A DNA stretch of 64,000 nt from Myxococcales bacterium (GTDB taxonomy: Bacteria; Myxococcota; Myxococcia; Myxococcales; UBA5297). This document shows, in pieces, positions 1-64,000 of this stretch. The stretch lies in NCBI GenBank assembly GCA_050942745.1, contig JBMNNX010000003.1:6767-70766 (forward strand), given 5' to 3'. A program made the translations under genes and the position numbers. The first letter of the stretch is position 1, and every line of letters starts with the position of its first letter. A model generated the notes under the pieces. It was not told where the DNA came from and did no database searches. It saw only the letters and a program-made list of their open reading frames with translations.

Positions 1-17
1 CAAGGGGGGAGCCTTGC

Positions 18-677
18 CTAGAACTGCACGCCGGCGTTCAGCGTCACCTGCAACCAGTCGGTGCGGTTGTCGGTGAGGCTCGGGAAGGCATCGCCGCCGT
101 AGACGAACTCATAGGTGCCGCGCGCGCCGATGAGGAAGTCGGTCGCGAGGCCAATCGGCAGGTGGAAGTCCAGGCCGAGGCCCACGGGGATGGACCACAC
201 GGTCTCGTCGGTGACGAAGACCTCGGGGCCGGTGTTCGTAAACTGCGTCAGGCCCACGCCGCCGAACGCGTACGGCTCGACGAGGTTGGCGAAGACCGGG
301 CTGATCTTGAGGATCGCCTGGCCGCCGTTGAGGTTGACGCGGTTCTGGCCGCCGGGCAGGTCTGCGGCGGTCATGAACGTGGCGCCCTGGTATGCCAGCT
401 CGAGCGCGAGCGCCGAGACCGGCTCGATGGCCGCGACCACGCCGTAGGCGGGGCCGGTGCCCAGGATGTCGCCCGCGTCGCCGGGGAAGGTGCGGAAGCC
501 GCCGAGCGCCTGGACCTCGAGACCGCGGTCCTGGACCTCGTCGCGCACCACCGGCTCCTCGAACGTCACGGTTTCTTGCTCTTCTTCGATGACCACTCCG
601 TTCTGGGCGACGGCGCTGGCGGGTAGCATCAGGGCGGCCGCCGCAAACGCCGTCAGTATGGCTTTCGCTTTGCTCAT
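18..677 (-). CDS. secreted outer-membrane beta-barrel protein (OmpA-like/porin-type fold)
   Basis: 219-aa ORF. Sec signal MSKAKAILTAFAAAALMLPASAVA. Alternating Gly/aromatic beta-strand pattern. C-terminal ...LNAGVQF with terminal Phe, typical of BAM substrates. GGAGGGG-like RBS about 5 nt upstream of the ATG at 677. Confidence 0.7.
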   Translation of the reverse strand: MSKAKAILTAFAAAALMLPASAVAQNGVVIEEEQETVTFEEPVVRDEVQDRGLEVQALGGFRTFPGDAGDILGTGPAYGVVAAIEPVSALALELAYQGATFMTAADLPGGQNRVNLNGGQAILKISPVFANLVEPYAFGGVGLTQFTNTGPEVFVTDETVWSIPVGLGLDFHLPIGLATDFLIGARGTYEFVYGGDAFPSLTDNRTDWLQVTLNAGVQF

Positions 678-725
678 CGTTTCCCCTCCATTCTCCAGCC
701 GCAGCGACCGCGGCGCCGCAGCCCG

Positions 726-1478
726 TCACTTGAGCTCTTCGGCCTCCTCGGAGCTGAGGATCTCGACGCCGATGATCTCGGGCCTGTCGTCACCGTTAAG
801 CTCGTAGAAGACGCGCACGTCGGCGCCCTCGGAGAGCGCCTCCATGCCGACCTCGACCCCGTTGCGCACCACCTTGACGTCGTCGCTGATCGACAGCTCG
901 GCCTCCTCGGCCTCCTCCTCGTACGGATCGAGGACCAGCACGTCCTCGGTGACCCGGCTCACCTTTCCCACCTGCATCGCGTCGGCCCGAGCGAACTCTT
1001 CGGGCCGCTCCTGGGCCTGCTGCTCGCCCGCACCGCCGACGCCCATCTGCTCCTGAATCTCGCGCGCCTGCTCGGGCTCGAGGATGGTGATGCCGAGCAC
1101 GAGCGGCGGCTCACCGGCACGGGTCTGGAAGTAGACGATGACGTCGGAGCCCTCCTCGAGCGCCTCCTCCGGGTTCATCGAGACCTGCTCGCCGCCACGG
1201 AAGACCGGGGTCCGGTCCTCGAGCACGAGCTCGGCATCGCCAGCGGCGGGCGAGTACGGATCGAGAACGAGCCTGTTATCGTCGGCGTCGATGCTCGCCA
1301 CCTTGCCCGGCTGAGATCCCGATGCTTGCTCGGCAATGCGCTGCTCGAGCTCTGAAGGTTCTTGGTCAGGCGCCTGGGCGACCGGCTGTTCGGTCTTCGT
1401 GGCGCCCTTGTCGCTCGCGCAGGCGCTCATTCCCAGCAGCGCGCCGATCGCGAGCAGGCTTAGCAGGCGAATACGCAT
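726..1478 (-). CDS. lipoprotein with two tandem ~85-aa repeat domains (unknown function)
   Basis: ORF 726..1511. The ATG at 1478 is preceded by GGGAGGGG. Lipobox LLGMSAC. Two internal repeats: VASIDADDNRLVLDPY...DVIVYFQ...LGITILEPEQAREI and VGKVSRVTEDVLVLDPY...DVRVFYE...IGVEILSSEEAEEL. Lies 48 nt upstream of the OMP gene, so probably co-transcribed. Confidence 0.7.
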   Translation of the reverse strand: MRIRLLSLLAIGALLGMSACASDKGATKTEQPVAQAPDQEPSELEQRIAEQASGSQPGKVASIDADDNRLVLDPYSPAAGDAELVLEDRTPVFRGGEQVSMNPEEALEEGSDVIVYFQTRAGEPPLVLGITILEPEQAREIQEQMGVGGAGEQQAQERPEEFARADAMQVGKVSRVTEDVLVLDPYEEEAEEAELSISDDVKVVRNGVEVGMEALSEGADVRVFYELNGDDRPEIIGVEILSSEEAEELK

Positions 1479-1945
1479 GGTCATCCCCTCCCTTGAGCCG
1501 AACGTGGGCACCGTGAGGCAGCGAGGAAAGAGGAGCGCGCGCAGGTGAGTGTCGTGCGGCAGGCTCCCAGGCCGCTCGGCGATTGGCCGGGCGCCAGTCG
1601 AAAATCCGTTGCAGACCGCGGGGAAAGGCTCGCCGTCTCGCCCTGCTGCCGTAGGACGAGCCGTGTGTTGGCAACCTCGGATTGCTGGCGGGAGGACAGG
1701 CGTCTTCCGATCGGCACGCCGCCGATTGCCCGAGGGCTCGGTCCTTTGGCCCTAGCGCTCGGAAGGTCCCTCGCCGGCCGTACGCCGGCCGGCGGTCGCC
1801 GAGACCGCGGGAACCCCTTCCTCCCTCTTCCGCAGAGGCCGCCGAGACGGCGGCCCTCCCGCCTTCGCGCGGGCGAGCGGCCGTCGCTTCCTCGGGCGGA
1901 TCGGCGGACCTCGTCTGGTCCTGAGGCATGCGCCGGCGCCTTCGT

Positions 1946-1985
1946 CAAAGAACACGAAGAGGCGGAGCGCAGCGCGCTCCGCCTC
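1946..1985 (-). terminator. Rho-independent terminator downstream of pckG
   Basis: On the minus strand there is a 12-bp perfect stem, GAGGCGGAGCGC / GCGCTCCGCCTC (1959..1985), followed by TTCGTGTTCTTTG. Confidence 0.6.
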
Positions 1986-2014
1986 CGGGATCCGCGGACG
2001 CGGCCTTTCGCGGC

Positions 2015-3811
2015 CTAGCCGAGCCGCTGGCGCAGCGCGGCGAGCTCGTCCCTCAAGGCCTTCGGCAGGCGGTCGCCGAACTTCGCGTAGAACTCCTCGA
2101 CGCCCTCGAGCTCCTTGCGCCAGCCCTCGACCTCGACCTTGGTGAGCAGCTCCATCGTCGCCGGCGAGATGTCGAGGCCGGTCACGTCGACGTCCGTCGG
2201 CCTGGGCAGCACGCCGACCGCGGTCTTCACGCCGACGTCGCGCCCCTCGATGCGCTCGACGATGTACTTGAGCACGCGGCTGTTCTCGCCATAGCCGGGC
2301 CACAGGAACTTGCCGTTTTCGCCCTTGCGGAACCAGTTGACGAAGAAGATGCGCGGCGCCTTGTCGCCAAGCTTCTGGCCCATCTTCAACCAGTGACCGA
2401 AGTAGTCGGCCATGTTGTAGCCGCAGAACGGGAGCATCGCGAACGGGTCGCGGCGCACCACGCCGACCGCACCGATGTTGGCCGCGGTGGTCTCGCTGCC
2501 GGTCGCCGAGCCCATGAAGACGCCGTGCTCCCACGACAGCGCCTCGTTGACGAGCGGGATGGTGCTCGGCCGGCGGCCGCCGAAGAGGAAGGCGCTGATG
2601 GGCACGCCGTTGGGGCTCTCCCAGTCCGGATCGATGACCGGGCACTGGCTGGCCGGCGCGGTGAAGCGCGCGTTCGGGTGCGCGCCCTTGCGGCCGCAGT
2701 CGGGCGTCCACTCCCTGCCCTCCCAGTCGATGCCCTTGGCCGGCGGCTCGACGCCCATGTCCTCCCACCAGATGTCGCCGTCGGGAGTGAGCAGGCAGTT
2801 GGTGAAGATGGTGTTCTTCGCAATGGCCGCCATCGCGTTGGGGTTCGACTTGGTCGAGGTCCCCGGGGCGACGCCGAAGAAGCCGTACTCGGGGTTGATC
2901 GCGTAGAGGCGCCCGTCGGCGCCAATGCGCATCCAGGCGATGTCGTCGCCCAGGCAACGCACCTTCCAGCCCGGGATGGTCGGCGTCATCATCGCCAGGT
3001 TGGTCTTGCCGCAGGCCGACGGGAACGCCGCGGCGATGTAGTACGTCTTGTTCTCGGGCGAAGTGAGCGAAAGGATGAGCATGTGCTCGGCCATCCAGCC
3101 CTCGTCGCGCGCCTGGACCGAGGCGATGCGCAGGGCGAAGCACTTCTTGCCGAGCAGCGCGTTGCCGCCGTAGCCCGAGCCGTACGACCAGATCGCGCGC
3201 TCCTCGGGGAAGTGCGCGATGTACTTCTGCTCCATCGGCGCGCAGGGCCAGCCCTCGTCCTTCTCGCCCTCCTTCAGCGGCTTGCCGACCGAGTGCAGGC
3301 AGGGCACGAACTCGCCGTCGGCGCCCAGCTTCTCGAGCACCGCCGCGCCCATGCGCGTCATGATCCGCATGTTGGCGACGACGTAGGGCGAGTCGGTGAC
3401 CTCGATCCCGATCTTCGCGACCGGCGAGTCGAGCGGGCCCATCGAGAACGGGATGACGTACATCGTTCGGCCGGCCATGCAGCCGTCGTAGAGCTTGGTC
3501 ATCGTCTGCTTGAGCTCGCCCGGGTCGATCCAGTTGTTCGTCGGGCCGGCCTCGTCCTTGGTGCGCGCGGCGATGAAGGTGCGGTCCTCGACGCGGGCCA
3601 CGTCGCTTGGGTGCGAGCGGAACAGCAGGCAGTTGGGGCGCTTCTCCGGGTTGAGGCGGGTGGCGAGGCCGCTGTCGACCATCTCCTGGCACAGCGTGTC
3701 GTACTCGGCTTGCGAGCCGTCGCACCAGTGCACGCGCTGCGGCTTGCACAGCTTGGTGAGCTCGTCGATCCAGGCGAGGAGTCTGGAATGGTTGGTTGCG
3801 GGCATGGGCAT
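2015..3811 (-). CDS. pckG: phosphoenolpyruvate carboxykinase (GTP)
   Basis: 598-aa ORF with a full-length GTP-PEPCK pattern. It includes the kinase-1a loop [30 protein letters not shown], and C-terminal [26 protein letters not shown]. Confidence 0.95.
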
Positions 3812-4254
3812 CCTCGTATTCAGATGGTTGGTTGCTGCGCCACCGCTCCGTCGGCCGCTCGCCGCCGGGCGAAGGGGGGCATCCTAGCATCGGAGCACTG
3901 CCCATTCACCCGGCGCTGGCTCGGCGGGCAGGGTGCTCGAATGAGAGGTGATAAAGACCCAACACGCGGCTCGAGGCCACCTCGACGCCCGCAGGCGCGA
4001 GCCTGGTAGACGAGGGGCGGCAGGCAGGCGCGAACGCGGGCCCGGCGACCGCCCGCTCGGCCTGCTATTTGTCGCTGAGAGCGCTCCCGGACGGCCCGCA
4101 CGACTATCGTGCCTGTCGCCTGGTTGGCTGCGCAGGCCTGGAAGGGCTCTGTCGCCTGGCGCTTGCGGACTGGAGCTCCGCCCTCCAGCACCGCCCGCGT
4201 TCGCCGGCCCTCGATCTGCGCTGCGCTCCGGCCCGGGCACACTGCGGTGCGCAC

Positions 4255-4893
4255 CTACCGAGGGTAGACCCGGCCCGCCTCGGCGACGATCTTCTCAACC
4301 AGGCGCGCGGGCAGGAAGGCGGCCAGCCCTTCGCGGTCGAGCTGCAGCAGCGGAGGCCGGCAGACCCGGATTTCCTCGTGGCAGCGCGGGCACTTTTCGG
4401 CGCAGAGAACCTGGGCGACAGGCGTCGAGGTTTCGTACTGCACCGGCCGCATCAGCGCGCCGCAGCCGCGCGGGCAGGAGACCCGCGGCTCGAGCAACCG
4501 AACGAGCCCCGCGCGCCGGCGAATGAACGCGGCCCGCCGATCGCGCGCCTCCCTCAAGTCCGCGTCGGAGAGCTCGTCGGGCCTCCCGTCGTCCTGCGTC
4601 TGCTTCTCGATGAGCACGTGCTCGCGCGAGTCGGTGATGGTCTCGACGACGAAGACGTGGATCTCGCCGCGCCTCTCAGCGGCGATGTGGACCGCCTCGG
4701 CCTTCTCGCGCTCGCTGTGCTCGGACAGGCTGTCGCGCCAGCGGTAATAGGGAACCCCCTCGACCTCCGCCGACGGCACGCGCAAGACGACGATCGGCTC
4801 CCGATCCTCGGCCCCACACACACAGTCGAGGAAGGCCTCGCGGATCTGCGGAGCGCACCGGACGATGAGTAGCCCTGGGTCGATCAACTTCAT
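4255..4893 (-). CDS. hypothetical protein with C-terminal Cys-rich (zinc-ribbon-like) region
   Basis: ORF 4255..4926; likely start is MKLIDPG (ATG at 4893, GAGG upstream). Coding-like composition. Cys cluster SCPRGCG...CAEKCPRCHEEIRVC. I did not recognise a family. Confidence 0.5.
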   Translation of the reverse strand: MKLIDPGLLIVRCAPQIREAFLDCVCGAEDREPIVVLRVPSAEVEGVPYYRWRDSLSEHSEREKAEAVHIAAERRGEIHVFVVETITDSREHVLIEKQTQDDGRPDELSDADLREARDRRAAFIRRRAGLVRLLEPRVSCPRGCGALMRPVQYETSTPVAQVLCAEKCPRCHEEIRVCRPPLLQLDREGLAAFLPARLVEKIVAEAGRVYPR

Positions 4894-5235
4894 GCCTCGC
4901 CTCGTACCACGCTCCATCGGCCACAATTCTGCCTACTGCTGCCGGCATGCCGCTGCCGAATCTTCGCCCGCTCTAAGGAGACAGTAGCTGCCCGGCCTCG
5001 GCGCGGCAGGCAATTCGTTTCTGTTCCGAGCACGACCATGATCCCCTCCAGCAGTTCGCGCCCATGCTATCGGCCGCCAAGCCGGCTCCAACCGGCTATC
5101 GCGCAAACGCCGAGGGCGGCGTCGGACTGCGAGCAGATTCGAGAAGGCGACTTGCCGGCGCTCGCGGCGCCTCAGGCGCCGCTTCGAGGCCGCCGGGGCC
5201 CGCCGCGCCGCATCCGGTTGAGCCAGCGGACGACA

Positions 5236-6834
5236 ATGGGCTCTAATCGCCACTTCGTCGGCGCGACGGGTCGCGCCGACCAGCCCGAGGAGACCCCGTT
5301 GAGAAAGCTCACCACACTGCTTCTGCTTCTGGCCGTCGCCGGCTGCGCCGCCGGACCACGCTACCAAGCCCGCCCCGTCTCGAACGAGGCGGCAAACCTC
5401 TTCGCGCGCGCCGAGGCGCCGGGCCCCGGCTTCTCGCTCGTCATCGACATCGAGACCCTGCGCGAGCTCGGCTTCCTATCAGCGCCCCCGGCTGAGGGCG
5501 AGGCGCCGTCGACGACGCTCGCCGACGCCTGGGTGGCGACGCTGCCGGTGCTCATCGCGGCGGCCGACGATCCGACTAAGAAGACCCAGCTCGCGCGCCA
5601 TGCCGTCATCGCGCGCCTGATCCAGCGCTGGAGCGTCTGGCCGCCGCACATGCAGCGGCTGGGACTGCTCCTCCCGACCGCGACCCTCGACAAGCAAGCC
5701 CTCTTCGACAACGGGGTCCTGCTGTTCGCGGTCGGCGCCGACGAGGCGACCAACAAGGCCGTGCTCGAAGGCTTCGCCGCGCTCGATCGCACCTACCGCT
5801 CCGCGCAGGGCGCGACACCCCGCATTCCCAAGATGCACCTCGAGCAGGGCCAGCTCTGCATCGAGGCCGAGATGGTGCCCGTGCCGCTCTGCCTGCACGG
5901 CGGCGGGGGCTACTACGCGATGGGCACCGCGAAGGCCCTCGAGGCTGCGCTCGCGTCGGCCACCGTGCCCGCCCCCGCGGTCGATCCCGCGCTGCCGCCC
6001 GACGTCCTGCGCCTGCGCTACGACTACCCCGAGCTCGGCAAGGTCTCGGTCCGACTGAGCGGGCGCGACGCGCTCAAGCTCGAGGCCCGGCTCGAGAGCA
6101 CCGAGCCGCAGCTCCTCGCCAAGCTCGAGGAGGTGCTGAACAAGATGGTCGCCCAGGGGGACCAGTCGCGCGCGGAGGCCCGCTCCCTGGTCGTCGCCGA
6201 GCTCGATCTGGCCAAGACCTCGCTCGCGGCCGATGCCGCCGCGCCGGCCGCGCTGAAGGCGACCGCGCAGGCGCTCACCGCGGACCTGGTGCTCGACCCG
6301 GAGGGGAACACCGAGGCGCTGCGCCAGTCGGCGAAGATCACGCGCGGGGCCAACGACCTTCAGGCCGAGCTGACTTTCCCCGCGCCACTGATCAAAGCGA
6401 CCGCCGAATGGCTGAACGGCCTGGCGACGATCTCCGCCATCGGAAGGATAGCGGGTATCGCCGTCCCCAACTTCATCAAGTACCAGTGCCGCTCGAAGCA
6501 ATCGGAAGCGAGAGTGAACCTGCTCGGCCTCGCGAGCGCGCAGATGGTCTTCCGCGAAGAGAGAAGCGCCTGGAGCTCGAGCTTCGAAGAGCTCGGCTTC
6601 ACGCCGTATGAGGGTACGCGCTACACCTACTGCATGGCGGGCCAGTGCCTGCCCTGCACGCGCGAGGGCTGCCAGGTCGAGGGCCCGAATCCCTGCGCCA
6701 TCTACGAGGCCGGCCAGAACGACTTCATCGCGTGCGCCTTCGCCAACCTGCGGGGCGAGAGTGACACGCTCGACGTCTGGCTCATCAACTCGAGCATCGC
6801 GCCGGAGCACGTCTCGAACGACTGCGCGGGCTAG
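5236..6834 (+). CDS. lipoprotein with C-terminal type IV pilin-like (PilA-like) domain
   Basis: In-frame ATG at 5236 (MGSNRH...), followed by the lipobox LLLLLAVAGC. The C-terminal ~140 aa read AIGRIAGIAVPNFIKYQCRSKQSEARVNLLGLASAQMVFREE...GFTPYEGTRYTYC. This closely resembles M. xanthus PilA (AIAIPNFIKFQARSKQSEAKTNLKALYTAQ...GFAPERGNRYGY) but lacks the G/FTLIE prepilin cleavage motif. Confidence 0.65.
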   Translation: MGSNRHFVGATGRADQPEETPLRKLTTLLLLLAVAGCAAGPRYQARPVSNEAANLFARAEAPGPGFSLVIDIETLRELGFLSAPPAEGEAPSTTLADAWVATLPVLIAAADDPTKKTQLARHAVIARLIQRWSVWPPHMQRLGLLLPTATLDKQALFDNGVLLFAVGADEATNKAVLEGFAALDRTYRSAQGATPRIPKMHLEQGQLCIEAEMVPVPLCLHGGGGYYAMGTAKALEAALASATVPAPAVDPALPPDVLRLRYDYPELGKVSVRLSGRDALKLEARLESTEPQLLAKLEEVLNKMVAQGDQSRAEARSLVVAELDLAKTSLAADAAAPAALKATAQALTADLVLDPEGNTEALRQSAKITRGANDLQAELTFPAPLIKATAEWLNGLATISAIGRIAGIAVPNFIKYQCRSKQSEARVNLLGLASAQMVFREERSAWSSSFEELGFTPYEGTRYTYCMAGQCLPCTREGCQVEGPNPCAIYEAGQNDFIACAFANLRGESDTLDVWLINSSIAPEHVSNDCAG

Positions 6835-6892
6835 CCGGCCGCCGCGGCGATGCGCCCGGCGCCGGATCGAGCACAGTCCTGGTTCTAAAGGT

Positions 6893-6925
6893 AGGGGCGC
6901 CCGCGGAGGCGCCCCTGCCTCTTGG
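6893..6925 (+). terminator. possible terminator hairpin after the pilin-like lipoprotein gene
   Basis: 9-bp perfect stem AGGGGCGCC / GGCGCCCCT with a 6-nt loop, followed by GCCTCTTGG. The T-tract is weak. Confidence 0.4.
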
Positions 6926-7103
6926 CGGTTCGGCCGCGGCCTGCCTGCCCGCCGGGCGGCGCTCCTCTACTTGCCCGCCTTTCTGGCTGCCGGCCGAGCG
7001 CACCGGAGCGCGCAGCCGCCGCGGGTGGGCGCGCCAGCATTCTGGAGGCTCTGCACTTCTCGTCTGTGCTGCCCGCAGCAAGCTTGACGGAGAGGAAGCT
7101 CCC

Positions 7104-8249
7104 ATGCCTCTCCAATCGAGAACCATCGCCTCGCTCGCTGTGCTGGCAGCCTTGCTCGTCGTCGCTCGCCCGGCGGCCGCGTTCGAGTCGCGAAGCGGCG
7201 ACACCGTGCACATCACCGCCGACCAGACCATCGACGACGACCTCTACGTCTTCGCCACCACGATCATCGTCGAGGGCACGATCCAGGGCGACCTGGTCGC
7301 CTTCGGCCAGAACATCACGGTGAGCGGCACGGTCGAGGACCTGGTCGCCGCGGGCTCGAACATCCGCGTCGACGGCACGGTCAACGGCTCGATGCGCGTC
7401 GCCGCCTCCGACGTCACCGTCGCCGGCCAGATCGCGCAGGACGCGGTCGTCGCCAGCGGCGACATCGACATCGAGCAGGGCGCGACGGTCGGCCGCGACG
7501 CCGTGCTCACCAGCGGCGAGCTGCGCATGGCGGGCCAGGTGACGCGCCGGCTCGTCGTCAGCGCGGGCTCGGTCGAGCTCGCCGGTGCGGTCGGCTCCAA
7601 CGCGCGCATCGAGTCGGGCGAGCTGACCGTCGCCCCCAGCGCCTCGGTCGGCGGCAACCTCGAGTACTCGGCCACCGACGAGGCCGAGATCGACCCCGGC
7701 GCGCGCATCGGCGGCGAGGTCGTGCGCCTGCCGTCGAAGAAGCGCGACGGCGTGGGCGCCTTCGCGGCCTTCCTCCTCATCTGGCTGCGCCTGCTCGTCG
7801 GCCTCTGCCTCGTCGGGCTCATCCTCGTCCTCGCGCTGCCCGAGCGCGCGCGCCGCACCCTACGCAGCTTCCGCTTCCGCCCCGGCGAGAGCCTGGCCGT
7901 CGGCCTCATCACCATGATCGTCGTGCCGATAGTCGCCCTCGCCGTCCTCGTCCTCGGCTTCTTCATCGGCGGCTGGTGGATCGCGCTGATGATCTTAGGC
8001 GCCTACCTCATCGTGCTCGCCTTCGCGCTGCCCGCAACCGGCCTGTGGATAGGCAGCGCCATCCTGCGGCGCCGCGACTGGACGCGCGGCAGGCTCGTCG
8101 GCGCCCTGGCCCTGGGGCTCTTCCTGCTGATGCTGGTGATCCTGCTGCCGTTCCTCGGGCCGGCCATCGCCATCGTGGCGACGATCTGGGGCCTGGGCGC
8201 GCTGCTGCGGGGCTTCGGCACGCGCACCGCGGGCGAGCTGCCGGCCTAG
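7104..8249 (+). CDS. membrane protein with N-terminal bactofilin-like (polymer-forming beta-helix) repeats and C-terminal multi-TM region
   Basis: Signal/anchor LAVLAALLVVARPAAA. Repeated G.V.GD/S.V pattern (VEGTIQGDLVAFGQNITVSGTVEDLVAAGSNIRVDGTVNGSMRVAASDVTVAGQI...). Four to five hydrophobic helices in the last ~170 aa. Confidence 0.65.
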   Translation: MPLQSRTIASLAVLAALLVVARPAAAFESRSGDTVHITADQTIDDDLYVFATTIIVEGTIQGDLVAFGQNITVSGTVEDLVAAGSNIRVDGTVNGSMRVAASDVTVAGQIAQDAVVASGDIDIEQGATVGRDAVLTSGELRMAGQVTRRLVVSAGSVELAGAVGSNARIESGELTVAPSASVGGNLEYSATDEAEIDPGARIGGEVVRLPSKKRDGVGAFAAFLLIWLRLLVGLCLVGLILVLALPERARRTLRSFRFRPGESLAVGLITMIVVPIVALAVLVLGFFIGGWWIALMILGAYLIVLAFALPATGLWIGSAILRRRDWTRGRLVGALALGLFLLMLVILLPFLGPAIAIVATIWGLGALLRGFGTRTAGELPA

Positions 8250-8267
8250 CGGCCGAAGGAGATCGCG

Positions 8268-9077
8268 GTGCGGGGCAAGGTCGTCCTCGTCAGCGGCTCG
8301 ACCGACGGCATCGGGAAGCAGGCGGCGCTCGAGCTGGCGCGCCGCGGCGCGCGGGTCTTCGTCCACGGGCGCGATCCGGACAAGGGCCGCGCGGTCGCCG
8401 ACGAGCTGCGGCGGGCGAGCGGAAACCCGCGCATCGAGCTGCTGCTCGCCGACTTCGCCTCGTTCGACCAGGTGCGCGCCCTGGCCAAGGAGCTGCGCAA
8501 AGAGACCGACCGCCTCGACGTGCTCGTCAACAACGCGGGCCTTTACGCGCCCGAGCGCGAGCTGACCGTGGACGGCCTCGAGCTCACCTTCCAGGTGAAC
8601 TACCTCTCGCACTTCCTGCTCACCGAGCTGCTGCTCGATCTGATCGTGGCGAGCGCGCCGGCGCGGGTGATCTGCGTCAGCTCGACGCTGCATCGCCACG
8701 CGCACCTCGACTTCGACAACCTGCAGGGCGAGCGGCGCTACGACGGCGACGAGGCCTACGCGGTCTCGAAGCTGGCGATGGCGCTCTTCGCCCGCGAGCT
8801 CGCGCGGCGGCTCTTCGGCACCGGGGTCACGGCGAACGCGGTGCACCCCGGCGGCGCGGACACCAAGCTGCTGCGCGGCCGCTACGGCCCCGGAGGCGGC
8901 CCGCCCGAGCTCGCCGCGCGGTCGATCGTCTACCTCGCCACCTCGGACGAGGCCGCCCGCGTGACAGGCGCCTACTTCGACAGGACCGGCTGGCGCGCCC
9001 CTTCGCCCGAGGCCTTAGACGACGAGCTGGCGCGCCGGCTGTGGGAGCTGAGCGAGCGGCTCACCAGCCTGCGTTAG
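8268..9077 (+). CDS. short-chain dehydrogenase/reductase (SDR) family oxidoreductase
   Basis: GTG start. Cofactor motif VSGSTDGIGK, NNAG, and catalytic YAVSK (Y-x-x-x-K). The 269-aa length is typical. Confidence 0.85.
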   Translation: MRGKVVLVSGSTDGIGKQAALELARRGARVFVHGRDPDKGRAVADELRRASGNPRIELLLADFASFDQVRALAKELRKETDRLDVLVNNAGLYAPERELTVDGLELTFQVNYLSHFLLTELLLDLIVASAPARVICVSSTLHRHAHLDFDNLQGERRYDGDEAYAVSKLAMALFARELARRLFGTGVTANAVHPGGADTKLLRGRYGPGGGPPELAARSIVYLATSDEAARVTGAYFDRTGWRAPSPEALDDELARRLWELSERLTSLR

Positions 9078-9681
9078 CGGGCTCGGCGGCGCGCTGCTCG
9101 GCGAGGACGGCCCGGACCTGGGCGCGCACGTCCTCGAGCATCTCGGCGCGCCTAGCGTCGGTCACTAGGGGCACGGCGAAGTAGTTCTTGTAGTGGACCG
9201 GGTTGAGCCCGGTCGAACGCAGCGAGCCGGACATCACCGTGACCCGCATGGCCTCGGTCATGCCGCTCTTGCGGTCGGACTCCTCGTCGGCACCCGAGGT
9301 CGTCAGCACCAGCGCGCGCCGGCCGCCGAGCAGGCCTTGGATTCCCTGCGCCGTCGCCTGGTACGCAAAGCCCACGCTGAAGACCCTGTCGAACCAGCCT
9401 TTGACCATGGCCGGGCGCTCGTACCACCAGATCGGATAGACGAAGACGAGCAGGTCGGCCCACAGCACGTCGGCCTGCTCGCGCGCGACGTCCTCGCGCA
9501 CCGTGCCCTTGAAGAGGGCCTCGAAGTCTTCGGGGCCGAGCGCCGGGCTCCAGCCCTGCGCGTAGAGGTCGTGGAGGCGCACCTCGTGGCCGAGCCGCTC
9601 GAGCTCCTCCCGCGCGACATCGGCGATGGCCTTGCAGAAGCTCTTCGGGTTGGGGTGCGCGTAGACGATGAGCGCCTTCAT
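9061..9681 (-). CDS. NAD(P)H dehydrogenase (quinone), flavodoxin-like fold
   Basis: MKALIVYAHPNPKSFCKAI...LLVFVYPIWWYERPAMVKGWFDRVF is typical of the Flavodoxin_2/NQO1-like family. Converges on the SDR gene with a 17-nt 3' overlap. Confidence 0.85.
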   Translation of the reverse strand: MKALIVYAHPNPKSFCKAIADVAREELERLGHEVRLHDLYAQGWSPALGPEDFEALFKGTVREDVAREQADVLWADLLVFVYPIWWYERPAMVKGWFDRVFSVGFAYQATAQGIQGLLGGRRALVLTTSGADEESDRKSGMTEAMRVTVMSGSLRSTGLNPVHYKNYFAVPLVTDARRAEMLEDVRAQVRAVLAEQRAAEPANAGW

Positions 9682-9834
9682 GCTTCCTCCGGGCGAGTGT
9701 CAACTGCCGAGCCTTGTTCGGCGCACGAGAAAGGTAATCAACCCGCCTCCGGCCCGCCATGGTTTCGTACCCGTCCGACAAGTCGCGAATCGGGCGCGCA
9801 CCGCACCGGGCGAGCACCCGGTGCCGCCGCCGCA

Positions 9835-10629
9835 ATGGAGCCGTCGATGTCGCAGGACCAGGAGAGCGCGCTCCCGAGAGAGCTGACCGCGGAAGCCTTC
9901 CTCGCCTACCAGTTCGAGCAGTACCGCCTGCTCGACGCCGCCGTCGGCGCGCTGTTCGAGCCCGGGCGCCGGCTCACGTGCCTGAGCGTCGGCGGCTCGG
10001 ACTCGGCCGCGCTCTTCTTCGGGGCGATGCGCGGGCGCTTCTCGCTCGTCGCGGACCTGTCGAAGGACCTCGAGTCGAGCCTGTGGCTGCGCGCGCGGCT
10101 GCTGCGGCCGGCGATCCCGGCGGAGGTCGAGATCCGCTCCCTCGACGCGGACCTCTTCGACGACCGGGCCCTCGGGATCCTCGAGGGGCCCGACGGCGCG
10201 CAGCACTTCGACGTCTGCTTCCTCCACAAGATGCTGCACCACCTGCGCGAGAACCGCTGCCGCTTCGCCGACGCGCTGCCCGAGCACCCGGGCAAGGATC
10301 ACGAGTGCGTCGGGGCGCTGCGAGCGGAGAAGGTCTTCGAGCGGCTGCACCAGTTCGCGCGCGCGCTCGTCGTCTCCGAGCGCTTCGCCCTCGACGAGGA
10401 TCCCGACAAGGACGGAGCGCAAGGCGGGATGCTCTCGATCGACGAAATGGAGTCCACGCTGCTCGCCGCCTCGCGCCTCGGCAGGGTCGAGGTCTTTCAG
10501 CCGGTGCGCGCGACAGTGCGTTCGCGGGCGCGCAAGGCGAAGCTGCCGGAAAGGCTCCGTGACAGGCTTCGGCTGGTGGACTACGTGCTCTTCGCCTCCA
10601 TCGACGAGCGCGGGCCGCGCCCCCGGTAG
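9835..10629 (+). CDS. hypothetical protein (possible degenerate class I methyltransferase-like fold)
   Basis: ATG at 9835 within ORF 9193..10629; the upstream part of that ORF is antisense to the quinone reductase gene. LTCLSVGGSDSAALFF and FDVCFLHKMLHHL loosely resemble SAM-methyltransferase motifs I and III. Confidence 0.45.
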   Translation: MEPSMSQDQESALPRELTAEAFLAYQFEQYRLLDAAVGALFEPGRRLTCLSVGGSDSAALFFGAMRGRFSLVADLSKDLESSLWLRARLLRPAIPAEVEIRSLDADLFDDRALGILEGPDGAQHFDVCFLHKMLHHLRENRCRFADALPEHPGKDHECVGALRAEKVFERLHQFARALVVSERFALDEDPDKDGAQGGMLSIDEMESTLLAASRLGRVEVFQPVRATVRSRARKAKLPERLRDRLRLVDYVLFASIDERGPRPR

Positions 10630-10655
10630 CTTTGCGCGTGCCTCCCGCCGCCCCC

Positions 10656-10711
10656 GGTCACCCTGAGCGTAGCTCCCGCCGCTAGAAGCGGCGGGAGCGG
10701 AGTCGAAGGGC
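10656..10711 (+). repeat. REP-like hairpin element, family A, copy 1
   Basis: GGTCACCCTGAGCGTAGCTCCCGCCGC-tagaa-GCGGCGGGAGCGGAGTCGAAGGGC, 27 nt after the stop of the upstream gene. The same ~55-bp unit recurs at 13545, 13690, 62170 and 62251. Confidence 0.8.
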
Positions 10712-10959
10712 CTCCCGTCACTGCCTCCGGCGACCGGAGGCACGTCCCTCGAGCGCAGAGCGCCACGGGACATAGCTCATCAGCGAGCTTCGCGCGCGAG
10801 CCAGCACGGTGGAACCCGAGGTCCCCCTGCCCGTGTAGACAGGCTTCGCACCCTCATTGTATTGCCTCTCACCACCCGGCGAGGCGCTCCAACCGCTCCC
10901 CGACTTCGCGTCACGAGCACAGGACGGCTTCTCGATAATCGCCGCGGTTTGGGGGACTC

Positions 10960-13536
10960 ATGAAATCCCGCTTTCTATCAATGACCGCGTTGTTCTGCTT
11001 CGCGGCCCTCATGTCCTGCGCATCCGGGGACTCCGACGAGAGCCCCGACACCGACTTGGGCCAGGCTTCAAGCGCCATGAGCGCGCCGGTCTGCGGCAAC
11101 GGGCTCCTCGAGCCCGGCGAGCAATGCGACGACCGCAACCCCCTGCCCGGCGACGGCTGCTCGGCATCTTGCCAGGTCGAGCCGCACTTCGCGTGCACTG
11201 ACGGCATCGGCTGGGGGCGAAACGACTACGGCCAGGCGCGAGCTCAGGGGCCGCTCTCGAGAGTAATGGCGATCGCTGCTGGCGACGGCCACAGCCTGGC
11301 GCTCAAGTCGGACGGGACGATAGCCGCCTGGGGATACAACGGCTACGGCCAAGCCAGCGCACCCGCAGGGTTCTCGAACGTCGTGGCGATTGCCGGGGGC
11401 GGCGACCACAGCCTGGCGCTCAAGTCGGACGGAACGGTGGTCGCCTGGGGGGATGACGACTGGGGCCAGTCCAGCGTCCCCGCCGGGCTCTCGAACGTCG
11501 TGGCGATCGCTGCAGGCATGTCGCACAGCGTCGCCTTGAAATCGGACGGAACGGTGGTCGATTGGGGATTCATCGACCTCTTCCAGACCGACGTCCCCGA
11601 AGAGGCCACGGAGGTGGTGGCGATCGCGGCGGGCGGCATCCACAACCTGGCGCTCAAGTCGGACGGGACCGTAGTCGCCTGGGGAGACAACAACTACGGC
11701 CAGGCCAGCGTCCCCGCAGGGCTCTCGGACGTCGTGGCGGTCGCCGCGGGCGGCGACCACAGCCTGGCGCTCAAATCGGACGGAACGGTGGTCACTTGGG
11801 GAGACGACGAATGGGGCCAGTCTAGCGTCCCCGCTGGGCTCTCGAACGTCGTGGCGATAGCCGCCGGCCAGGACTTCAGCCTGGCGCTCAAGTCGGACGG
11901 CACGGTTATCGGCTGGGGACACAACGGCTCTGGCCAGGCCGACGTCCCCGCCGGGCTCTCGAACGTGGTGGCGATAGCCGCCGGCGCCGAGCACAGCCTT
12001 GCGTTGAAGTCCGACGGGACCGTGGCCGCCTGGGGAATCAACGACTATGGCCAGATCGACGTCCCCACCGGGCTCTCGGGCGTGGTGGCGATAGCCGCCG
12101 GCACCAACCACAGCCTCGCCCTCAAGTCCGACGGGACGGTGGTCGCCTGGGGTCGCAACAACTACGGCCAGCTCGACGTCACCGCCGGGCTCTCGGACGT
12201 CGTGGCGATCGCCGCGGGTGGCGACCACAGCTGGCGCTCAAATCGGACGGAACGGTGGTCGCCTGGGGATACGACGACTTCGGCCAAGCCAACGTCCCCG
12301 CTGATCTGTCGGGAGCGGTGGCCGTCGCTGCTGGCCTCTTCCACAGCATTGCGCTCAAGTCGGACGGGACGATGGTCACGTGGGGCCTGACCATCGATGG
12401 CGCGCTCAACGTGCCCGCCGGGCTCTCGGGAGTGGTGGCGATCGCCGCGGGCGACCGCTACAGCCTCGCTCTGAAGTCGGACGGGACGGTGGCCGCTTGG
12501 GGTGCCAGCCACCACGTGGAAACCAATATCCCCACCGGGCTCTCGGGGGTCGTCGCGTTGGCTGCAGGCCCCCGTGCCCAGCACGCCCTCGTGATCACGA
12601 GCTTCTGCTCCCTGCTCGGCTCGCTCTTCGTCACGCCTGAGCCGCCGGGCGCCAACTGCCGTCACTGGCGGGCAGAAGATCGATGCCTATGAGGCCGATC
12701 TCTCGGTGACCGTGACCTACCTCTGCAACGGCACCGACGGCGCCACCGCCAACGTCTCGGTGACCGACGAGCCCGCGGGAGCCAACTGCACCAATGGCGG
12801 CAAGCGGATCGAAACGAGCGTGGGCTCCGGCCCGACCGTCACCTCCTTCATCTGCAACGGCGCCGACGGCGTGAGCGTGCTGGCTGTGGCCGAGCCTGCC
12901 GGTGCGAACTGCCCTTACGGCGGCATCAAGCTCACCGGCGCCGGCGAAGACCAGTACGTCTGCAACGGCGCGCCGGGCGAAGACGGACTGAAGGCGCTCA
13001 TGGCCACCTCGCCCGAGCCTGCTGGCGCCAATTGCAGCTACGGCGGCACGCGGATCGACACCGGCATCGACCGCGACGGCGATGGCGAGCTCGACGCCGA
13101 AGAGATCACCGCGACGCAGTACGTCTGCGACGCCGGCACCACGCTTGTGGCGACCAAGCCCGAGCCGGCGGGCGCCAACTGCAGCTATGGCGGAACGCGC
13201 ATCGACAGCGGCATCGACCTCGATCGCGACGGCGAGCTCGACTCCAAGGAAGTCACTGCGACCGAGTATGTCTGCGCCTCCGGCACCACTCTGGTGGTCA
13301 CCTCGCCCGAGCCGCCAGGGGACAACTGCGAGGCTGGAGGGACGCGAATCGCCACCGGCATCGACCGCGACGGCGACGGCAGTCTCGGAGACGACGAGGT
13401 CCTTGCGACTTCCTTTGCCTGCAACGGCGCGGCGGGAGCAAATGGGACCAGCGAGCAAGGCTGCTCGGCGGACGGCGCCGGTTTCGGATGGCTTGCCCTA
13501 CCGGCGATCTTGTGCGCGCTGCAGCGGAGGCGCTGA
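10960..13536 (+). pseudogene. RCC1-repeat surface protein with Myxococcus Cys-rich repeat and MYXO-CTERM tag, interrupted by two frameshifts
   Basis: Lipobox FAALMSC and CGNGLLEPGEQCDDRNPLPGDGCSASCQVE. About 11 RCC1-like blades (HSLALKSDGTVVAWG...GQ..VPAGLSNVVAIAAG). Six EP(A/P)GANCxxGGxRI...YVCxG repeats. C-terminal GCSADGAGFGWLALPAILCALQRRR. The frame changes at ~12232, where cacagctggcgctc replaces the cacagcctggcgctc seen in sister repeats. It changes again at ~12660-12667, splitting the gene into ORFs 10960..12390, 12255..12692 and 12706..13536. Confidence 0.8.
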
Positions 13537-13544
13537 GCCCTCCC

Positions 13545-13599
13545 GGTCACCCTGAGCGTAGCTCCCGCCGCTTCAGCGGCGGGAGCGGAGTCGAAGGGC
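13545..13599 (+). repeat. REP-like hairpin element, family A, copy 2
   Basis: GGTCACCCTGAGCGTAGCTCCCGCCGC-ttca-GCGGCGGGAGCGGAGTCGAAGGGC. Begins 9 nt after the TGA of the MYXO-CTERM gene. 11-bp perfect stem. Confidence 0.85.
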
Positions 13600-13689
13600 A
13601 CCGCGACCTTGCCCAACGCGAACCGAACCGCGTCCCCTGAGACGCGCCGGCACGAAGGCCGGCGCTCCTCTTCCCGCGCCGTGGACCCC

Positions 13690-13742
13690 GGTCACCCTGA
13701 GGGTAGCTCCCGCAGGTCCAGCGGCGGGAGCGTTTCAAGGGG
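13690..13742 (+). repeat. REP-like element, family A, copy 3 (degenerate)
   Basis: GGTCACCCTGAGGGTAGCTCCCGCAGGTCCAGCGGCGGGAGCGTTTCAAGGGG; the stem is partly eroded. Confidence 0.6.
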
Positions 13743-13991
13743 ACCACGCGCAGACTGAGGAACGCGGCGGGCGAGGTAGCGCGATGGCAGCGCACACGAG
13801 GGGGCTTTCACGGGGCGGCGCGCGCACGAGAGGGGAAGAGGGGCGGGGTAGAACCTAATTCCCCCGAAAGAAGCGGCGGCGTCCCTCATGCCCGCGTGCG
13901 CGCTGCCGGGCAATCATCGTCCGCCTCCGGTTGCCCCATCTCCCGCGATTTGCGGTAGAAGGTGCGCCTCTCGGCGCATGCGGAGGTCGCG

Positions 13992-14384
13992 GTGAGCGTC
14001 AGCATTGAAGTCGGCAAGGCGATCCAAATCGAGACGTTCTGGGCTTGGCTCAAGCAGCACACCAACTGCATCCTGCGCGCGGGCACGACCGAGGCCTACC
14101 TGTACGACCACGAGTCGCTCCACTGGCAACTCGAAGAGGACCCGGACGGCAACCTCAACGCCCTGCTGATCCTCGGCAAGGTCGTCGTCGCCGAGCTGGT
14201 CATCGAGGCGAACGAGGTCCTCTTCGTCCAGATCACGCCCGACAAGAGCGGCGAGGAGCCTCAGTTCATCTTCGAGCTGGTCGGAGGTCCGCGCGAGGAG
14301 CCGTACCCGCTCTACCACTTCGTCCTCACGCACGGATTCGAGGGCGAAGAGGCGAGCGCGCATCCTCCGGCGCTCAAGCACTGA
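13992..14384 (+). CDS. small acidic hypothetical protein
   Basis: ORF 13962..14384. The GTG at 13992 has a GGAGG 4-5 nt upstream. Coding-like, non-repetitive sequence (IETFWAWLKQHTNCILRAGTTEAYLYDHESLHWQLEEDPDGN...). No family recognised. Confidence 0.5.
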   Translation: MSVSIEVGKAIQIETFWAWLKQHTNCILRAGTTEAYLYDHESLHWQLEEDPDGNLNALLILGKVVVAELVIEANEVLFVQITPDKSGEEPQFIFELVGGPREEPYPLYHFVLTHGFEGEEASAHPPALKH

Positions 14385-14484
14385 CCGGCGCCGCGCTCGG
14401 GGAAGTCCGCGACGCCTCTCGGGCCCCCGCTGCCGGGGCTCTCCGCCCGACAGCGGGACGCGACCGGGATGCGACGCTTGGCCG

Positions 14485-15309
14485 TCAGCCGAGCGCCCGC
14501 TCGATGGCGGCGAACTGCGCGGGCGAGAGGTTCTCGGCGCGCTCCTTGGGATCGATCCCCGCGGCCTCGAGAGCGGCGGCGATGCGCTGGGGATCGCCGA
14601 GCGACTTGTCGGACTTGAGCGTGTTGAGCAACACCTTGCGCCGATGCGAGAAGGCGGCCTTCACGAGCCGCACGAACCTCGCGTGGTCGCCGATAGGCAC
14701 GCGCGGCTGCTCGCGGAGGTCGATGCGCGCGACCGCCGAGTCGACCTTCGGCGGCGGCAGGAAGACGCCCGCGGGCACCTCGAAGGCGAGCTCGACGTCG
14801 GCGTAGGCCTGAAGCAATACCGACAAGAGCCCGTAGTCCCTGCTGCCCGGGCCGGAGGCGATGCGCTGCGCGACCTCCTTTTGAAGAAGGAAGACCGCGC
14901 GGCGCACGTGCGCGCGCTGATCGAGCACCTCAAAGAGGATGGAGCTCGAGAGCTGGTACGGCAGGTTCCCGGCGACGACAGGCCGCTCGACGCCCGCGAG
15001 CTCGGCGAAGTCTACGGCCGCGGCGTTGGCCGCGACGACCTCGACGTTCGGCAGGTCGAGCTCCTTCTCGAGCACCGCCACGAGATCGCGATCGCGCTCG
15101 ACGGCCACCACCCGCGCGCCGGTGGCCGCGAGCTGGCGGGTGAGGTGGCCGAGGCCCGCGCCGAGCTCGACGACGGTGTCGCCCGGGCCGACGCCGCAGG
15201 TCTCGGCGATGCGGCTCAAGTAGTGCTCGTCGCCGAGGAAGTTCTGGCCCCAGTCCTTCTTGGGCCGCAGGCCGTACTTGCGAAGCAGCTCGCCGGGGGT
15301 CGCGCTCAT
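14485..15309 (-). CDS. rsmA: 16S rRNA (adenine1518/1519-N6)-dimethyltransferase
   Basis: MSATPGELLRKYGLRPKKDWGQNFL...VVELGAGLGHLT...GNLPYQLSS is the classic KsgA/RsmA pattern. The start overlaps the tsaD stop by 4 nt (ATGA). Confidence 0.9.
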   Translation of the reverse strand: MSATPGELLRKYGLRPKKDWGQNFLGDEHYLSRIAETCGVGPGDTVVELGAGLGHLTRQLAATGARVVAVERDRDLVAVLEKELDLPNVEVVAANAAAVDFAELAGVERPVVAGNLPYQLSSSILFEVLDQRAHVRRAVFLLQKEVAQRIASGPGSRDYGLLSVLLQAYADVELAFEVPAGVFLPPPKVDSAVARIDLREQPRVPIGDHARFVRLVKAAFSHRRKVLLNTLKSDKSLGDPQRIAAALEAAGIDPKERAENLSPAQFAAIERALG

Positions 15310-16316
15310 GCGGCGCCCCCGAGCCGCCACGCGGGGTCGGCGTTGAGCGCCATCCCGGCGCGCTCGCCGCGCTGGAAGGCATGAGTCCCGGCGACCGCGA
15401 TCATCGCGCCGTTGTCGGTGCACAGCCGCGGCGGCGGCAGGAACAGCTCTATCCCTTCGCCGGCGGCCCGCTCGGCGGCGAGGGCCCGCAGCCGGCTGTT
15501 GGCGGCGACGCCGCCGGAGAGCACGAGCCGGTGCAGCCAGAGCTTTCGGGCGGCCTTCATCGCCTTGCGCGTCAGCGGGTCGGCGACCGCCTCCTGGAAC
15601 GAGGCGCAGAGGTCGGCGAGCTGCTGGCCCTCGGGGTTGGGATGGGCGCGCAGCCAGGTGAGGACCGCGGTCTTGAGCCCGGAGAAGGAGAAGTCGAGCT
15701 CGGCGCCCTTGATCTGCGCGCGCGGGAAGCGGATGGCCTTCTTGTCGCCGGACTGGGCGAGATTGTCGATCTGGATGCCGCCGGGATAGGGCAGGCCGAG
15801 CATCTTGGCGACCTTGTCGTAGGCCTCGCCGGCCGCGTCGTCGCGAGTCTGGCCGACGAGCCGGTAGCGCCCGAAGCCCTCGACGGCGAACAGGCTGGTG
15901 TGGCCGCCGGAGACGACGAGCCCGAGGAACGGCGGCTCGGGCGGGTTGTCGGTGAGGCGGGCCGCGAGCAGGTGGCCTTCGAGGTGGTTGACGCCGACGA
16001 GCGGCTTGCCCGACAGCCAGGCAAGACCCTTGGCGGCCTGCACGCCGACGAGCAGCGCGCCAATGAGCCCCGGCCCGCTCGTCACGGCGATGGCGTCGAG
16101 GTCGGCGAGCCCCACGCCCGCCTTGGCGAGCGCCTCGTCGACCACCGGCAGCACCTGCATCACATGGTTGCGGGAGGCGAGCTCGGGGACGACACCGCCC
16201 CAGCGCCGGTGGACCTCGATCTGCGACGAGACGACGTCCGAGAGCGCGACCCGCCCGTCGCGCACCACGGCAGCGGCGGTCTCGTCGCAGGACGTCTCGA
16301 TTCCGAGTACGAGCAC
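15306..16316 (-). CDS. tsaD: tRNA N6-adenosine threonylcarbamoyltransferase
   Basis: MLVLGIETSCDETAAAVV...HLEGHLLA...SGGHT...SGGVAANSRLR is the TsaD/Kae1/Gcp signature. 336 aa. Confidence 0.95.
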   Translation of the reverse strand: MLVLGIETSCDETAAAVVRDGRVALSDVVSSQIEVHRRWGGVVPELASRNHVMQVLPVVDEALAKAGVGLADLDAIAVTSGPGLIGALLVGVQAAKGLAWLSGKPLVGVNHLEGHLLAARLTDNPPEPPFLGLVVSGGHTSLFAVEGFGRYRLVGQTRDDAAGEAYDKVAKMLGLPYPGGIQIDNLAQSGDKKAIRFPRAQIKGAELDFSFSGLKTAVLTWLRAHPNPEGQQLADLCASFQEAVADPLTRKAMKAARKLWLHRLVLSGGVAANSRLRALAAERAAGEGIELFLPPPRLCTDNGAMIAVAGTHAFQRGERAGMALNADPAWRLGGAA

Positions 16317-16612
16317 GTTGTCTCCTGAAGAGCGGGCATCCGGCGTGGACAGACCGCGCGCAGGTGCTGGTCCCGACCGGATCGGCGCGGGCGTTCGAGC
16401 CCGAGGGCCGGCGAGGTTCTACCTCAATCGAAAACACGCGTCGCGACCGGGCACCGCCCGGTCGAACCTCGGGCTTCACGCTCCGAGGAGCCGGCCGTCG
16501 GGGAGGGCGGAGCTGGAGCGGCGCCGTCCATCCGAAACACGCGTCGAGCGTCCGCCGTCCATCCAAGTGGCGCCAATCGAGAGCCTTCGGCGAGCTTCGC
16601 CCGGAACAAACT

Positions 16613-16647
16613 CTCGACCCTCGACCCTCGACCCTCGACCGTCGCCC
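16613..16647. repeat. heptanucleotide microsatellite (CTCGACC)x4 plus one degenerate unit
   Basis: ctcgaccctcgaccctcgaccctcgaccgtcgccc, directly abutting the stop codon (16648-16650) of the response-regulator gene. Confidence 0.75.
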
Positions 16648-19600
16648 TCACCTCAAATCCTTGAGGATGATCTTCACCTCCGCGGCAAAGTCCCCGTTCG
16701 GATCGAGCGCGAGGTAGCGCTGATAGGCGCGGGCGGCATCCTTGTTGCGGCCCATCATCTGATAAGCCGTCCCCAGGGCGACGTGGCCGCGGGCGTGGTC
16801 GGGAGCCCTCGCCAGGCCCTGCTCGAGAAACGGGATGGCCGTCTTGGGCGAGGTCTCGACCAGCGAGAGGCCGAGCCCGAGCAAGGCCTCGGTTCCCGTG
16901 GGATTGACCTTCAGCGCCTTCTTGAAGTCGGCGACCGCGAGTTTGAGCTTGTTGCGCGAGAAGTGCTTGTTCCCCGACTTGACGTACCGGGCGTACTCGA
17001 CCTCGGGGTCGTCGCCGGGGGCCGGCTTCTCCTTCTTCGCGCCTTCGTCGCCGCTGCCCTGAGGCTCGGTTGCCTGCGCCGTGGCGCTCGCGTCGGCGGG
17101 CTCGCCCGCATCGGCAGGCTCGGTCGCCGCGACCGGCGACGTGTCGGCGGGAGGCGTCGCAGTCGAGTCGACGACGGCGGGCGCATCGCCACCGGCGCGC
17201 GCGGAATCCGCGCCAGGATCGGCCTTCGGCGGCTCGTCCGACGCGGGATCGCTCGGCAGTGCAGGTTGCCCGTCCTCGACGGCCACGGGCGCGCTCTTGC
17301 TTCCGAGCAACTTCCAGGCTGCGAACCCGCCCACCGCCAGCACGAGCAGGACGACGACGACGGGCCAGCGGCGCTTCGGCGCCAGGCCGGCTCGGGCCCA
17401 CTCCTCCTCGATGGAGGCCGTGTCATCGACCTGCGCGGGCAAGGCCTCGAAGGGCGCGGACGCGATGGGCGACGGCGCGATGGGCGCGGGATCGAACGAA
17501 CGCGCCGGCTCGACCGGCGGCGTGGGGCCAGAGCCTTCAACGAAGGAGATGTAGGCGCCAGACGAGGGCAGCGACGGCTTCTCGAGCTCGCGCAACGGCT
17601 CGGCGGCCGCCCCGCCGAAGACCGGAGCCCGAAGCGGCTCCTGCTCGGCGACGCCCGGATCGGCGACCTCGGTCAGCGGCAACGGCGCGGGCTGCGCCAT
17701 CGCCTCCGTGAGCGGGATGGCCGCCACCGGCGCCGCGGGCGCCGGCTCGGCGGGCGCCGGCTGCGCAGGCTCGGGCGCGGCGAGCGGCGCGGGGCTCATC
17801 TCCGCCGCCGGCTTCGCCCTGCCGAAGAAGATGTCGGCCGGGGTCGGGGCGCGGCCGAGGCCAGCGGCGGGCTCGTCGGCGCCGGCTGCCGCAGGCAGCT
17901 CAAGCGGATCGGGGGGCGCGAGCCACGAGGCCCAGCCCTCGGTCGTCGGCACCGAGCGCCTGGCCGGCGCCGAGGCCTGGGCGGCCGCTTCGGCCGGTTC
18001 GCCCGGTTCGGCCGCCTCGGCCGCTTCGCCCGGTTCGGCGCCCGCCGGCGTGGGCTCGGCTCCGGGCACCGGCGTCTTCGCCAACTCGTCGCTGCCGCGC
18101 GGCTCGAAGAAGAAGACCTGGGCGCGCTTCGGCTCGCCGGGCGGCTCCTCGGCCGGGCTCGCGGCAGCCGGCTGCTCGGCCGGGGAGGCCGGCTGCTCGG
18201 CCGGCGGCGGGGAGGCCGGCTCCTCCTTCGGACCGCTGAACCAGACGCTGCCCTGCGCATCTCCGGCCGTCGCCTCGCCCACATTCCCAGGAGCGACCGG
18301 CGCGCTGCCGGCATCCGGCTCGCTGGGGGCGGGCTCGTTCCCCTGCGCAGGCGCTGGAGAATCGGCCTGCGGCGCCGCGGAGTCGCCCGCGGGCGCGGCC
18401 CAGGCCGAACCGCCCTCCGGCGCGCTTTCCGGCGGCGCGGGCGAGAAGGCCGCAGCCGAAGGCTCGGCCGCTGGCTCTCCCTCGGGGGCGGCCCACTGGG
18501 CCGGATGCGAAGCCTCGATCGAGGGCCCCTCTGCCGCGTCCGCCGGGGCCTCCGGCGCCGCGGCGGCCACCGCCTGCTGAACTGCAGTGTCCGTCGAGGG
18601 CTCGCCTTCCGGGGAGGCCCATTGAGCTGGCGCCGGCGGCTCGGCTCTGGGCGCTTCGGCCGTGTCCTGCGCCTGCGCGCCCGGCGCGGGCTCGCCCCGC
18701 TCGCCGGGCTGTGGCTCGGCCAGCAGCCACTGCTCGATGTCCTTGGGCTTGGGCTCCTTGCGCGGCTTGCTCTCGCCGACCTCGCGGATGAGCCCCTCGA
18801 AGTACAGCTTGCTGACGATGCCGAGCGCGGCGAGGTCGTCAAAGTCCGAATCGTCGATGAGCTGCTCGAGCGAGCGCTGGCCGTCAAAGAGCCGCAGCAG
18901 GCCGTTTATCTCGTCGGGGATCTCCGCGAGCCGCTCGGCGAGTTGCCGGTAGTCGATCTCGAAGACGGTGCTCAGCGGGGGAAGCTGCTCGAGCATCCGG
19001 CCCCACTCGTCGATGCGGCGCATGCCCTCCATCAGCAGGCCCTGCGTCGACATCTGCAAGCGGTCCTCGCGCTCGTGCGGCCCGAACTCGAGCTCGAAGG
19101 TGCCCTCGCTCGCGTTGAGCAGCCGGTAGAAGGCGTTCTCGCCCTTCAGGCGCCCGAACTCGGCGTCTACGATCTTGCCGTCGCGAAAGTAGATGCGCGC
19201 GTCCTTGCCGCCGACCTTCAGGCGCATCGTGCCGGTCTTGCGGCCCATCTCGAAGGTCTGCACCAGATCGACGACGCCCATGTCGCCGAGGTTGCCCGAG
19301 AACGCCTTGCCCTCCTTGCGCTCGCGCTCCATGCGCTCTTTCTCGCGCTTGGAGAGGAGGATCTTCACGCGGGCGACGATCTCTTTGATGTAGATGGGCT
19401 TGGTCAGGTAGTCCTCGACGCCCAACTCGAGGCCCTTGAGCTTGTGCTCGACCGACTTCTGCGCGGTCAGGAAGATGAACGGCAGGCCCTTGAACCGCTC
19501 GTCCTCCTTGAGCCGGCGGCACAGCTCGTAGCCGTCGATCCCCGGCAGCTTGGTGTCGCTGATGACCAGGTCCGGGCTACTGATGGCCACCTTCTGTAGC

Positions 19601-19716
19601 GCGTCGTCGCCGCTGACCGCGGTGGTGACCGAAAAGCCCGCCTTCTTCAGCGAGACCTCCATCACCCGAAGGCTCTTAGGGTCGCCGTCTACCAGCAAGA
19701 GATGCTGCTTGGCCAC
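16648..19716 (-). CDS. response regulator receiver - DUF4388/PATAN - Pro/Ala/Glu-rich linker - TM - TPR protein
   Basis: ORF 16648..19752. The GTG at 19716 has a GGAG 8 nt upstream. Receiver motifs [30 protein letters not shown]-like [27 protein letters not shown]...[13 protein letters not shown]. About 550 aa of low complexity. One TM helix ([18 protein letters not shown]). C-terminal TPRs. Confidence 0.85.
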
Positions 19717-19908
19717 GGTGGTGCTCCAGTCGAGAAAGGCGCCCCAGCGCACGGGCGCCCGCGCTGCCTGCCGGTCGCGTCGGCGGCCAAAAAAGCCTCG
19801 TAATGCGACCGGTTATCTTTCACGGAGGGCCCGGTTGGCGTCAAGCGTTCGCCCGGCTACGATGACCTCCGCTCAATAGCCTGTCCGCCCCCCAGGAGGG
19901 CCTGCGAG

Positions 19909-20238
19909 ATGACCGATCTTCGCCGCCACAAGCGCAAGCCTCTCGCCGTCGAATTCCGCTGCCGCGACGAGTCGGGAGCCGGCACCCTGCAGTTCGGCAG
20001 TGGCGACCTGTCGGCCGGGGGCGCCTTCCTGCGCTCGGACCTGCTGCTCGAGCAGGGCGAGCGGCTCTGGATTGAGGTCGAGCTGCCGGGCCGCGAGCGC
20101 CCGGTGCGCGCCGAGGCGCGCGTCGCCTGGGTGCGCCGCTTCCCCACCGCCGGCCAGGCGGGCGGGATGGGCATCGAGTTCCTGGGCATGACCGAGGAGG
20201 ATCGGCGCGCGGTCGAGTCGTTCGTCGAGGGGGCCTGA
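19909..20238 (+). CDS. PilZ domain protein (putative c-di-GMP receptor)
   Basis: 109 aa. RxxxR (RRHKR) and D-x-S-x-x-G (DLSAGG) motifs at the canonical spacing. AGGAGGG RBS upstream. Confidence 0.8.
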   Translation: MTDLRRHKRKPLAVEFRCRDESGAGTLQFGSGDLSAGGAFLRSDLLLEQGERLWIEVELPGRERPVRAEARVAWVRRFPTAGQAGGMGIEFLGMTEEDRRAVESFVEGA

Positions 20239-20258
20239 GCCGGGCGCGGCCCTTCGCA

Positions 20259-23200
20259 TCACTTGAAGAAGCCTCCGCCGCCCTTCTTGCGCCGCATCTC
20301 GATGAGCCGCAGCTCGGTCGATGCCTCGGCGTTCTTCGGGTTGACGGCGACCGCGGCGCGGAAAAACTTCTCGGCCCTGGCGAGGTCGTTCTCGACCCGA
20401 GCCATGACGCCGAGCGTGTAGTGCGCCCGGTCGCACTCGCGGTCGAGCCGCAGCGCCTGCTCGAGCTTGGCCTTTATCTGCGGCATGTTCGAGCGCTGCG
20501 CGGGGTCGAGGTACATCGCCCAGGCCTGCATGGCGAGGTGGAGCGCCTTGTTGCTCTCGGCGAAGGCCTTGCCGAAGAGCTCGGCGGCGGCGGCGAACTC
20601 CTTCTTCTTGAGATGCAGGTCGGCCTGCTTGAGCGTCACCTCGAGGCTCGAGGCCTTGGGCGCCTGGGACTGAGACGGGGCGGCGAGCCGCATCAGGTAC
20701 ATGCTGCGCTTGGCGTCGTCGTACAGCGTCTCGTACGCCTCGGTCAGCGCGGCGAAGATGTCCTTCACCTTGGGGGTGAGGTTCGCGAGCGCCGACGGCA
20801 GGCGGTCCGGGTGGAAGACCTTCACCTGCGAGAAGTAGGCGGCCTTGACCTGCTCGCCGTTCGCTTCGCGCTGCAGGCCGAGGCGCGTGAACAGGTCCTC
20901 GCGGGCGATGCCGATGTGCCGCGCCTCGATCTTCTTGGCGAGCGCGATCTCTTCGGGGCTCAGGGTCGGCTGCTTGGCGGGCGCCGCAGGCGGCGAGGCT
21001 GCGCTCGGGGCGCTGGAAGGCTTCTCGACGACGCCGCCCTCAACAGCCGCCTGCCGCGGCAGCACGCCGAGGTTGTCGAAAGCGCGACGCAGCAGGCGCT
21101 GGCGCCGGGCGCGCACGTCCTTGGGGTCAGTCACGTCTTCACCATCGCCATAGAAGGGTTCATCCGCGGGCACGGAGAACTCGTCCTCGGGTGACAAAGC
21201 TGCATTCCAGCCGCCCTCGATAGCCGGCGGCGTCTTCGGTCTGCCCCGGTGACTGACGGCCTCGCCCTCTGGCGCCTCCATCCAGTCCTCGCCCGGGCCC
21301 TGCGTCGCAGCCGGCTGGTGCGGCGAAGGGAAGTCGCGCGGGGTCGGGGCCTCGAAGTCCGTCTTCCCTGCCATCGCTTCCAGCACCGAGGCGATTCCGC
21401 CCGGCTCAACCAGCCCGCCGCGCGACGGCTCGAACACCGGCGGCACCTCGAGGATCGGGGCGGGCGCGGGCTGCTCTGGGGTGACCGGCGGCGGCCGCAC
21501 CGGATGAAGAACGGGCGGCGCCACCGCCGGCGCGGACGGGAAGAACGGAATCGGAGGAGGCTCGAACTCCACCGAGTCGTAGTCCAGAGGCTCGTTCGAC
21601 GACCAGGACCGGTCCGCCGCGGGAACGGGCGGGGGGCACGACGGGGGCTGGTCGTCGAAGACCATGTCCATCAAGCTCGGGCCCTCGGGGGCCGCCTCGA
21701 CCGGCGACGGGATCGAAGGAGGAGTGGCGGACCCGACGACCGAGTCCCATGAGCTGACGACCGGGGGCTCGTCGATGAGCGCTGCGCCCCCCAGCTCGAT
21801 CGCCTCTTCCGGCGACAGATCGATCTCTGGGGTCGCCTCCATCTCCACTGGGCGAGGCGGCTCGGCCTCGCCGGCAGGGAGCTGAGCTGCGAGGTCGCGG
21901 GCTTGCTGCAGGCGGGCCTGGCGCTCTGCTTCGGCCGCAAGCCTGGCCGCGAAGAGGCGCTCGTACTCCTGAGGGTCCCAGGCCTCCGTCCGCTCGCCAA
22001 TCTCGCGAGCGGCGTCGAGGAGAGCCTCCTCGGAGCCATGCGCCGGGACCTCCTGCGACAGGTCCAGCTCCAGCTCGATAGGCTCGGACTCGCCCGCGGG
22101 CGCCTCTTCGATCAGATCGTCCTCGCCGAGGGCCGCCGGAGAATCGAGGCCCGAATCGAGCGAGAGCCCCGCGGTGGCGAGCTCCATCTCCTCGGCCGCG
22201 ACCGCGATGCCGGTCAGCTCCACGGACGCAGGTCCCGACGGCAAAGTGCCCGGTCGCTCGATCAGACGTTCATCAGCGAGCTGCTTCTCGAGCTGCTCTG
22301 CGCGCGCGCGCTCCTGCTCGATCTGCGCTCCGAGCGCCGCGAGCTCCGAGACAGCCGTCGCTTCGGCCGCGCCGCTGCGGCAGGCGCGCAGCGAGGCCTC
22401 CTCCGCGTCCTGGATCCTCTGCTCGAGCTCCCGCGCGCCCGCCTCCGCCTCGATCCGGGCGGCCTCGTCCTGATGCTGGGCCTGCCGCAGCGCGGCGAGC
22501 CTCTCTTCGAGCGCTCGGACCCGCTCGCGCTCCTCGCGCAGCCGCGCCTCGGCCTGGGCGCGCGCGCCTTCGATCGCCTGCGCAGATCCCGAAGCGCGAG
22601 CGAGCCGTTCGCGCTCGAGCGCCTCTTGCTCGAGCCGGCGTCGGGCCTCGTCGGCGTTCCGAAGTTGACCCTCGAGATCCCCGCGGACCTTTTCGGAGTG
22701 TGCGCGCGCCGCCTGTTCGGCCTCGCGCCGCGCCTGGGCCTCGACGATCTCGGCGGCGAGCGCGTCGGCGCGCTCGCGCTCCTCGCGCAGCTTCTCCTCG
22801 AGCTCGGCGCGCAGCGCTTCGATGATCGAACGCTGCTCTTGTTCGGCCTGCTCGCGGGCGCGCCGCTCCCTCTCTTCGGCCTCCTTCTCGAGCCGCTCGC
22901 GCAACTCGTCGGCGGCCTTCAGCTTCTCGGCGAGCTCGTCGCGGGCACGCTCGGCCTCGGCCCGCGCCGCCTCTTCGGCCTCGCGGTGGGCCTTGGCCTC
23001 CGCGATTTCGGCGGCGAGCGCCTCGGCGCGCTCGCGCTCCTCGCGCAGCTTCTCCTCGAGCTCCGCGCGCAGCGAATCGGCGCGGTCGCGCCCTTCGCCT
23101 TCGGCCTGCTCGCGGGCGCGCCGCTCCCGCTCCTCGGCCTCCTTCTCGAGCCGCTCGCGCAGCTCGTCGGCGGCCTTCAGCTTCTCGGCGAGCTCGTCGC

Positions 23201-26200
23201 GCGAACGCTCGGCCTCGGCCCGCGCCGCCTCCTCAGCCTCGCGGCGGGCCTTCGCCTCCGCGACCTCGGCGGCGAGCGCCTCGGCGCGCTCGCGCTCCTC
23301 GCGCAGCCTCTCCTCGAGCTCGGCGCGCAGCGAATCGGCGCGGTCGCGCCCTTCGCCTTCGGCCTGCTCGCGGGCGCGCCGCTCCCTCTCTTCGGCCTCC
23401 TTCTCGAGCCGCTCGCGCAGCTCGTCGGCGGCCTTCAGCTTCTCGGCGAGCTCGTCGCGCGAACGCTCGGCCTCGGCCCGCGCCGCCTCTTCCGCCTCGC
23501 GGCGGGCCTTGGCCTCCGCGACCTCGGCGGCGAGCGCATCGGCGCGCGCGCGTTCCTCGAGCAGCCTCTCCTCGAGCTCGGCGCCCAGCGCTTCTGCACT
23601 CTTGCGGCCCTCGTCCTCGGCCTGCTCGCGGGCGCGCCGCTCCCGCTCCTCGGCCTCCTGAGCGAGCCGCTCGCACGCTTCGGTGACTTGCGCGAGCTTC
23701 GCGCCCAGCTCCTCGCGCGCCTTCTCCGCCTCGGCGCGCGCGGCCTCTTCGGATTCCCGCTGCGCCGCGGCCTCGCCGCGCTCCCGGTCGAGCGCCTCGG
23801 CGCGCTCGGCCTGCTCGCGCAGCCGCACCTCGAGCTCCGCTCGGAGGTGATCGGAGCTCTGGCGCGCCTCTTCCTCTGCGCGCTCGCGCGCCTGGCGCTC
23901 CTTCTCCCGCGCCTCGGCCTCGAGCTGGCGCAGCGCCTCCTCGGCCTCGCGAACCTTCGCCTCGAGCTCCTCGCGGGCCCGCGCCGCCTCGGCGCCCGCG
24001 GCGGCGGCGGCGGCGCAGGCCTCGCGCTCCTCGGCGATCTCCGCCTCGAGCGCCTCGACCCACTCGGCCTGCTCGCGGAGCTGCTCTTCCTTCTCGGCGC
24101 GGATCTGCTCGGCGCTCTTGCGCGAGTCCTCTTCGGCCTTCTCGCGCGCCCGCTGCTCCTTCTCGCGCGCCTCCTCGAGCGCCCGCTTGCGCTGCTCGGC
24201 GAGCTCGGCCAGCCGCGCCTCGAGCCCGGCGCAGGCCTCGGCGAGCTTCGCGCGCTCCGACTCTTCGGCCTCGCGCGCGGCGATGGCCTTCTCGAGCGCG
24301 GCGTCGAGCTCTTCGACCCGCGCTCGCTCGCGGGCGATAGCCTCCTGCGCCTCGGCGCGCTGTCGCTCTTCGGCCTCGCGCAGCTCGCGGTCGCGCTGTT
24401 CCTGGCGCTCGTTCGCCGCGCGCGCCGCGTCGGCCTCTTCGCGCCGCAGCGACTCTTCGGCCTCGCGGACCTTTGCCTCGAGCTCCTCGCGCGCCCGCGC
24501 GAGCTCGCCGCGGAGCCGCTCGGCCTCGCTGCGCGCCTGCTCGAGCCCGGTGACGCGAAGCTCGAGAGCGGCAGCGCGCTCCTTCTCCCGCGCGAGCTGC
24601 TCTTCGCCCTCGAGCCGGGCCTTTTCGACGGCCTCGTGGCAAAGCTGCTCGGCGCGCTCGCGCGCCTGCTGCTCGCAAAGCTTCGACTGCTCCTCGAGCC
24701 GAGCCCGCGCTTCGGCAGCGGCGCGCACCCTGGCCTCGAGCTCGGCGCACTCCTTCTCGGCCTCGGCGCGGGCGGCCTCGTCCGCGCTCCACACCGCCTC
24801 GAGCTCGGCGCTGCGCCGCTCGAGCTCGTCGGCGCGGGCGCGCTCCTCGGCGACGAGCTGCTCGGCCGCGGCGGCGATCTCCGCGGCCTCCCTCGCGGCG
24901 CGCTCTTGCGCCTCGCAGAGGACCGCCTGAACAGCCCCGCCCTCGTCGCCGGCCTCCACGCGCTGGGCAGCCGACTGCAGCTCCTGCTCGGCCTCGCGCG
25001 CCAGCTCGAGCGCCGCGTCCCGGTCGGCCTCGGCGCGCCGGCGCGCCTCTTCTGCCCGAGCGCGCTCGGCCTCGGCGCCGGCGAGCTTCCTTTCGAGCTC
25101 GTCGGCGCGCTGGCGCTCCTCCTCGAGCCGCTCGCTTGCGCGCTGCTCGGCCTCGGCGCGGGCCGCTTCGATCAGCGCGCGCGCCTCCTGCTCGGCCTGC
25201 GCGAGCCGCTCCTCGGCGGCCCGCTGCGCCTCCGCGGCGGCCTTCTCGCGAGCCTGACGCGCCTCTTCGAGCGCCCTGTCGGCGCGCGCCTCGGCCTCGC
25301 GGCGCTCCTCCTCGAGCCGCTCGCGCTCGCGCAGCTCCTCGGCCTGACGCGCCTCCTCCTCTTCGAGCCGCGCGCACAGCTCGCCGCGGCGCCGCCGCAG
25401 CTCCTGCTCTTGGGACTGCGCCTGCGACTCGATCTCCCGGGCCAAGGCCTCCGCGGCCTCGCGCGCCTGCTGCTCGAGCTCGCGGGCGCGCCGCTCGGCC
25501 CGCTCGCGGACCTCCTCGGTCGGATCGATCGCTTCGACGCCGCCCAGCGCCATGAGCGCCGCGGCCAGCCAACGCACGCGGGCCGGGTCTACCCCGCGCT
25601 CGATGAGATCCTCGGGGCCGCCGCCCGCGCGCCAGCTCTCGAGCGCCTCGCGCTCGCGCGGCTCGAGCCGCAGCGTCGAGGCGAGCTGCGCGAAGCGGGC
25701 GCCGAGCCGCAAGACCCGCGGGCCGAGCGCGGCGAGCATCGCGGCGACGTAAGCCTGCGCGCCCGGCGACGCGAGCGCCTCGGCGATGCAGCCGTCGGCG
25801 CCGTCCGCGTCGAGCGCCAGCCCCGAGGTCCACCCCGGAGGCTCTTCGGACCGAAACTCGAAGCGCCCGTCGGCAAGGCGCCCCAGCGCGCGCAGGTGCT
25901 CGAAGAGCTGCAGCCGCATCCCCTCGCGCACCCCGTCCTCGTCGAGCGCGCCCATCTCGCAGAGCACCTCGGGCAGCGGCCTGCCGCGCTCGAGCTGCGG
26001 CAGCGCGCGATCGAGGGTCTCGAGATCGATGAGCCCGCTCTGGACGAGCACCTGGCCGAGCGGGCGGAAGCCGACCGCGACGCGCGCGCCCGCCGGCACG
26101 CCCTGGCGCATGAAGAGCCGGCTGGTGCCGCCGCTCCCGTCGATGCGCAGCACGCCCGTCGCGCCGCGCTCTCGGGCGGACAGCAATAGCTCGGCGAGCG

Positions 26201-26249
26201 GGTGCTCGCTCAGCCGTCCGTGGGAAAGTTCAGGGTCGCCGGGGCGCAT
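20259..26249 (-). CDS. giant DUF4388/PATAN - coiled-coil - Pro-rich - J-domain - TPR protein (1996 aa)
   Basis: N-terminus LSEHPLAELLLSARERGATGVLRIDG...LFMRQGVPAGA (PATAN-like). About 1000 aa of E/A/R/L heptad-rich sequence containing 86-aa repeats. Pro-rich segment. J domain with HPD (YFSQVKVFHPDRL...EAYETLYDDAKR). TPR-like C-terminus. Confidence 0.85.
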   Translation of the reverse strand: MRPGDPELSHGRLSEHPLAELLLSARERGATGVLRIDGSGGTSRLFMRQGVPAGARVAVGFRPLGQVLVQSGLIDLETLDRALPQLERGRPLPEVLCEMGALDEDGVREGMRLQLFEHLRALGRLADGRFEFRSEEPPGWTSGLALDADGADGCIAEALASPGAQAYVAAMLAALGPRVLRLGARFAQLASTLRLEPREREALESWRAGGGPEDLIERGVDPARVRWLAAALMALGGVEAIDPTEEVRERAERRARELEQQAREAAEALAREIESQAQSQEQELRRRRGELCARLEEEEARQAEELRERERLEEERREAEARADRALEEARQAREKAAAEAQRAAEERLAQAEQEARALIEAARAEAEQRASERLEEERQRADELERKLAGAEAERARAEEARRRAEADRDAALELAREAEQELQSAAQRVEAGDEGGAVQAVLCEAQERAAREAAEIAAAAEQLVAEERARADELERRSAELEAVWSADEAARAEAEKECAELEARVRAAAEARARLEEQSKLCEQQARERAEQLCHEAVEKARLEGEEQLAREKERAAALELRVTGLEQARSEAERLRGELARAREELEAKVREAEESLRREEADAARAANERQEQRDRELREAEERQRAEAQEAIARERARVEELDAALEKAIAAREAEESERAKLAEACAGLEARLAELAEQRKRALEEAREKEQRAREKAEEDSRKSAEQIRAEKEEQLREQAEWVEALEAEIAEEREACAAAAAAGAEAARAREELEAKVREAEEALRQLEAEAREKERQARERAEEEARQSSDHLRAELEVRLREQAERAEALDRERGEAAAQRESEEAARAEAEKAREELGAKLAQVTEACERLAQEAEERERRAREQAEDEGRKSAEALGAELEERLLEERARADALAAEVAEAKARREAEEAARAEAERSRDELAEKLKAADELRERLEKEAEERERRAREQAEGEGRDRADSLRAELEERLREERERAEALAAEVAEAKARREAEEAARAEAERSRDELAEKLKAADELRERLEKEAEERERRAREQAEGEGRDRADSLRAELEEKLREERERAEALAAEIAEAKAHREAEEAARAEAERARDELAEKLKAADELRERLEKEAEERERRAREQAEQEQRSIIEALRAELEEKLREERERADALAAEIVEAQARREAEQAARAHSEKVRGDLEGQLRNADEARRRLEQEALERERLARASGSAQAIEGARAQAEARLREERERVRALEERLAALRQAQHQDEAARIEAEAGARELEQRIQDAEEASLRACRSGAAEATAVSELAALGAQIEQERARAEQLEKQLADERLIERPGTLPSGPASVELTGIAVAAEEMELATAGLSLDSGLDSPAALGEDDLIEEAPAGESEPIELELDLSQEVPAHGSEEALLDAAREIGERTEAWDPQEYERLFAARLAAEAERQARLQQARDLAAQLPAGEAEPPRPVEMEATPEIDLSPEEAIELGGAALIDEPPVVSSWDSVVGSATPPSIPSPVEAAPEGPSLMDMVFDDQPPSCPPPVPAADRSWSSNEPLDYDSVEFEPPPIPFFPSAPAVAPPVLHPVRPPPVTPEQPAPAPILEVPPVFEPSRGGLVEPGGIASVLEAMAGKTDFEAPTPRDFPSPHQPAATQGPGEDWMEAPEGEAVSHRGRPKTPPAIEGGWNAALSPEDEFSVPADEPFYGDGEDVTDPKDVRARRQRLLRRAFDNLGVLPRQAAVEGGVVEKPSSAPSAASPPAAPAKQPTLSPEEIALAKKIEARHIGIAREDLFTRLGLQREANGEQVKAAYFSQVKVFHPDRLPSALANLTPKVKDIFAALTEAYETLYDDAKRSMYLMRLAAPSQSQAPKASSLEVTLKQADLHLKKKEFAAAAELFGKAFAESNKALHLAMQAWAMYLDPAQRSNMPQIKAKLEQALRLDRECDRAHYTLGVMARVENDLARAEKFFRAAVAVNPKNAEASTELRLIEMRRKKGGGGFFK
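22845..23618 (-). repeat. three near-identical 258-bp (86-aa) tandem repeats inside the coiled-coil gene
   Basis: The GGCCTGCTCGCGGGCGCGCCGCTCC unit recurs at 22845, 23103, 23361 and 23619. The protein unit is RRAREQAEGEGRDRADSLRAELEERLREERERAEALAAEVAEAKARREAEEAARAEAERSRDELAEKLKAADELRERLEKEAEERE. More diverged copies flank it over roughly 22.5-25.4 kb. Confidence 0.85.
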
Positions 26250-26303
26250 GGTCGCTGACGAGATTAGCCGCGGCTCGGACCCACCGCAAAAACGCTGCCT
26301 GGG

Positions 26304-26786
26304 CTACCGGGCGCGAAAAGGCTGTTGTCGAATCGCCTCGTAGGTCGCGATCCCGACCGCGGTGGAGAGGTTGAGGCTGCGCCGCTCGGGCAGCATGGGG
26401 ATGCCGACGGTCTGCTCCGGGAAGGCCTCGACGAAGGAAGCGGGCAGGCCTTCGGGCTCGGAGCCGAACACGAGGTGATCGCCGGGCCGAAACTCGGCCT
26501 CCCACAGCGAGCGCTCGGCGCGGGCGCTGAAGAGGTGGCGCCGGGCCGCGCCGTGCTCGGCGAGGTAGTCGTCGAGCGTCGGGTAGTAGCGCTGGAAGAC
26601 CTTGTCCCAGTAGTCGAGCCCGGCGCGCCGCAGATCCTTCTGGGCGATGGAGAAGCCGAGCGGGCCGACCAGGTGCAGCCGCGCCCCGGTCACCGCGCAC
26701 AGGCGCGCCACGTTGCCGGTATTCGGCGGGATCTGGGGCTCGACGAGCACCAGGTTGAGCGGAGGGTCGATTCTGGGCAGGAACAC
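26304..26786 (-). CDS. trmL: tRNA (cytidine/uridine-2'-O)-methyltransferase, SpoU/TrmL type
   Basis: LNLVLVEPQIPPNTGNVARLCAVTGARLHLVGPLGF...LRRAGLDYW...MLPERRSLNLSTAVGIATYEA matches E. coli TrmL end to end. The start is ambiguous: GTG at 26786 gives 160 aa, ATG at 26849 gives 181 aa. Confidence 0.8.
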   Translation of the reverse strand: MFLPRIDPPLNLVLVEPQIPPNTGNVARLCAVTGARLHLVGPLGFSIAQKDLRRAGLDYWDKVFQRYYPTLDDYLAEHGAARRHLFSARAERSLWEAEFRPGDHLVFGSEPEGLPASFVEAFPEQTVGIPMLPERRSLNLSTAVGIATYEAIRQQPFRAR

Positions 26787-26847
26787 GGCCGCGCGGCGCT
26801 CCTCGGGTTTTCGGTCAGGGCACGGGCGGCCGGTATAATGCGCGGCC

Positions 26848-27201
26848 ATGCCGCTCATCGTCCACAATGTCACCCGCTCCACAGTCCTCGGCGACAAGGT
26901 GGAGGTCGCCTCGTCGAGCCTGGCGCGAGCCAAGGGCCTGCTCGGCCGCCGCGGCCTCGCCGAGGGCGAGGGGCTGCACCTCGTGCCCTGCAACTCGATC
27001 CACATGTTCTTCATGCGCTTTCCGATCGACGTCGCCTTCCTCGATAGCGAAGGGCGGGTCGTGCGAGCGGTGCACACGATCAAGCCCTGGCGCGCCACCC
27101 GGATGTACCTCGACGCCTATTCGGCGCTCGAGTTGCCGGCCGGGACGCTGCAGCGCACCGGCACGCAGGAGGGCGACCAGCTCAAGCTGGATCCGTGCTG
27201 A
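26848..27201 (+). CDS. DUF192 family protein
   Basis: 117 aa. ...ARAKGLLGRRGLAEGEGLHLVPCNSIHMFFMRFPIDVAFLD...ALELPAG is the typical DUF192 (COG1430) pattern. Confidence 0.8.
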   Translation: MPLIVHNVTRSTVLGDKVEVASSSLARAKGLLGRRGLAEGEGLHLVPCNSIHMFFMRFPIDVAFLDSEGRVVRAVHTIKPWRATRMYLDAYSALELPAGTLQRTGTQEGDQLKLDPC

Positions 27202-27300
27202 GCGCGCGGCGCGGGCGGCTTCGCGCACCTGCCTGGCTGGCAAGCGGCCTTTCGGGCAGCGACCTTGAACCGAGTCGGACTTGAGCTAGGATTTCCGGCC

Positions 27301-28098
27301 ATGCGACCTTCAGCCTGCCTCGGGGCGCTGCTCGCGCTCCTTCTCCCGTCGGTGGCCGCCGCCCAGTTCGAAGGGCTCGACCTCACCGAGGATGCTCCCG
27401 AGCAGACGCCCGAGCAGCCGCAAACGGCTCCGGAGGCGCCAACGCCACCTTTGGATATCGACGAGCCCGCGGCCAGCTCCGAGCCGCGGCTGAGCGAGCT
27501 CGACATCACCTCCGAGGACCGGGTCAAGAGCGTGCAGCGGCGCGGCTTTCTCAAGCGCAACCGCTTCGACCTGACGCCCATGGCCTTCGTGCAGCTCAAC
27601 GACGCGTACTACCCCAAGTTCGGCCCCGGAGCGCGCGCCTCCTACCACCCGCACGAGAGCTTCGGCCTGGGCGTGCGCTTCCTTCAATACAACCTGGTCC
27701 CGACCGACAACGTGCGCCTCGCCAAGCGCCAGCTCCAGTCGCGCCTGCCCTCGGTGCTCCCGAAGATGTCGTTCGCGCTCGACCTTATCTGGTCGCCCAT
27801 CTACGGCAAGATCAGCATCTTCAACGCCATCCGGCACTTCGACCTGTTCGTGATCGGCGGCGCCGGGGCGATCTTCACCCAGACCTCCGACGCCGACGGG
27901 CCGCACCTCTCGACGCACATCGGCATCGGTCAGCGCTTCTCCATCAACGACTTCCTGGCCGTCGACGTCTCGATCATCGAGGCCATCTACTCGGACCGCC
28001 CGGGTGGCGCCAACAAAGCGGTCCTGCAGAACGTGCTCACCCTCAACGCCGGGCTCAGCGTGTTCCTGCCCTTCTCCTTCGACTACCAGGAGCCGTGA
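27301..28098 (+). CDS. outer-membrane beta-barrel domain protein, GltB/GltA (NfsA/NfsB)-like paralogue 1
   Basis: Signal peptide MRPSACLGALLALLLPSVAAA. Shares RFDLTP...Y.P.....G...SYH..ES.G.G..F and WSPIYGKISIF...HFDLFVIGGAG with the next gene. Terminal ...FSFDYQEP. Confidence 0.7.
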   Translation: MRPSACLGALLALLLPSVAAAQFEGLDLTEDAPEQTPEQPQTAPEAPTPPLDIDEPAASSEPRLSELDITSEDRVKSVQRRGFLKRNRFDLTPMAFVQLNDAYYPKFGPGARASYHPHESFGLGVRFLQYNLVPTDNVRLAKRQLQSRLPSVLPKMSFALDLIWSPIYGKISIFNAIRHFDLFVIGGAGAIFTQTSDADGPHLSTHIGIGQRFSINDFLAVDVSIIEAIYSDRPGGANKAVLQNVLTLNAGLSVFLPFSFDYQEP

Positions 28099-28127
28099 CC
28101 GTGCGCCGCTCGCCCAAGCTCGAGGCC

Positions 28128-28871
28128 ATGACCCGTCGAAACCTCCCCGCGCTGCTCGCCCTGCTCGCGGCGCTCGCGCTTCCCGGCAGCGCGCTCGGCG
28201 CACAGCCAGCCGCCCAGGAGCCGGAGAACGAAGGCGAGAAGGCCGCACCCATCGATCTCGAGGACAAGATGCCGCCGGTGTCGGGCCGGCTGTTCCTCAA
28301 GGACGGCCGCTTCGAGGTCTCGCCGACCGTCTCGGTCAGCCTCGCGGACCCCTTCTTCCAGAAGCTCAGCGGCGGGTTGAAGCTCAACTACCACATCGTC
28401 GAGTCCATCTCGGTCGGCCTGTTCGCCAACTACTCGCTCAACATGCCCTCGAGCTCGGTCAGCGTCTGCAAGACCGACGGGAGCTGCAAAGGTCCCGAGC
28501 TCAAAGAGCTCACCGACGTGCCGGGCAAGCTGGGCCTGATGGCCGGGTTCGACGTCGCCTGGGCGCCGATTTACGGCAAGTTCAGCGTGCTGGCCGAGAA
28601 GGTGCTGCACTTTGACCTCGCCTTCATCGGCGGGCTGAGCACCATCCAGTACCAGGCGCCCGGCGGCACCAACACCTTCGCCATCGCCTGGCACTTCGGC
28701 GTCGGCCAGCGCTACTACATCACCCCGAGCCTGATGCTGCGCGTGGAGCTGCGCGACTACATCTACAACGCTCAGACCGTCAAGCTCGGCACCTCCTCGA
28801 GCAAGCTGCAGAACCAGATCATGTTCGAGCTCGGCCTCTCCTACTTCGCCGGCTCCGGCCACGAGGAATAA
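28128..28871 (+). CDS. outer-membrane beta-barrel domain protein, GltB/GltA (NfsA/NfsB)-like paralogue 2
   Basis: Clean signal peptide MTRRNLPALLALLAALALPGSALG. An alternative GTG at 28095 overlaps the upstream stop as GTGA. Paralogous motifs RFEVSP..., WAPIYGKFSVL...HFDLAFIGGLS. Confidence 0.7.
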   Translation: MTRRNLPALLALLAALALPGSALGAQPAAQEPENEGEKAAPIDLEDKMPPVSGRLFLKDGRFEVSPTVSVSLADPFFQKLSGGLKLNYHIVESISVGLFANYSLNMPSSSVSVCKTDGSCKGPELKELTDVPGKLGLMAGFDVAWAPIYGKFSVLAEKVLHFDLAFIGGLSTIQYQAPGGTNTFAIAWHFGVGQRYYITPSLMLRVELRDYIYNAQTVKLGTSSSKLQNQIMFELGLSYFAGSGHEE

Positions 28872-28874
28872 CCG

Positions 28875-30872
28875 GTGAGCCAGACCTTCGCGCACCTCCC
28901 CACCCCCGTGCCCGCCGCGCGCCCGGCGCGCCCGCTCCTGGCCGCGGCCGCCGCCCTGGCAGCGCTGCTCCTCCTGGCGCCTTGGGCCGACGCGAACGCC
29001 GCGCCGCGCCCGCCAGCCTCGCTCGCCGCGATGGCCTCGGGCCAGATCTCCTTCGAAGGGCTCGACCTGAGCGACGACGAGCCCAAGCCCAAGAAGAAGC
29101 GCACGCAGCGCAAGGTGAAAAAGCCCAAGCGCGACTCGTCGCGCGAGACGGCCCGCACGCCCCCGGGCGGCAAGCTCGAAGAGAAGGCGGACGACTCCTC
29201 GTCGCAGCAGCAGCCGCCGGCGCTGCCGGGCCTCGGGATCGACCTGAGCGGCAGCAGCCCCGCGCCCACCGAGCAGCCGAAGCCGACTCCGCCTCCCGCG
29301 CCCCCCGCGCCGCCGCCGAAGCAGGCGCCGGTGATGACCTTCGACGCGGTCGACGTCTCGGGCAAGAGCGCCGAGCGCCAGCGGCTCGACGCGGCCGTCA
29401 ACCTCTTCAAGCAGAAGCGCTACGAGACCGCGGCGCTCGCCTTCTTCGAGGTGATCAAGGACCCGAAGATGGCCGAGCTGAAGGACGAGGCCGACTACAT
29501 GCTCGCGAAGACGCTCTATCGCATGGGCATGTACCACTCGGCGCTCAACGAGTTCAAAAAGCTGCTCGCCAAGGGTCCGTCGAACAAGTACTTCAAGAGC
29601 TGCCTCGAGTGGCTCTTCTACATCGCGCACAAGACGGTCAACGAGCAGATCGTCCTCGACACCGTGGCGCTCTACGCCAACGAGGAGTTCCCCGAGCGCT
29701 TCCGCTCCGAGTTCCGCTACCTGCTGGCGCGCTACCACTTCTATCGAGGCAAGGCGCTCGACGAGGTCGGCCAGGCCGAGGAGGCGAAGAAGAGCCTCGA
29801 CGAGGCCAAGCGCCTGGTCCTGATGGTGCCCAGGGACGACGCCTTCTACGCGAAGGTGAAGTACCTGGAGGGCGCCATCTTCTTCAAGGAAGGGGCCTTC
29901 GCCCAGGCGCTCGAGTCGTTCAAGGAGGTGGTGCGCATCAACAACCCGCGCACCAGCCCCAACGCCGACGCGCGGCTGCGCGAGCTCGCGTTCATGCAGC
30001 TTGCGCGCACGCACTACGGCCACAAGCAGAACCGCTACGCCATCTTCTATTACGACAAGGTCGCGCGCGGCTCCGACCAGTGGCTCGAGTCGCTCTTCGA
30101 GGCGAGCTGGGCGCACTTCCGCATCGGCGAGTACGAGCGGGCGCTCGGCAACCTGATCACCCTCTCCTCGCCGTTCTTCAAGGACGAATACTTCCCCGAG
30201 GCGCTCATCCTCAAAGCGGTCATCTACTACGAGAACTGCCGCTACCGCGAAGCGCGCGCCATCCTCGAGGAGTTCGAGCAGACCTACATGCCGGTGCACA
30301 ACGAGCTGGAGAAGATCACCGGCGCGAACACCGACGCCCAGGGCTACTGGGCCATCCTCGCCGAGGTGCAGAAGCGCAACCGCGAGGGCCGGCGCAGCAC
30401 GGGCCTGCTGCTCGAGCGCATCCTGAAGCTGGCGCTCACCGACAAGGACCTGAAGGCGGTCAACGATTCGATCCTCGAGCTCGAGGCCGAGATGGACTCG
30501 ATCCGCGAGCGCCCCGATCTCTTCAAGTACTCGGAGCTCGCCAAAGCGCTCAACGAGGAGATGAAGGTCGAGCGCAGCGGGCTGATGTCGAAGGCCGGCA
30601 TCCTCGCCAAGGCGAAGCTCGAGTTCGAGCTCGGCCAGCTCAAGGACCTGCTCGGCCAGGCGCTGCGCATCAAGTTCGAGACGAGCACGATGGAGAAGAA
30701 GTTCCTCGAGGACTCGCTCGCCTCGCCGGGCAAGGTCGAGGTCGTCAAGAAGTACAAGTACTCGGTCGCCGTCACCGACGAGCAGGTCTACTGGCCCTAC
30801 GAGGGCGAGTACTGGCGTGACGAGCTCGGCACCTACGAGTACACGCTAACCAAGGGCTGCAAGGCGAAGTAG
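28875..30872 (+). CDS. secreted Pro-rich / TPR-like protein, GltC (NfsC)-like
   Basis: GTG start 4 nt after the upstream stop. Signal-like LLAAAAALAALLLLAPWADANA. Pro-rich segment, then helical TPR-like repeats (LFKQKRYETAALAFFEVIKDPKM...YMLAKTLYRMGMYHSALNEFKKLL...). 665 aa. Confidence 0.7.
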   Translation: MSQTFAHLPTPVPAARPARPLLAAAAALAALLLLAPWADANAAPRPPASLAAMASGQISFEGLDLSDDEPKPKKKRTQRKVKKPKRDSSRETARTPPGGKLEEKADDSSSQQQPPALPGLGIDLSGSSPAPTEQPKPTPPPAPPAPPPKQAPVMTFDAVDVSGKSAERQRLDAAVNLFKQKRYETAALAFFEVIKDPKMAELKDEADYMLAKTLYRMGMYHSALNEFKKLLAKGPSNKYFKSCLEWLFYIAHKTVNEQIVLDTVALYANEEFPERFRSEFRYLLARYHFYRGKALDEVGQAEEAKKSLDEAKRLVLMVPRDDAFYAKVKYLEGAIFFKEGAFAQALESFKEVVRINNPRTSPNADARLRELAFMQLARTHYGHKQNRYAIFYYDKVARGSDQWLESLFEASWAHFRIGEYERALGNLITLSSPFFKDEYFPEALILKAVIYYENCRYREARAILEEFEQTYMPVHNELEKITGANTDAQGYWAILAEVQKRNREGRRSTGLLLERILKLALTDKDLKAVNDSILELEAEMDSIRERPDLFKYSELAKALNEEMKVERSGLMSKAGILAKAKLEFELGQLKDLLGQALRIKFETSTMEKKFLEDSLASPGKVEVVKKYKYSVAVTDEQVYWPYEGEYWRDELGTYEYTLTKGCKAK

Positions 30873-30904
30873 ACGCGCCCGGGGCCCGCGGAGGCTGCGT
30901 TCGA

Positions 30905-30940
30905 GGGGCGGAGGCCGGCAAGGCTTCCGCCCCTTGTTGC
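30905..30940 (+). terminator. probable Rho-independent terminator of the glt-like operon
   Basis: 8-bp perfect stem GGGGCGGA / TCCGCCCC (30905-30912 / 30926-30933), followed by TTGTTGC. Confidence 0.5.
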
Positions 30941-31222
30941 CTCCTCCGCGCCCACGCGTGTCAGGCCTTGCCGACCTCCACACGCGCTGCCCTCTGTCTA
31001 AGCCCCCACTCCTACGGCGCGCTGAGGCGCTCGCGGCGAGTACTCAGGTCGAGTGCGCGCCGTAGAAAGAGGGGGCTTACACGATGGCGGGCACGAGTCC
31101 GTCCGCGCGCCAGAAAGAGGGGGCTTGGGCAGAGTCGGCGCGCTGGAATGCCGCAGAAAAGCGAGTGCTGGGCCTGCTGGAGCCGACACGGCCACCGGTC
31201 AAGTCGGCCGGCCGACAGCTCG

Positions 31223-32560
31223 TCAGTAGCTCAGCGCCGCCTGGAGATAGACCGACCGCGCCGCGTTCGCCGCGCCGGTCGCGCGCGCGAAGCCGCCCGG
31301 CGAAAACCACGCGAACCCGGCTTCGAACGCGAGCACGCGCATCGGCTGCCAGCTCACGAGCAGGTCGAACTCGTTCCCCGCGAACGAAGGCGCGCTTCGG
31401 TCCTCCGCGCGCCGCAGCGCCGAGCCAGAGGCGTTGAACCACGCGTCCTTCACCGAAGCGATCCAGAACGCGTGGTACTCGGCCGTGAGCTTGACCTTGT
31501 CGCCAGGCGACAGCCCGAAGAAGAGCGCCGCTTCGCGCATGTTCTGCCAGCGGAACAGGTCGATGAGCCCGTAGGGCCCGTGCGTGCTGCCGAAGACCGG
31601 GGCGAAGCGGCCGAGCCTGCCGTCATTCGGATCCTCGTCGCCGGAGGCGTAGCTCAGCTCGAAGCCCAACCAAGGCGCCGCCGGAAGCTCCCGCACTGTC
31701 CACCTCGCGCCCAGCCGGCCGGCGTAGGCGAGCACCTGGTCGTTCGCGCGGTTGCCGAGCTGGAGCGCCGCCTCGGCCTCGTAGCCGAGGCGCTCCGAGA
31801 GCGCCGACCCGAAGAGCCGCGCTCCCGGCGTGATCTTCCTGGCCGAACCGATGACACCGTCCTCGCCCGTTATCGGCTTGGCCTCGTCGGCGCGCGCCTG
31901 CTGGCTCAGCCCGAGGACGAAGAGGTCCGCCGACGCGCCGAATCCCAGCCCGAGCGTCGAGAAGACGCCCCAGAAGTTCTCCCCGGCCTTCCACGTGTCG
32001 AGCTCGCGGTCGCGCACGACCACGACCCGGCCGGCAAATGCGTCAACTCTCCAGCGCTCGCCGTCGGCCCCGAGCCTCAGCATGTCGAAGGCGCGCAGCC
32101 GGTTGCCCCAGCTCGAGCAATCGACGAGCCGCTTCGAGCCGAGCGCCAGCTCCTGGCGCCCGATCCTCGCGAAGAACGGGGTCCCGAACGGCCGCCGAAC
32201 CTCGGCCCAGGCCTCGTGTACGTCGAGCGTCGCCTCGTCGCGCCGGTCAGCCGGCGGCGTCATCAGCTCCCGGGCATCAACCCCCTCGACGAAGGCGGAG
32301 GCGACGCCCCAGCTCAACGTCGCGCCTATCCGCGTGCGCAGGAGCAAGCGGTTCGGGTCCTCGGCGTTCGAACGGTCGAGATCGAGATCGCTGCGGCTCT
32401 CGAACCGGCTGCGCACTTCGGTGTGCGGCACCAGCCCGACCGGCCCGAGCTGCAGCGCGGCGGCATAGGCGGGGCGCGGCGATTCCTCGGCGCGCGCGGC
32501 GGGCGAGGTGAGCAGAAGAGCGACGAGAACGCCAGCGAGCTTTCCGAGTCGGGTTCGCAT
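31223..32560 (-). CDS. outer-membrane beta-barrel, alginate-export-family-like
   Basis: ORF 31223..32635; likely start is MRTRLGKLAGVLVALLLTSPAARA (ATG at 32560). Long amphipathic strand pattern. C-terminal ...YLQAALSY. The overall layout resembles alginate export (AlgE-like) proteins. Confidence 0.55.
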   Translation of the reverse strand: MRTRLGKLAGVLVALLLTSPAARAEESPRPAYAAALQLGPVGLVPHTEVRSRFESRSDLDLDRSNAEDPNRLLLRTRIGATLSWGVASAFVEGVDARELMTPPADRRDEATLDVHEAWAEVRRPFGTPFFARIGRQELALGSKRLVDCSSWGNRLRAFDMLRLGADGERWRVDAFAGRVVVVRDRELDTWKAGENFWGVFSTLGLGFGASADLFVLGLSQQARADEAKPITGEDGVIGSARKITPGARLFGSALSERLGYEAEAALQLGNRANDQVLAYAGRLGARWTVRELPAAPWLGFELSYASGDEDPNDGRLGRFAPVFGSTHGPYGLIDLFRWQNMREAALFFGLSPGDKVKLTAEYHAFWIASVKDAWFNASGSALRRAEDRSAPSFAGNEFDLLVSWQPMRVLAFEAGFAWFSPGGFARATGAANAARSVYLQAALSY

Positions 32561-32647
32561 AGGGCGGGCGATGTTGGCAGACGAGGCGTCGAAATCAACC
32601 TGTCCGCCCGGCGCAGGGCACGTGAAATCGTCCATGCCCTGGACCCA

Positions 32648-32795
32648 ACCGGTCAGCTCGAGCGTAGAGGCGACCAGCGAGAGCCTCGGCGTCGAGGGCG
32701 CCGCACATTCGCCTCCCTGCGTTGAAATGAGCCGAGACCTCCGGCGCCTCGCCGGTGAATTCGGAGGCTTTCCGGCTGCGCGTGAACCGGATCAG
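32648..32795 (-). repeat. diverged partial copy of MITE-like family B
   Basis: Shares GAGCGTAGAGGCGACCAGCG-GAGCCTCGG-GTCGAGGG...ATTCGCCTCC and a terminal CAGATTC with the reverse complement of the 40270 and 56336 elements. Overlaps the stop codon of the small OMP gene. Confidence 0.5.
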
Positions 32796-33229
32796 ATTCT
32801 CCAAGACAAGCGCGCGCCGATGATCCCGCTCGGCGAGAGCCAGCCCGCCTCCAGGCCAAAGCTCAAGTTCCCCGACCTGAGGCCAAAACCGATAGCGCCG
32901 TGCGCGCGGATGAAGTCGCCCTCGAACGACAGCCACGGCCCCGCGAGCCCTTCGATGTATACGCGCCCGCCGATGGGCACCGTCAGCGCGAGATCGAGCG
33001 GAATGCCGACGCGCTCGCTCCCGGTGGTCAGGAAAGCTCCGAACCGGCCGCCGACGAACAGGCGCTTGGCTATCGGCGTGTTCACCTGCAGGTCGAGATT
33101 GAAGAGCCCGCCGTGCTCGAGCCAGTAGTTCGCTCCGGCGCCCAGCCTCACCGCCGCAGACCCGTCCCGCGGCACGAGGAGCACGAGAGACATCAGGCCC
33201 AGCAGCCCCGCCAGCTTCACGCCATTCAT
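32792..33229 (-). CDS. small secreted beta-barrel-like protein
   Basis: ATG at 33229. Signal MNGVKLAGLLGLMSLVLLVP...SAA. Gly/aromatic alternating strands. 145 aa. Confidence 0.6.
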   Translation of the reverse strand: MNGVKLAGLLGLMSLVLLVPRDGSAAVRLGAGANYWLEHGGLFNLDLQVNTPIAKRLFVGGRFGAFLTTGSERVGIPLDLALTVPIGGRVYIEGLAGPWLSFEGDFIRAHGAIGFGLRSGNLSFGLEAGWLSPSGIIGARLSWRI

Positions 33230-33257
33230 CCTCTTCTCCTTGCCCTCTCTCGAGCGC

Positions 33258-33866
33258 CTATCCGGCCGCCGGCAGGTGCTCGACGAAATGCACCTCGACA
33301 AAGCCGAGGTTGGTCAACAGCTCCCGGATAGCGCGCTCGGCCGAGCGGCGCGCGCGGGCGCGCAGCTTCTCGTCGGCCTCGACCTCGCGCTCGAAGGCCT
33401 CGCGCGCCAGCTCGAACAGCCGCGCCGTCTCGATCGAGTCGAGGGTCGAGCCGATGATCTCGGTCTCCCCGGGCTGGAGCTCGACCTGCACGCGAATCGG
33501 CGGCAACACCACGAAGGCGCGCCGCCCCACCGTCTGCAGCCGGTCGGGGCCGAGCCGCTCGAGATCGAGCCCGAGGTGTGCCTTGGCGAAGACGATGGCC
33601 CTCGCCTGCGGCGCGCTCACCTTGTAGCGCATCCAGTTCAAGACATCGCCCCACAGCGAGCCGGTCGGCAGCGGATCGGGCGCGAAGTGCAGCTTCTTGT
33701 AGAGCGAGACCTCGAGCGTCTCGAGCCGCGCCACCTCGCGGATGCGCGAGACGACCGACGGGCCGTCGGGAGGCGGCGGCCGCGACTCGAGCTTGAAGAC
33801 GATCGCGAGGGCGATGGCCGCGCCGGCGAGCAGGCACACGGCGGCGAAGATGAGTTGTCGGCGCAT
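33258..33866 (-). CDS. membrane-anchored DUF4230-like protein
   Basis: ATG at 33866. N-terminal TM helix MRRQLIFAAVCLLAGAAIALAIV. LETLEVSLYK...AKAHLGLDLERL...VVLPPIRV...LLTNLGFVEVHF fits the DUF4230 layout. Confidence 0.55.
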   Translation of the reverse strand: MRRQLIFAAVCLLAGAAIALAIVFKLESRPPPPDGPSVVSRIREVARLETLEVSLYKKLHFAPDPLPTGSLWGDVLNWMRYKVSAPQARAIVFAKAHLGLDLERLGPDRLQTVGRRAFVVLPPIRVQVELQPGETEIIGSTLDSIETARLFELAREAFEREVEADEKLRARARRSAERAIRELLTNLGFVEVHFVEHLPAAG

Positions 33867-34245
33867 GCTCGCACTGTAGCCGAACCCGTCGCGAAGTCGC
33901 CGCGCGGGGCTCTTGCCGGCCGCGGGTCCGCGCCGCGCTCGCTCGAGCCGGGCTGCGCGCGGCTCCCCGCGACCCGATTCCGAGCTCGCCCTCCGGGCGA
34001 CCTCGCGCACTGCCCGAGGCTCGTCACGCTGACGAGCCGGCGCCTGTCCGGCCTCCTCTTGCGTAAGAAACCGCCCGCGGCGATGCCCAGGCAGCGTCGG
34101 CCGTCCCTTCCTTTCTGCCCTGCGGCCACGCAAGCTGCCGAGACGGCGGCTCTCCCTCCTCGGCCATACAGACCGCCGAGCGGTGGCCCTTCCTCCTCTT
34201 CTGGAACCGCATTGCGGTCGAGCGGAGGAGCCCAATCTTGATCGC

Positions 34246-35337
34246 ATGGGCGAGGGATTTCCCCCACCGACGACGCGCTGGCCGCGCTACCGGTACATCG
34301 TCGGCGCGGGCCTTACGCTGTTCGTCCTCTGGGGCACCTTCATCCTCCTGTCGCGGGCCGTCGAGGTCCTCTTCCTCACGCTCTTCGGCATCCTGCTCGC
34401 CTTCGTCCTCCACTATCCGGTCAAGTGGCTCGGGCGCCTGATGCCTCGCCCTCTGGCGGCCATCATCGTCGTGCTCGGCTCCCTGGGGCTCGTGGCGCTT
34501 CTCGCCTGGCTGGCCTACCCGAGCCTCGCCGCTCAGGTAGAGCAGCTCGTCCAGCAGGCGCCCGAGGCCTTCGCGCGGGTTCAGCGCTGGTGGACGCGCG
34601 CCCAGGCCGAAGTGGGCGCGGCCCCGGGCCCGCTCGGAGGCGTGGGCGAGCGCATCGGCGAGCGGCTCGGCGCCTGGCTCGGACGCATCGCGCCGACCGC
34701 GGTGGGCGGCCTCTTCGCCGTCCTCGCCGGCATCGTCTTCGTCATCGCCGTCGCCTTCTTCCTCGCGTACGAGCCCGAGGTCTACGTCCGCGGCATCGTC
34801 CACCTGGTGCCCTACGAGCAGCAGGACAACCTGCGCGCCTACTTCCTCAAGGTCGGCACGGCCATCAAGGGCTGGGTCGTCGGCACCCTCATCTCGATGA
34901 CCGCGGTCGGCGTACTCACCGCGATAGGCCTGCTCATCATCGGGCTCGACACCTGGCTGGTGCTCTCGGTTATCGCCTTCTTCGGCGAGCTCGTCCCGTA
35001 CGCAGGCCCGTTCCTCGCGGCCGTCCCAGGAGTCGCCGCGGGCCTGACGCAGGGCTTCGCTACCGGGCTGTGGACCCTCGTCGTCTACATCGCCGTCCAG
35101 CAGATCGAGGGCAACCTGCTGATGCCCATCGTCATGAAGCACGCGGTGGACATCCCGCCCGCGCTGCTCCTGTTCTGGCAGATCCTGCTGACCCTCTCGC
35201 TCGGCCCGCTGGCGATCTTCATCGCCACCCCGCTGCTCGCGGTCATCCTCGTCACCCTCGAGCACTTCTACGTGCACAAGACCCTCGGCAAGACGCCGGA
35301 GGCGGCCGCCAAGGGCCTGCGAGACGACATCCTTTGA
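34246..35337 (+). CDS. AI-2E family transporter (PerM/UPF0118)
   Basis: About 8 TM helices. Conserved FGELVPYAGPFLAAVP and QQIEGNLLMPIVMKH motifs. Confidence 0.85.
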   Translation: MGEGFPPPTTRWPRYRYIVGAGLTLFVLWGTFILLSRAVEVLFLTLFGILLAFVLHYPVKWLGRLMPRPLAAIIVVLGSLGLVALLAWLAYPSLAAQVEQLVQQAPEAFARVQRWWTRAQAEVGAAPGPLGGVGERIGERLGAWLGRIAPTAVGGLFAVLAGIVFVIAVAFFLAYEPEVYVRGIVHLVPYEQQDNLRAYFLKVGTAIKGWVVGTLISMTAVGVLTAIGLLIIGLDTWLVLSVIAFFGELVPYAGPFLAAVPGVAAGLTQGFATGLWTLVVYIAVQQIEGNLLMPIVMKHAVDIPPALLLFWQILLTLSLGPLAIFIATPLLAVILVTLEHFYVHKTLGKTPEAAAKGLRDDIL

Positions 35338-35466
35338 GATGCAACGCTGGCGGCTCCGCCGGCCTTGGGGCAGTCTAGGTGCCGAGCGCCCGCAATGCCG
35401 TCCGGCCGCACGAGGCGCGCTCCATCCCCAAACCGCGGCACACCCGCTTCGACCAAGGAGCAGTCC

Positions 35467-36939
35467 GTGAGCCAGAACATTACCGATCTCGAGCCCAAGA
35501 CCCTCTGGAAGTACTTCGACGAGATCTGCAAGGTCCCGCATCCCTCGAAGAAAGAGGGCAAGCTCCTCGAGTACCTCAAGCAGACCATCGAGAAGCTCGG
35601 CTACAAGCCCGAGCAGGACCAGACCGGCAACATCGTGGTGCGCAAGCCCGGCAGCCCCGGCCACGAGAACGCGCCGATGGTGCTCCTGCAGGGCCACGTC
35701 GACATGGTCTGCGAGAAGAACAAGGGCACCGAACACGACTTCGAGAACGACCCGATCCAGGCCTACGTCGATGGCGAGTGGATCAAGGCGAAGGGCACCA
35801 CGCTCGGCGCCGACAACGGCATCGGGGTCGCCGCCGCGCTCGCGCTGCTCGAGGCAAAGGACCTCGTCCACCCGCCGCTCGAGATGCTCTTCACCGTTGA
35901 CGAGGAGACCGGCCTGACCGGCGCCAAGGGCCTCAAGCCCGGGTTCCTGCAGTCGCAGACCATGATCAACCTCGACTCCGAGGAGGACGGCATCGTCTAC
36001 GTCGGCTGCGCTGGCGGCGGCGACACCGTCGGCCGCATGAAGATCGAGTGGGTCGACGCGCCGGCGGGCTTTGAAACCCTCGAGCTTAACGTCGCCGGCC
36101 TCAAGGGCGGCCACTCGGGCACTGACATTGACAAGGGGCGCGGCAACGCCATCAAGATCCTCGGGCGCGCCCTGCGCAAGATGCTCGCGCTCAGCGACGT
36201 GCACGTCGCCTCGTTCAAGGGCGGCAGCAAGCGCAACGCCATCCCGCGCGAGGCCGAGGCGCTCGTGCTCGCGCCCGCGGCCGACCTCGACAAGCTGACC
36301 GCGCTGGCCGCCGAGCTGACCGCGACCGTGCGCGACGAGCTCGGCACGGTCGAGCCCTCTGTCGAGATCAGCCTGCGCAAGGCGCCGGCCGCCCAGGGCA
36401 AAGTCATCGCGCGCCCGCAAGTCCAGCGCGTGCTCGACGCGGTCCTCGCCATGCCGCACGGCGTGCTGCGAATGAGCAGCGACATCGCCGGGCTCGTCGA
36501 GACCTCGACCAACCTCGCCACCCTGTTCATCGAGGGCGAGGAGATCGCCATCGGCACCAGTCAGCGCAGCCTCATCGGCTCGGCGAAGGCCGAGGCCATC
36601 GAGCAGGTCAAGGCCGTGATGCGCCTGGCCGGCCTCGCGCCCACCGTCGGCGAGGGCTACCCGGGTTGGAAGCCGAACATGAGCTCGCCGGTGCTCGCGC
36701 AGTTCGAGAAGGCCTACAGCGAGCTGTACGGCGATAAGCCCCAGGCGATGGCCATCCACGCAGGCCTCGAGTGCGGGCTCATCGGCGAGGTCTTCCCGAA
36801 GATGGACATGATCTCGGTCGGCCCGACGATCCTCGACGCCCACTCGCCCGACGAGCGGCTCCACATCCCGGCGACCGAGAAGTTCTGGAAGGTGCTCGTG
36901 AAGCTGCTCGCGCAGCTCGCTGAGCAGCCTGCGGCGTAG
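35467..36939 (+). CDS. pepD: aminoacyl-histidine dipeptidase (M20C)
   Basis: GTG at 35467 gives 490 aa. Collinear with E. coli PepD: LWKYFDEICKVPHPSKKE, GNIVVRKP, LQGHVDMV, DPIQAYVDGEWIKAKGTTLGADNGIG, INLDSEEDG. Confidence 0.9.
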   Translation: MSQNITDLEPKTLWKYFDEICKVPHPSKKEGKLLEYLKQTIEKLGYKPEQDQTGNIVVRKPGSPGHENAPMVLLQGHVDMVCEKNKGTEHDFENDPIQAYVDGEWIKAKGTTLGADNGIGVAAALALLEAKDLVHPPLEMLFTVDEETGLTGAKGLKPGFLQSQTMINLDSEEDGIVYVGCAGGGDTVGRMKIEWVDAPAGFETLELNVAGLKGGHSGTDIDKGRGNAIKILGRALRKMLALSDVHVASFKGGSKRNAIPREAEALVLAPAADLDKLTALAAELTATVRDELGTVEPSVEISLRKAPAAQGKVIARPQVQRVLDAVLAMPHGVLRMSSDIAGLVETSTNLATLFIEGEEIAIGTSQRSLIGSAKAEAIEQVKAVMRLAGLAPTVGEGYPGWKPNMSSPVLAQFEKAYSELYGDKPQAMAIHAGLECGLIGEVFPKMDMISVGPTILDAHSPDERLHIPATEKFWKVLVKLLAQLAEQPAA

Positions 36940-36968
36940 CGCGGGCTCGGACCATCGAATGGCAGTGG

Positions 36969-37001
36969 AGAGGGCCCCGGTGTCGGGGCCCTCTTCGATT
37001 C
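36969..37001 (+). terminator. probable terminator after pepD
   Basis: 11-bp perfect stem AGAGGGCCCCG / CGGGGCCCTCT with loop GTGT, followed by TCGATTCT. Confidence 0.55.
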
Positions 37002-37003
37002 TG

Positions 37004-37303
37004 GCCCTCCGACCGTTCGTCCTTGCCTCGAAGCGGAGTGCCGCCGCGCCTGAAAGCCCCCGCCTGTACGGCGCGCGGAGGGCGGCGCTCGTGCCCAGGA
37101 GATCGCTGCGCGCCGTGCGAGAGCGCGCGGCGCGGGTAGGTGCCACGATCTCAACTCCTGCCCTCCAACCGCCCGCCCTTGCATCGAGGCGACTCGCCGC
37201 CGCGCGTGAAAGCCCCCCTCCTGCACGGCGCGCTGAGGGCGACGTTCGTGCCCAGGAGATCGCTGCGCGCCGTGCGGGAGGGGGGGCGGGGGTAGGTGCC
37301 ACG
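37004..37303 (+). repeat. family C intergenic repeat, two tandem ~145-bp copies (period ~156 bp)
   Basis: Units 37004..37147 and 37160..37303 share GCCCTCC.ACCG...CTTGC.TCGA.GCG...GCCGCCGCGC.TGAAAGCCCCC..CCTG.ACGGCGCGC.GAGGGCG...TCGTGCCCAGGAGATCGCTGCGCGCCGTGCG.GAG...GGTAGGTGCCACG. Related copies lie at 37845..37928 and, inverted, at 56712..56822. Confidence 0.7.
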
Positions 37304-37505
37304 CCCCGCCACTCCGAATCCGGCGCTGGGGAGTCGAGCCGGTTGAACCCCTGCGTTCTCCGCCTCTCACGTGGCACCCCTTCGATGGCGACGATCAGCC
37401 GAGGTCCCGACCATCTTCAAGCGGGGGACGGTGACGTTCGGCGCCTCGTCGGGAGGGCCGGAACGCCGATCTGCGCGTCGGCTGGCACCTCGATGCACCG
37501 TGAAC

Positions 37506-37757
37506 CACTCCGATCTGTGGCTGCTGGTACCCGTTTGTGTACGGAGCCACTGATCTTTGCGTTTTTCTAAACGAAGAGGTTCCGAGATCCGCTCCGATCT
37601 GTGGCTGCGGCTACCCGTTGGTGTGCGGGAGCCACTGATCTTTGCGTTTTTCTAAACGAATAGGTTCCGAAGGCCACTCCGATCTGTGGTTCGCCTACCC
37701 GTTTGTGTGCGGGGTCACTGATCGTTGCGTTTTTCTGAACGAATAGGTTCCGAGGGG
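37506..37757 (+). repeat. three tandem ~85-bp units, each with a stem-loop plus T-run (candidate tandem sRNA genes or terminator array)
   Basis: Units 37506..37589, 37590..37674 and 37675..37757. Consensus: C.CTCCGATCTGTGGCTGC.G.TACCCGTT.GTGT.CGG.AGCCACTGATCTTTGCGTTTTTCTAAACGAA.AGGTTCCGA. Noticeably lower GC than the flanks. No unique spacers. Confidence 0.85.
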
Positions 37758-37981
37758 CCAGCCCTCGTGCTGGCCCGCGCGGACGGCCTGTCGTCGCAGG
37801 CATGAGGGGCCGGCACTCTGTACCGGCCGTCAGGCCGCCGAGACGGCGGCCCCTCCCAACTCTTGCCCCTCCAACCGTTCCTCCTCACCTCGAAGCGCAA
37901 AGCGGCAGGCAGCCTGTGCCTCGAGCGGGGTATAGTTCAGTCTCCGACTTTCGGGGCTCGACTCGGCGCGAGGAACCGCCC

Positions 37982-39574
37982 ATGAGACGCTGGAACGGCT
38001 GGGGGGATGATTCGCAGTCTTACCCGCTGCCCAGCAGCGCGGTGACCTACCTCGAGCGGGTCGTCGGCAAATCCATCCCGCCGCACGACGCGGCGCTCTT
38101 CGACGTCGTCGCCTCGGTCCCCGAGTCGCGGCTGCCCGAGCATCGGCTCGTCGACACGCGCCCCGAGACGCGCCTGCGCCACGCGCGCGGCCAGAGCCTT
38201 CCCGACTGGATAGCCCTGCGCTCGGGGCGCATCGCGGCCTTCCCCGACGGCGTCGCGCGCCCGGCCTCGGGCGACAAAGTGCGCGAGCTGCTCGGCTGGG
38301 CCGAGGAGATCGGCGCGCGCGTCATCCCCTACGGCGGCGGCACCAGCGTCGTCGGCCACATCAACCCGCTCCCGGGCGACAGGCCGGTGCTCACCCTGAG
38401 CCTCGAGAAGCTCAACCGCCTCGCCGGCCTCGACGAGCGCAGCCAGCTCGCGACCTTCGGCGCCGGCGTCACCGGCCCCGAGCTCGAACGCCGACTCGGC
38501 GACCGGGGCTTCACGCTCGGACACTTCCCGCAGTCGTTCGAGCTGTCCACCCTCGGCGGCTGGATCGCGAGCCGTTCGAGCGGCCAGCAGTCGCTGCGCT
38601 ACGGGCGCATCGACCACCTCTTCGCCGGCGGCCGGCTCGAGTCGCCGGCCGGGACCTTGGAGCTGCGACCCTTCCCCGGCTCGGCCGCGGGGCCGGATCT
38701 GCGCCAGCTCGTGCTCGGCTCCGAAGGCCGCCTCGGCGTACTCACCGAAGCCACCGTGCGCATCACGCGCCGGCCGCAGAAGGAGGCCTTCCACGCCGTC
38801 TTCTTCCGCGGCTGGGACGAAGGGCTGGAGGCGACCCGGCGCCTCGCGCAGTCGGGGCTGCCGCTGTCGATGCTGCGGCTGAGCACGCCGGAAGAGACCG
38901 AGACGACCCTCGCGCTCGCCGGCCACAAGGCGCTGCTCGGCCCCTTCGAGAAGGTGCTCGCGGCGCTCGGCGCGAAGTCAAAGAAGTGCATGCTCATCGC
39001 CGGCTTCTCGGGCTCGGCCGAGCTCGTCGCGGCGGCCCGCGGCGCCGCGCTCGCCATCGCGCGCGAAGGCCGCGGCATCCACGTCGGCAAGACCTTCGGC
39101 CGGCAGTGGCACAAGAACCGGTTCCGCACGCCTTACCTGCGCAACTCGCTGTGGGAGCGCGGCTTCGCGGTCGATACTCTCGAGACGGCGGCGACCTGGG
39201 CGCAGGTGCCGGAGCTGGCCGCCGCCATCGGCGCGGCGCTGCGCGACGGCCTGCGGGAGACAGGCGAGCGGGTCCACGTCTTCTCGCATTTGTCGCACGT
39301 GTACCCGAGCGGCTCGAGCATCTACACGACTTACCTGTTTCGCCTCGCCTCGGATCCCGAGGAGAACCTGCGCCGCTGGCGGACTCTGAAGGACGCGGCG
39401 AGCCGGGCCATCGTCGAGGGCGGCGGGACCATCAGCCACCAGCACGGCGTCGGGGTCGATCACCTTCCCTACCTCGCGGCGGAGAAGGGCGCGCTCGGCA
39501 TGTCGGCTTTGGAGGCGCTCTTCGGCCAGCTCGATCCGAAGGGCGTGATGAACCCCGGCAAGCTGGTGGCGTAG
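37982..39574 (+). CDS. FAD-linked oxidase, alkyl-dihydroxyacetonephosphate synthase (AGPS)-like
   Basis: ATG at 37982. N-terminal RRWNGWG motif, as in AGPS (KWNGWGY). FAD-binding PCMH-type segment VIPYGGGTSVVGH. C-terminal HQHGVG...MNPGKL. Confidence 0.75.
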   Translation: MRRWNGWGDDSQSYPLPSSAVTYLERVVGKSIPPHDAALFDVVASVPESRLPEHRLVDTRPETRLRHARGQSLPDWIALRSGRIAAFPDGVARPASGDKVRELLGWAEEIGARVIPYGGGTSVVGHINPLPGDRPVLTLSLEKLNRLAGLDERSQLATFGAGVTGPELERRLGDRGFTLGHFPQSFELSTLGGWIASRSSGQQSLRYGRIDHLFAGGRLESPAGTLELRPFPGSAAGPDLRQLVLGSEGRLGVLTEATVRITRRPQKEAFHAVFFRGWDEGLEATRRLAQSGLPLSMLRLSTPEETETTLALAGHKALLGPFEKVLAALGAKSKKCMLIAGFSGSAELVAAARGAALAIAREGRGIHVGKTFGRQWHKNRFRTPYLRNSLWERGFAVDTLETAATWAQVPELAAAIGAALRDGLRETGERVHVFSHLSHVYPSGSSIYTTYLFRLASDPEENLRRWRTLKDAASRAIVEGGGTISHQHGVGVDHLPYLAAEKGALGMSALEALFGQLDPKGVMNPGKLVA

Positions 39575-39734
39575 GCGCGGAGAGCCTCGCCGATCGCGGC
39601 GCGCGAGGCGCCGATAGCCCGCGCGAGGCGGCGACGCTGCTCGGCCCAAGACGGGTGGTTGCCCGAGTACCGGCAACACCTACTTTGCGCCCCGCCTCCG
39701 GCAATTCCGCCGGGCCGTGACGTGGAGGTCGCAA

Positions 39735-40169
39735 ATGGCAATCACCCGCTGGGATCCTTTGAGCGAGATGCGCGCGCTGGCCCGAAGGATGGAGCGCACC
39801 TTCGAGCCGATCCTCGAGGGCACATTCGAGGGCCCCCTGCTTCAGGCGTGGCCGCCCGTTGACGTCTACGAAGACAAGGACGAGGTCGTCTTCCGCGCCG
39901 AGCTGCCCGGTATCGAGCGCAAGAACGTCGAGGTCGTGCTCGAGGACTCGACGCTCACACTGCGCGGCGAGCGCAGGCTCGAGCGGGAGGAGAAGCGCGA
40001 GAACTACCAGCGCATCGAGTCGGCCTACGGCCACTTCTCCCGCAGCTTCTCGCTGCCCTCGACCATCGACCGCGACAAGGTGCGCGCGGACATGAAGGAG
40101 GGCGTCCTCGAGGTCCACGTGCCCAAGCGCGAAGGGGCCCGCGGCAAGACCATCCCCATCGGCGGCTAG
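39735..40169 (+). CDS. Hsp20/alpha-crystallin family small heat-shock protein
   Basis: GGAGG 6 nt upstream of the ATG at 39735. PVDVYEDKDEVVFRAELPGIERKNVEV...FSRSFSLP...GVLEVHVPK. Confidence 0.9.
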   Translation: MAITRWDPLSEMRALARRMERTFEPILEGTFEGPLLQAWPPVDVYEDKDEVVFRAELPGIERKNVEVVLEDSTLTLRGERRLEREEKRENYQRIESAYGHFSRSFSLPSTIDRDKVRADMKEGVLEVHVPKREGARGKTIPIGG

Positions 40170-40269
40170 TTACGATTCGCGCTCCGCCGGCGGCCCCAAG
40201 CCTGCGACATCCGCCCGCTCCGGGCGAATCCGCCCGGACCGGGCAACCTGCGCCGCCGAAAAGGCCCCA

Positions 40270-40461
40270 GAGTTCGTTCCGCGCGAAATACCCGAATCTG
40301 CAAGTGGTCGGATTCACGAGCGAGTTGTGGGAGGTTCTTGTCCAAATCAGGCTTGGGAGGCGAATCCGCGAGTCCCTCGACTCCGAGGCTCCCGCTGGTC
40401 GCCTCTACGCTCGGGATGAGCGGATTTCGCCCAAGTTGCTTGGACAAGGCGGAACGAACTC
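40270..40461. mobile_element. MITE-like palindromic element, family B (192 bp)
   Basis: 13-bp terminal inverted repeats GAGTTCGTTCCGC / GCGGAACGAACTC and sub-terminal CTTGTCCAA / TTGGACAAG. Lies between the convergent hsp20 and glycosyltransferase genes. A near-identical copy is at 56336. Confidence 0.65.
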
Positions 40462-40482
40462 AGAGGCCCTCGCGCCCCAGGC

Positions 40483-42009
40483 CTACTGCGTCATGCCCAG
40501 CCCCGCCGGTGGATGGCTTTCGGCGCCGACTTTGAGAATCCGCGCGAACTCTTCGAGCCAGCTCTGGAGCTGGCTGAGCATCAAGAAGTGCCTGAGCACG
40601 CGCCGCCGGCCCGAACGCGCCATCAGCTCGGCCTCCTTCGGGTAGGCGAGCATGTGCAGGATCGCCTCCGAGAGCATGGCGGCGTCGCTCGGGTCATCGA
40701 CGAGCACCCCGTCGGTGCCGTGGCGGATCTGGATCCCGAGGCCACCGACATTGGTGGCGACGACCGGCGTGTTCTTCCAAAGGGCTTCGGCGACGGTGAG
40801 CCCGAAGCCTTCCCTCACCGAAGCCTGCACGACCACCGTGGCGAGCCGCTGCAGGGCGTTGACGATGAGCGCGTTCTGCTTGGTGTTCACCATTGGCAGC
40901 CGCAACAGGTGGACGCGCCGGCGAATCTCCTCGGGCAGCGCGAGCTGCTGCCGACACAGCTCGTCGAGATAGGCCCCGGCCTCCGGGTCGTCGGCGACGC
41001 CCGCGGGATCAGGCCCGGCGAGCACGAGCTCGACCAGGCTCAGCTCGCTCAAGGCGCGGTCGGTGGCGACCTTCATCTGCCGGATGCGCTCGGGGCCGTG
41101 CTCGAGCAGGTCGGCGAAGGCCGGCATCAGGTGCTGGTAGCCCTTGAGGCTGTCGAAGCGCGAAAGCTGCAAGACGATGGGCCGGAACAGCAGGTTTTCA
41201 AGAGGGCTGGCCACCCATTGCCCGTCGACGAAGCGCTGCACCTGCGCATCGAAACGCGTCCACGCGGGCGCTGGCGGCCCGTCGACCAGCCCCGCCGATC
41301 GCAGGATGCCCAGCAGCTTGTAGAGGGGCAGCTCGCGGTTCTTGTGCGAGAGCGGATCGATTCCCGGGTAGAGCACCGTGCTGCGCTCGTACAGCTCGGC
41401 CGGGATGTAGGGCTCGGCTGAAAAGAGCAGCCTCGAGAACGGCTGCAGGTACTCCGAAAGAAACTGCCACCCCTTCTCGGTGTTCGAGTTGCGATGCGCG
41501 GTGCCGATGTGGCAGCGCCAGAGCATCGGCGGGCAGCAGAACTCCTGCGCGAAAAAGGCGGCCGCGCCGACCGGCTGGGGATCGTGCACGACCACGATGT
41601 CGCCGCGGTTGATCACCTCGCGCAGGTCGTTCGCGGCGCCGCGGCTCACGTCGTCGTAGATGCTCCTGGCGCGCCCGACGTCGGGGAGCCCATCCATCCC
41701 GTGCAGCAGGTGGTGCAGGCCCTTGGTGACCGGGAAGAACTCCGGATGGTCCGGGTGCAGCACGAGCCAGCGGGTATCGACGCCCAGGTCGTTGAGCAGG
41801 CTGCACAGCCTGGGCATCATCTCGGCGACCCCGCCGCCGGTCTCGGTGGAGTTGAGCATCCAGATGCGGTTTGGGCTGAGGGCGCGGCGAACCAGGCGGC
41901 CGAGGCGCTCGACCTCCTCGACGTGCACGTCGAGCCTGTCGAGGGTGCGGAAAGCCTCGAGATTGGTGGTGCGCTGGATGCGCACCTCACGCACGAGCGG
42001 TCCGACCAC
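40483..42009 (-). CDS. glycosyltransferase family 4 (TreT/trehalose-synthase-like)
   Basis: 508 aa. C-terminal GT-B motif ALQRLATVVVQASVREGFGLTVAEALWKNTPVVATNVGGLGIQIRHGTDGVLV resembles TreT-type enzymes. Confidence 0.75.
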   Translation of the reverse strand: MVGPLVREVRIQRTTNLEAFRTLDRLDVHVEEVERLGRLVRRALSPNRIWMLNSTETGGGVAEMMPRLCSLLNDLGVDTRWLVLHPDHPEFFPVTKGLHHLLHGMDGLPDVGRARSIYDDVSRGAANDLREVINRGDIVVVHDPQPVGAAAFFAQEFCCPPMLWRCHIGTAHRNSNTEKGWQFLSEYLQPFSRLLFSAEPYIPAELYERSTVLYPGIDPLSHKNRELPLYKLLGILRSAGLVDGPPAPAWTRFDAQVQRFVDGQWVASPLENLLFRPIVLQLSRFDSLKGYQHLMPAFADLLEHGPERIRQMKVATDRALSELSLVELVLAGPDPAGVADDPEAGAYLDELCRQQLALPEEIRRRVHLLRLPMVNTKQNALIVNALQRLATVVVQASVREGFGLTVAEALWKNTPVVATNVGGLGIQIRHGTDGVLVDDPSDAAMLSEAILHMLAYPKEAELMARSGRRRVLRHFLMLSQLQSWLEEFARILKVGAESHPPAGLGMTQ

Positions 42010-42214
42010 GCGGCCTCACCTCCGAGGGAAACGGGAGCGCCAGCCTTCGTGCCGGCGAATCCTCTCCTCGGAAGCTATGCAGCCGCCTGGCGCCGATGCA
42101 GGGCGAGCGTTCGTCGTCTGTGGATCGGACGTCGGGGCCCGCGGGGCCGGGCGCATTGCCATGACATTGCCATGCGCCCCTACCGGCCGATGCACACGAG
42201 CTTGGCGATCGGGT

Positions 42215-43516
42215 CTAGAACGGGACCTCGTCGTCGCCCGGCTCGACAGGCTCGGCCGAGACCTCGCCGTCGTCCGACCCCGGCTCGCGCAGCGGCAGCG
42301 ACACCTGGCCGGACGGCCAGTCCGGAGCCATGGTCGCCTCGGCGGGCACCACGTACCACTGTCGGCCCCGTACCTGCTGGCGCTTGAGCAGGCCTTCGCG
42401 CTCCATCGCCTCGAGCATCTTCGAGAAGGTCGAGAAGCCGTGCTCGCGCTCGTCGAAGTCCGGCTCCTTGCGGACGATCGCCTCCTTGAGCAGCGACGGG
42501 TTCAAAGGCCCGGTGGCGTGGGCGAGCAAGCTCGAGACGACGTCCCGAGCGATGGGAGGCACGCTCGGCTCGCCGGTGCCCCGCCTCCTGCCTCCTCTCG
42601 GTTGCTTCGCCGGCTCTTTCGAAACCTCCTCGGCTTGCTCGGCTTGCTCGGCCGCGGCGCCGGTGGACGCGGCGGGCTTCTTGGCCGCGGCGCCGGCGGT
42701 CGCGGCGGGCTTCTTGGCCGCGGCACCGGCGGAGGCGGCGGGCTTCTTGGCCGCGGCACCGGCGGAGGCGGCGGGCTTCTTGGCCGTGGCGCCGGCGGTC
42801 GCGGCGGGCTCCTTGGCCGCGGCTCTCCTGCCGGACCCCTTGGGCTCGGCCTGCTTCTTCGCGCCCTTCTTCTCGGGCGCCGCCTCCGGCGCCGGCGCGA
42901 CCGCCGCGTCCCCCCGGGCAACCGGCTCTTCGACGGGTACCGCTCGCGCGATGGCCGCCGCGCTCCTGGCGAGCCGCCGCTCCTCGGTCTCCTCGGCGTC
43001 CGCCTTGCGACCGCCGCGCCTCGGCCGGTGCGCGGCCTCCTCGCCCCGGCCAGCGCCCGCCTTCAGGTAGATGAACTCGTCGCAGGCCCTGACGAAGAGC
43101 CGCGAGGTCGCCTCGCGCACGCCGATGCCGATGACCTGGCGGTCGTTCTCGCGCAGCTTGTAGGCGAGCGGGCAAAAGTCGCTGTCGCCCGAGGCGATGA
43201 CGAAGGTGTCGATGAACTCGCGCGCGTAGCAGAGCTCGAGCGCGTCGATGACCAGGCGCATATCCGCGCCGTTCTTGCCCGTGCGCGTCGAGGGCGGCAC
43301 GTCGATGAGCTCGACGCCCATCTCGTGCAGGTGCGCCTTGGCCTCGCGAAAGCGCGACCAGTCGGCGTAGGCGCGCCGGTAGATGACCTTTCCCTTCTCG
43401 AGCAGGCGATCGACGGCAGGCTGGAGGTCGAAGCTCGCCGCGGTGATTCCGGTGTTGGTGACCAGGTTCTCGAAGTCGAGAAAGAGGGCGATTCGGCGCT
43501 GATTTTCTTTGGTCAA
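42215..43516 (-). CDS. NYN (LabA-like) nuclease domain - AKKPA repeat - OST-HTH/LOTUS domain protein
   Basis: TTG at 43516 with a GGAG 5 nt upstream. IALFLDFENL...GKNGADMRLVIDA...FVIASGDSDFCPLAYKLRE (NYN/LabA). Five 12-aa repeats A(A/T)AKKPAA(S/T)AGA. C-terminal LLKEAIVRKEPDFDEREHGFSTFSKMLEAMEREGLL (LOTUS-like). Confidence 0.75.
   Translation of the reverse strand: MTKENQRRIALFLDFENLVTNTGITAASFDLQPAVDRLLEKGKVIYRRAYADWSRFREAKAHLHEMGVELIDVPPSTRTGKNGADMRLVIDALELCYAREFIDTFVIASGDSDFCPLAYKLRENDRQVIGIGVREATSRLFVRACDEFIYLKAGAGRGEEAAHRPRRGGRKADAEETEERRLARSAAAIARAVPVEEPVARGDAAVAPAPEAAPEKKGAKKQAEPKGSGRRAAAKEPAATAGATAKKPAASAGAAAKKPAASAGAAAKKPAATAGAAAKKPAASTGAAAEQAEQAEEVSKEPAKQPRGGRRRGTGEPSVPPIARDVVSSLLAHATGPLNPSLLKEAIVRKEPDFDEREHGFSTFSKMLEAMEREGLLKRQQVRGRQWYVVPAEATMAPDWPSGQVSLPLREPGSDDGEVSAEPVEPGDDEVPF
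42650..42829 (-). repeat. 5 x 36-bp tandem repeat (encodes AAKKPAA[ST]AGA units)
   Basis: GGCCGCGGC.CCGGCGG.GGCGGCGGGCTTCTT repeated head to tail inside the NYN-LOTUS gene. Confidence 0.85.
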
Positions 43517-44227
43517 AGGTGCTCCGCGAGGCGCAAGGGCAGGCAACTGCTTGTTTGGTTGCCAACACGCTACCCGATCGGCGAGTGCCGCGCGCCTCTT
43601 CCTTTTGGATCTGTCAACCGGCGCCGCTCCCCGTTTCGTCCTGAGTCCGGCCGCCGCCCGCTCGCCGGGCGCCACCGCCGCGCTACCGGGGGCGCCCCCG
43701 GTGCCGGCGTATCCCTCGCCTCGGCGAATCCGCGCGGCAGGCCTTGAAACATCGACCTCGCGCGCCGCGCCGCGAGCGGCGCCACGTCCTTCGGGCCGGG
43801 CAGAGCGAACATCCGGGGTCCTCAGGACTTCGGCGCGGCGGCCGGCTCTCTCGGCTTCGGCCGGCCGCCGCGCTGGGCGGAGGCCCGAGGGGACCGGAAC
43901 CGGCCGGTCCCGACGGCCGCCGCATATACGAAACGCCGTGCTCAAGGGCCTTCGTCCGGCGCTCTCGCCAGCCGGTCGCGCCGGAGCGCGGCTGCGCTCG
44001 CCTCTGCTGCGAGCGCGGCCGCCGTCGCGGCTCCGAATCCCTTGGCGCTTGAGCCGCCGCGGCCGTGCTGTCCGTGCTTTCACCGGACATGCCACCGCGC
44101 GCGGCCGCAGGCCGCTAACCCGGCCGAAAGCCCCGCGCCCCGGCGAGCGAGGGGAAAGCCGTTACCGTCCCGAAGAATCGAAAGGGCCCAGGGATCCCCG
44201 GAGGCCGGACAACCGGGCGGCTCGACT

Positions 44228-44596
44228 TCAAGCGTCGAAGTGGCGCCGCTGGGGAGGCGCCCCCGGCTCCTCGGCGCCATTTGCCCCGTCCGACTCGGCG
44301 AGCGCGCCCGGCGCCGCCCCCGGCTGTCGGTCCGTACCCTCGCCGGCGCGCATGAGGCGGGCGCTCGTGCGCGCGGCGAGATAGCTGAAGGTGGCGGCCG
44401 CAAACCTCCAGACCGCGACTCCGGAGAGGCCGACGGCCACGAGGCCAATGAGCGTGCCCTGGAAAAGATCGAAGGGCAGCGCCCGGGACAGCATCCAGCC
44501 GAATCCCAGGCCAAGCCCCACGAGGCCCCCGGCGAGCACCAGGACGCTGATCAGCCCGGCGAGGATGATGAGGGCGCCGCCGAGAATGCGCTTCAT
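44228..44596 (-). CDS. small membrane protein (3 predicted TM helices)
   Basis: ATG at 44596. MKRILGGALIILAGLISVLVLAGGLVGLGLGFGWML...LIGLVAVGLSGVAVW, followed by a disordered acidic tail. Confidence 0.5.
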   Translation of the reverse strand: MKRILGGALIILAGLISVLVLAGGLVGLGLGFGWMLSRALPFDLFQGTLIGLVAVGLSGVAVWRFAAATFSYLAARTSARLMRAGEGTDRQPGAAPGALAESDGANGAEEPGAPPQRRHFDA

Positions 44597-44976
44597 GTCC
44601 GCCTCCGCATCCCGGTGGGCCGGGTGCGCCCACACAATCAGGGGCGCGCTGATCATGTCAAGGCGCCCGTGAGAGCCGCCCCGCTGGGAAATCGCCCGGC
44701 CGGATGAGGCGCGTCAGAGGCCCGGTCCTTCACGGGCGCCGAGCGCGGGCCGACGAACGGGCGCCCGACGACGAGGATTGAGGGCCCGGTGGGCCGCCGG
44801 TGCGGCTTCCGACGCCTGCTTCCTCCACAGCCGGCCAGCGAGGCGCGTTCCCAGTTGCATCACACCGGACATTCGCGGCGGAAGGAGGCCAGATCCCGAT
44901 AGGTTACAAGGATCTGCTTGATTCGAGCCATCGCTTCCCCTAGCTATGCCCGCCCCCAAGGGGCGGAGGACAGGTC

Positions 44977-47070
44977 GTGTACAAGGACTTCACCAGACTA
45001 CGCAACATCGGCATCTCGGCGCACATCGACAGCGGAAAGACCACGCTGACTGAGCGGAGCCTGTTCTACACGAACCGCATCCACGCCATCCACGAGGTCA
45101 AGGGCAAGGACGGCGTCGGGGCCACCATGGACTCGATGGATCTCGAGCGCGAGCGCGGGATCACCATCGCCAGCGCGGCCACGCACGCCCAATGGGCGGG
45201 CTACCACCTGAACATCATCGACACCCCGGGGCACGTCGACTTCACCATCGAGGTCGAGCGCGCCCTGCGCGTGCTCGACGGCGCGGTGCTCGTGCTCTGC
45301 GCGGTCGCCGGCGTCCAGAGCCAGTCGCTGACGGTGGACCGCCAGATGCGCCGCTACAACGTCCCGCGCATCGCCTTCATCAACAAGTGCGACCGCGTCG
45401 GCGCCAACCCGCTGCGCGTCAAGGAGCAGCTCCGCGAGAAGCTCGGCCACAACCCCGTGCTGCTCCAGCTCCCCATCGGCCTGGAGGACAAGTTCGAGGG
45501 CATCGTCGACCTGGTCGAGATGAAGGCCCGGCGCTTCGAGGGCAAGAGCGGCGAGACCGTCGTCGACGGCCCTATCCCCGAGCACATGCTCGAGCAGGCG
45601 CGCGCCGCGCGCGAGGAGATGCTCGACGCGGTCTCGATGTTCAGCGACGAGCTGACCGAGGCCATCCTCGAGGACCGCGTCACCGAGGAGCTCATCCACA
45701 GCGCCATCCGCAAGGGCACCATCAGCCTGAAGCTGACCCCGGTGCTGATGGGCTCGGCCTACAAGAACAAGGGCGTCCAGAAGCTGCTCGACGCGGTGGT
45801 CGCCTACCTGCCCGACCCGACCGAGGTCGTGAACAAGGCGGTCGACCTCGACCACGACGAGGCCGAGGTGATCACCGAGACGAACATCGAAAAGCCCACC
45901 GTCGCCCTGGCCTTCAAGCTCGAGGACGGCCGCTACGGGCAGCTCACCTACCTGCGCGTCTATCAGGGCAAGCTGTCTCGCGACGCGTTCATCACCAACA
46001 CGCGCACCCGCAAGCAGCACAAGGTCGGCCGCCTGGTGCGCATGCACTCCGACAAGATGGAAGACATCGACGAGGCGGGCGCGGGCGACATCGTCGCGAT
46101 GTTCGGCATCGAGTGCAATTCGGGCGACACCTTCACCGACGGCACCATCAACGTGGCCATGACCTCGATGCACGTGCCCGAGCCGGTCATCTCGCTGTCG
46201 GTCAAGCCGGTCGACCAGAAGTCCGAAGCCAACATGTCCAAGGCGCTGCGCCGCTTCTCGCGCGAGGACCCGACCTTCCGCGTCGGCATCGACGAGGAGT
46301 CCGGCGAGACGATCATCCGCGGCATGGGCGAGCTGCACCTCGACATCTACATCGAGCGCATGAAGCGCGAGTACAACACCATCGTCGAGACCTCGGCCCC
46401 CGAGGTCGCCTACCGCGAGACCATCAGCCGGCGCGCGGACTTCAACTACACGCACAAGAAGCAGACCGGCGGCGCGGGCCAGTACGGCCGGGTGGCCGGC
46501 TACATCGAGCCGTGCGAGGAGCACGAGTTCGAGTTCGTCGACGAGATCGTCGGCGGCGTCATCCCTCGGCAGTTCATCCCCTCGTGCGAGAAGGGCTTCC
46601 GCTCCCAGCTCAGCAAGGGCCGCAAGCTCGGCTACCCGGTCGTCAACGTCCGGGTGGTGATCAACGACGGCGCCTTCCACGCGGTCGACAGCTCGGACAT
46701 CGCCTTCCAGGAGGCCGCCCGCGGCGCCTGGCGCGAGGCGTTCGACCGGGCCCAGCCGAAGATCCTCGAGCCGATCATGCGGGTCGTCGTGGAGGGCCCC
46801 AGCGAGTTCTCGGGCGCCGTCCTCGCCACCATGATGCAGCGGCGCGGAATGATAGTGGGCACGCAGGAGGACGGCCTGCTGGCGCGCATCGAAGCCGAAG
46901 TTCCGCTCGCCGAAATGTTCGGTTACGCCACGACGCTGCGTTCGGCGACGCAGGGCAAGGCCGAGTTCACCATGGAGTTCTCCCGCTACCTGCCGGTCCC
47001 GGCGGCCATCGCCGAGGAGCTGGTCAAGAAGGCGCAGGAGAAGCAAAAGGCCCTGGCGGGCAAGAAGTAA
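44977..47070 (+). CDS. fusA: elongation factor G (mitochondrial EF-G1 / spd-type)
   Basis: GTG start with a GGAGGA upstream. [58 protein letters not shown]. 697 aa. Not located in an rpsL-rpsG-fusA-tuf context. Confidence 0.95.
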
Positions 47071-47080
47071 GGAGCGCGAA

Positions 47081-48373
47081 ATGTACCGCAAAGAAGTCAA
47101 TGCGCAGAGCCCGCTACGCATCCTCGATAAGTCGATTCGCGGCGGGTTGGGCAAGGGTAACCTCGGGGTCGTGATGGCCCGCGCAGGCGTCGGCAAGACC
47201 GCCTTCCTCATCCAGAACGGCCTCGACGACCTGATGCGCGAGCGGGACGTGCTGCACGTCTCCATCGGCCAGTCGGTCGAGTACGTGAGCGCCTGGTACG
47301 ACGCACTCTTCGACGACCTGGCGGCCCGCACGAACCTGCAGGACCGCGAAGGGGTTCGCAGCTCCATCGCCCGTCACCGGATCATCAAGACCTTCCCCGA
47401 GGGCGTCTTCAGCCCGAAGAAGCTCGAAGAGACGCTCGAGCTGTTCGAGAAGCACATGGGCATGAAGCCCCAGGCGATCCTCATCGACGGCTTCTCGTGG
47501 AAGGGGCCCAAGGTCGCCGAGGAGGTGGCCGCGCTCAAGGCCATCGCCCAGCGCGCCAGCGCCGAGCTGTGGCTCACCGCGATCACGCCGCGCGAGCTGG
47601 CCGGCAGCGAGCCGCCCGCCGTGCGCCCGCCGTGCGACGTGTGCCGCGAGCTCATCGACGTCGCGCTCTTCCTGCAGCCGCAGGGCAGCCACGTCGATGT
47701 CCAGCTCGTCAAGGACCACGACAACCCGACGCCCGAGGCGACCATCCTCCAGCTCCACCCGGAGACGATGCGCCTGGTGGCCGAGGGCGAGATCGCAATC
47801 CCCGCGCGCCTGCCGGCCCGCAGCTACACGCTGCTGTCGGGCGGCGCGAACGGGGCCGAGGCCGAGTTCGGCGCCTGCGCCGAGCGCTGGGGGCTGAGCG
47901 AGGTGAACTACACCTTCGCCGGCCGCGGCGCGGGGCATCGCTCCCGCGGGATGGTCGAGCTCTCCGAGGTCGAGCTGATGCTCGGCGACGTCAGCTCGGC
48001 CTACCTCAAGGCCCACATGCACCGGACCTACCCGGACACCCCGACCTTCAAGAAGGTGCTTCAGTCGATCTGGCACCAGGTCAATACCGCCGGCGAGGTC
48101 TTCCACGTCGGGCTCGTCCAGGAAGACGGCACCGCGCGCGGCGGAACCGGCTGGGCCGTCGAGCTCGCCAAGCACTGGGGCAAGCCCGTCCACGTTTTCG
48201 ATCAGGAGAAGAACGCCTGGTTCACTTGGAAGGACGGCGCCTGGGCGCCCGAGGAGGCCCCGGTCATCACCCGCGAGCGCTTCACCGGGACCGGCACGCG
48301 CTTCCTGAGCGACCAGGGACGCGCCGCCATCCGCGCGCTGTTCGAGCGCTCGTTCGGGGCGCCCAGACACTAG
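47081..48373 (+). CDS. fusion protein: RecA-superfamily (KaiC/DnaB-C/RadA-like) P-loop ATPase + SLOG/DprA-like Rossmann domain
   Basis: The AAGGAG RBS overlaps the fusA stop, with a 10-nt gap to the ATG. Walker A LGKGNLGVVMARAGVGKTAF and Walker B QAILIDGF. C-terminal domain SGGANGAEAEFGACAERWG ... GGTGWAVELAKHWGKPVHVF, a pattern seen in DprA/DUF2493/YpsA-type SLOG domains. Confidence 0.7.
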   Translation: MYRKEVNAQSPLRILDKSIRGGLGKGNLGVVMARAGVGKTAFLIQNGLDDLMRERDVLHVSIGQSVEYVSAWYDALFDDLAARTNLQDREGVRSSIARHRIIKTFPEGVFSPKKLEETLELFEKHMGMKPQAILIDGFSWKGPKVAEEVAALKAIAQRASAELWLTAITPRELAGSEPPAVRPPCDVCRELIDVALFLQPQGSHVDVQLVKDHDNPTPEATILQLHPETMRLVAEGEIAIPARLPARSYTLLSGGANGAEAEFGACAERWGLSEVNYTFAGRGAGHRSRGMVELSEVELMLGDVSSAYLKAHMHRTYPDTPTFKKVLQSIWHQVNTAGEVFHVGLVQEDGTARGGTGWAVELAKHWGKPVHVFDQEKNAWFTWKDGAWAPEEAPVITRERFTGTGTRFLSDQGRAAIRALFERSFGAPRH

Positions 48374-48399
48374 CGACGCTTCGACAGCCGAAGGCCAAG

Positions 48400-48441
48400 A
48401 CGGCCGCGCCTGCTCAGTCAGGCGCGGCCGTTTCTTTTTCC
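48400..48441 (+). terminator. canonical Rho-independent terminator
   Basis: 13-bp perfect stem ACGGCCGCGCCTG / CAGGCGCGGCCGT with loop CTCAGT, followed by TTTCTTTTTCCC. Lies 27 nt after the stop at 48373. Confidence 0.8.
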
Positions 48442-48613
48442 CTTCTCGACGCGAGGCCGCTGCCGCGGAGGCGCGGCGGGCGCGGTCCGCCGTTCGTCGA
48501 GGGGGCGGGTCGTTTCCGGAAGGGCACCTCTCCTCTGAAGGGGTCATGCCCCGGAGGAGTGCTCGCCTTACCTCGTGGCCAGACTCGACACGCTTTTCGA
48601 AAGGAGACGGACG

Positions 48614-49081
48614 ATGAGGACCATTCTCGCCGCGGCGCTCGTCTCGGGGCTCGTCGCCGGCTGCGCCAGCACGCAGAAGAGCAGCCCGGAGGCCACCACC
48701 GGGCCGACGGTAGAGCAGACGCGCACCGGCTTCCTCACCGACGTGCGCGCCCAGGAGCTCCAAGTCTTCAGCCCGGACGTCCCCGGGGAGAAGACCATCT
48801 GGATCGCGCGAGACGACTCGACCGAGATCGTCAGGGACGGCCAGCCCATCGCCTGGAACCAGCTCACCGAGGGCGTCCCGGTGCGCGTCTCGTTCGAGCC
48901 GGCGGCGGGGCCGGAGAAGGCGTCGCGGATCGAAGTCCTCACCGGGCAGGAAGCCGAGCAGCTTCGCTCGAGCCTCGGGCAGCAGATGCAGGCGCCTGGG
49001 GCCGGGACCGAGGACAAGTCCCAACCGGCGCAAGGCGACGGCTCGCAGGGTTCGCAATCGGAGGGCAAGACCAACCAATAG
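48614..49081 (+). CDS. lipoprotein, single-copy paralogue of the repeat domain in 726..1478
   Basis: AAGGAG RBS. Lipobox LVSGLVAGC. GFLTDVRAQELQVFSPD...TEIVRDGQPIAWNQLTEGVPVRVSFE...IEVLTGQEAEQL aligns with the repeats of the 726..1478 lipoprotein. Confidence 0.7.
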   Translation: MRTILAAALVSGLVAGCASTQKSSPEATTGPTVEQTRTGFLTDVRAQELQVFSPDVPGEKTIWIARDDSTEIVRDGQPIAWNQLTEGVPVRVSFEPAAGPEKASRIEVLTGQEAEQLRSSLGQQMQAPGAGTEDKSQPAQGDGSQGSQSEGKTNQ

Positions 49082-49191
49082 CCGCGAGCGGCAGGGCCGC
49101 GGCCGTCGATGAGCGCTGCGAACCCGGGCCAGGCCTCCAGGACGGTCTCTACTCGCGCGCCGTCTCGACGGCGCGCCACGGTCTTCTCTCC

Positions 49192-49566
49192 ATGGCATTT
49201 CGCCAAGCCGTTGAATTCGCGGCCCTCGCGGTCGAGGCGCTGGGCGTCGCCACCATCGTCCTGGGGGCGCCGGCCGCGGCGCTGTTCGTCTGGAAGCGCC
49301 ACCGCCTTCGCCTCGACGAGGTCTGGTACGACGCCTTCCGAAGGTTCCTCGCCCGGGCGATCTTGCTCGGCCTCGAGTTCCTGGTCGCCGCCGACATCAT
49401 CCGCACCGTCGCCCAGGAGCCGACGCTGCCCGGGGTCACCGTGCTGGCGCTCATCATCCTCATCCGTACCTTCCTCGCCTTCACGCTCGAGGTGGAGATC
49501 GAAGGTCGTTGGCCCTGGCAGAAGCCGGTCCACCCACCGATTTCGGTGCCGGACGAGAAGGAGTGA
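49192..49566 (+). CDS. DUF1622 family membrane protein
   Basis: ATG at 49192 within the long ORF frame 47497..49566. Three TM helices. RRFLARAILLGLEFLVAADIIRT is the characteristic motif. Confidence 0.7.
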   Translation: MAFRQAVEFAALAVEALGVATIVLGAPAAALFVWKRHRLRLDEVWYDAFRRFLARAILLGLEFLVAADIIRTVAQEPTLPGVTVLALIILIRTFLAFTLEVEIEGRWPWQKPVHPPISVPDEKE

Positions 49567-50510
49567 GGGCCGCGGGCGCTCGCTCGCCCACGAGCGACTG
49601 CGGTCCGGCTCGCTGCCCAGGTCCCGGAGCCGCGCGCTCCACGGCGAAGCCTCCCGATCCTGCCGAGCAAGCCACGGTGTCCGTGGAGATCGGCGCCACC
49701 TCGGCCGTCGGACCGGGCTGAGCCGCTCGAGCGGTGAGAGCCGCCCGATTGGGAAGAGCAGGTCAGCGGGTAGCCGCGCGGAGCCTGCATCCGAGCCTGT
49801 ATCCGAGGGCTCTTCGGGCCAAAGAGGCCCAGGAACGTGCCTGGCTGGCCCGTGGAGCGATTCTGACCCTCCAGGCCTACTTCAATACGGCCGGCGCTCG
49901 AACGCGGCTCCTGGGGCCAACCAAGGGCCTTCCAGGGGCTCTCGCGCACGATCGATAACCACGCGTATCGACAGGAGAATTCTGTCTCCCCAGCGCTCCG
50001 TCCGGCGAAGCGGCTCGCGACGCTCCTCCAACAGCGCCGTTCGCTCCTCGCCCTTGGCTCAGGGGAAACGCGGCGCTCGCGCTGGCACCTCGGGGACGAT
50101 GCGAAGCCCGGGGCGCCGCTCCCCTCCTCCCCTCTCGGGCTCGTGGTCATCGTCCTCCCTCGCCCGCCGCGCTCCTCAGTCCGTGCGCCTTCCGTCCCAG
50201 TCGCCTCCCCTCAGGCGCGCTGAGGCGGTCGCGCCAAGCACGCGCTCCGTTCAGTTGCGCTGCGTCATCCAGCCGGAGGTCCACCATCGCCCCTGCCACC
50301 CACTGCTCCACTGTCCCAAGGGAGGCTCGATAGTCCAGCGCAACGCGCCCCCAGGCCGGCCGGCCCCGGACCGAGCGCGGCGAGCGCCACCGCGCACCGG
50401 GCACTCGCGCGTCCCCCTGTTGCCGCACCTCGAGCCCTCGCGTAGGGTCCGGCTCTTCTCGCCCATCTCGACCGTTGCGGCCTCGTGGCGAACGAGGCCA
50501 CGGAGTCCTC

Positions 50511-52481
50511 ATGTCCAGCGCGATTCTCGTCTCCCTTCTTCTGGCCACGGCGCCGGCGCAGACCGTCACGCCGGGCGAAAACCTCGTCGTCGACGGCGTC
50601 CCACCGATCTCAAGAGAGCTCACCGACCGGCTCCGGCAATACCAGAGCATCCGCTACGCGCAGTTCGAGGATTGGCTCCCCGGTAACGAGGGCCTGCTCA
50701 TAACGACCCGCTTCGGCGAGACCGCGCAGATCCACCACGTGCCCTCCCCCGGCGCGCGGCGCTCGCAGCTCACCTTCTTCGGCGAGCGCGTCGGCGGCGC
50801 CTGGAGCTGCCCGCGCAAGGGCTGCGACTACCTCCTGTTGCTGATGGATGCGGGCGGCAGCGAGCTCTACCAGCTCTATCGCCTCGACAAGGCGACCGGC
50901 CGGCACGTGATGCTGACCGACGGCAAGAGCCGCAACGGCCGCGTCGTCTGGAACCGCCAAGGCACGCAGATCGCCTTCTCGAGCACGCGCCGCAACGGCG
51001 AGGACTTCGACATCTACGTGATGGATCCGCAGAAGCCCGAGTCTTCGCGCCTGCTCGTCGAGCTCAAAGGCTACTGGGCGCCGCTCGACTTCTCGCCGGA
51101 CGGCAAGAGCCTGCTCATCGAGCACTACGTCTCAATCAACGAGAGCCACCTCGAGGTCGTCGACGTCGCAAGCGGCCAGCGCCGACCGCTCACGCCTCCC
51201 GGCGAGAAGGGCGTCTCCTACCCGAGCGCGAAGTACTCGAACGACGGCCGACGCATCTACCTCACCACCGACCTCGGCTCCGACTTCGTGCGCCTCGCCT
51301 GGGTCGACCCCGCCAAGAGCGAGCTCGCGCCCAAGTTCCTCACCACCGACATCCGTTGGGACGTCGAGGAGCTCGACATCTCGCCCGACGGCAAGCTCAT
51401 CGCCTTCACCACCAACGAGAACGGGATGAGCAGGCTCCACTTCATCAAGCCCGACGGCGGGCGCGCGGCCGCGAGCCCGAAGCTGCCGATGGGTGTGGTG
51501 CGGGACATCAAGTTCAAGCCGGACGGCCGCGCGCTCGCCTTCGCGCTCTCCGGACCGCGCTCGACCTGGGACGTTTTCAGCGTCGAGCCGCGCAGCGGCA
51601 AGGTCGAGCGCTGGACCTACAGCGAGACCGGCGGGCTCGACATCTCCAGCTTCGTCGAGCCCGAGCTCATCGAGTACGAGACCTTCGACACGGTGGACGG
51701 CAAGCCGCGCAAGATCCCCGCCTTCGTCTACCTGCCGCCCAAGCGCTTCGAGCCGCCCTACCCCGTCGTCATCACCGCGCACGGCGGCCCCGAGGCGCAG
51801 TTCCGGCCCACCTTCCTCGGCAAGTCGAACTACCAGCTCAACGAGATGGGCATCGCGCTCATCTACCCGAACATCCGCGGCTCGTCCGGCTACGGAAAGA
51901 GCTACCTGCTGCTCGACAACGGTGAAAAGCGCGAAGACGCAGTGCGCGACGTCGGGGCTCTGCTCGACTGGATCGCGACGCGCAAGGACCTCGATTCGAG
52001 CCGGGTGGCGATCACCGGCGGCTCCTACGGCGGCTTCATCAGCCTCGCCTCGATGACGCAGTACAGCGACCGGCTGCGCTGCGGCATGAGCTACGTGGGT
52101 ATCTCGAGCTTCGTGACGTTCCTCGAGAACACCAAGGCGTACCGGCGCGACCTGCGCCGCGCCGAGTACGGCGACGAGCGGGTTCCCGGGATGCGCGCGC
52201 TGCTCGAGCGGATCTCGCCGCTCACCAACGCCGAGAAGATCAAGGTGCCACTACTGGTCATCCAGGGCGCGAACGATCCCCGGGTGCCACAGAGCGAGTC
52301 GGATCAGATCGTCGAGCGCGTACGAAAGCAGGGCGGCCAGGTCTGGTACCTGCTCGCCAAGGACGAGGGCCACGGCTTCGTGAAGAAAGCGAACGCCGAC
52401 TTTGCCGATCTGACGACCATCCGCTTCTTCGAGGAGTTCCTGCTCCCGGCAAGAGAGGTCCGTCGCGCGGGCGGCGAGTGA
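50511..52481 (+). CDS. S9 family serine peptidase (prolyl oligopeptidase/acylaminoacyl-peptidase type) with N-terminal beta-propeller
   Basis: Signal MSSAILVSLLLATAPAQ. TolB-like propeller repeats (SPDGK...). Catalytic GGSYGG, ...QGANDPRV..., ...DEGHGF. Confidence 0.85.
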   Translation: MSSAILVSLLLATAPAQTVTPGENLVVDGVPPISRELTDRLRQYQSIRYAQFEDWLPGNEGLLITTRFGETAQIHHVPSPGARRSQLTFFGERVGGAWSCPRKGCDYLLLLMDAGGSELYQLYRLDKATGRHVMLTDGKSRNGRVVWNRQGTQIAFSSTRRNGEDFDIYVMDPQKPESSRLLVELKGYWAPLDFSPDGKSLLIEHYVSINESHLEVVDVASGQRRPLTPPGEKGVSYPSAKYSNDGRRIYLTTDLGSDFVRLAWVDPAKSELAPKFLTTDIRWDVEELDISPDGKLIAFTTNENGMSRLHFIKPDGGRAAASPKLPMGVVRDIKFKPDGRALAFALSGPRSTWDVFSVEPRSGKVERWTYSETGGLDISSFVEPELIEYETFDTVDGKPRKIPAFVYLPPKRFEPPYPVVITAHGGPEAQFRPTFLGKSNYQLNEMGIALIYPNIRGSSGYGKSYLLLDNGEKREDAVRDVGALLDWIATRKDLDSSRVAITGGSYGGFISLASMTQYSDRLRCGMSYVGISSFVTFLENTKAYRRDLRRAEYGDERVPGMRALLERISPLTNAEKIKVPLLVIQGANDPRVPQSESDQIVERVRKQGGQVWYLLAKDEGHGFVKKANADFADLTTIRFFEEFLLPAREVRRAGGE

Positions 52482-52724
52482 AAGGAATTGACGACCAGTC
52501 GAGGAACCGACGGCCGGGAAAAGCGGCGGGGGAGAGCTATCGACGACGGGGAAGGGGGCCCTCGGTCATGTGAAGAGATGGACGGCGGGCGAGAGCAATC
52601 GACGATTGGGAAAGGGACCTTCGGCGCGTAACGGGGCGAAAGAGTGGACAGCGGACGAAGGAGTGGACGGCGGAGCTCCAGCTCCGCCTCCTCCCCGTGC
52701 TACGAGTCGGATTCCCCTGGCCCC

Positions 52725-53039
52725 TCACGCGCTGATCTTCAATCCCACGCCCCCCATGATGACGAGCGCCAAGCTGAGCAAGCGCACCGGAGCGTGCGAC
52801 TCGCCAAAGGCGAACATCCCGATGATCGCCACGCCCATCGCCCCGATCCCGGTCCAGATCGCGTAGGCGGTCCCCAGCGGCAGCCCGCGGAGCGCGAACG
52901 ATAGGAAGACGAAGCTGGCGATCATCACGACCACCGTCGCCATGCTCGGCACCAATCGAGTGAAGCCCTCGCTGTACTTGAGCAGCACCGCCCACCCGAT
53001 TTCGCACAAGCCAGCGATGGCGAGATAGACCCAGGCCAC
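52725..53039 (-). CDS. sugE: SMR-family quaternary ammonium/guanidinium exporter (SugE-like)
   Basis: The GTG at 53039 is preceded by GGAGG at 6-nt spacing; an alternative GTG at 53057 overlaps the upstream stop. VAWVYLAIAGLCEIGWAVLLKYSEGF...LGTAYAIWTGIGA, four TM helices, 104 aa. Confidence 0.85.
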   Translation of the reverse strand: MAWVYLAIAGLCEIGWAVLLKYSEGFTRLVPSMATVVVMIASFVFLSFALRGLPLGTAYAIWTGIGAMGVAIIGMFAFGESHAPVRLLSLALVIMGGVGLKISA

Positions 53040-53053
53040 GTTCTTCCTCCGGT

Positions 53054-53353
53054 TCACCCCTTCGAGCGGCGCGTGAGCTCGAGCTTCTCTGCGCGAGTCA
53101 ACCGCTTGATCTCCAGCTCGCGGCGCAGCGCCGCGCCACGTTCGCCCACGGTCTCACAGTGGACGACCTCGACCGGCAGCCGCGTTCGCGTGTAGGCCGC
53201 GCCTCGGCCGCTCGAGTGCGCGGCGAGCCGCTTGTCGAGGTCGTTGGTCGCGCCCGTGTACAGCGTGTCGTCCGCGCAGCGCAGGATGTAGACGAGCCAC
53301 GGCGTCTCTCGGGCCTGCTCGCTCGGTCGCTTCTTCTTCGCGGCTGCCATCAC
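53054..53353 (-). CDS. GIY-YIG nuclease family protein (UPF0213-like)
   Basis: 99 aa. WLVYILRCADDTLYTGATNDLDKRLAAH...RRELEIKRL is the GIY-YIG core. Confidence 0.85.
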   Translation of the reverse strand: MMAAAKKKRPSEQARETPWLVYILRCADDTLYTGATNDLDKRLAAHSSGRGAAYTRTRLPVEVVHCETVGERGAALRRELEIKRLTRAEKLELTRRSKG

Positions 53354-53471
53354 CTTCCCTGCAACAAATCGCCGAGGCGCACTCTACCCGGCCGCGCGTC
53401 GCGGAGGGCCCCTGCCCGCTCGTCCCGACGAAACCCACCTTCGCCCCGGCCGCGCCGGCCCCGCCCGCCGG

Positions 53472-54237
53472 ATGCTCCTGTGGCTCGGGGTTTCCGGCGC
53501 GCTCTTCGCGGCACACGCCGTGGTCTCGCCGCACGTCGGCTGCGTCGAGCCCGCGACCGCGTTCCTCGTCGCAGGCGGCCTCTTCCTCCTGCTCGCCGCG
53601 AGCTTCTTCCTGCGCGCGGGGTTGCAGCTTCGCGCCTTCACGCTCGCCAACGCCGAGGCCACCGCGCTCGTCTACGAGGGCCACTTTCGACGAGGCCTGC
53701 GCACGCTTCGAGGCCAACGCCCGGCGTTTCCGCTCGCCGTCGCTGCATCCGATCTCCGTCTACTCGCAGACACCCTTCTACAGCGCGGCGAGCGCGAGCG
53801 CGCCCTCGCTGGTCGCGACCTGCTACGCGCTACTCGGTGACCTCGACTCCGCGAAGGCCTGGCTCCCCGAGGCGCGGCGCGCTGCCGCGCTCATCTCCTG
53901 CGAGATGGCGTTCGTCCCCGAGGTGATCGTCGCCTGCCGCGAAGGTCGCTTCGCCGAGGCCGTCCAGCGCATAGATGAACGTCGCCGGCAGATCGACGGC
54001 TCGCTCGCCGGCAATGACCTGCGCATCCTGCGCATCCTGCGCGCGATGCGCGCCTTCGCCCTCGCGCAGGATGCGACGGGCAGCACGCCGCAACAGAACC
54101 TCGCGCTCTCGCTGGCTCGGCCCACATTTCCCGGTGAACTCGACTGTCTCGCGATGAGGTGGCCTGAGCTCGGCCCGCGTTCGCCGGCGAGCTCGACTAC
54201 CTCGCGACGAGGTGGCCTGAGCTCGGCACTTTCCTGA
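53472..54237 (+). pseudogene. possible frameshifted membrane/TPR-like gene
   Basis: ORF 53472..53840 (2 TM helices, then ...ALVYEGHF) continues sensibly only in the +1 frame: DEACARFEANARRF...CYALLGDLDSAKAWLPEARR...MAFVPEVIVACREGRFAEAVQRIDE. The shift is at the TTT run at 53685-53687. The 3' end contains an imperfect 53-bp tandem duplication. Confidence 0.35.
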
Positions 54238-54269
54238 AGACGCTCGACGCGCGCGAGAGCGGCGCACCT

Positions 54270-54457
54270 GAGCTTGGTACGGCTTGTCCAAGCAACCCGG
54301 GCGAAACTCGGTCAACTCGAGCGTAGAGACGACGAGCGCGAGCCTCGGAGTCGAGGGCATCGCGGATTCGCATCCAAGCTTGTTCTGGACAGAAACCTCT
54401 GGCGCCTCGCCAAAGACTTCGACCCGTTGCTGGCTCGCTGACTACGCAATCTGATTC
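54270..54457 (-). repeat. diverged copy of MITE-like family B
   Basis: CTTGTCCAAGCAAC..GGGCGAAA...GAGCGTAGAG.CGAC.AGCG.GAGCCTCGGAGTCGAGGG.ATCGCGGATTCGC... aligns to the reverse complement of the 40270 element. Ends 3 nt before the stop codon of the carboxyltransferase gene. Confidence 0.5.
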
Positions 54458-54460
54458 TCC

Positions 54461-56005
54461 TCAGACCGGCTGCTCGACCAGCACCTCGTGGCGCTTGCCC
54501 TCGACCTCGATGATGAAGGCCATCTTGCGCGTGCGCCCTGAGAACGGGCTTGCGGGCGCCGGCGTCGGAGCCGCCGCGCTCGTCGCGGGCGCGTTCGCTG
54601 CGGGCGCGGGCGCCGGCTTGGCGCTCTCGGCCGGAGCCTGCGGCGCGGTCGGATCCTTCGGGCCCTCGAAGCGCTTCTTGAAGAACTTGGGCGCCACCCG
54701 CGGGAACATCGCCGCGGTGAGGACGTCCTCGTCGCTTCCGTTGTTACCCTCGAGCGCGAGCGCCTTCTCGCAAAGCTGCTTCCACTCGGGCGCGATGAGG
54801 TCCGCGGGCCTGCTGGCGATGGGCTCCTTGCCGGTCTGCTTGCGCGCCTTCTTCACCACCTCGGCCGAAGGCTGGGCGGGCGTCGCGCCGTAGTAGCCGA
54901 GCACCAAGTCCGCGAACTCGCCGCTGAGCTGCGCGTAGCGGCCCATCAGCACGTTGAGCACCGCCTGCGTCCCGACGATCTGGCTCGAGGGCGTGACCAG
55001 CGGAGGATAGCCCGCGTCGGCGCGCACCCGCGGCACCTCCTCGAGCACCTCCTTGATCCGGTGCGCGGCCTTCTGCTGCTTCAGTTGGCTCTCGAGGTTC
55101 GAGAGCATGCCGCCCGGGATCTGGCTGCGGAACAGGTCGGTGTCCACGCCGACGGTCTGGGTGCGGAAGGCCTGGTACTTCGGCAACACCTTCGCGAAGT
55201 GGTCGCGCACGCGGACGATCGGCTCGAGGTTCAGGCCGGTCGAGTAGCCGGTCCCCTCGAGCATCTCGTGGAAGCTCTCGGTCGGGTTTTGGCCGGTGCC
55301 CAGCGACAGCGCGCTGACCGAGGTGTCGACGCCGTCGGCGCCGGCCTCGATGGCCTTCATCAGCGTGACCAGGGTGACGCCGGTCGTCGTATGGCAGTGG
55401 ACATGGACTGGCAGCTTGGTCGCCTTCTTGATCGCCGTGACGAGGTCGAAGGCCGGCTGCGGCTTGAGCAGCGCCGCCATGTCCTTGATGCACAGCGAGT
55501 CGCAGCCGAGGTCCTCGAGCTGGCGCGCCACATCCACGAAGCGCTCGACGGTGTGCACCGGGCTGACGGTGTAGCAGATGGCGCCCTGCGCGTGCTTGCC
55601 GACGCGCTTGACCGCCTGGATCGAGCGGGTCAAGTTGCGCACGTCGTTGAGCGCGTCGAAGACGCGGAAGACGTCCATGCCATTCGCGGCCGCCTTCTCG
55701 ACGAAGCGGTCGACGACCACGTCGCCGTAGTGCCGGTAGCCGAGCAGGTTCTGGCCGCGCAGCAGCATCTGCAGCGGCGTCTTCGGCATCAGCTTCTTGA
55801 ACTGGCGCAGCCGCTCCCACGGATCTTCATTCAGGAAGCGGATGCAGGCGTCGTAGGTCGCCCCGCCCCAGCACTCGAGCGACCAGTAGCCGGCGGCGTC
55901 GAGGTCGGCGCAGGCGGGCGCGAGGTCTTCGAACGACATTCGCGTCGCCAGCAGGCTCTGGTGGGCGTCGCGAAGGATGACATCGGTCACACGGATAGCT
56001 TTCAT
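54461..56005 (-). CDS. carboxyltransferase, oxaloacetate decarboxylase alpha / transcarboxylase 5S-type, without biotinyl domain
   Basis: ATG at 56005 (MKAIRVTDVILRDAHQS...). HMGL-like TIM-barrel motifs (ECWGGATYD, VHVHCHTTTG). Ala/Pro-rich tail. No EAMKM biotinylation motif. 514 aa. Confidence 0.85.
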   Translation of the reverse strand: MKAIRVTDVILRDAHQSLLATRMSFEDLAPACADLDAAGYWSLECWGGATYDACIRFLNEDPWERLRQFKKLMPKTPLQMLLRGQNLLGYRHYGDVVVDRFVEKAAANGMDVFRVFDALNDVRNLTRSIQAVKRVGKHAQGAICYTVSPVHTVERFVDVARQLEDLGCDSLCIKDMAALLKPQPAFDLVTAIKKATKLPVHVHCHTTTGVTLVTLMKAIEAGADGVDTSVSALSLGTGQNPTESFHEMLEGTGYSTGLNLEPIVRVRDHFAKVLPKYQAFRTQTVGVDTDLFRSQIPGGMLSNLESQLKQQKAAHRIKEVLEEVPRVRADAGYPPLVTPSSQIVGTQAVLNVLMGRYAQLSGEFADLVLGYYGATPAQPSAEVVKKARKQTGKEPIASRPADLIAPEWKQLCEKALALEGNNGSDEDVLTAAMFPRVAPKFFKKRFEGPKDPTAPQAPAESAKPAPAPAANAPATSAAAPTPAPASPFSGRTRKMAFIIEVEGKRHEVLVEQPV

Positions 56006-56335
56006 GGGCTTTGCTTCTAGCCTCGAGGCCGCGCCAATGCAACTTTCTCCAGTGATTCTCAATCGTTAATCGCGCACCCGCGGATCGACGACGGATTCGT
56101 TCACGTGTTCACGAACCCCTGCGCGCGAATCTCCCCCGACCGTTCCGCGTCGCATTCCGGCACTCCGAATCGGTAGAAGAGGAAGGAAATCCGCCGTCTC
56201 GGCGGACCGGCGGCTGGGCGTACGGGTATTCAACCGGCTCGATTCCCCTGCGCCGAATCGGAGTGGCGGGGCGTGCCAACTGCCTCCACAGCCAGCCAAG
56301 CCGGAACCAAAGAGGAGCCGGGAGAACGGGCACCA

Positions 56336-56590
56336 GAGTTCGTTCCGCGCGTAATACCCGAATCTGCAAGTGGCCGGATTCACGAGCGAGTTGTGGGAGG
56401 CTCTCGTCCAAATCAGGCTTGGGAGGCGAATCCGCGAGTCCCTCGACTCCGAGGCTCCCGCTGGTCGCCTCTACGCTCCTAACTAACAGCTCCCCCTGTT
56501 AGTTCAAGGCCACAGCCGGCCAAAGGGCCGGTCTCTCGCTCGGGATGAGCGGATTTCGCCCAAGTTGCTTGGACAAGGCGGAACGAACTC
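56336..56590. mobile_element. MITE-like family B element carrying a nested 63-bp insertion
   Basis: Same inverted-repeat ends as the 40270 copy (GAGTTCGTTCCGC ... GCGGAACGAACTC). The body is near-identical except for an extra 56479..56541 segment (ctaactaacagctccccctgttagttcaaggccacagccggccaaagggccggtctctcgctc) flanked by a CGCTC duplication. Confidence 0.65.
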
Positions 56591-56711
56591 AGGGGCACGG
56601 CCGGCTGGCCCAGGCGTCAGACTTCAGGCTTCAGGTTCCCCCCCGGCACGCGCCTTTCCTCGGCATTTCGGTCGGGCGTCGTATTGCCGCGCGCCAAGCC
56701 GAAAAGGCTTC

Positions 56712-56822
56712 TTCCTGCACGGCGCCCTCAGCACGCCGTGCAGCAGGGGGCTCTCACTCGCGGCGGCGCCTCGCTTCGAGGCAAGGATGAACGGCTGGAA
56801 GGGCAAGAGCTGGGAGGGACCG
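56712..56822 (-). repeat. family C intergenic repeat, inverted copy
   Basis: The reverse complement reads CCCTCCCAGCTCTTGCCCTTCCAGCCGTTCATCCTTGCCTCGAAGCGAGGCGCCGCCGCGAGTGAGAGCCCCCTGCTGCACGGCG, matching the 37004/37160/37845 units. Confidence 0.55.
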
Positions 56823-57025
56823 CCCGGCAGAAAAGGAACGTCGCCTCGCGCCCGCGAAGGTCGATCTGCACGTCCTGCGCAGCGCCGCTCGAGCCGATTG
56901 CTCGTTTTGTATGGGCCAGGCTCCACCGACAAAGCCCTTCGCCGCGCGCGGTGATGCTAACCTTCGGCTGGGCCGGAAGTGTGGGATTGAAGGCAGCGCC
57001 TGCTGCCTAACCACGAGGGGTAGCG

Positions 57026-57919
57026 ATGAACCGGACGTGCAATCTTCTGGCAGCGATCTTGATTTCAGCACTCGTAGCGGCGCCGAAGGCAGCCGACGCG
57101 CGCTTTGGCAAGCGGGACGACCCGCAACCGTCGAGCTCGCGCTCGTCCTCCTCGTCGAGCGGAGGCAAGGAGCACAAGGCGGTGCCGGTCTCGGAGCCGT
57201 CAACCTCCGGCGGCTCGTCTCACGGCCACGACGGGTATAGGCCGTCTCATCCGGCGCACCACCATCATCACCATCACCACCACCACTTCTTCCACCGCTA
57301 TCGCTGCGGGCGAGCCTTCGGCTACCACCCGTTCTTCTACATGGACCCCACGCCCGTCGAGAACACCGCGCCTCGGGCGCCCGACCGCATCAGCCACAGC
57401 ATCGACTTCGGCAACTTCATGGTCCACGGCGAGGGCATCGCCCTGGGGCTCGGCTACGCGGTCGAGGGCCAGCGGTTCGGCTTCAACCTCGGTGCGTCGG
57501 CGATCATGGTCGAGACCGGGCGAACCCTCGACGACGGGGCCCACGAGGTCGAGCTCGGCGTCTCGCTCGTGGACGCGCACCTGACCTGGGCGCTGCTGTC
57601 GAGCTACACCGGCCGGCTGCGGATCGAGGGCGGCGTCAGCGCAGCCCTGGCGCCCGACCTGTCGGCTGTCGGCCCCGAGGTCGGTGTCTCGGGTGCCCTG
57701 GGGATAGTCGGCCCGCTCGGAATCGAAGGTTCGGCCTACTACACGCCGTGGCCGTACACGCGCGTTCAGGCGGGCCTCGGCGCGGCGCTCGGGTTCGAGA
57801 TCTTCGGCCTTCGCCTGGGATGGCGGACCATCTACCTGGACGACGGAGGCGTGCTCGGCGACGAGGACACCGACGACCTCTTCACCGGGCCGTACCTCTC
57901 GATGGGGTTCCTGTTCTGA
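57026..57919 (+). CDS. secreted beta-barrel-like protein with Ser-rich region and native His10 tract
   Basis: Signal MNRTCNLLAAILISALVAAPKAADA. SSSRSSSSSSGG. HGHDGYRPSHPAHHHHHHHHHHFFH, encoded with mixed CAC/CAT codons. Gly-rich strand pattern. Terminal ...YLSMGFLF. Confidence 0.7.
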   Translation: MNRTCNLLAAILISALVAAPKAADARFGKRDDPQPSSSRSSSSSSGGKEHKAVPVSEPSTSGGSSHGHDGYRPSHPAHHHHHHHHHHFFHRYRCGRAFGYHPFFYMDPTPVENTAPRAPDRISHSIDFGNFMVHGEGIALGLGYAVEGQRFGFNLGASAIMVETGRTLDDGAHEVELGVSLVDAHLTWALLSSYTGRLRIEGGVSAALAPDLSAVGPEVGVSGALGIVGPLGIEGSAYYTPWPYTRVQAGLGAALGFEIFGLRLGWRTIYLDDGGVLGDEDTDDLFTGPYLSMGFLF

Positions 57920-58046
57920 GCGGCGAGCAGGCTGTCCGGCCGATCGCACCCTGTTCAGCGACAGCGAGCGCGCTCGATCATCGCCCGACATTCGCCTGCA
58001 ACGACGAAGGGAGGCCTCGGGCGCGCTCCGCGACCGAGGCTTTCTC

Positions 58047-58586
58047 ATGACTACACAGCTTGCGCTGCTCCGGGCGGTCAACGTGGGCGGGCACGGCAAG
58101 ATGCCGATGGCGCGCCTGTGCGAAGTCTTCCTCAACCTCGGCTTCGGCGGAGCGCGCACGCTTCTTCAGTCGGGCAACGTGGTCTTCGAGGCGTCTGGGC
58201 CGCGCGCGCTGCTCGAGAACAAGATCGAGAGCGCGTTGGCCGACCAGCTCGGCCTGCAGACAGAGGTCATGGTCCGCAGCGCTGCCGGGTGGGCCGCTAT
58301 CGTGGCCGGCAACCCCTTCCCCGACGAAGCGAAACGAGACCCCGCGCACCTGGTGCTTGCCGTTCTCAAGGGCACGCCGCGAGCACGGGCGGTGGAGGAC
58401 CTCCGCGCAGCCATTCGAGGCCCCGAGCTCTTTCACGTCGAACGCGACCACGCGTACATCGTCTATCCGAACGGCATTGGCCGCTCGAAGCTGACGAGCC
58501 AGGTCATCGAATCGCGGATCGGCACGCGGGCTACCGCTCGCAACTGGAGCACCGTGCTCAAGCTGGCCGCGCTCGCAGGGGTCTGA
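58047..58586 (+). CDS. DUF1697 family protein
   Basis: MTTQLALLRAVNVGGHGKMPMARL...LLQSGNVVFE... is the typical DUF1697 N-terminus. 179 aa. Confidence 0.8.
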   Translation: MTTQLALLRAVNVGGHGKMPMARLCEVFLNLGFGGARTLLQSGNVVFEASGPRALLENKIESALADQLGLQTEVMVRSAAGWAAIVAGNPFPDEAKRDPAHLVLAVLKGTPRARAVEDLRAAIRGPELFHVERDHAYIVYPNGIGRSKLTSQVIESRIGTRATARNWSTVLKLAALAGV

Positions 58587-58677
58587 GCCGAGCGAGGGCT
58601 ATCCGGCACCGCCGAGCCGCTCGCGCAAGCCCGACGGCAGGCGCGCGATGCACCCACCCGCCGCTTGCACCTGCCGG

Positions 58678-60106
58678 TCAGTACCGCGCGGAAAGCCCCG
58701 CGCCGATCTGGGCAGCAAAGCCATCGACCAGCGCTATGCCCCCGTGCGTTTCGTCCGGCCCGAATCCGAGCCGCACGTCCGCGTGGATTCCCAGGTACTG
58801 GCTGAGCCACAGGCGCCCGGTGCCGCCAACGAACCCGTTGAACGAGTTGCCTTTCAACTCCCTTGGCTCGAACGCATCCAACACCGTTCGCCTCAGAAAA
58901 CCGATGCCCACGCGAGGCGTGAGCTCGACCGATTCGCTCGGGCTTAGGTGCACGGCCAAAGCTGCGTCGAGCCCCACATCAGTCATCCTCGCCACGTCAG
59001 CGCCGTGCAGGCTGCTGGTGTGTCGCCCACTACGAAAGGCGACCATCCCACTGAGAAAAGGGCCGACGATCCGGCCGAGCCGGTCGCGATCGACCTCGAC
59101 CCAGCGGCCGCGCAACATCGCAAGCCCGCTCTCGCCGCGAGCAGGGCCTCGATCTCGGCCTCGGTCAACGGCGCGCCGTCGAGGCTCACGCTTCCCTGGA
59201 ACTCGAGCAGCGCGTCGCTCCCGAGCTTCGAGGGCGCGCGGCCGCCTACCCCGGCGCTCACGCGCGCGGCCTGGGCGGTCGTTTGCCCTGCCAGCCGGCA
59301 GGCATCCGAACCATCACGCCCGCCGCCTCGAGCGCGGGCACCGAGCCGAGGAACTCGAAGGCCTGCCGGGGCGACCAGCGCATCGGGTGGAAGATCTCCC
59401 CGGCTTCGACCATCTTGCGCAGCCACGGCTGGCTCTCGGAGGCGCGCTGGACCGGCAGCAGCAGCGAGAGCAACCGCTCACGGTTCTTCGCCCCGGCGTA
59501 CTCGCGCAGGGCCTGACCGAGCGGCAGGTGCTGGACCTTGGCCGCGTTCGACAGGCGCGAGGTGTAGGTCGCGAGGAAGGCGAACGGGAGCTGCTCGTCC
59601 TTGCGGTTCTCGGCGAGGTTGAAGCAGACGCGCCCGACGAGATTCCAGGCGGGATTGCGCGCCTTGAGGAACTCTCCGACCGACCCGCCCGCCTCGCGCA
59701 GCTCGATCCGGAAGGCCTCGTCGAGCTCGCTCCAAAGCCGTTCGAGCAGTTCGGCCGAGACGTACTCGGCGCCGAGCATCGGCGGGACGGCGAGCGCGAG
59801 CGTCTCGAGCTCGTCGTCGTCCGGCGCGGGCAGGAGCGCCTTGCGGCCCAGCTTTTCGACGTCGGGGACAGTGCAGACGGCGGTCACATAGCGGGCGGCG
59901 AGCTCGCGCCAGTAGCTCAGGGACGGGGGCAGCGCGACTCCGACCTCGGCCGCGCCGAGCTGCAGCAAGCCGTGCCCGGCACCGCGCTCGAACGCCCCGA
60001 GCAACCTGTCGCCGAGCGCTGCCTCGACGGGCGAGCCTTCCTCGGCCCGCTCGAGGCGAAGGGTTCCTTCCGGGCTGAGGCGTGGCGCGAGGCGGGTCGA
60101 ATCCAT
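58678..60106 (-). pseudogene. remnant of an SNF2-family helicase N-terminal region (two frameshifts) joined to a 3' fragment of an OMP gene
   Basis: ORFs 59258..60106, 58983..59426 and 58678..59118 read consecutively as ...WLRKMVEAGEIFHPMRWSPRQAFEFL...MPAGWQGKRPPRP | RVSAGVGGRAPSKLGSDALLEFQGSVSLDGAPLTEAEIEALLAARAGL | MLRGRWVEVDRDRL. This is the usual N-terminal module of bacterial SNF2 helicases. There is no ATPase core. After about 59060 the same ORF switches to an OMP-like C-terminus (...GFAAQIGAGLSARY). Confidence 0.65.
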
Positions 60107-60842
60107 GGGGCGTGCACGGGCTTCTACAGCAGTCGTCCGGGATGGAACAATCGCACGGCCGGGACCCCAGCGGATCGTCGCCGACGACGATCCCGCGGGG
60201 TCGGCACCTCGGCTCGGTGCGTCTCGCCCTTCCGCGCTTTCGGAAGGAAGCATGCTCGGCCGCTGCGAATCGCCCACCGAGCGCCCGCGACGCCCCTCCC
60301 AAACCCGCCGGGCGCCAACCCGGCCTGGGTGAAGCCGCTCCTCGCGGGCCCGAAAGGCGCCCTCCAGGTCCCCGAGCCCCTTCCTTGTGGCCACCCTGGC
60401 CGTGCGCAGCGTGGCGCATCCCCGGAGAGGCGCCTCCCTTGGCTTGCGGCACGTGGCGCGCACCTCGTGTGGTGCCTCCTTGGCTTGCGCCACGTGGCGC
60501 GAAGCTCGTGGGTCGTCTGGAAGGTCGTGGAGAGCCTGGGGACGGCGCTGGGCGGCCGATGGAAGGCCTCGGCACGTGACCGGGTGGCTTTCCCGGAGGG
60601 CAAGGCAGGCTTCGGCCACGCCTGGACGCCCGTGGCGGCGCGACGGACGCGAAGAGCGCGTCTATTCGCCAGCCAGGCGACGAGCTGGGCGAAGCGCGAA
60701 GCGGGCGAGGCCTCGGACAGGCTGCTGGCTGCCTGTGTGGCCGTGACCTAAGCCATCGTTTTCCTTCGCCTCATGCCTTCTTCGAGCGTCGCCATGGCGC
60801 AGTAACTCGGCGGTCGCCGCCTGCGCCCGCATGATTGAGGCC

Positions 60843-61082
60843 ATGAAAGCCCTGCTCGCACTCACCTTGGCACTCTCCCTCGGCTTGCTTGGCGGCTGCG
60901 TCATGGTCCCCGCGTCCTCTTCCCGGCCCGCGCATTCGTCCAAGGAGTTGAAGGGCTGTCCGCCGGGACATCGCTGGTCGGACGGCCGTTGCCACGACCG
61001 CGGAAAGGACCACGACCCGGCCAGGCACCACGGCAAGGGCCACAACCACCACAACGGCAAGCACGACAAGTCCCGGCACTGA
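60843..61082 (+). CDS. small His/Cys-rich lipoprotein
   Basis: MKALLALTLALSLGLLGGC lipobox. CPPGHRWSDGRCHDRGKDHDPARHHGKGHNHHNGKHDKSRH. 79 aa. Confidence 0.6.
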   Translation: MKALLALTLALSLGLLGGCVMVPASSSRPAHSSKELKGCPPGHRWSDGRCHDRGKDHDPARHHGKGHNHHNGKHDKSRH

Positions 61083-61247
61083 TCCGCCAGCGCCACCTGC
61101 CTCGCCGGTTCGCCCGCGCGCGCCGTTCGACCGATCCCGTCCCCTCCCCGTCATCCCGGCCCGTGCAAAGCCTGCGACCGCTCGTGAAGCGGGCGCCCGG
61201 GCGGTTGGCGGCTTCCGCGCCAGATGCACAAGGTCGAAGAAGGCTAG

Positions 61248-62084
61248 GTGCATGGGGGTGGGGGCGTGGCGGCAACCGGAAGGGTCGGTGGTGGGGCATC
61301 TTCTTGGCGAGGGGTGGGCGGGGCAAAGCATTTCAGGCTGCTGGCGATCGCGGTCGGAGCCCTTCTCTCTTTCACGGCGCGCCCGTGCCTGGCGGCCGAC
61401 GAACCCGGCAGTAGTGGCGGCGGCTCGTCGTGGGGCCGGAACCGGCTCGCGACTTCGGGTCTCTATCCGATCTGGGAAGACACGGGCTCGCTGCTCGAGC
61501 CGGCCGACATCCAGCTCGCGACCAACGGAATTCGCGTCCGCATCCCCGGCGGCGTGCAGCTCGGGCTTCAGCCAACCTATTACCTGCACCGCGCGCCGAA
61601 CCTGGAGGCGAAGGTCTCCATCCTGAAGCGCGCGGAGTTGCAGTTGGCGCTGCGCCAGTCGGTCATCGTCCTCTTCCGCAACGCGCAGGACCGGATGATC
61701 ACCCCGGTCTACGCCTCGCGGCTGTCGAACCCGAGCTCGAACGTCGTGCTTGCGCCGGCCTCGCTGCACGCGACCTGGCGCCCTTTCTCGTTCCTGCTCC
61801 TCCACGCCTCGGCGACCGTGCTGCCGATGCTCTCCAATGAGAAGGACTTCGAGAACCGCGCCGTCGGCGGCCTCTCGGCGATGGTCGAGTTGCCGGTGGT
61901 GCGGGGCCACTCGCTGCTGCTGCACGGCGGCGAGGTCGGCCTGTGGGACCACGACTTCGCCTATCTCGGCGCTTCGTACCGGCTCAACTACGCCTGGTTC
62001 ATGATGCAGCTCGGCTTCGCCTATCGGCTGCGACCAGAAGGCGCGCAGGGCTCGCCGCTGCTGAGCGTGGGGGCGTACCTATGA
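61248..62084 (+). CDS. secreted hypothetical protein (possible outer-membrane protein)
   Basis: Signal-like KHFRLLAIAVGALLSFTARPCLAADE; the alternative GTG at 61314 is more plausible than the ATG at 61248. Strand-like C-terminus ...GFAYRL...LLSVGAYL. The stop overlaps the next ATG as ATGA. Confidence 0.5.
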   Translation: MHGGGGVAATGRVGGGASSWRGVGGAKHFRLLAIAVGALLSFTARPCLAADEPGSSGGGSSWGRNRLATSGLYPIWEDTGSLLEPADIQLATNGIRVRIPGGVQLGLQPTYYLHRAPNLEAKVSILKRAELQLALRQSVIVLFRNAQDRMITPVYASRLSNPSSNVVLAPASLHATWRPFSFLLLHASATVLPMLSNEKDFENRAVGGLSAMVELPVVRGHSLLLHGGEVGLWDHDFAYLGASYRLNYAWFMMQLGFAYRLRPEGAQGSPLLSVGAYL

Positions 62085-63859
62085 GGTCGCGCCGAAGATT
62101 CCTTCGAGCGATGGCCGATCAGGTCGAGCGTAGGCCGTGCTTGCGAGGCCATAGTCGAGGGCGTGCCGCGTTCGCCCTGAGCGTAGCTCCCGGCGCGCCA
62201 GCGACGGGAGCGGAGTCGAAGGGCTCCTCGATTCCGGAAGCGCGGCCACCGTTCGCCCTGAGCGTAGCTCCCGACGCGCTGGCGGCGGGAGCGGAGTCGA
62301 AGGGCTCCTCGATTTCGGGCAGGCCCCTCGACTCCGGGGCGACCTCCGGTCGCCCCTACGCTCGGGGTGACCGGAAGAGGAAGAGCTCAGTCGCACGGCG
62401 CCGCGCGCTGGCCGCAGCAGCGCTGCTCGCGCTCGCTGCCTGCGATTGGGACTACTACGCGCTGACCAACAGCGTGCCGATCGAGGGCGACCCGGCCGCG
62501 AACCCCGTCGTCCACGTGATGCTCGCGGTCGATAGCCTCGCCTACTCCGCCGTGGTCGACGCGCAGAGCCGCGGCGCCTTCCCCGGCTTCAAGCTGGCGC
62601 GCCACGTGACGGGCTTTCCCGGCTCCTCGGACATCTCCTGGACGCGCATCCTGCACACCGCGCCCATCGAGTCGTACGAGCTGCAGTACTACGATCCGAT
62701 CGAGCACCAGGTGGTCAACGGCGGGTATTCGGGCCTGCTGCTGCACGCGGTGCCCTTCGGCACTCGGCCCTGCTACCAGGCCTTTGACTTCAGCGCCAAC
62801 GGCCTGACCAACGCGCTCTACAACTACGGGTCGCCACGCTACAGCCTGGGCACCACCCTCGACAACGTCTTCACCCTGCTCGATGGCCGGGCCCAGACCC
62901 GCAGCACCGAGGCCTTCCTCGCCTTCATCAACGAGATCGACGCCATCGGGCACATGGATCCCTACGGGGACTACCTCGAGGCGGTGCTGGTGCTCGACCG
63001 GCGCATCGAGGCCTTCAAGGCTGCCCACCCCGAGCGCACCTGGCTCTTCACCCTCGTCTCGGATCACGGCCACAACTTCATCCCCTCGCCCGACGACAAG
63101 ATGATTCGCTTCCACGACGAGCTGCCGCGGATGGGCATCGAGGCGGTCGAAAGCCTCGCTGGCCGCGACGCCGACGGGCCGCTTGCGGCGGTCCCCATCG
63201 TCCACGCCCGCGTCACCTACGTCGCGCTCCACACGGTGCAGGAGCAGGCCCCCGAGATTGCCCGGCGCGTCTCCGGCGCTCGGTTCACTGACCTGGCGAT
63301 CGCCAAGCTGCCCGCGCCCGAGGGCCGCGCCGAGCCCTGGTACGGCATCTGGCGCGACGGCGAGCTGGCGCTGTGGTTTGGCCACGACGCGCAGACCGAC
63401 AGCTACTTCGTGGACCTCAGCGGCAAGCTCGATCCGCTCGGCCTCGGCTGGATGGGCTCGGGAAACCGAATCGCCGCATTCACCGATCAGGAGCTCTTCG
63501 AACGCACCCGCTACTCCGACTTCCCTGACCTGCTCTACCGCACCCGGACGGCGCTCGAACCGATCGGGCTCGAGCACGCGGCGCAGGTCCTCGTCTCGTT
63601 TCGCCATCCGTACGCCTCGGTCGGCTTCGAGGTACCGGGAGGAGGCAACTCCATCGCCATCGCGAGCTTCCACGGGGGAATGCACCGCCTCGACACGAAC
63701 GGCGTCGTGCTTACCGAGGCGCGGGATCTGCCGCCGGCCATCCGCTCGGACACCTTCCTCGAGCTGTTCCCCATCTTCGCCAAGCGCATCGCCGAGCGCG
63801 GGATGCTGCGGGCGAAGGCCGACGCGAACGAGAGCCTCGACTACTCGTCGATGCCATGA
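62081..63859 (+). CDS. alkaline-phosphatase-superfamily (nucleotide pyrophosphatase/phosphodiesterase-like) lipoprotein; N-terminus interrupted by REP pair
   Basis: NEIDAIGHMDPYG and LVSDHGHNF metal-ligand motifs. Lipobox ALLALAAC at about residue 118. The only canonical in-frame starts are ATG at 62081 (MRSRRRFLRA) and ATG at 62111; there are none between the REP copies and the lipobox. Confidence 0.65.
   Translation: MRSRRRFLRAMADQVERRPCLRGHSRGRAAFALSVAPGAPATGAESKGSSIPEARPPFALSVAPDALAAGAESKGSSISGRPLDSGATSGRPYARGDRKRKSSVARRRALAAAALLALAACDWDYYALTNSVPIEGDPAANPVVHVMLAVDSLAYSAVVDAQSRGAFPGFKLARHVTGFPGSSDISWTRILHTAPIESYELQYYDPIEHQVVNGGYSGLLLHAVPFGTRPCYQAFDFSANGLTNALYNYGSPRYSLGTTLDNVFTLLDGRAQTRSTEAFLAFINEIDAIGHMDPYGDYLEAVLVLDRRIEAFKAAHPERTWLFTLVSDHGHNFIPSPDDKMIRFHDELPRMGIEAVESLAGRDADGPLAAVPIVHARVTYVALHTVQEQAPEIARRVSGARFTDLAIAKLPAPEGRAEPWYGIWRDGELALWFGHDAQTDSYFVDLSGKLDPLGLGWMGSGNRIAAFTDQELFERTRYSDFPDLLYRTRTALEPIGLEHAAQVLVSFRHPYASVGFEVPGGGNSIAIASFHGGMHRLDTNGVVLTEARDLPPAIRSDTFLELFPIFAKRIAERGMLRAKADANESLDYSSMP
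62170..62305 (+). repeat. REP-like family A, copies 4 and 5 (81-bp tandem spacing, in frame)
   Basis: GTTCGCCCTGAGCGTAGCTCCCG.CGCG...GC.GCGGGAGCGGAGTCGAAGGGCTCCTCGATT.CGG at 62170 and 62251. Translated in the gene frame as FALSVAP.A.A.GAESKGSSI twice. Confidence 0.8.
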
Positions 63860-64000
63860 GCGCAGCCCGTCTCGGCCCAATCGCCGCGCCGACCATGGCC
63901 GTGTGGCTGGCCGCCGGCGGGTGCGCCTCTCTCGGCGAGCGGGTCGTGCTCGTCGAGGGCCCCGCTTCGCCGCCGCGCGCTTCCGGCGCCATCAAGCTCG
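63856..64000 (+). CDS. partial lipoprotein gene (5' end only)
   Basis: The ATG at 63856 overlaps the upstream stop as ATGA. MSAARLGPIAAPTMAVWLAAGGCAS contains a lipobox. Runs off the end of the window. Confidence 0.35.
   Translation, partial: MSAARLGPIAAPTMAVWLAAGGCASLGERVVLVEGPASPPRASGAIKL

Follow-up and report, generated by a model that had tools for sequence, protein, structure and literature searches.

What kind of system, if any, do two PATAN (DUF4388) proteins and a small PilZ protein form when they are encoded side by side in a Myxococcales bacterium? The stretch of 64,000 nucleotides analysed here (the 64-kb window) raises this question, since a sequence-only reading had proposed its three adjacent genes as a polarity/motility signalling module. 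Profile HMM searches confirm the three genes, here called RR-PATAN, PilZ and PATAN-J, and support all PATAN, PilZ, J, TPR and Response_reg domains claimed for them, with curated thresholds passed. None of the three genes has a published study, and the earlier remark that no described system shares this arrangement appears correct in the open literature searched. The locus is composed as follows:

14485-15300, minus strand: ksgA/rsmA, conserved operon partner downstream of RR-PATAN (Pfam; synteny in clades A and B)
15306-16316, minus strand: tsaD, conserved operon partner downstream of RR-PATAN (Pfam; synteny in clades A and B)
16648-19752, minus strand: RR-PATAN, longest ORF, with REC, PATAN and TPR (Pfam)
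19909-20238, plus strand: PilZ, stand-alone canonical PilZ of 109 aa (Pfam)
20259-26249, minus strand: PATAN-J, 1996 aa, with PATAN, J domain and TPR (Pfam, NCBIfam)
26304-27098, minus strand: SpoU/TrmH-family methylase gene, conserved neighbour upstream of PATAN-J (Pfam; synteny, 14 loci)

PilZ and RR-PATAN are transcribed away from each other across a 192-bp spacer, whereas PilZ and PATAN-J converge, 20 bp apart. The partners tsaD, ksgA and spoU are housekeeping genes, RNA-modification enzymes that are uninformative on the output of a module. Genes for DnaK, histidine kinases or diguanylate cyclases do not occur within the 64-kb window.

RR-PATAN is a bitopic response regulator with the following parts, from the N-terminus:

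19363-19698, minus strand: REC domain (aa 19-130), phospho-acceptor Asp in LVISD
18781-19299, minus strand: PATAN module with C-terminal helical subdomain (aa ~152-324), without helical insertion
17365-18717, minus strand: cytoplasmic low-complexity Pro/Ala/Glu linker, ~450 aa (Ala 25%, Pro 20%, Glu 12%)
17305-17361, minus strand: single TM helix (aa 797-817; Kyte-Doolittle 2.46), KRR just before
16693-16974, minus strand: C-terminal TPR repeats, predicted periplasmic (TPR_1, TPR_2, TPR_11, TPR_19)

Pfam matches are Response_reg (87.7 bits, cut-off 30.2, aa 19-130), DUF4388/PATAN (84.6 bits, cut-off 25, aa 152-250) and TPR_1 (41.4 bits, aa 927-1020). Together with the Kyte-Doolittle profile they agree with the receiver, PATAN domain, single TM helix and periplasmic TPRs described earlier, the periplasmic side being a prediction; the linker, given as ~550 aa, is corrected to about 450 aa by composition. 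The true start is probably the GTG at 19716, giving 1022 aa, because orthologue N-termini begin there. In 20 orthologues the Asp of LVISD, the Thr of FLT and the Lys of TKP are invariant or nearly so. The positive-inside rule predicts an N-in topology. Across orthologues the linker measures between about 100 and 450 aa, and most of them possess a TM helix at the equivalent position.

The RR-PATAN family comprises 430 tblastn-confirmed stretches in metagenomes and shows about 60-70% identity across the first 330 aa; the TPR region has 30-40% identity in Myxococcaceae-like orthologues (tblastn). The RR neighbour-joining tree contains three clades, all with conserved RR-PATAN architecture: clade A is Myxococcaceae- and Anaeromyxobacter-like, and clade C comprises RR homologues that lack tsaD and have no J gene beside them. 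In the Myxococcaceae- and Anaeromyxobacter-like genomes the conserved order is spoU, PATAN-J, RR-PATAN, tsaD, ksgA. Wherever a clade A locus has enough upstream DNA, PATAN-J directly precedes RR-PATAN in the same orientation. This holds from Anaeromyxobacter paludicola, where about 100, 11 and 20 bp separate PATAN-J, RR-PATAN, tsaD and ksgA in turn, through to Archangium and Corallococcus-like genomes. Homology between the two PATAN modules extends across 173 columns (hhalign probability 95%, E = 3e-8), the insertion being confined to PATAN-J. Because of this invariable adjacency and co-orientation, the sequences support a functional link between RR-PATAN and PATAN-J as old operon partners. 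Of the proposed trio, it is this pair that is co-conserved; the PilZ gene is present in about 23 of about 40 loci.

PATAN-J is arranged as follows, again from the N-terminus:

25524-26222, minus strand: PATAN module (aa 10-242; AF2 pLDDT 94.8)
25890-26072, minus strand: MshEN_N/GSPII-type four-helix insertion within it (aa ~60-120), RPLGQVLVQSGLIDLETLDRALPQ ... RPLPEVLCEMGALDEDGVREGMRLQ
22050-25514, minus strand: Glu/Ala/Arg-rich alpha-helical rod (aa 246-1400; composition and periodicity)
22705-23837, minus strand: tandem repeat in the rod, 258 bp (86 aa), 4.4 copies, 87% matches (TRF score 1518)
20910-22049, minus strand: Pro-rich low-complexity region (aa 1401-1780; Pro 17%, Ala 14%, Glu 11%)
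20697-20897, minus strand: J domain with HPD (aa 1785-1851; PDB J-domain matches with E down to 2e-9)
20280-20642, minus strand: C-terminal TPR repeats, cytoplasmic (weak TPR_1 and TPR_2; consensus-TPR PDB matches)

Pfam detects PATAN with 43.5 bits (aa 10-143) and DnaJ with 40.4 bits (cut-off 27.8, aa 1785-1851, HPD present); 870 representatives in the library match the PATAN module at E <= 1e-3. The J domain is present in all orthologues for which sequence is available, and the C-terminal TPRs score stronger in orthologues than in the window. DnaJ-type client-binding domains are lacking in PATAN-J. The PATAN, Pro-rich, J and TPR parts thus stand as first described, but the supposed coiled coil is better called a charged helical rod (Glu 26%, Ala 24%, Arg 17%, strong hydrophobics about 12%). 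It has a heptad signal with z = 9.4 and a very strong signal for i,i+4 salt bridges (z = 13.6), and may form either a coiled coil or a single alpha-helix. Rod and Pro-rich segment are very variable in length among lineages: the A. paludicola orthologue has 606 aa against 1996 aa in the window, where the recent 258-bp x 4.4 tandem repeat enlarges the rod. The "very long filamentous scaffold" of the sequence-only reading is therefore a lineage-specific feature.

The helical insertion in the PATAN domain of PATAN-J is an MshEN/GSPII-type four-helix module, newly recognised here. It superposes on c-di-GMP-bound MshE (5HTL) with an rmsd of 1.0 A over 55 columns at 31% identity, has further structural matches to PilF GSPII-B and to PilB(N)-PilZ in 7LKM (Foldseek), and matches PilF at E = 1.1e-8 (phmmer). 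This four-helix fold, known from Vibrio cholerae MshE, Thermus thermophilus PilF and NfrB, is a c-di-GMP receptor in MshE and PilF, and in Xanthomonas PilB it is bound by PilZ. Like MshEN, the insertion possesses a tandem LGxxLLxxGLL...L...L..Q pattern, with which some orthologues pass the NCBI curated model; unlike MshEN, which forms the N-terminus of a secretion ATPase, this predicted receptor lies inside the PATAN domain of a J-protein. The copy in the window deviates at the key Arg, Gly and Gln: the Arg has shifted (RPLG), motif 2 has Pro for Gly, and motif 1 lacks Gln. The score against NF053729 is 31.8-34 bits, below the cut-off of 38. Among 61 diverse family representatives, 47 match NF053729 at E <= 1e-5 and at least 34 have a J domain. 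All six PilZ-less Anaeromyxobacter-like orthologues match (31.8-45.6 bits, two above the cut-off of 38), three PilZ-bearing Myxococcaceae-like orthologues yield no NF053729 match, and in a fourth the alignment shows a clearly degenerate motif, a complementary distribution of MshEN motif and PilZ that represents perhaps two or three evolutionary events. A Corallococcus-like locus (L004) has neither. An input of c-di-GMP to the two-protein module is plausible, with independent support from the MshEN-type motif within the PATAN domain of PATAN-J orthologues.

The PilZ protein itself agrees with its earlier description. The Pfam domain scores 61.1 bits (cut-off 22.5) and TIGR02266 67.0 bits (slightly below the cut-off of 68.7), RRHKR and DLSAGG are intact, and RRxxR and DxSxxG are kept in 23/23 locus-linked orthologues. 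Its AF2 model (pLDDT 83) aligns with PilZ structures solved with c-di-GMP (TM 0.7-0.83), with matches to MotI, YcgR, Alg44 and MapZ (Foldseek). The best of these, MapZ and MotI/DgrA (TM 0.74-0.83), are likewise small and canonical; once they have bound c-di-GMP they engage a partner, CheR1 and MotA, respectively. Those partners are chemotaxis and flagellar proteins, and the similarity is one of fold only (17-22% identity). [quoted passage not shown] The plpA gene lies about ten genes from gltKBAC, judged by locus-tag number alone. PlpA as orthologue of the window PilZ is unsupported: peptides deduced from published plpA primers match neither the PilZ family nor the flanking PATAN genes, and the Corallococcus/Myxococcus-like locus has no PilZ in the slot.

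Is the PilZ gene then part of the module? It could be a passenger, a paralogous TIGR02266-type gene in a gap of the PATAN operon with another target, the PATAN pair alone forming the module. It is encoded opposite to the PATAN genes in 22 of 23 loci (flipped in L011). Some 17 clade A loci (about 40%) lack it, including the Anaeromyxobacter-like and Corallococcus/Myxococcus-like ones, where the pair is intact, so the pair appears to work without it. Myxobacteria have about 24 PilZ genes, and in M. xanthus single deletion of 20 of the 24 yields no motility or developmental phenotype (PMC8316039). However, wherever PilZ is present it occupies exactly the same intergenic slot, it is retained across lineages whose RR-PATAN identity is only 64-71%, and it is under clear purifying selection; moreover, the J-protein family independently has a c-di-GMP-type module, which decays where PilZ appears. 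We regard a passenger PilZ as unlikely.

The position beside gltB, gltA and gltC could suggest an accessory of the Agl-Glt gliding machine. The adjacency is real: 1 kb beyond PATAN-J begin the genes for a GltC equivalog (925.9 bits, cut-off 450) and two OMP_myx_plus barrels. Yet a spoU and a DUF192 gene intervene, the glt genes run in the opposite direction, and GltA, GltB and GltC have no match in the 95 related loci compared, many of them too short to reach the glt position. Loci that extend 10 kb in the glt direction, such as L004, L006, L011 and L022, have spoU followed by DUF192, PP2C and sugar-nucleotide genes. The neighbourhood of gliding genes is probably due to chance, and a gliding accessory is very improbable. 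The neighbouring envelope genes first read as Glt/Nfs-like are Glt; nothing in the analysis connects the module with gliding, with reversals or with sporulation.

Alternatively, the module may serve to organise the cell envelope, the division site or the pole, or act in membrane proteostasis; RR-PATAN would then be an envelope-spanning landmark, and the J-protein would help to assemble envelope or divisome complexes or to control their quality. The bitopic architecture with periplasmic TPRs, conserved in three clades, is consistent with this, as are the housekeeping operon partners, the SPOR-domain, SPFH/Band-7 and Ser/Thr-kinase genes accompanying the clade C homologue (about 20 loci) and one clade B locus with the RR homologue after Pal-like and CpoB-like genes. 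Anabaena PatA, in addition, reportedly interacts with the divisome. However, this neighbourhood evidence comes from clades without the J-protein partner, and Pal/CpoB from one locus only. Experiments have defined PATAN partners only among the motor proteins of type IV pili: in Synechocystis, PATAN is an output domain binding PilB1 and PilC (bioRxiv 10.1101/2021.06.11.447907). M. xanthus PATAN proteins, furthermore, co-occur with the type IV pilus regulator SgmX (PMC11580455). We consider an envelope function in place of motility or reversals quite unlikely.

Three further known systems are close to the locus. Cyanobacterial PatA-type PATAN-REC regulators (PixG, PixE, LsiR, PatA) combine PATAN and receiver as RR-PATAN does, their PATAN being a protein-binding output domain, in some cases with a helical insertion. 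RR-PATAN differs in its reversed order (REC then PATAN), in lacking the insertion, in its long linker, TM helix and periplasmic TPRs, and in having no chemosensory system encoded alongside. In the Xanthomonas citri PilZ-PilB(N)-FimX complex (PDB 7LKM) a stand-alone PilZ sits on a GSPII/MshEN-type domain, and both folds occur at our locus, which has no ATPase or FimX-like partner nearby. The Xanthomonas PilZ is a weaker structural match (TM 0.54) to the canonical PilZ of the window. To our knowledge, it lacks c-di-GMP motifs. M. xanthus couples PilZ receptors to Hsp70-system proteins, as PilZ-DnaK and PilZ-DnaJ fusions and in the stand-alone CdbS, which works with DnaK paralogues (CsdK1/CsdK2; PMC8316039, PMC10313047). 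In these M. xanthus cases PilZ either is joined to DnaK in one protein or serves as a client of the chaperones, and the system acts on how the chromosome is organised during heat stress. The window PilZ, in contrast, has its own gene next to that of the PATAN-J co-chaperone, with no DnaK encoded nearby.

From the domain identities, pair conservation, variable PilZ presence, insertion fold and motif distribution observed here, we infer the interactions, c-di-GMP binding, DnaK partner and cellular output of our preferred reading, to which we give slightly less than even odds. The locus would encode a two-protein module conserved in the order Myxococcales, with an accessory c-di-GMP receptor, responsive to c-di-GMP and phosphorylation, that targets Hsp70 to a membrane site. 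RR-PATAN, an inner-membrane response regulator with receiver and PATAN facing the cytoplasm ahead of a flexible linker, would mark a membrane or envelope site, its PATAN domain engaging a partner depending on receiver phosphorylation. The homologous PATAN head would bring PATAN-J, a J-domain co-chaperone, to that site, where the J domain would locally activate one of many DnaK paralogues, which in turn may assemble, remodel or stabilise a client complex. c-di-GMP would gate the PATAN-J head, ancestrally in cis via the MshEN-like insertion. In the lineage of the window, gating may additionally or instead take place in trans, via the stand-alone PilZ, which would dock either on RR-PATAN or on the insertion, as the Xanthomonas PilZ does on the corresponding PilB domain.

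The window has a G+C content of ~70%, and three ORFs picked by their third-position G+C lie where the sequence-only reading had placed them. Curated HMMs confirm all of the domain calls made in that reading.

Features of the three genes and their products
16648-19752, minus strand: RR-PATAN gene
RR-PATAN aa 19-130: receiver domain, REC (Response_reg, 87.7 bits)
RR-PATAN aa 152-250: PATAN domain (DUF4388, PF14332; 84.6 bits, cut-off 25)
RR-PATAN, ~450 aa: linker rich in Ala, Pro and Glu
RR-PATAN aa 797-817: single strong TM helix
RR-PATAN, C-terminal: TPRs (Pfam)
19909-20238, plus strand: PilZ gene, 109 aa (PF07238, 61.1 bits, cut-off 22.5), with RRHKR and DLSAGG
20259-26249, minus strand: PATAN-J gene
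PATAN-J: PATAN domain (43.5 bits, cut-off 25)
PATAN-J aa 63-109: MshE-related c-di-GMP motif (NF053729; 31.8-34 bits, below the cut-off of 38)
PATAN-J: J domain with HPD at aa 1813-1815 (40.4 bits, cut-off 27.8; matched by PDB J domains)
PATAN-J, C-terminal: TPRs

The true start of RR-PATAN is probably the GTG at 19716, since orthologues begin [10 protein letters not shown]. Numbered from this start, the receiver residues D54, T84 and K106 are invariant or at least 90% conserved among orthologues; judged from their residues, the receiver of RR-PATAN and the J domain of PATAN-J are intact. PatA-type response regulators consist of an N-terminal PATAN followed by a C-terminal REC and are usually encoded inside a chemosensory gene cluster. 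RR-PATAN is ruled out as a member of this type, as its REC (aa 19-130) precedes the PATAN domain (aa 152-250) and the window contains no che genes. Canonical type I DnaJ proteins possess a G/F region, a zinc finger and C-terminal client-binding domains; PATAN-J was rejected as one of them, with 36.7 bits against 377 for TIGR02349 and the J domain as sole match. A scan of 16300-20500 for promoters and terminators yielded nothing above shuffled sequences. Where the RR-PATAN gene ends, a 7-bp tandem repeat (CTCGACC, 5.4 copies) occupies 16613-16649 within the gap to tsaD, which is unusually long in the window (~330 bp, compared with 3-100 bp in orthologous loci).

Gene order was compared in 95 related loci (L001-L095): nine marker proteins were mapped by tblastn on the first 91, L092-L095, the closest relatives of the window, were read from gene tables, and a neighbour-joining tree was built from the RR-PATAN N-terminus. 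This tree comprises three clades, A to C, all of which keep the arrangement REC, PATAN, linker, TM helix and periplasmic tail. Clade A contains sequences from Archangium, Cystobacter, Anaeromyxobacter and a Corallococcus/Myxococcus-like group, in the order spoU, PATAN-J, [PilZ], RR-PATAN, tsaD, ksgA. In Anaeromyxobacter paludicola, with a PATAN-J of only 606 aa, PATAN-J, RR-PATAN, tsaD and ksgA all run in one direction, separated by ~100, 11 and 20 bp, which looks like an ancestral operon. A gene for GTP-dependent PEPCK lies within ~15 kb of the pair of PATAN genes both in the window (2015-3883, minus strand) and in A. paludicola (L005, 19881-21362), which hints at a wider conserved synteny. 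Clade B retains tsaD and ksgA without an adjacent J-protein gene; clade C has neither, nor an adjacent J-protein, and possesses SPOR, SPFH and Ser/Thr-kinase genes instead. The homologues listed for RR-PATAN queries of 332-340 aa were all below ~600 aa, with full-length orthologues of 800-1000 aa present only as members of clusters (P0353, P0370), so that the lack of Myxococcus xanthus among these short-biased homologues is no evidence that its gene is absent. Cluster look-ups for M. xanthus orthologues led to MAGs only, and a literature search by neighbouring locus tags for the M. xanthus orthologues gave nothing useful.

The three genes had been read as one unit. This holds for the two PATAN genes, which form a conserved pair, but not for PilZ, which occupies the gap between them in about 23 clade A loci (several near-identical to each other) and is missing from about 17 loci with enough upstream DNA. 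Among these PilZ-less loci are the Anaeromyxobacter-like ones without exception, and those of the Corallococcus/Myxococcus-like group (L004, L010, L012, L015). Wherever it is present PilZ lies on the strand opposite to the pair, except in L011 (9632-9964); this sole same-strand copy implies that the gene was either inverted locally or inserted independently. All locus-linked PilZ orthologues carry RRxxR and D[LV]SxGG in a strongly conserved core. By its distribution and conservation, PilZ is a lineage-restricted yet well-maintained insert.

On superposition, an AF2 model of PilZ (pLDDT 83) comes closest to the canonical PilZ domains that bind c-di-GMP, with a TM of 0.83 for MotI and ~0.7 for YcgR, Alg44, PA0012 and MapZ; a motif-less Xanthomonas PilZ fits more poorly (TM 0.54). 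From its Pfam match, RxxxR and (D/N)xSxxG motifs, and modelled fold match to c-di-GMP complexes (six-strand barrel type), PilZ is predicted to be of the c-di-GMP-binding type. M. xanthus PlpA demonstrates that PilZ motifs alone can mislead on c-di-GMP binding (PMC8316039). TIGR02266, a myxobacterial PilZ-like paralogue family, is narrowly missed (67.0 bits, cut-off 68.7); many orthologues carry the JGI name of this family. A scan of genome contigs with PilZ as query gave three loci. The plpA gene is MXAN_2528, close to gltKBAC (MXAN_2538-41). Its published primers for deletion and checking, 2528_A to 2528_H, searched as translated peptides and as DNA, match neither the PilZ and RR homologues nor any locus, and orthology of PilZ to PlpA was dropped on these primer-derived peptides, the sole PlpA query sequence.

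A second potential route for c-di-GMP lies within PATAN-J itself. A search of 1.84 billion representative proteins with its head (aa 1-249) retrieved 870 relatives, 60 of which served as input for an AF2 model with pLDDT 94.8. In this confident prediction, the core of the head is a beta-sheet, aa ~60-120 form an insertion of four helices, and the C-terminal subdomain is helical. Neither by fold (Foldseek) nor by sequence does the PATAN core match any PDB structure; the insertion alone does so. In Foldseek it matches the MshE N-domain with c-di-GMP (5HTL; rmsd 1.0 A, 55 columns, 31% identity), the Thermus PilF GSPII-B domain with c-di-GMP, and the PilB N-domain complexed with PilZ (7LKM); PilF is also found by phmmer (E = 1.1e-8). 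By fold, the PATAN-J head holds an MshEN-type module. RR-PATAN shares with PATAN-J a module of ~175 residues minus the insertion (hhalign profile-profile, probability 95%). Wang et al. 2016 (PMC5013675, supplement) already list PATAN-embedded MshEN motifs of M. xanthus, e.g. MXAN_3211, and Han et al. remarked that GspE_N and PATAN occur together; no description of the PATAN-J protein family was found in the literature searched.

NF053729 requires at least 38 bits and describes tandem 24-residue motifs with Arg1, Gly3 and Gln24. At 31.8-34 bits, the window possesses a partly degenerate copy (RPLG...; RPLPEV...Q) alongside PilZ: motif 1 has neither Arg1 nor Gln24 in register, and Pro replaces Gly3 in motif 2. 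The model matches 47 of 61 representatives of the PATAN-J head family, and all six Anaeromyxobacter-like orthologues from loci that lack PilZ (31.8-45.6 bits, two of them passing the cut-off of 38), with 45.6 and 45.1 bits for those of L036 and L049. None of the three scanned PilZ-bearing Myxococcaceae-like orthologues matches, nor does the PilZ-less Corallococcus-like L004. In the alignment the motif is seen to decay in these lineages, also in L032, a fourth locus with PilZ (alignment only). This pattern, behind which stand few independent events, fits c-di-GMP sensing that would have belonged to the module from the outset and been taken over in part by PilZ.

Behind the head, PATAN-J contains a rod (aa 246-1400) of Glu (26%), Ala (24%), Arg (17%) and Leu (9%), with ~50% of residues charged. 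Its hydrophobic residues have a periodicity of 3.5 residues (z = 9.4), there is a strong excess of opposite charges spaced i,i+4 (z = 13.6), and a 258-bp unit is repeated in 4.4 copies of 87% identity. Fully helical, it would measure ~170 nm at 0.15 nm per residue. The sequence-only reading had called this stretch a coiled coil and proposed a very long filamentous scaffold; given its repeat and the variable length of orthologues (606 to about 2000 aa), the rod is a fast-evolving spacer rather than a conserved scaffold. Among the closest relatives (L092-L095 and L001, PilZ 94% identical), every contig ends within PATAN-J. Short-read assemblies apparently break at the Glu/Ala/Arg repeat, so that many public annotations probably contain this gene in truncated or split form. 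The Glu/Ala-rich giants escaped an hmmsearch with a PATAN-J profile built here, the bias filter being the probable cause, and tblastn was used instead.

The pair is flanked by tsaD and ksgA on the RR-PATAN side and by a SpoU-family methylase and a DUF192 gene on the PATAN-J side. Beyond the latter, on the other strand, lie two OMP_myx_plus barrels and a GltC equivalog (925.9 bits, cut-off 450), so that the Glt-like envelope genes reported beside the trio are real. No conserved linkage is seen: tblastn finds Glt genes near none of the 95 related loci, many of which are short on that side, the contigs of the closest relatives all breaking inside the PATAN-J repeat before the Glt side. Membership of the Agl-Glt gliding machinery was rejected on this adjacency being confined to the window; the adjacency is probably incidental, and a Glt role for the module is not supported. 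The cluster itself (27265-30872, plus strand) comprises gltB-like and gltA-like barrels and a full GltC equivalog, with no gltK-like ORF evident between the DUF192 gene (26839-27201) and gltB. Its neighbourhood differs from that in M. xanthus, where MXAN_2536, beside gltK, has been reported to be a porin or lipoprotein.

The remainder of the window is mixed housekeeping, and no kinase, cyclase or DnaK genes occur within its 64 kb. At 4873-8249 (plus strand), a 653-aa ORF matches the type IV pilin PilA family at its C-terminus (aa 537-596); the next ORF, of 494 aa, matches bactofilin marginally (27.7 bits, cut-off 27.9). At 10939-13536 (plus strand), an RCC1-repeat beta-propeller protein has seven RCC1_2 repeats and a DUF4215 segment; the protein that follows it carries four DUF7151 repeats. 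At 42215-44161 (minus strand) an NYN ribonuclease domain is fused to an OST-HTH/LOTUS domain.

The REC-PATAN-TM proteins of clade C (L041, L043-L048, L052-L055, L059, L061, L067, L068, L071, L072, L074, L075, L086, L088, L089 and L091) form a second large group, 57-62% identical in the N-terminus, with a conserved neighbourhood of their own. It contains a SPOR-domain protein, a ~400-aa unknown protein, an SPFH/Band-7 protein with zinc ribbon and, downstream, an alpha/beta hydrolase; a zinc-ribbon Ser/Thr kinase lies directly upstream in L043 only. This neighbourhood suggests an envelope or division-linked role of the family. In the clade B locus L078 (7391-9281), genes for a Pal-like OmpA-family protein and a CpoB/YbgF-like TPR_6 protein directly precede RR-PATAN, with tsaD and ksgA after it; such neighbours were not seen in other clade B loci.

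For the output of the module, the topology of RR-PATAN, together with the clade B and C neighbourhoods, suggests a possible envelope or division role. Cyanobacterial PATAN regulators, which bind PilB1 and PilC (bioRxiv 10.1101/2021.06.11.447907), and M. xanthus PATAN proteins, which co-occur with SgmX (PMC11580455), suggest a possible role in pilus function or polarity. The earlier proposal that the trio could integrate phosphorelay and c-di-GMP input and deliver DnaK activity is partly supported: it gains from the conserved pair, the intact domains and the MshEN-type module, but loses from the lineage restriction of PilZ and the unsupported Glt role. RR-PATAN would mark a membrane or envelope site under control of phosphorylation; PATAN-J would join it via PATAN-mediated contacts and then activate a DnaK paralogue there, and c-di-GMP may act as a gate via the insertion, via PilZ, or both. 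A tentative reading, which we consider improbable, is that PATAN-J proteins are widespread, undescribed c-di-GMP-gated J-domain co-chaperones, whose MshEN-type head steers Hsp70 to a site on the membrane, marked by a PATAN regulator which spans the envelope and can be phosphorylated, and that in one myxobacterial lineage sensing passed from the built-in module to a separate PilZ docking on the decayed module, the window being an intermediate with both. The system is uncharacterised, a new variant assembled from known parts.

Myxobacteria possess many PATAN proteins (>12 in M. xanthus), up to 22 MshEN-type proteins, 15 DnaK and 16 J-proteins. To our knowledge, very few of the myxobacterial PATAN, PilZ, MshEN, DnaK and J proteins have an assigned role or a known partner. 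PilZ proteins of myxobacteria number about 24 (PMC8316039). The locus offers a concrete conserved pairing of a J-protein and a membrane response regulator with a common PATAN head, and two alternative input routes for c-di-GMP. If the model fails, a clean annotation of three hypothetical genes remains, with a warning on the Glt adjacency. If it is true, a second messenger and a phosphorelay would be able to direct Hsp70 to one cell site, PATAN domains would gain a function outside cyanobacteria, and the locus would be a natural case in which sensing has shifted from a domain within the protein to an adaptor encoded separately.

Follow-up and report, generated by a model that had tools for sequence, protein, structure and literature searches.

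The window, a 64,000-nucleotide stretch of contig JBMNNX010000003.1 from a Myxococcales bacterium, carries a complete 1996-aa open reading frame (ORF) that starts with ATG and, according to ORF analysis of the window, runs without interruption to its stop codon. This confirmed the single frame described in the initial annotation, which gave no strand; the ORF lies on the minus strand. Its predicted product combines an N-terminal PATAN domain, a long helical middle part (here called the rod), a Pro-rich spacer, a J domain, and TPR repeats, so the entire domain inventory proposed earlier was found (Table 1).

Table 1. Coordinates of the J-protein gene, its encoded features, and its neighbors in the window
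Feature	Residues (aa)	Position (nt)	Strand	Evidence
Complete ORF, 1996 aa + stop		20259..26249	−	Single frame kept in ~35 genomes; coding-like GC1/2/3 pattern
PATAN/DUF4388 domain	10–143	25821..26222	−	Pfam PF14332, E=4e-11, 43.5 bits (cut-off 25)
MshE-N/GSPII-like four-helix insert in PATAN	58–124	25878..26078	−	NCBIfam, PDB, Foldseek
Helical, possibly winged-helix-like region after PATAN	148–241	25527..25808	−	AF2 (pLDDT ~80–90); conserved in ortholog alignment
Proline-free E/A/R-rich alpha-helical rod, 1089 aa	244–1332	22254..25520	−	Composition, periodicity, charge pairs, a/d occupancy, moment
258-bp (86-aa) tandem repeat in rod, 4.4 copies, 87% matches	805–1182	22705..23837	−	TRF, protein-level repeat rows
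Acidic Pro-rich linker, presumably disordered	1333–1708	21126..22253	−	Composition, ortholog comparison
Nearly invariant basic helix PKDVRARRQRLLRRAFDN	1709–1726	21072..21125	−	Near-invariant alignment columns R16 to G29; AF2 C-terminal model (helix 10–27)
J domain	1785–1856	20682..20897	−	Pfam PF00226, E=3e-10
HPD motif	1813–1815	20805..20813	−	Invariant in 56 homologs
Three TPR repeats + capping helix	1868–1990	20280..20648	−	Pfam (weak), family profile, AF2, Foldseek
Conserved basic C-terminal tail EMRRKKGGGGFFK (GGFF)		20262..20300	−	Ortholog alignments
SpoU/TrmL-type methylase gene, directly upstream		26304..26783	−	Pfam SpoU_methylase, E=4.6e-29; synteny
PilZ gene, 109 aa, convergent		19909..20238	+	Pfam PilZ, E=1.4e-16; TIGR02266, 67 bits; translation; synteny
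Downstream partner gene (REC, PATAN without insert, Pro-rich region, TM helix, TPR)		16648..19752	−	Pfam, synteny

The GC1/2/3 pattern of the ORF was coding-like. Given that its DNA is 75% GC and of low complexity, and that a stop-free shadow ORF of 1428 aa runs antisense to it, an open frame alone is little proof of a gene. PATAN and J-TPR modules were found in a single open frame in approximately 35 genomes (Myxococcaceae, Archangiaceae, MAG), with PATAN at the N terminus, J-TPR at the C terminus, and ORF sizes of 1000–2150 aa. These assemblies include complete chromosomes, and their rod lengths lie hundreds of codons apart. Because both modules stay in frame across such different rod lengths, sequence comparison indicates that the ORF is a genuine protein-coding gene and its product a real myxobacterial protein.

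The gene belongs to a conserved cassette, shared across these genomes, consisting of trmL, the J-protein gene, (PilZ), (REC-)PATAN-TPR, tsaD, and rsmA. The trmL-type gene is on the same strand at a distance of 54 nt, close to the 55 nt noted earlier, and this adjacency is conserved; no terminator-like site was detected in the 54-nt gap, and co-transcription of the two genes would be plausible. The PilZ protein has intact RxxxR (RRHKR) and DxSxxG (DLSAGG) motifs, and several lineages have its gene at the same place, whereas Myxococcus, Corallococcus, and Archangium lack it. The downstream partner protein, 1034 aa when counted from the first, putative start codon, matched Pfam Response_reg (7e-25), DUF4388 (7e-24), and TPR. 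It was syntenic in the 13 genomes checked, where its first ~350 residues were 66–73% identical; no REC match was found in the L081 copy. No Hsp70 gene occurred among the examined window genes, which are part of the window ORFs. As the flanking trmL, tsaD, and rsmA are housekeeping genes of RNA modification, the cassette itself gives no pointer to motility.

Pfam assigned the N terminus to PATAN, as had been proposed; the window domain is only ~35% identical even to its Myxococcus orthologs. In the AF2 model of the N-terminal part (pLDDT 81.8), the PATAN beta strands (32–56 and 129–133) lie on either side of the helical insert. This insert locally resembled c-di-GMP-bound MshE-N and PilF GSPII-B at 30–33% identity: Foldseek aligned it with MshE-N in complex with c-di-GMP (5htl) at an rmsd of 1.1 Å over 55 aa and also retrieved PilF GSPII-B and the Xanthomonas citri PilB-N/PilZ complex (7lkn), and a PDB sequence search matched it to PilF GSPII with E=3.8e-6. 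Against NCBIfam NF053729 it reached 31.8 bits and so stayed under the 38-bit cut-off. Motif I of the insert reads RPLGQVLVQSGLIDLETLDRAL, whereas motif II is degenerate, with a G-to-P change.

At the other end, the Pfam DnaJ match (aa 1785–1851) scored 40.4 bits with a cut-off of 27.8, and the helix II lysines were invariant or nearly so among the homologs. The domain shared 30% identity with the J domain of Escherichia coli DnaJ (E=9e-10), the family profile matched solved J domains in the PDB with E values of ~1e-11 to 1e-14, and AF2 predicted a four-helix J fold at pLDDT above 95 within a C-terminal model of pLDDT 88.7. The region around HPD therefore scores as a canonical J domain, as first read. 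Against the DnaJ_bact equivalog model, however, the protein reached 36.7 bits versus a cut-off of 377, and the match covered the J domain only, which identifies it as a class-C J protein rather than a class A/B DnaJ; its earlier description as something other than a classical DnaJ, closer to a tether, is thus reasonable. The accompanying statement that J-domain proteins are normally compact was overstated, since class-C J proteins vary widely in architecture. The TPR-like helices that follow scored just 17.8 bits with Pfam on the single sequence (cut-off 27.8), but the family profile, the AF2 model, and Foldseek (TM 0.71–0.78 to the TPR domains of CTPR3, SGT, RPAP3, CHIP, and PP5) all supported them. 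The C-terminal tail has the family consensus RKKK...KKG[FL]F[GRK]; that it binds membrane or Hsp70 is a conjecture. The Pro-rich spacer noted earlier was recovered at aa 1333–1780, with 16% Pro and a net charge of −53, and every rod-bearing ortholog has an equivalent linker of 260–630 aa, measured from rod end to HPD motif.

The rod contains no proline and consists of 27% E, 25% A, 18% R, and 9% L; its net charge is −96, and Arg is its only basic residue (K about 0–3%). The initial annotation had described ~1000 residues of E/A/R/L-rich heptad coiled coil. The long helical region is indeed present, but its heptad character was not borne out: no significant 3.5-residue periodicity was detected over aa 244–1332, the 28-residue amphipathic moment equaled that of shuffled sequence (0.21 versus 0.20; tropomyosin control, 0.34 versus 0.18, 1.9-fold its shuffle), and charged residues filled 30% of the best-phase a/d positions, compared with 5% in tropomyosin. 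Opposite-charge i/i+4 pairs were enriched (z about +10) and same-charge pairs depleted (z about −10); over salt-bridge-compatible i/i+3 and i/i+4 pairs, the z values were +10 to +19, with same-charge depletion of −10 to −15. By these residue-pattern statistics of our own (periodicity, lag, a/d occupancy, moment, and charge pairs), the ~1100 residues probably form a charged, ER/K-like single alpha-helix rather than a coiled coil, and short coiled-coil patches may occur, for example at aa 244–278, 754–789, and 851–878. The 25% Ala and the net charge of −96 set the rod apart from textbook ER/K helices, which counts against the single-helix assignment. The contour length of the rod is 163 nm. Single alpha-helices have a persistence length of 15–22 nm, with which we computed an r.m.s. 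end-to-end distance of ~67–79 nm; the suggested separation of more than 100 nm between the J domain and the PATAN end would hold only for a perfectly rigid helix.

Taken together, we propose, at roughly even odds, that the protein is a cytoplasmic class-C J-domain co-chaperone docked through its PATAN domain. PATAN would serve as a docking or output module through which the protein is anchored to a partner related to signalling or motility, the J domain with its intact HPD would stimulate the ATPase activity of an Hsp70/DnaK paralog, and clients or partners would be bound by the three-repeat TPR domain and the basic GGFF tail. Between the two ends would lie the ~1100-residue charged, non-amphipathic helix (contour ~160 nm, r.m.s. 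reach ~70 nm) and, after it, an acidic, Pro-rich, disordered linker of ~450 residues, so that Hsp70 could be activated over a wide but limited distance around the docking site. The J protein would most likely work with the co-oriented, consistently adjacent (REC-)PATAN-TM-TPR protein, and in the lineage of the window the neighboring c-di-GMP-type PilZ protein would be a probable further partner. By analogy with the systems compared below, the type IV pilus or the polarity machinery may be the docking site, and a link to exopolysaccharide is likewise conceivable.

Several alternative explanations were weighed against this proposal. That a dimeric heptad coiled coil acts as a rigid ruler, keeping the J domain and PATAN a fixed distance (over 100 nm) apart, is unlikely. 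The 1089 proline-free residues are strong helix formers, Leu-Leu pairs are mildly enriched at lags 4, 10, 14, and 18 (weak i/i+4 and 14-residue regularities), a/d occupancy is slightly above shuffle (0.31 versus 0.24), and there is general precedent in AglZ and FrzS of Myxococcus xanthus, in which an N-terminal signalling domain precedes a long coiled coil. However, besides the lack of periodicity, the shuffle-like moment, and the charged core positions, the 86-aa repeat unit is not a multiple of 7, and the ortholog rods of Myxococcus, Hyalangium, and Archangium are (AEEARL)n hexapeptide arrays, near-perfect in Myxococcus, in which Leu recurs at 6-residue intervals and is depleted at lags 3, 4, and 7, leaving no hydrophobic seam. 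Moreover, the homolog search revealed no conserved length: rods range from 0 to 1322 aa across orthologs and, even where relatives are 92–98% identical in the flanking domains, differ by 30–150 aa. Such variability favors a long-reach spacer over a ruler of set length; of the two roles suggested earlier, ruler or tether, only the tether is reasonable. Rod-less PATAN-J-TPR forms of ~500 aa are widespread, and rod-less orthologs of 507 aa (L050) and 519 aa (P0014/L081) occupy the same cassette, so the core function does not require the rod, which weighs against the proposed model. The best explanation treats the rod as an insertion, plastic in evolution and growing by repeat slippage or duplication, inside an older, widespread ~500-aa PATAN-J-TPR protein. 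A further step would take the compact ancestral form as the functional unit and the rod as a tolerated low-complexity linker expansion, arising by microsatellite-like slippage of 18-bp units plus duplication of larger units, with no specific role for its length or stiffness. The rod-less forms, the hexapeptide arrays, the rapid length change among close relatives, and the stop-free antisense frame, which marks a sequence class kept open by composition alone, make this a real if minority possibility. Yet 500–1300-aa rods stay in frame throughout Myxococcaceae and Archangiaceae within lineage-typical size ranges, their helix-favoring charge pattern is strongly non-random, and the window rod is mostly non-repetitive (378 of 1089 aa in the 86-aa array), which indicates long retention rather than recent expansion.

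An annotation or assembly artifact, in which the long frame would not yield a single protein, was also considered. Many database entries annotate separate products, and most database homologs are 250–520 aa long; for example, a PGAP-called 513-aa entry (P0072) lies on a 626-kb Corallococcus contig, and its conserved internal Met (MAEALRRS...) falls just past the rod in the Myxococcus ORF. It is nevertheless most improbable that the locus encodes two proteins, PATAN alone from the N-terminal part and a ~500-aa J-TPR protein from the C-terminal part: the ~35 independent assemblies, complete chromosomes included, hold both modules in one unbroken frame, many short entries lie where the repeat has ended a contig, and without selection, indels should have disrupted the frame, which persists despite the rod-length differences. 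Rather doubtful, too, is control by c-di-GMP, whereby the MshE-N-like insert would bind c-di-GMP itself or the adjacent PilZ protein and this signal would gate docking or J-domain activity. The local similarity to c-di-GMP-bound MshE-N and PilF GSPII-B speaks for it, as do the agreement of RPLGQVLVQSGLIDLETLDRAL, last position excepted, with the relaxed 24-residue motif of Wang et al. 2016 (PMC5013675) and the intact PilZ gene that separates the two PATAN genes in the window as well as in other deep lineages; PilZ binding would mirror the retrieved X. citri PilB-N/PilZ complex. On the other side, besides the sub-threshold NF053729 score, the motif II glycine is P in the window protein and Q in a 61%-identical relative (P0113), and Myxococcaceae and Archangiaceae orthologs carry QSPA or QTPV instead of RPLG and also lack the PilZ gene, so c-di-GMP control cannot be a family-wide property.

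We found no characterization of the PATAN-rod-J-TPR family in the literature, and it appears unstudied. Its closest known parallels are class C (type III) J proteins such as E. coli DjlA, auxilin/GAK, DNAJC7, DNAJC3, and Mycoplasma TopJ, in which, as here, the HPD J domain is the sole DnaJ-like part and unrelated domains place Hsp70 activation at a particular site. DNAJC7 and DNAJC3 offer a precedent for TPR plus J and TopJ for the acidic Pro-rich region, although the TopJ model matched the window protein weakly (19.4 bits versus a cut-off of 300). In contrast to these proteins, the TPR repeats follow the J domain, whereas in DNAJC7/DNAJC3-type proteins they precede it; the ends are spaced by a charged helix of up to ~1300 residues; and PATAN serves as the targeting domain, for which we found no described J protein.

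The rod itself resembles the ER/K single-alpha-helix domains of myosin VI, myosin X, and caldesmon, engineered ER/K and EAAAK linkers, and the Ala/Lys/Glu-rich helical domain II of TolA: all are non-amphipathic, highly charged, and proline-free. It also shares with them strong opposite-charge i/i+3 and i/i+4 pairing and a predicted role as a semi-rigid spacer that tunes effective concentration between end domains. The rod, predicted to be a monomeric helix, differs in being Arg-only, Ala-rich, and net acidic, with a hexapeptide array in Myxococcus, and to our knowledge it is far longer than any such example. AglZ and FrzS, polarity/motility proteins of the same organisms, likewise place a very long helical region after an N-terminal signalling-type domain; unlike the window protein, they combine a pseudo-receiver domain with a true heptad coiled coil and lack a J domain.

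PatA-type regulators (Synechocystis PixE, PixG, and TaxP2; Anabaena PatA) share PATAN/DUF4388 with an alpha-helical insertion, and the neighboring gene in the window encodes REC plus PATAN like these response regulators; the J protein differs in having no receiver domain, its PATAN being fused to J-TPR through a giant spacer, and its partner is putative. Cyanobacterial PATAN is an output domain that binds PilB1 and PilC, and that of PixE is sufficient for PilB1 binding and membrane localization (bioRxiv 10.1101/2021.06.11.447907). PATAN-PilB binding is known only for these distant PatA-type regulators, which counts against a pilus reading. PATAN genes also adjoin MglA/MglB homologs (PMC4316618). 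In M. xanthus, whose ortholog of the window J protein lies at L033:5750-10870, the Hsp70s SglK and StkA control exopolysaccharide downstream of type IV pili (PMC4319316), and the J partner of SglK has only recently come under prediction (bioRxiv 10.64898/2026.08.28.747804). By analogy, Nostoc punctiforme DnaK1/DnaJ3 and M. xanthus SglK/GrpS (predicted J partner SgmC, MXAN_1106) and StkA represent the type of system that a PATAN-docked J protein would join.

The J protein is encoded by a single ORF of 1996 aa on the minus strand (20259..26249, ATG start), confirming the uninterrupted frame that the initial annotation had reported there. Five composition zones were distinguished along it: a globular N-terminal part (aa 1-243), a proline-free rod (aa 244-1332; E 27%, A 25%, R 18%, L 9%), an acidic Pro-rich linker with 16% Pro and a net charge of -53 (aa 1333-1780), the J domain, and an Ala/Leu/Lys-rich C-terminal part. 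The domains listed in that annotation (PATAN, Pro-rich spacer, J domain, and TPR-like helices) had been named correctly. An open frame alone means little here: on the antisense strand, too, the low-complexity, GC-rich rod contains no stop, and the GC1/2/3 pattern is symmetric within it. The antisense shadow ORF over the rod (21903-26189, plus strand, 1428 aa) has a high content of L, G, A, and R; it arises from the composition of the GC-rich repeat and could deceive gene-calling software.

The reality of the gene was therefore judged by comparison. The C-terminal 297 aa were used as the homolog query, and 80 genomic loci were fetched. Homologs occurred in Myxococcota only, and most of the database entries were 250-520 aa long. 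At every fetched locus with enough upstream DNA, the frame was open for 1000-2150 codons, and the N-terminal start of the long ORFs listed in the table was homologous to the window PATAN region. Retention of the frame despite differences of hundreds of codons in rod length provides strong evidence for a single translated product, and we took this comparative evidence as decisive in judging the predicted protein to come from a genuine gene.

Features in the window, and longest ORFs (first start codon to stop) at orthologous loci
Feature	Position or locus	Strand	Description
Downstream partner gene	16648-19752	-	1034 aa: REC, PATAN without insert, long Pro/Ala-rich region, one predicted TM helix, C-terminal TPR
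PilZ gene	19909-20238	+	109 aa, Pfam E=1.4e-16, TIGR02266-type; c-di-GMP motifs RxxxR and DxSxxG intact
Tandem repeat in rod	nt 22705-23837		86-aa unit (258 bp), 4.4 copies, 87% identity
Gliding-motility G2-type cluster	27265-30872	+	divergent from trmL
M. xanthus	L033		longest ORF 1706 aa
C. coralloides	L053		longest ORF 2038 aa
C. exercitus	L057		longest ORF 2147 aa
Hyalangium	L074		longest ORF 2081 aa
Archangium minus	L029		longest ORF 1640 aa
Cystobacter fuscus	L065		longest ORF 1370 aa

Draft contigs often stopped just upstream of the J domain, indicating that the rod repeat breaks assemblies; contigs ending inside or just after the repeat were those of loci L019, L028, L043, L048, L049, L051, L063, L067, L075, and others from draft Myxococcus and Corallococcus genomes. 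N-terminal fragments at contig ends carry the database name "molecular chaperone DnaJ, partial". As a result of this breakage, the family is represented in databases mainly by fragments of 250-520 aa under the names CbpA, "J domain-containing protein", or DnaJ partial. In practice, short-read assemblies are broken at the repeat, and public entries of the family are mostly mis-sized and named CbpA or DnaJ. Exact-sequence database look-ups with the window protein and five ortholog candidates returned no matching record, the 513-aa Corallococcus protein P0072 had no record either, and word-index searches with the N-terminal part gave only 1 and 7 matches, mostly contig-end fragments. The family became visible only by an exhaustive profile search, which collected 433 proteins at E <1e-10. 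Many of these were proteins of about 500 aa matched end to end, and by Pfam several profile matches were DUF4388-DnaJ-TPR proteins, found beside long forms of 1256-1597 aa. By these matches, the compact PATAN-J-TPR protein is the widespread form and the rod a myxobacterial insertion.

Pfam PF00226 detected the J domain (aa 1785-1851) with E=3e-10 and 40.4 bits, the cut-off being 27.8. Its HPD at aa 1813-1815, between helices II and III, was invariant across 56 homologs, and the domain was 30% identical to the J domain of E. coli DnaJ. AF2 modeled it as four helices (aa 1786-1789, 1798-1812, 1819-1843, and 1845-1856; pLDDT >95), and the family profile matched solved J domains at E values of 1e-11 to 1e-14. 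The HPD region thus scores as a canonical J domain, as had been proposed, and models as the four-helix J fold. A canonical class A/B DnaJ, with G/F region, zinc-finger, and C-terminal client-binding domains, was ruled out, as NCBIfam TIGR02349 scored 36.7 bits against an equivalog cut-off of 377.2 and the J domain was the sole match.

In the AF2 model of the C-terminal end (56 sequences, pLDDT 88.7), a helix formed by the nearly invariant motif RRQRLLRRAxxNLG is followed by a pre-J helix, the J domain, and seven helices. The seven helices (aa 1868-1990) correspond to three TPR repeats plus a cap. Although the single-sequence Pfam score for TPR was below threshold (aa 1941-1973; 17.8 bits, cut-off 27.8), the TPR-like helices were borne out by the family profile, which matched CTPR proteins at E of 1e-17 or better, by AF2, and by Foldseek, which gave TM values of 0.71-0.78 to the TPR domains of CTPR3, SGT, RPAP3, CHIP, and PP5. 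In this SGT/RPAP3/CHIP-like fold, the residues of an Hsp70/Hsp90 EEVD "carboxylate clamp" did not align convincingly by eye. At the extreme C terminus, a conserved cluster of basic residues precedes G[FL]F.

At the other end, Pfam PF14332 (DUF4388/PATAN) matched aa 10-143 (E=4e-11; 43.5 bits against a cut-off of 25), with 102 profile positions spread over 134 residues. An alpha-helical insertion in PATAN domains was reportedly termed the "alpha-clip" by Makarova et al. in 2006, and the window PATAN has such an insertion, modeled by AF2 as four helices between beta strands (aa 64-124). The N-terminal model (aa 1-245) is of moderate confidence, being built from 10 sequences with a pLDDT of 81.8 for the best model and 58-65 for the other four; it consists of three beta strands, the four-helix insert, one strand, and a helical region to aa 241 that is possibly winged-helix-like. 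Credible PDB matches of this part were local only and all fell on the insert. For the PATAN beta core, Foldseek found no credible match in the PDB, actin and kinase matches having an rmsd above 15 A.

By Foldseek, the local fold of the insert matched 5htl and 8pdk. It superposed on V. cholerae MshE-N bound to c-di-GMP (5htl) with an rmsd of 1.1 A over 55 aa at 31% identity, and locally also matched T. thermophilus PilF GSPII-B and the X. citri PilB-N/PilZ complex. MshEN domains are recognized by two tandem 24-residue motifs, RLGxx(L/V/I)(L/V/I)xxG(L/V/I)(L/V/I)xxxxLxxxLxxQ. Motif I of the insert, RPLGQVLVQSGLIDLETLDRAL, is near the consensus of Wang et al. 2016 (PMC5013675), whereas in motif II Pro replaces the conserved Gly, which is Gln in the 61%-identical relative P0113; NCBIfam NF053729, the MshE-related c-di-GMP motif, scored 31.8 bits at aa 63-109, below its cut-off of 38. 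Furthermore, RPLG is replaced by QSPA or QTPV in the Myxococcaceae and Archangiaceae orthologs, where the motifs are not conserved. Direct c-di-GMP binding is hence possible, rather than predicted, in the window lineage, and is not a property of the whole family.

The rod had been read in the initial annotation as a coiled coil of about 1000 residues suggesting a molecular ruler or tether, and neither the coiled coil nor the ruler was borne out. A heptad coiled coil was rejected by every test of periodicity, a/d occupancy, and amphipathic moment; three short segments (aa 244-278, 754-789, and 851-878) have higher amphipathic moments. The statistics are our own, with a tropomyosin control that behaved as expected in the coiled-coil tests. 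No significant 3.5-residue peak was found in the rod, and large hydrophobic residues make up only 13% of it. In 28-residue windows at the best heptad phase, they occupied 31% of a/d positions, compared with 24% in shuffled sequence and 57% in tropomyosin, and charged residues occupied 30% compared with 5% in tropomyosin. The amphipathic moment at 102.9 degrees was 0.21 for the rod and 0.20 for its shuffled version, against 0.34 and 0.18 for tropomyosin. The 86-aa repeat unit is not a multiple of 7. By contrast with these failures, the rod (E+D 30%, R+K 21%) agrees with the sequence criteria for a single alpha-helix, namely charge content, opposite-charge pairs at i/i+4 (and i/i+3), lack of a hydrophobic seam, and lack of Pro; opposite charges at i/i+4 were enriched (z ~ +10) and like charges depleted (z ~ -10). 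The rods of M. xanthus, Hyalangium, and Archangium are near-perfect (AEEARL)n arrays, in which Leu lags of 6, 12, and 18 are enriched about 4-fold and lags of 3, 4, and 7 depleted. On an alpha-helix, such an array would distribute Leu on all sides of the axis, with Arg close enough to Glu at i±3 and i+4 for salt bridges. The best structural reading that these sequence features suggest is a charged single alpha-helix of the ER/K-like type, and the rod is a cautionary case against "coiled-coil" calls made from composition alone.

The contour length of such a rod would be 163 nm (1089 x 0.15 nm). Single alpha-helices have a persistence length of 15-22 nm, which gives the window rod an r.m.s. end-to-end distance of about 67-79 nm. 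Across orthologs, rods ranged from 0 to 1322 aa at a uniform composition (about E 33%, A 28%, R 20%, L 12%, almost no Lys), and every rod-bearing ortholog had a Pro-rich linker after the rod, with 260-630 aa from the rod end to HPD. Even among relatives 92-98% identical in the flanking domains, rod lengths differed (861 and 892 aa; 1161 and 1081 aa; 1211, 1064, and 1322 aa). These differences make a fixed-length ruler unlikely and agree better with a long spacer of adjustable length or with an expansion that is tolerated. The natural series of 0 to about 1300 residues between the same end domains offers a ready test of spacer length in tethered signaling.

The gene lies in a conserved cassette. 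In 13 of 13 genomes, the order downstream was the J gene, (PilZ), (REC-)PATAN...TPR, tsaD, and rsmA; trmL lay upstream wherever the contig extended that far, and the cassette was unchanged around the rod-less form. In the window, the SpoU/TrmL methylase gene ends 54 nt upstream of the J gene on the same strand, agreeing within one nucleotide with the 55 nt noted before, and this gap contains no terminator-like site. A promoter scan found none, as expected in a genome of 70% GC. The predicted TM helix of the downstream partner would place its TPR repeats in the periplasm. The PilZ gene is convergent between both PATAN genes; it occupies the same spot at L001, L006, L044, L047, and the rod-less loci L050 and L081, and is absent at this position in Myxococcus, Corallococcus, and Archangium. 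No Hsp70 gene was present among the window genes examined. A wider order was also shared by L033 (M. xanthus AM003, 300-19000) and L081: CBS-domain PLP enzyme, APH kinase, NTP-transferase, 254-aa PP2C phosphatase, (DUF192), trmL, J protein, PATAN regulator, tsaD, rsmA, and panB, with panC next in L033. This order may be of use in finding the locus tag in M. xanthus DK1622.

On the far side of trmL, the G2-type cluster contains two genes for myxobacterial outer-membrane beta-barrels (TIGR04565), which at 277 and 258 aa match GltB and GltA in size, and after them a clear GltC equivalog (NF033756), scoring 925.9 bits where the cut-off is 450. A link between this gliding cluster and the J cassette was rejected, as neither M. 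xanthus nor any other genome checked has the cluster beside its orthologous locus, and the adjacency was treated as lineage-specific. Elsewhere in the window, the last ~70 residues of a plus-strand frame at 4873-6834 match the N-terminal part of the myxobacterial type IV pilin PilA (Pfam Pilin_PilA 8.6e-8; NF041775 66.5 bits, far below its cut-off of 400), and the frame at 6765-8249 (plus strand) has a borderline bactofilin match (27.7 against 27.9 bits). Two further plus-strand frames probably encode secreted repeat proteins: that at 10960-12390 contains an acidic, cysteine-rich repeat of myxobacterial type (TIGR02232, 57.7 bits) and then about ten RCC1-like "ALKSDGTVVAWG" repeats, and that at 12706-13536 combines repeats resembling calcium-binding ones (EPAGANC.. 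and DGDGELD) with a terminal MYXO-CTERM-like tail (GCS...LALPAILCALQRRR).

In cyanobacterial PatA-type regulators, PATAN is the output domain and suffices for PilB1 binding and membrane localization; binding of PilB/PilC by PATAN, as in PixE, is known only from cyanobacterial experiments (10.1101/2021.06.11.447907). MglA/MglB homologs tend to adjoin PATAN genes (PMC4316618). In Nostoc, specialized DnaK/DnaJ pairs provide the link between type IV pili and polysaccharide secretion (PMC9239167), and M. xanthus has 15 Hsp70 paralogs, of which SglK and StkA act downstream of type IV pili in the regulation of exopolysaccharide (PMC4319316). A 2026 preprint describes the J protein SgmC (MXAN_1106) as the predicted SglK partner (10.64898/2026.08.28.747804). 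If SgmC is the M. xanthus ortholog at L033:5750-10870, genetics of the family already exists, the architecture not being analyzed there; MXAN_2536 was rejected as this ortholog, being a fatty-acid ligase.

We propose that the window protein would be a PATAN-docked class-C co-chaperone that could activate an Hsp70 paralog up to a limited distance from the site where it docks, probably acting together with the adjacent PATAN regulator and, in the window lineage, also with PilZ and c-di-GMP. In its full form, to which we assign a probability of roughly one in five, this tentative reading has a signaling co-chaperone docked by PATAN at the type IV pilus/polarity apparatus and recruiting an SglK/StkA-type Hsp70. 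Its input would come from the (REC-)PATAN-TPR regulator, which is membrane-bound and encoded by the neighboring gene, and in deep lineages also from c-di-GMP through PilZ and the MshE-N-like insert; a single alpha-helix longer than 1000 residues would define the radius, its length being tuned between species by hexapeptide slippage. Myxobacteria have many Hsp70 paralogs, and a conserved J protein with a PATAN domain is a testable candidate link between a specialized Hsp70 and motility, polarity, or second-messenger signaling.

No PATAN-J protein and no such rods were described in the searchable literature on DUF4388/PATAN with Myxococcus or DnaJ/J domain, and we regard the window protein as a class-C J protein whose targeting domain is unusual and whose helical spacer is exceptional. 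If the helix assignment is true, the rod would rank with the longest charged single helices on record. Compared with ER/K single-alpha-helix domains, it is unusually Ala-rich (25%) and net acidic (net charge -96).

Follow-up and report, generated by a model that had tools for sequence, protein, structure and literature searches.

Between the pepD gene and an AGPS-like gene (domains FAD_binding_4 and FAD-oxidase_C) of a Myxococcales bacterium, three short tandem units of low GC content, each with a hairpin followed by a T-rich tract, raise the question of whether this spacer harbours a set of small-RNA genes, a control element for a neighbouring gene, or a repeat without function. The units were analysed in a stretch of 64,000 nucleotides of one strand (hereafter the window), for which a first-pass annotation had proposed either tandem small-RNA paralogues with intrinsic terminators or a repeated cis-regulatory or terminator module. 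Loci collected from other genomes and metagenomes are referred to by L numbers.

The array was delimited with Tandem Repeats Finder (TRF) at 37498-37754 (period 84, 3.1 copies, 87% matches, score 381). These are the same three units that had been annotated as starting at 37506, 37590, and 37675, with the phase moved by about 6-8 bp; when aligned, the three units had a mean column identity of 91%. The unit boundaries used here are those of Table 1. The position of the array was likewise confirmed, i.e., about 560 bp past the pepD stop codon (36939) and about 225 bp before the ATG of the AGPS-like gene (37982), as was its low GC content (0.50-0.56 versus approximately 0.70 window-wide). A 25-nt tail motif (TTGCGTTTTTCTNAACGAANAGGTT) occurred three times, with 0.00 occurrences expected from shuffles, and of the four TTTTT runs that the plus strand of the window contains, three lie inside the array. 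Some of the annotated details proved to hold for part of the units only: units 1 and 2 have exact copies of the 11-nt inverted repeat GATCTGTGGCT...AGCCACTGATC with its one T.T mismatch, whereas unit 3 has the arms GATCTGTGGTT...GGTCACTGATC, whose pairing needs G.U; the inner CCGT/ACGG hairpin is found in unit 1, whereas units 2 and 3 have CCCG(T)/(G)CGGG; and the T-run tail reads TTTGCGTTTTTCT in units 1 and 2 but starts with G in unit 3 (GTTGCGTTTTTCT). The hairpin GGGCCAGC/GCTGGCCC described as closing the array was recovered with its arms at 37755-37762 and 37769-37776. Since it aligns with the 5′ half of a unit, it looks like the decayed 5′ half of a fourth unit.

Table 1. Features of the array and its surroundings (window coordinates), and helices of the aligned unit (alignment columns)
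Feature	Position	Strand	Description
157-bp dispersed repeat, left of module	37004-37315	+	two tandem copies (TRF, self-BLAST)
Leader	37379-37497	+	GC-rich; travels with the array; homologous to L059 2369-2490 (BLAST, MAFFT); may harbour a promoter
Unit 1	37500-37583	+	long imperfect hairpin 37512-37555; U-rich tract TTTGCGTTTTTCT 37556-37568; mini-hairpin CGTTT/AAACG; covariance model R1 score 101 bits, plus strand
Alternative 5′ hairpin, example from unit 1	37503-37522	+	columns 4-9:18-23; AACCAC/GTGGCT; loop is the invariant TCCGATCT
Unit 2	37584-37668	+	85 bp; hairpin 37596-37640, -24.8 kcal/mol; U-rich tract 37641-37653; R1 score 95 bits; whole-unit fold z = -3.5
Unit 3	37669-37752	+	hairpin 37681-37723, partly closed by G.U; tract GTTGCGTTTTTCT 37724-37736; of the window units the nearest to L059_u1 of the sister species (BLAST 94%; alignment A4, all columns, 89%)
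Trailer	37753-37841	+	travels with the array; contains the GGGCCAGC/GCTGGCCC hairpin (37755-37776); homologous to the L079 trailer reaching the RDD stop codon (three-way alignment)
157-bp dispersed repeat, right of module	37845-37897	+	partial copy (BLAST against 37002-37035 and 56772-56824)
Long hairpin	columns 12-23:47-58
Inner stem	columns 32-35:42-46
Mini-hairpin	columns 62-66:71-75

The array is not an assembly artefact, because independent assemblies carry the same units: a contig from another run (L001) is identical from unit 3 on, and each of the sister-species arrays described below was assembled in at least two samples. Contigs from several independent assemblies break inside arrays (at the start of L001 and L078, and at the end of L068, L079, and L080); short-read MAGs may therefore show too few copies, and their bins may lack some of the arrays. 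Known identities were then checked. A CRISPR array, already dismissed in the annotation, was excluded because unique spacers are absent and the units abut directly. Protein-coding function was rejected on the basis of GC3 (0.54, compared with 0.93 for AGPS), of a frame that is lost between units 83, 84, and 85 bp long, and of open frames that differ between loci; a minus-strand ORF at 37567-37803 was ruled out by GC3 and frame inconsistency, and no conserved small ORF was found in the leaders. ARAGORN found no tRNA or tmRNA gene in 36000-39000, and a CsrA sponge was rejected as GGA in the loops is not conserved. The comparison with Rfam covariance models that the annotation had suggested assigned the array to no family, as the window contained no Rfam 15 match at gathering score, 36900-38000 none at E <= 10, and the array region of L072 only chance-level matches (<= 19 bits, E >= 0.16).

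The nearest relative of the AGPS-like protein (88% identical) belongs to a sister species whose source is fermentation metagenomes, and it was in this species that the further complete arrays were found. Metagenome runs in which the organisms occur are SRR31066179, SRR28624435, and SRR1561992. A scan of species-representative genomes with a hairpin pattern returned 56 matches, which is near the chance expectation; one was real, namely a 2.3-unit array at 2491-2680 of a contig from a sister-species MAG (L059), and the other 55 were single chance matches in unrelated phyla. This array (also in L068 and L069) is flanked by a RIO-type kinase gene and an RDD-family gene (RIO-RDD spacer), and the two flanking genes lie on the opposite strand. 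Metagenomes were scanned with the 20 most conserved specified bases, a pattern fitting nearly every unit. The real ones among the seven matches came from only two sister-species loci, RIO-RDD and T2SSE, the latter with three units between two same-strand T2SSE-type ATPase genes (L071, L072, L075-L078); the matches L066, L067, and L070 were chance hits in coding or unrelated sequence. Additionally, two short contigs (L079 and L080) end inside an array that starts about 100 bp past an RDD stop codon, antisense as in the sister species. Their RDD protein is 88% identical to the sister-species orthologue, and they probably belong to the window's own species. Arrays thus occupy at least three unlinked spacers with 2-3 units each (3, 2.3, 3, and at least 1.7 units of 83-85 bp; distinct units 67-89% identical), and their orientation is independent of the neighbouring genes, being co-directional with them in the window and in L072 and antisense to both at RIO-RDD. 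The 64-kb window holds one array. No family match was obtained from plasmid and phage collections (blastn) or from IMG/VR viral contigs (pattern), and an nhmmer profile and the covariance model R1 revealed no diverged copies in any of the collected loci. Within the collections scanned, the family thus appears to be restricted to the window's species and its sister species, each genome having about two arrays.

Conservation of the pepD-AGPS spacer bears directly on the proposed control of the AGPS-like gene. The sister species retains the gene order pepD-AGPS-HSP20-glycosyltransferase at about 86-91% DNA identity, and its pepD-AGPS spacer lacks the array. Homology between the two species ends at 36995, just past the pepD terminator hairpin, and restarts at 37925, about 57 bp before the AGPS start, leaving a non-homologous core of 929 bp in the window versus an unrelated 358 bp in the sister species. 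Conservation of the AGPS upstream region thus does not extend to the array. In more distant relatives with 70-78% protein identity (L008, L073, L074, L081), the orthologous spacers had no array either, and a relative at 77% carries an acetyltransferase gene in this spacer; contigs L082-L084 stop too near the gene to be informative. Judged from these comparisons, the array is not a dedicated AGPS regulator, because the sister species lacks it at the same gene order and the window copy duplicates the module of the RDD spacer (see below). The annotated alternative, in which the module would serve the AGPS-like gene as a cis-regulatory element or terminator, fails on the preserved synteny at about 90% DNA identity without the array, and also on the remaining copies, which adjoin unrelated genes, and on the RDD locus of both species, where the array is convergent with RDD and no co-oriented gene lies downstream. 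Two minor features of these spacers were recorded. The terminator-like hairpin of pepD, GGGCCCCGG...CGGGGCCC (window 36960-36995; L002 5557-5584), is conserved in both species and is followed by TTTTGTTTT in the sister species and by CTCTTCGATTCT in the window. A 67-bp element, 92.5% identical between the species and located in different spacers (window 40357-40423, after HSP20; L002 5865-5931, between pepD and AGPS), may be another small mobile spacer element.

The origin of the window copy was traced through its flanks. Its leader (about 120 bp) aligns with the leader of the sister-species RIO-RDD array. Window positions 37612-37841 align at 86% with L079 (positions 3-236, reverse-complemented), and this alignment runs through the final two units and some 85 bp of trailer as far as the RDD stop codon. 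With a leader common to L059 and a trailer common to L079, the window copy is, on these alignments, the product of a duplication in which leader, array, and trailer were copied together from the RIO-RDD spacer, over at least 460 bp; copying as such a block would be expected of a gene with its own signals. The RDD-adjacent array is present in both species, and the rest of their RIO-RDD spacers is unalignable. The T2SSE array has in common with the other arrays only the units and the 10-25 bp or so preceding them. The 157-bp repeats flanking the window copy may have mediated the move of the block. Further copies of this GC-rich repeat occur about 19 kb off at 56719-56824 (-) and 56229-56287 (-), and it was not found in the sister-species loci examined.

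For fold tests, nine distinct, closely related units were aligned. A model consisting of the long hairpin, the inner stem, and the mini-hairpin (21 pairs) kept 92% of 187 cells in standard pairs, versus 27-56% with slid partners. Of 39 non-Watson-Crick cells, 24 are G.U on the plus strand and 2 on the minus strand. Changes of both types, C-to-U opposite G and A-to-G opposite U, contribute to this asymmetry, so that a single strand-biased mutation process is not an easy explanation. In eight of the nine units, the plus-strand hairpin exceeds its complement in stability, and the hairpin from GATC to GATC has folding energies of -13.1 to -25.8 kcal/mol across the nine units, a stable, G+C-containing stem-loop as in intrinsic terminators. 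R1, a model built from the plus strand, scored the units at 74-101 bits on that strand and at <=21 bits on the minus strand; RNAalifold consensus energies of the strands are similar (-17.1 vs -17.4 kcal/mol). At the mismatch 17-53, six units have U.U, two have U-A, and one has A-U. Covariation, which the annotation had put forward as a further test, could not be separated from shuffles with these nine close units, double changes being limited to two pairs and 254-288 of 500 shuffles being equal. Variable columns are unevenly distributed along the unit: 6 of 39 columns vary in blocks 9-21 and 52-77, which were picked after inspection of the alignment, versus 35 of 47 elsewhere (Fisher 3e-8). 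The near-invariant blocks read CTCCGATC.GTGG (9-21) and.GATC.TTGCGTTTT.CT..ACGAA (52-77). Together, the wobble asymmetry and the clustering of variable columns suggest that constraint acts on a plus-strand RNA.

Based on these results, we consider the chances about even that the spacer harbours an autonomous locus for a non-coding RNA of the plus strand, made up of sibling sRNA-like modules and independent of both pepD and the AGPS-like gene, with the array as its repeated core. The annotated reading as tandem small-RNA paralogues with terminator-like ends is thereby upheld in part: it gains from the 24 to 2 G.U ratio, the clustered variable columns, the low copy number, and the neighbour-independent location, and it is weakened by the missing recognisable sigma-70 or sigma-54 promoter and by a U-tract that is interrupted by GCG and was not called by a terminator scan. 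Within the range of the promoter scan, i.e., sigma-70-like promoters, none was found in the units or leaders of the three loci, and reading of these sequences by eye gave no correctly spaced sigma-54 motif. The best in-unit hexamers, TTGCGT and TAGGTT, are only 13 bp apart, and the first unit of each array has no preceding tail altogether. A sigma-54 reading of TGGCACCTCGATGCA (37483-37497) was rejected for its spacing (GG-N9-GC instead of N10) and for its lack of conservation in L059 or L072.

For such an RNA locus, we infer transcription, a promoter, termination, and action in trans on targets as follows. Each module would begin with a short 5′ segment, single-stranded or alternatively paired, that bears the invariant CACUCCGAUC and whose CUCC is complementary to the GGAG of ribosome-binding sites. 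This would be followed by a hairpin with a 9-11 bp outer stem, an internal loop of 6-8 nt on the 5′ side, and an inner stem CCCGU/GCGGG with a UUGUGU loop, and the 3′ part would consist of a U-rich tract, (U/G)UUGCGUUUUUCU, and then a weak mini-hairpin. Transcription would begin in the leader or, less likely, at each unit from a promoter of an unrecognised type; a single start in the leader is favoured because no promoter was found in units or leaders and the U-tract is interrupted. The modules of hairpin and U-tract would form 3′ ends with partial read-through, and the outcome would be one to three nested or sibling small RNAs that expose the CUCC segment and act in trans. Counting against an RNA locus, the presence and absence between sister species, the decaying unit described below, and the narrow distribution would also fit a dispensable repeat.

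A repeat of this kind would be a neutral or selfish minisatellite, i.e., a terminator-like hairpin that was amplified by slippage or unequal recombination and scattered via other repeats, without any function. We regard this as unlikely, while noting that it would account for a pepD-AGPS array in one sister species that is missing in the other, for copy numbers ranging from 2.3 to 3, for a family known from two species only, and for the 157-bp dispersed repeat that brackets the window copy in a lineage with other small mobile spacer repeats. Stem-breaking changes have moreover accumulated in unit 1 of the T2SSE array in one strain, units 2 and 3 being nearly identical between samples. Variability that is strongly uneven along the unit and a wobble asymmetry of 24 to 2 in favour of plus-strand pairing are, however, hard to reconcile with a functionless repeat, as is the retention of the RDD-adjacent array in both species despite the unalignable spacer around it. 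Among known repeats, REP/BIME and MITE-like elements resemble the arrays in being intergenic, hairpin-forming, and variable among close relatives, but they number tens to hundreds per genome as opposed to about two arrays; the units are also strictly head-to-tail and of low GC content in a GC-rich genome, and neither terminal inverted repeats nor target duplications were seen. A high-copy REP or MITE element was rejected as the window holds a single array and the metagenome scan only two sister-species loci. With regard to the T2SSE locus, 18 of the 25 differences in 4.9 kb between L072 and the reverse complement of L071 fall in 247 bp covering the leader and unit 1 (L072 3172-3418); this cluster could be a recombination tract or reflect relaxed selection or an assembly effect.

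A stack of one-directional terminators or insulators, which would act purely in cis by stopping plus-strand transcription into downstream DNA, is less probable still. Like intrinsic terminators, including stacked ones, the units have a stable hairpin (-13 to -26 kcal/mol) that passes directly into a T-rich stretch on one strand only, T-runs being very rare in this genome; in the absence of an A-run on the other side the effect would be one-directional, and at RIO-RDD it would stop antisense transcription into RDD. The tail, (T/G)TTGCGTTTTTCT, has 8-9 T in 13 bases, but unlike the U-tract of a terminator it is broken by GCG three bases past the stem, which itself is a long hairpin with a large internal loop. 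A simple terminator scan called no terminator in any locus, partly because the scan cannot model this internal loop. Conserved sequence outside hairpin and tail, namely the invariant CACUCC and AACGAA, would not be needed for termination, and the arrays lie 560-590 bp past the upstream stop codons, with pepD having its own conserved hairpin (36960-36995). The same spacer of the sister species does without the array.

That the units are phased DNA sites, with GATC inverted repeats recognised by a DNA-binding or methylation-sensitive protein and a period of 84 bp (eight helical turns) placing them on one helix face, is very improbable. Both GATC tetramers are invariant in the nine units while other stem positions vary, and 260 bp of array contain 7 GATC versus 4.9 per kb in the window. 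On the other hand, the arms diverge yet keep RNA-type complementarity, in which G.U would be A.C on the other strand, arm spacing varies by 1-2 bp, no candidate binding-protein gene is common to the three contexts, and GATC:GATC may be read simply as the base of the stem.

Two further readings attribute a switch or a catalytic function to the unit, and we give either one only a slim chance. Tandem attenuators would alternate between the 5′ hairpin and the terminator-like long hairpin in controlling a downstream gene, in the window AGPS. The 5′ hairpin (columns 4-9:18-23) has 94% of its cells paired in the nine units, with one-sided, wobble-compatible changes in four of its six pairs, and, since each unit contains AGCCAC two times, its formation excludes that of the outer stem of the long hairpin; two well-conserved pairings thus compete for the same GUGGYU segment, and the array is co-oriented with a gene 225-375 bp downstream in two of the three contexts. 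This switch is at odds with the far lower stability of the 5′ hairpin compared with the long hairpin, the AGPS leader of the sister species without an array, the RDD locus of two species with no co-oriented gene after the array, the functionally unrelated downstream genes, and the lack of a match to any riboswitch or leader family. It corresponds to the cis-regulatory option of the first-pass annotation and is, among the alternatives, the one that the comparative data oppose most directly. Alternatively, the unit could be a self-contained structured RNA of an undescribed class, in which a closing helix (columns 3-7:80-84, 80% paired), the long hairpin, and the mini-hairpin would meet in a three-helix junction, around which the invariant nucleotides cluster (CUCC-GAUC, GAUC-KUUG-CGUU, ACG-AA), perhaps as a serial ligand- or protein-responsive switch or as a small self-cleaving ribozyme that, like hammerhead or twister ribozymes in tandem arrangement, would release monomers from the array transcript. 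A hammerhead-like junction was considered and rejected: CUGAUC is not CUGANGA, the GAAA strand is missing, and no Rfam ribozyme matched.

Returning to sibling small RNAs as the preferred reading, the closest functional analogue is the NsiR1-type tandem array, in which short, slightly diverged intergenic direct repeats are each thought to encode an RNA of about 60 nt; it has 12 copies at one locus, each with a DIF1-motif promoter, and its expression has been demonstrated (PMC9045159). The units described here are likewise head-to-tail, slightly diverged direct repeats of sRNA length between genes; unlike NsiR1 repeats, they carry no recognisable promoter of their own, occur as 2-3 units at several loci, and have no sequence or Rfam similarity. 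Within the Myxococcota, tandemly duplicated sRNA genes in a spacer are represented by Pxr of Cystobacter, an RNA of about 108 nt with 2-3 stem-loops whose genes have a constant location, between nla19 and an NADH dehydrogenase gene, with a sigma-54 promoter for each paralogue (PMC5568312). Phylum and tandem duplication in a spacer are thus shared, but the units here are 84 bp long, their neighbours are pepD/AGPS, RIO/RDD, and two T2SSE ATPases, and no correctly spaced GG-N10-GC was seen on reading by eye. ToxI-like type III antitoxin RNAs are structured and consist of tandem direct repeats of about 36-45 nt immediately upstream of the gene of a toxin endoribonuclease. The arrays resemble ToxI, whose repeats are transcribed to structured RNA, in their tandem direct repeats and differ from it in their period of 84 bp and in having no type III toxin gene in the three contexts.

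To our knowledge, hardly any regulatory RNA of Myxococcota other than Pxr has been explored, and next to nothing is available for uncultured lineages. The arrays form a real family in terms of sequence, lineage-restricted and of low copy number, of tandem modules that resemble structured RNA, and hence a new candidate RNA family of a known kind. If transcribed, it would be a new, young, low-copy sRNA family whose birth, tandem amplification, and spread can be traced between two sister species, giving a rare view on the origin of sRNA genes with an sRNA-like locus caught duplicating, as well as an example of a 3′-end-forming module in a 70% GC genome nearly without canonical T-run terminators. 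If not transcribed, it would serve as a warning of how closely a hairpin repeat that was amplified not long ago can resemble an sRNA array.

Further repeats were observed within the unit and in the vicinity of the arrays. The 84-bp unit itself derives from the old doubling of a half-unit some 42 bp long, as AGCCACT(CC)GATCT at columns 4-17 recurs at 47-58; the half-period of 41-42 is weak in TRF, with 58-59% matches in the window and L059. On the L059 contig, a 24-bp repeat (7.3 copies, 1023-1198) forms part of the tail of the RIO kinase gene, and a second repeat, of 108 bp, lies at 4822-5067 (2.3 copies, 99% identity). Other tandem repeats of the window, at 11267-12502, 13001-13380, 22705-23837, and 42641-42823 (periods of 117/351, 147, 258, and 33/99 bp), have the normal high GC content and probably lie within coding sequence.
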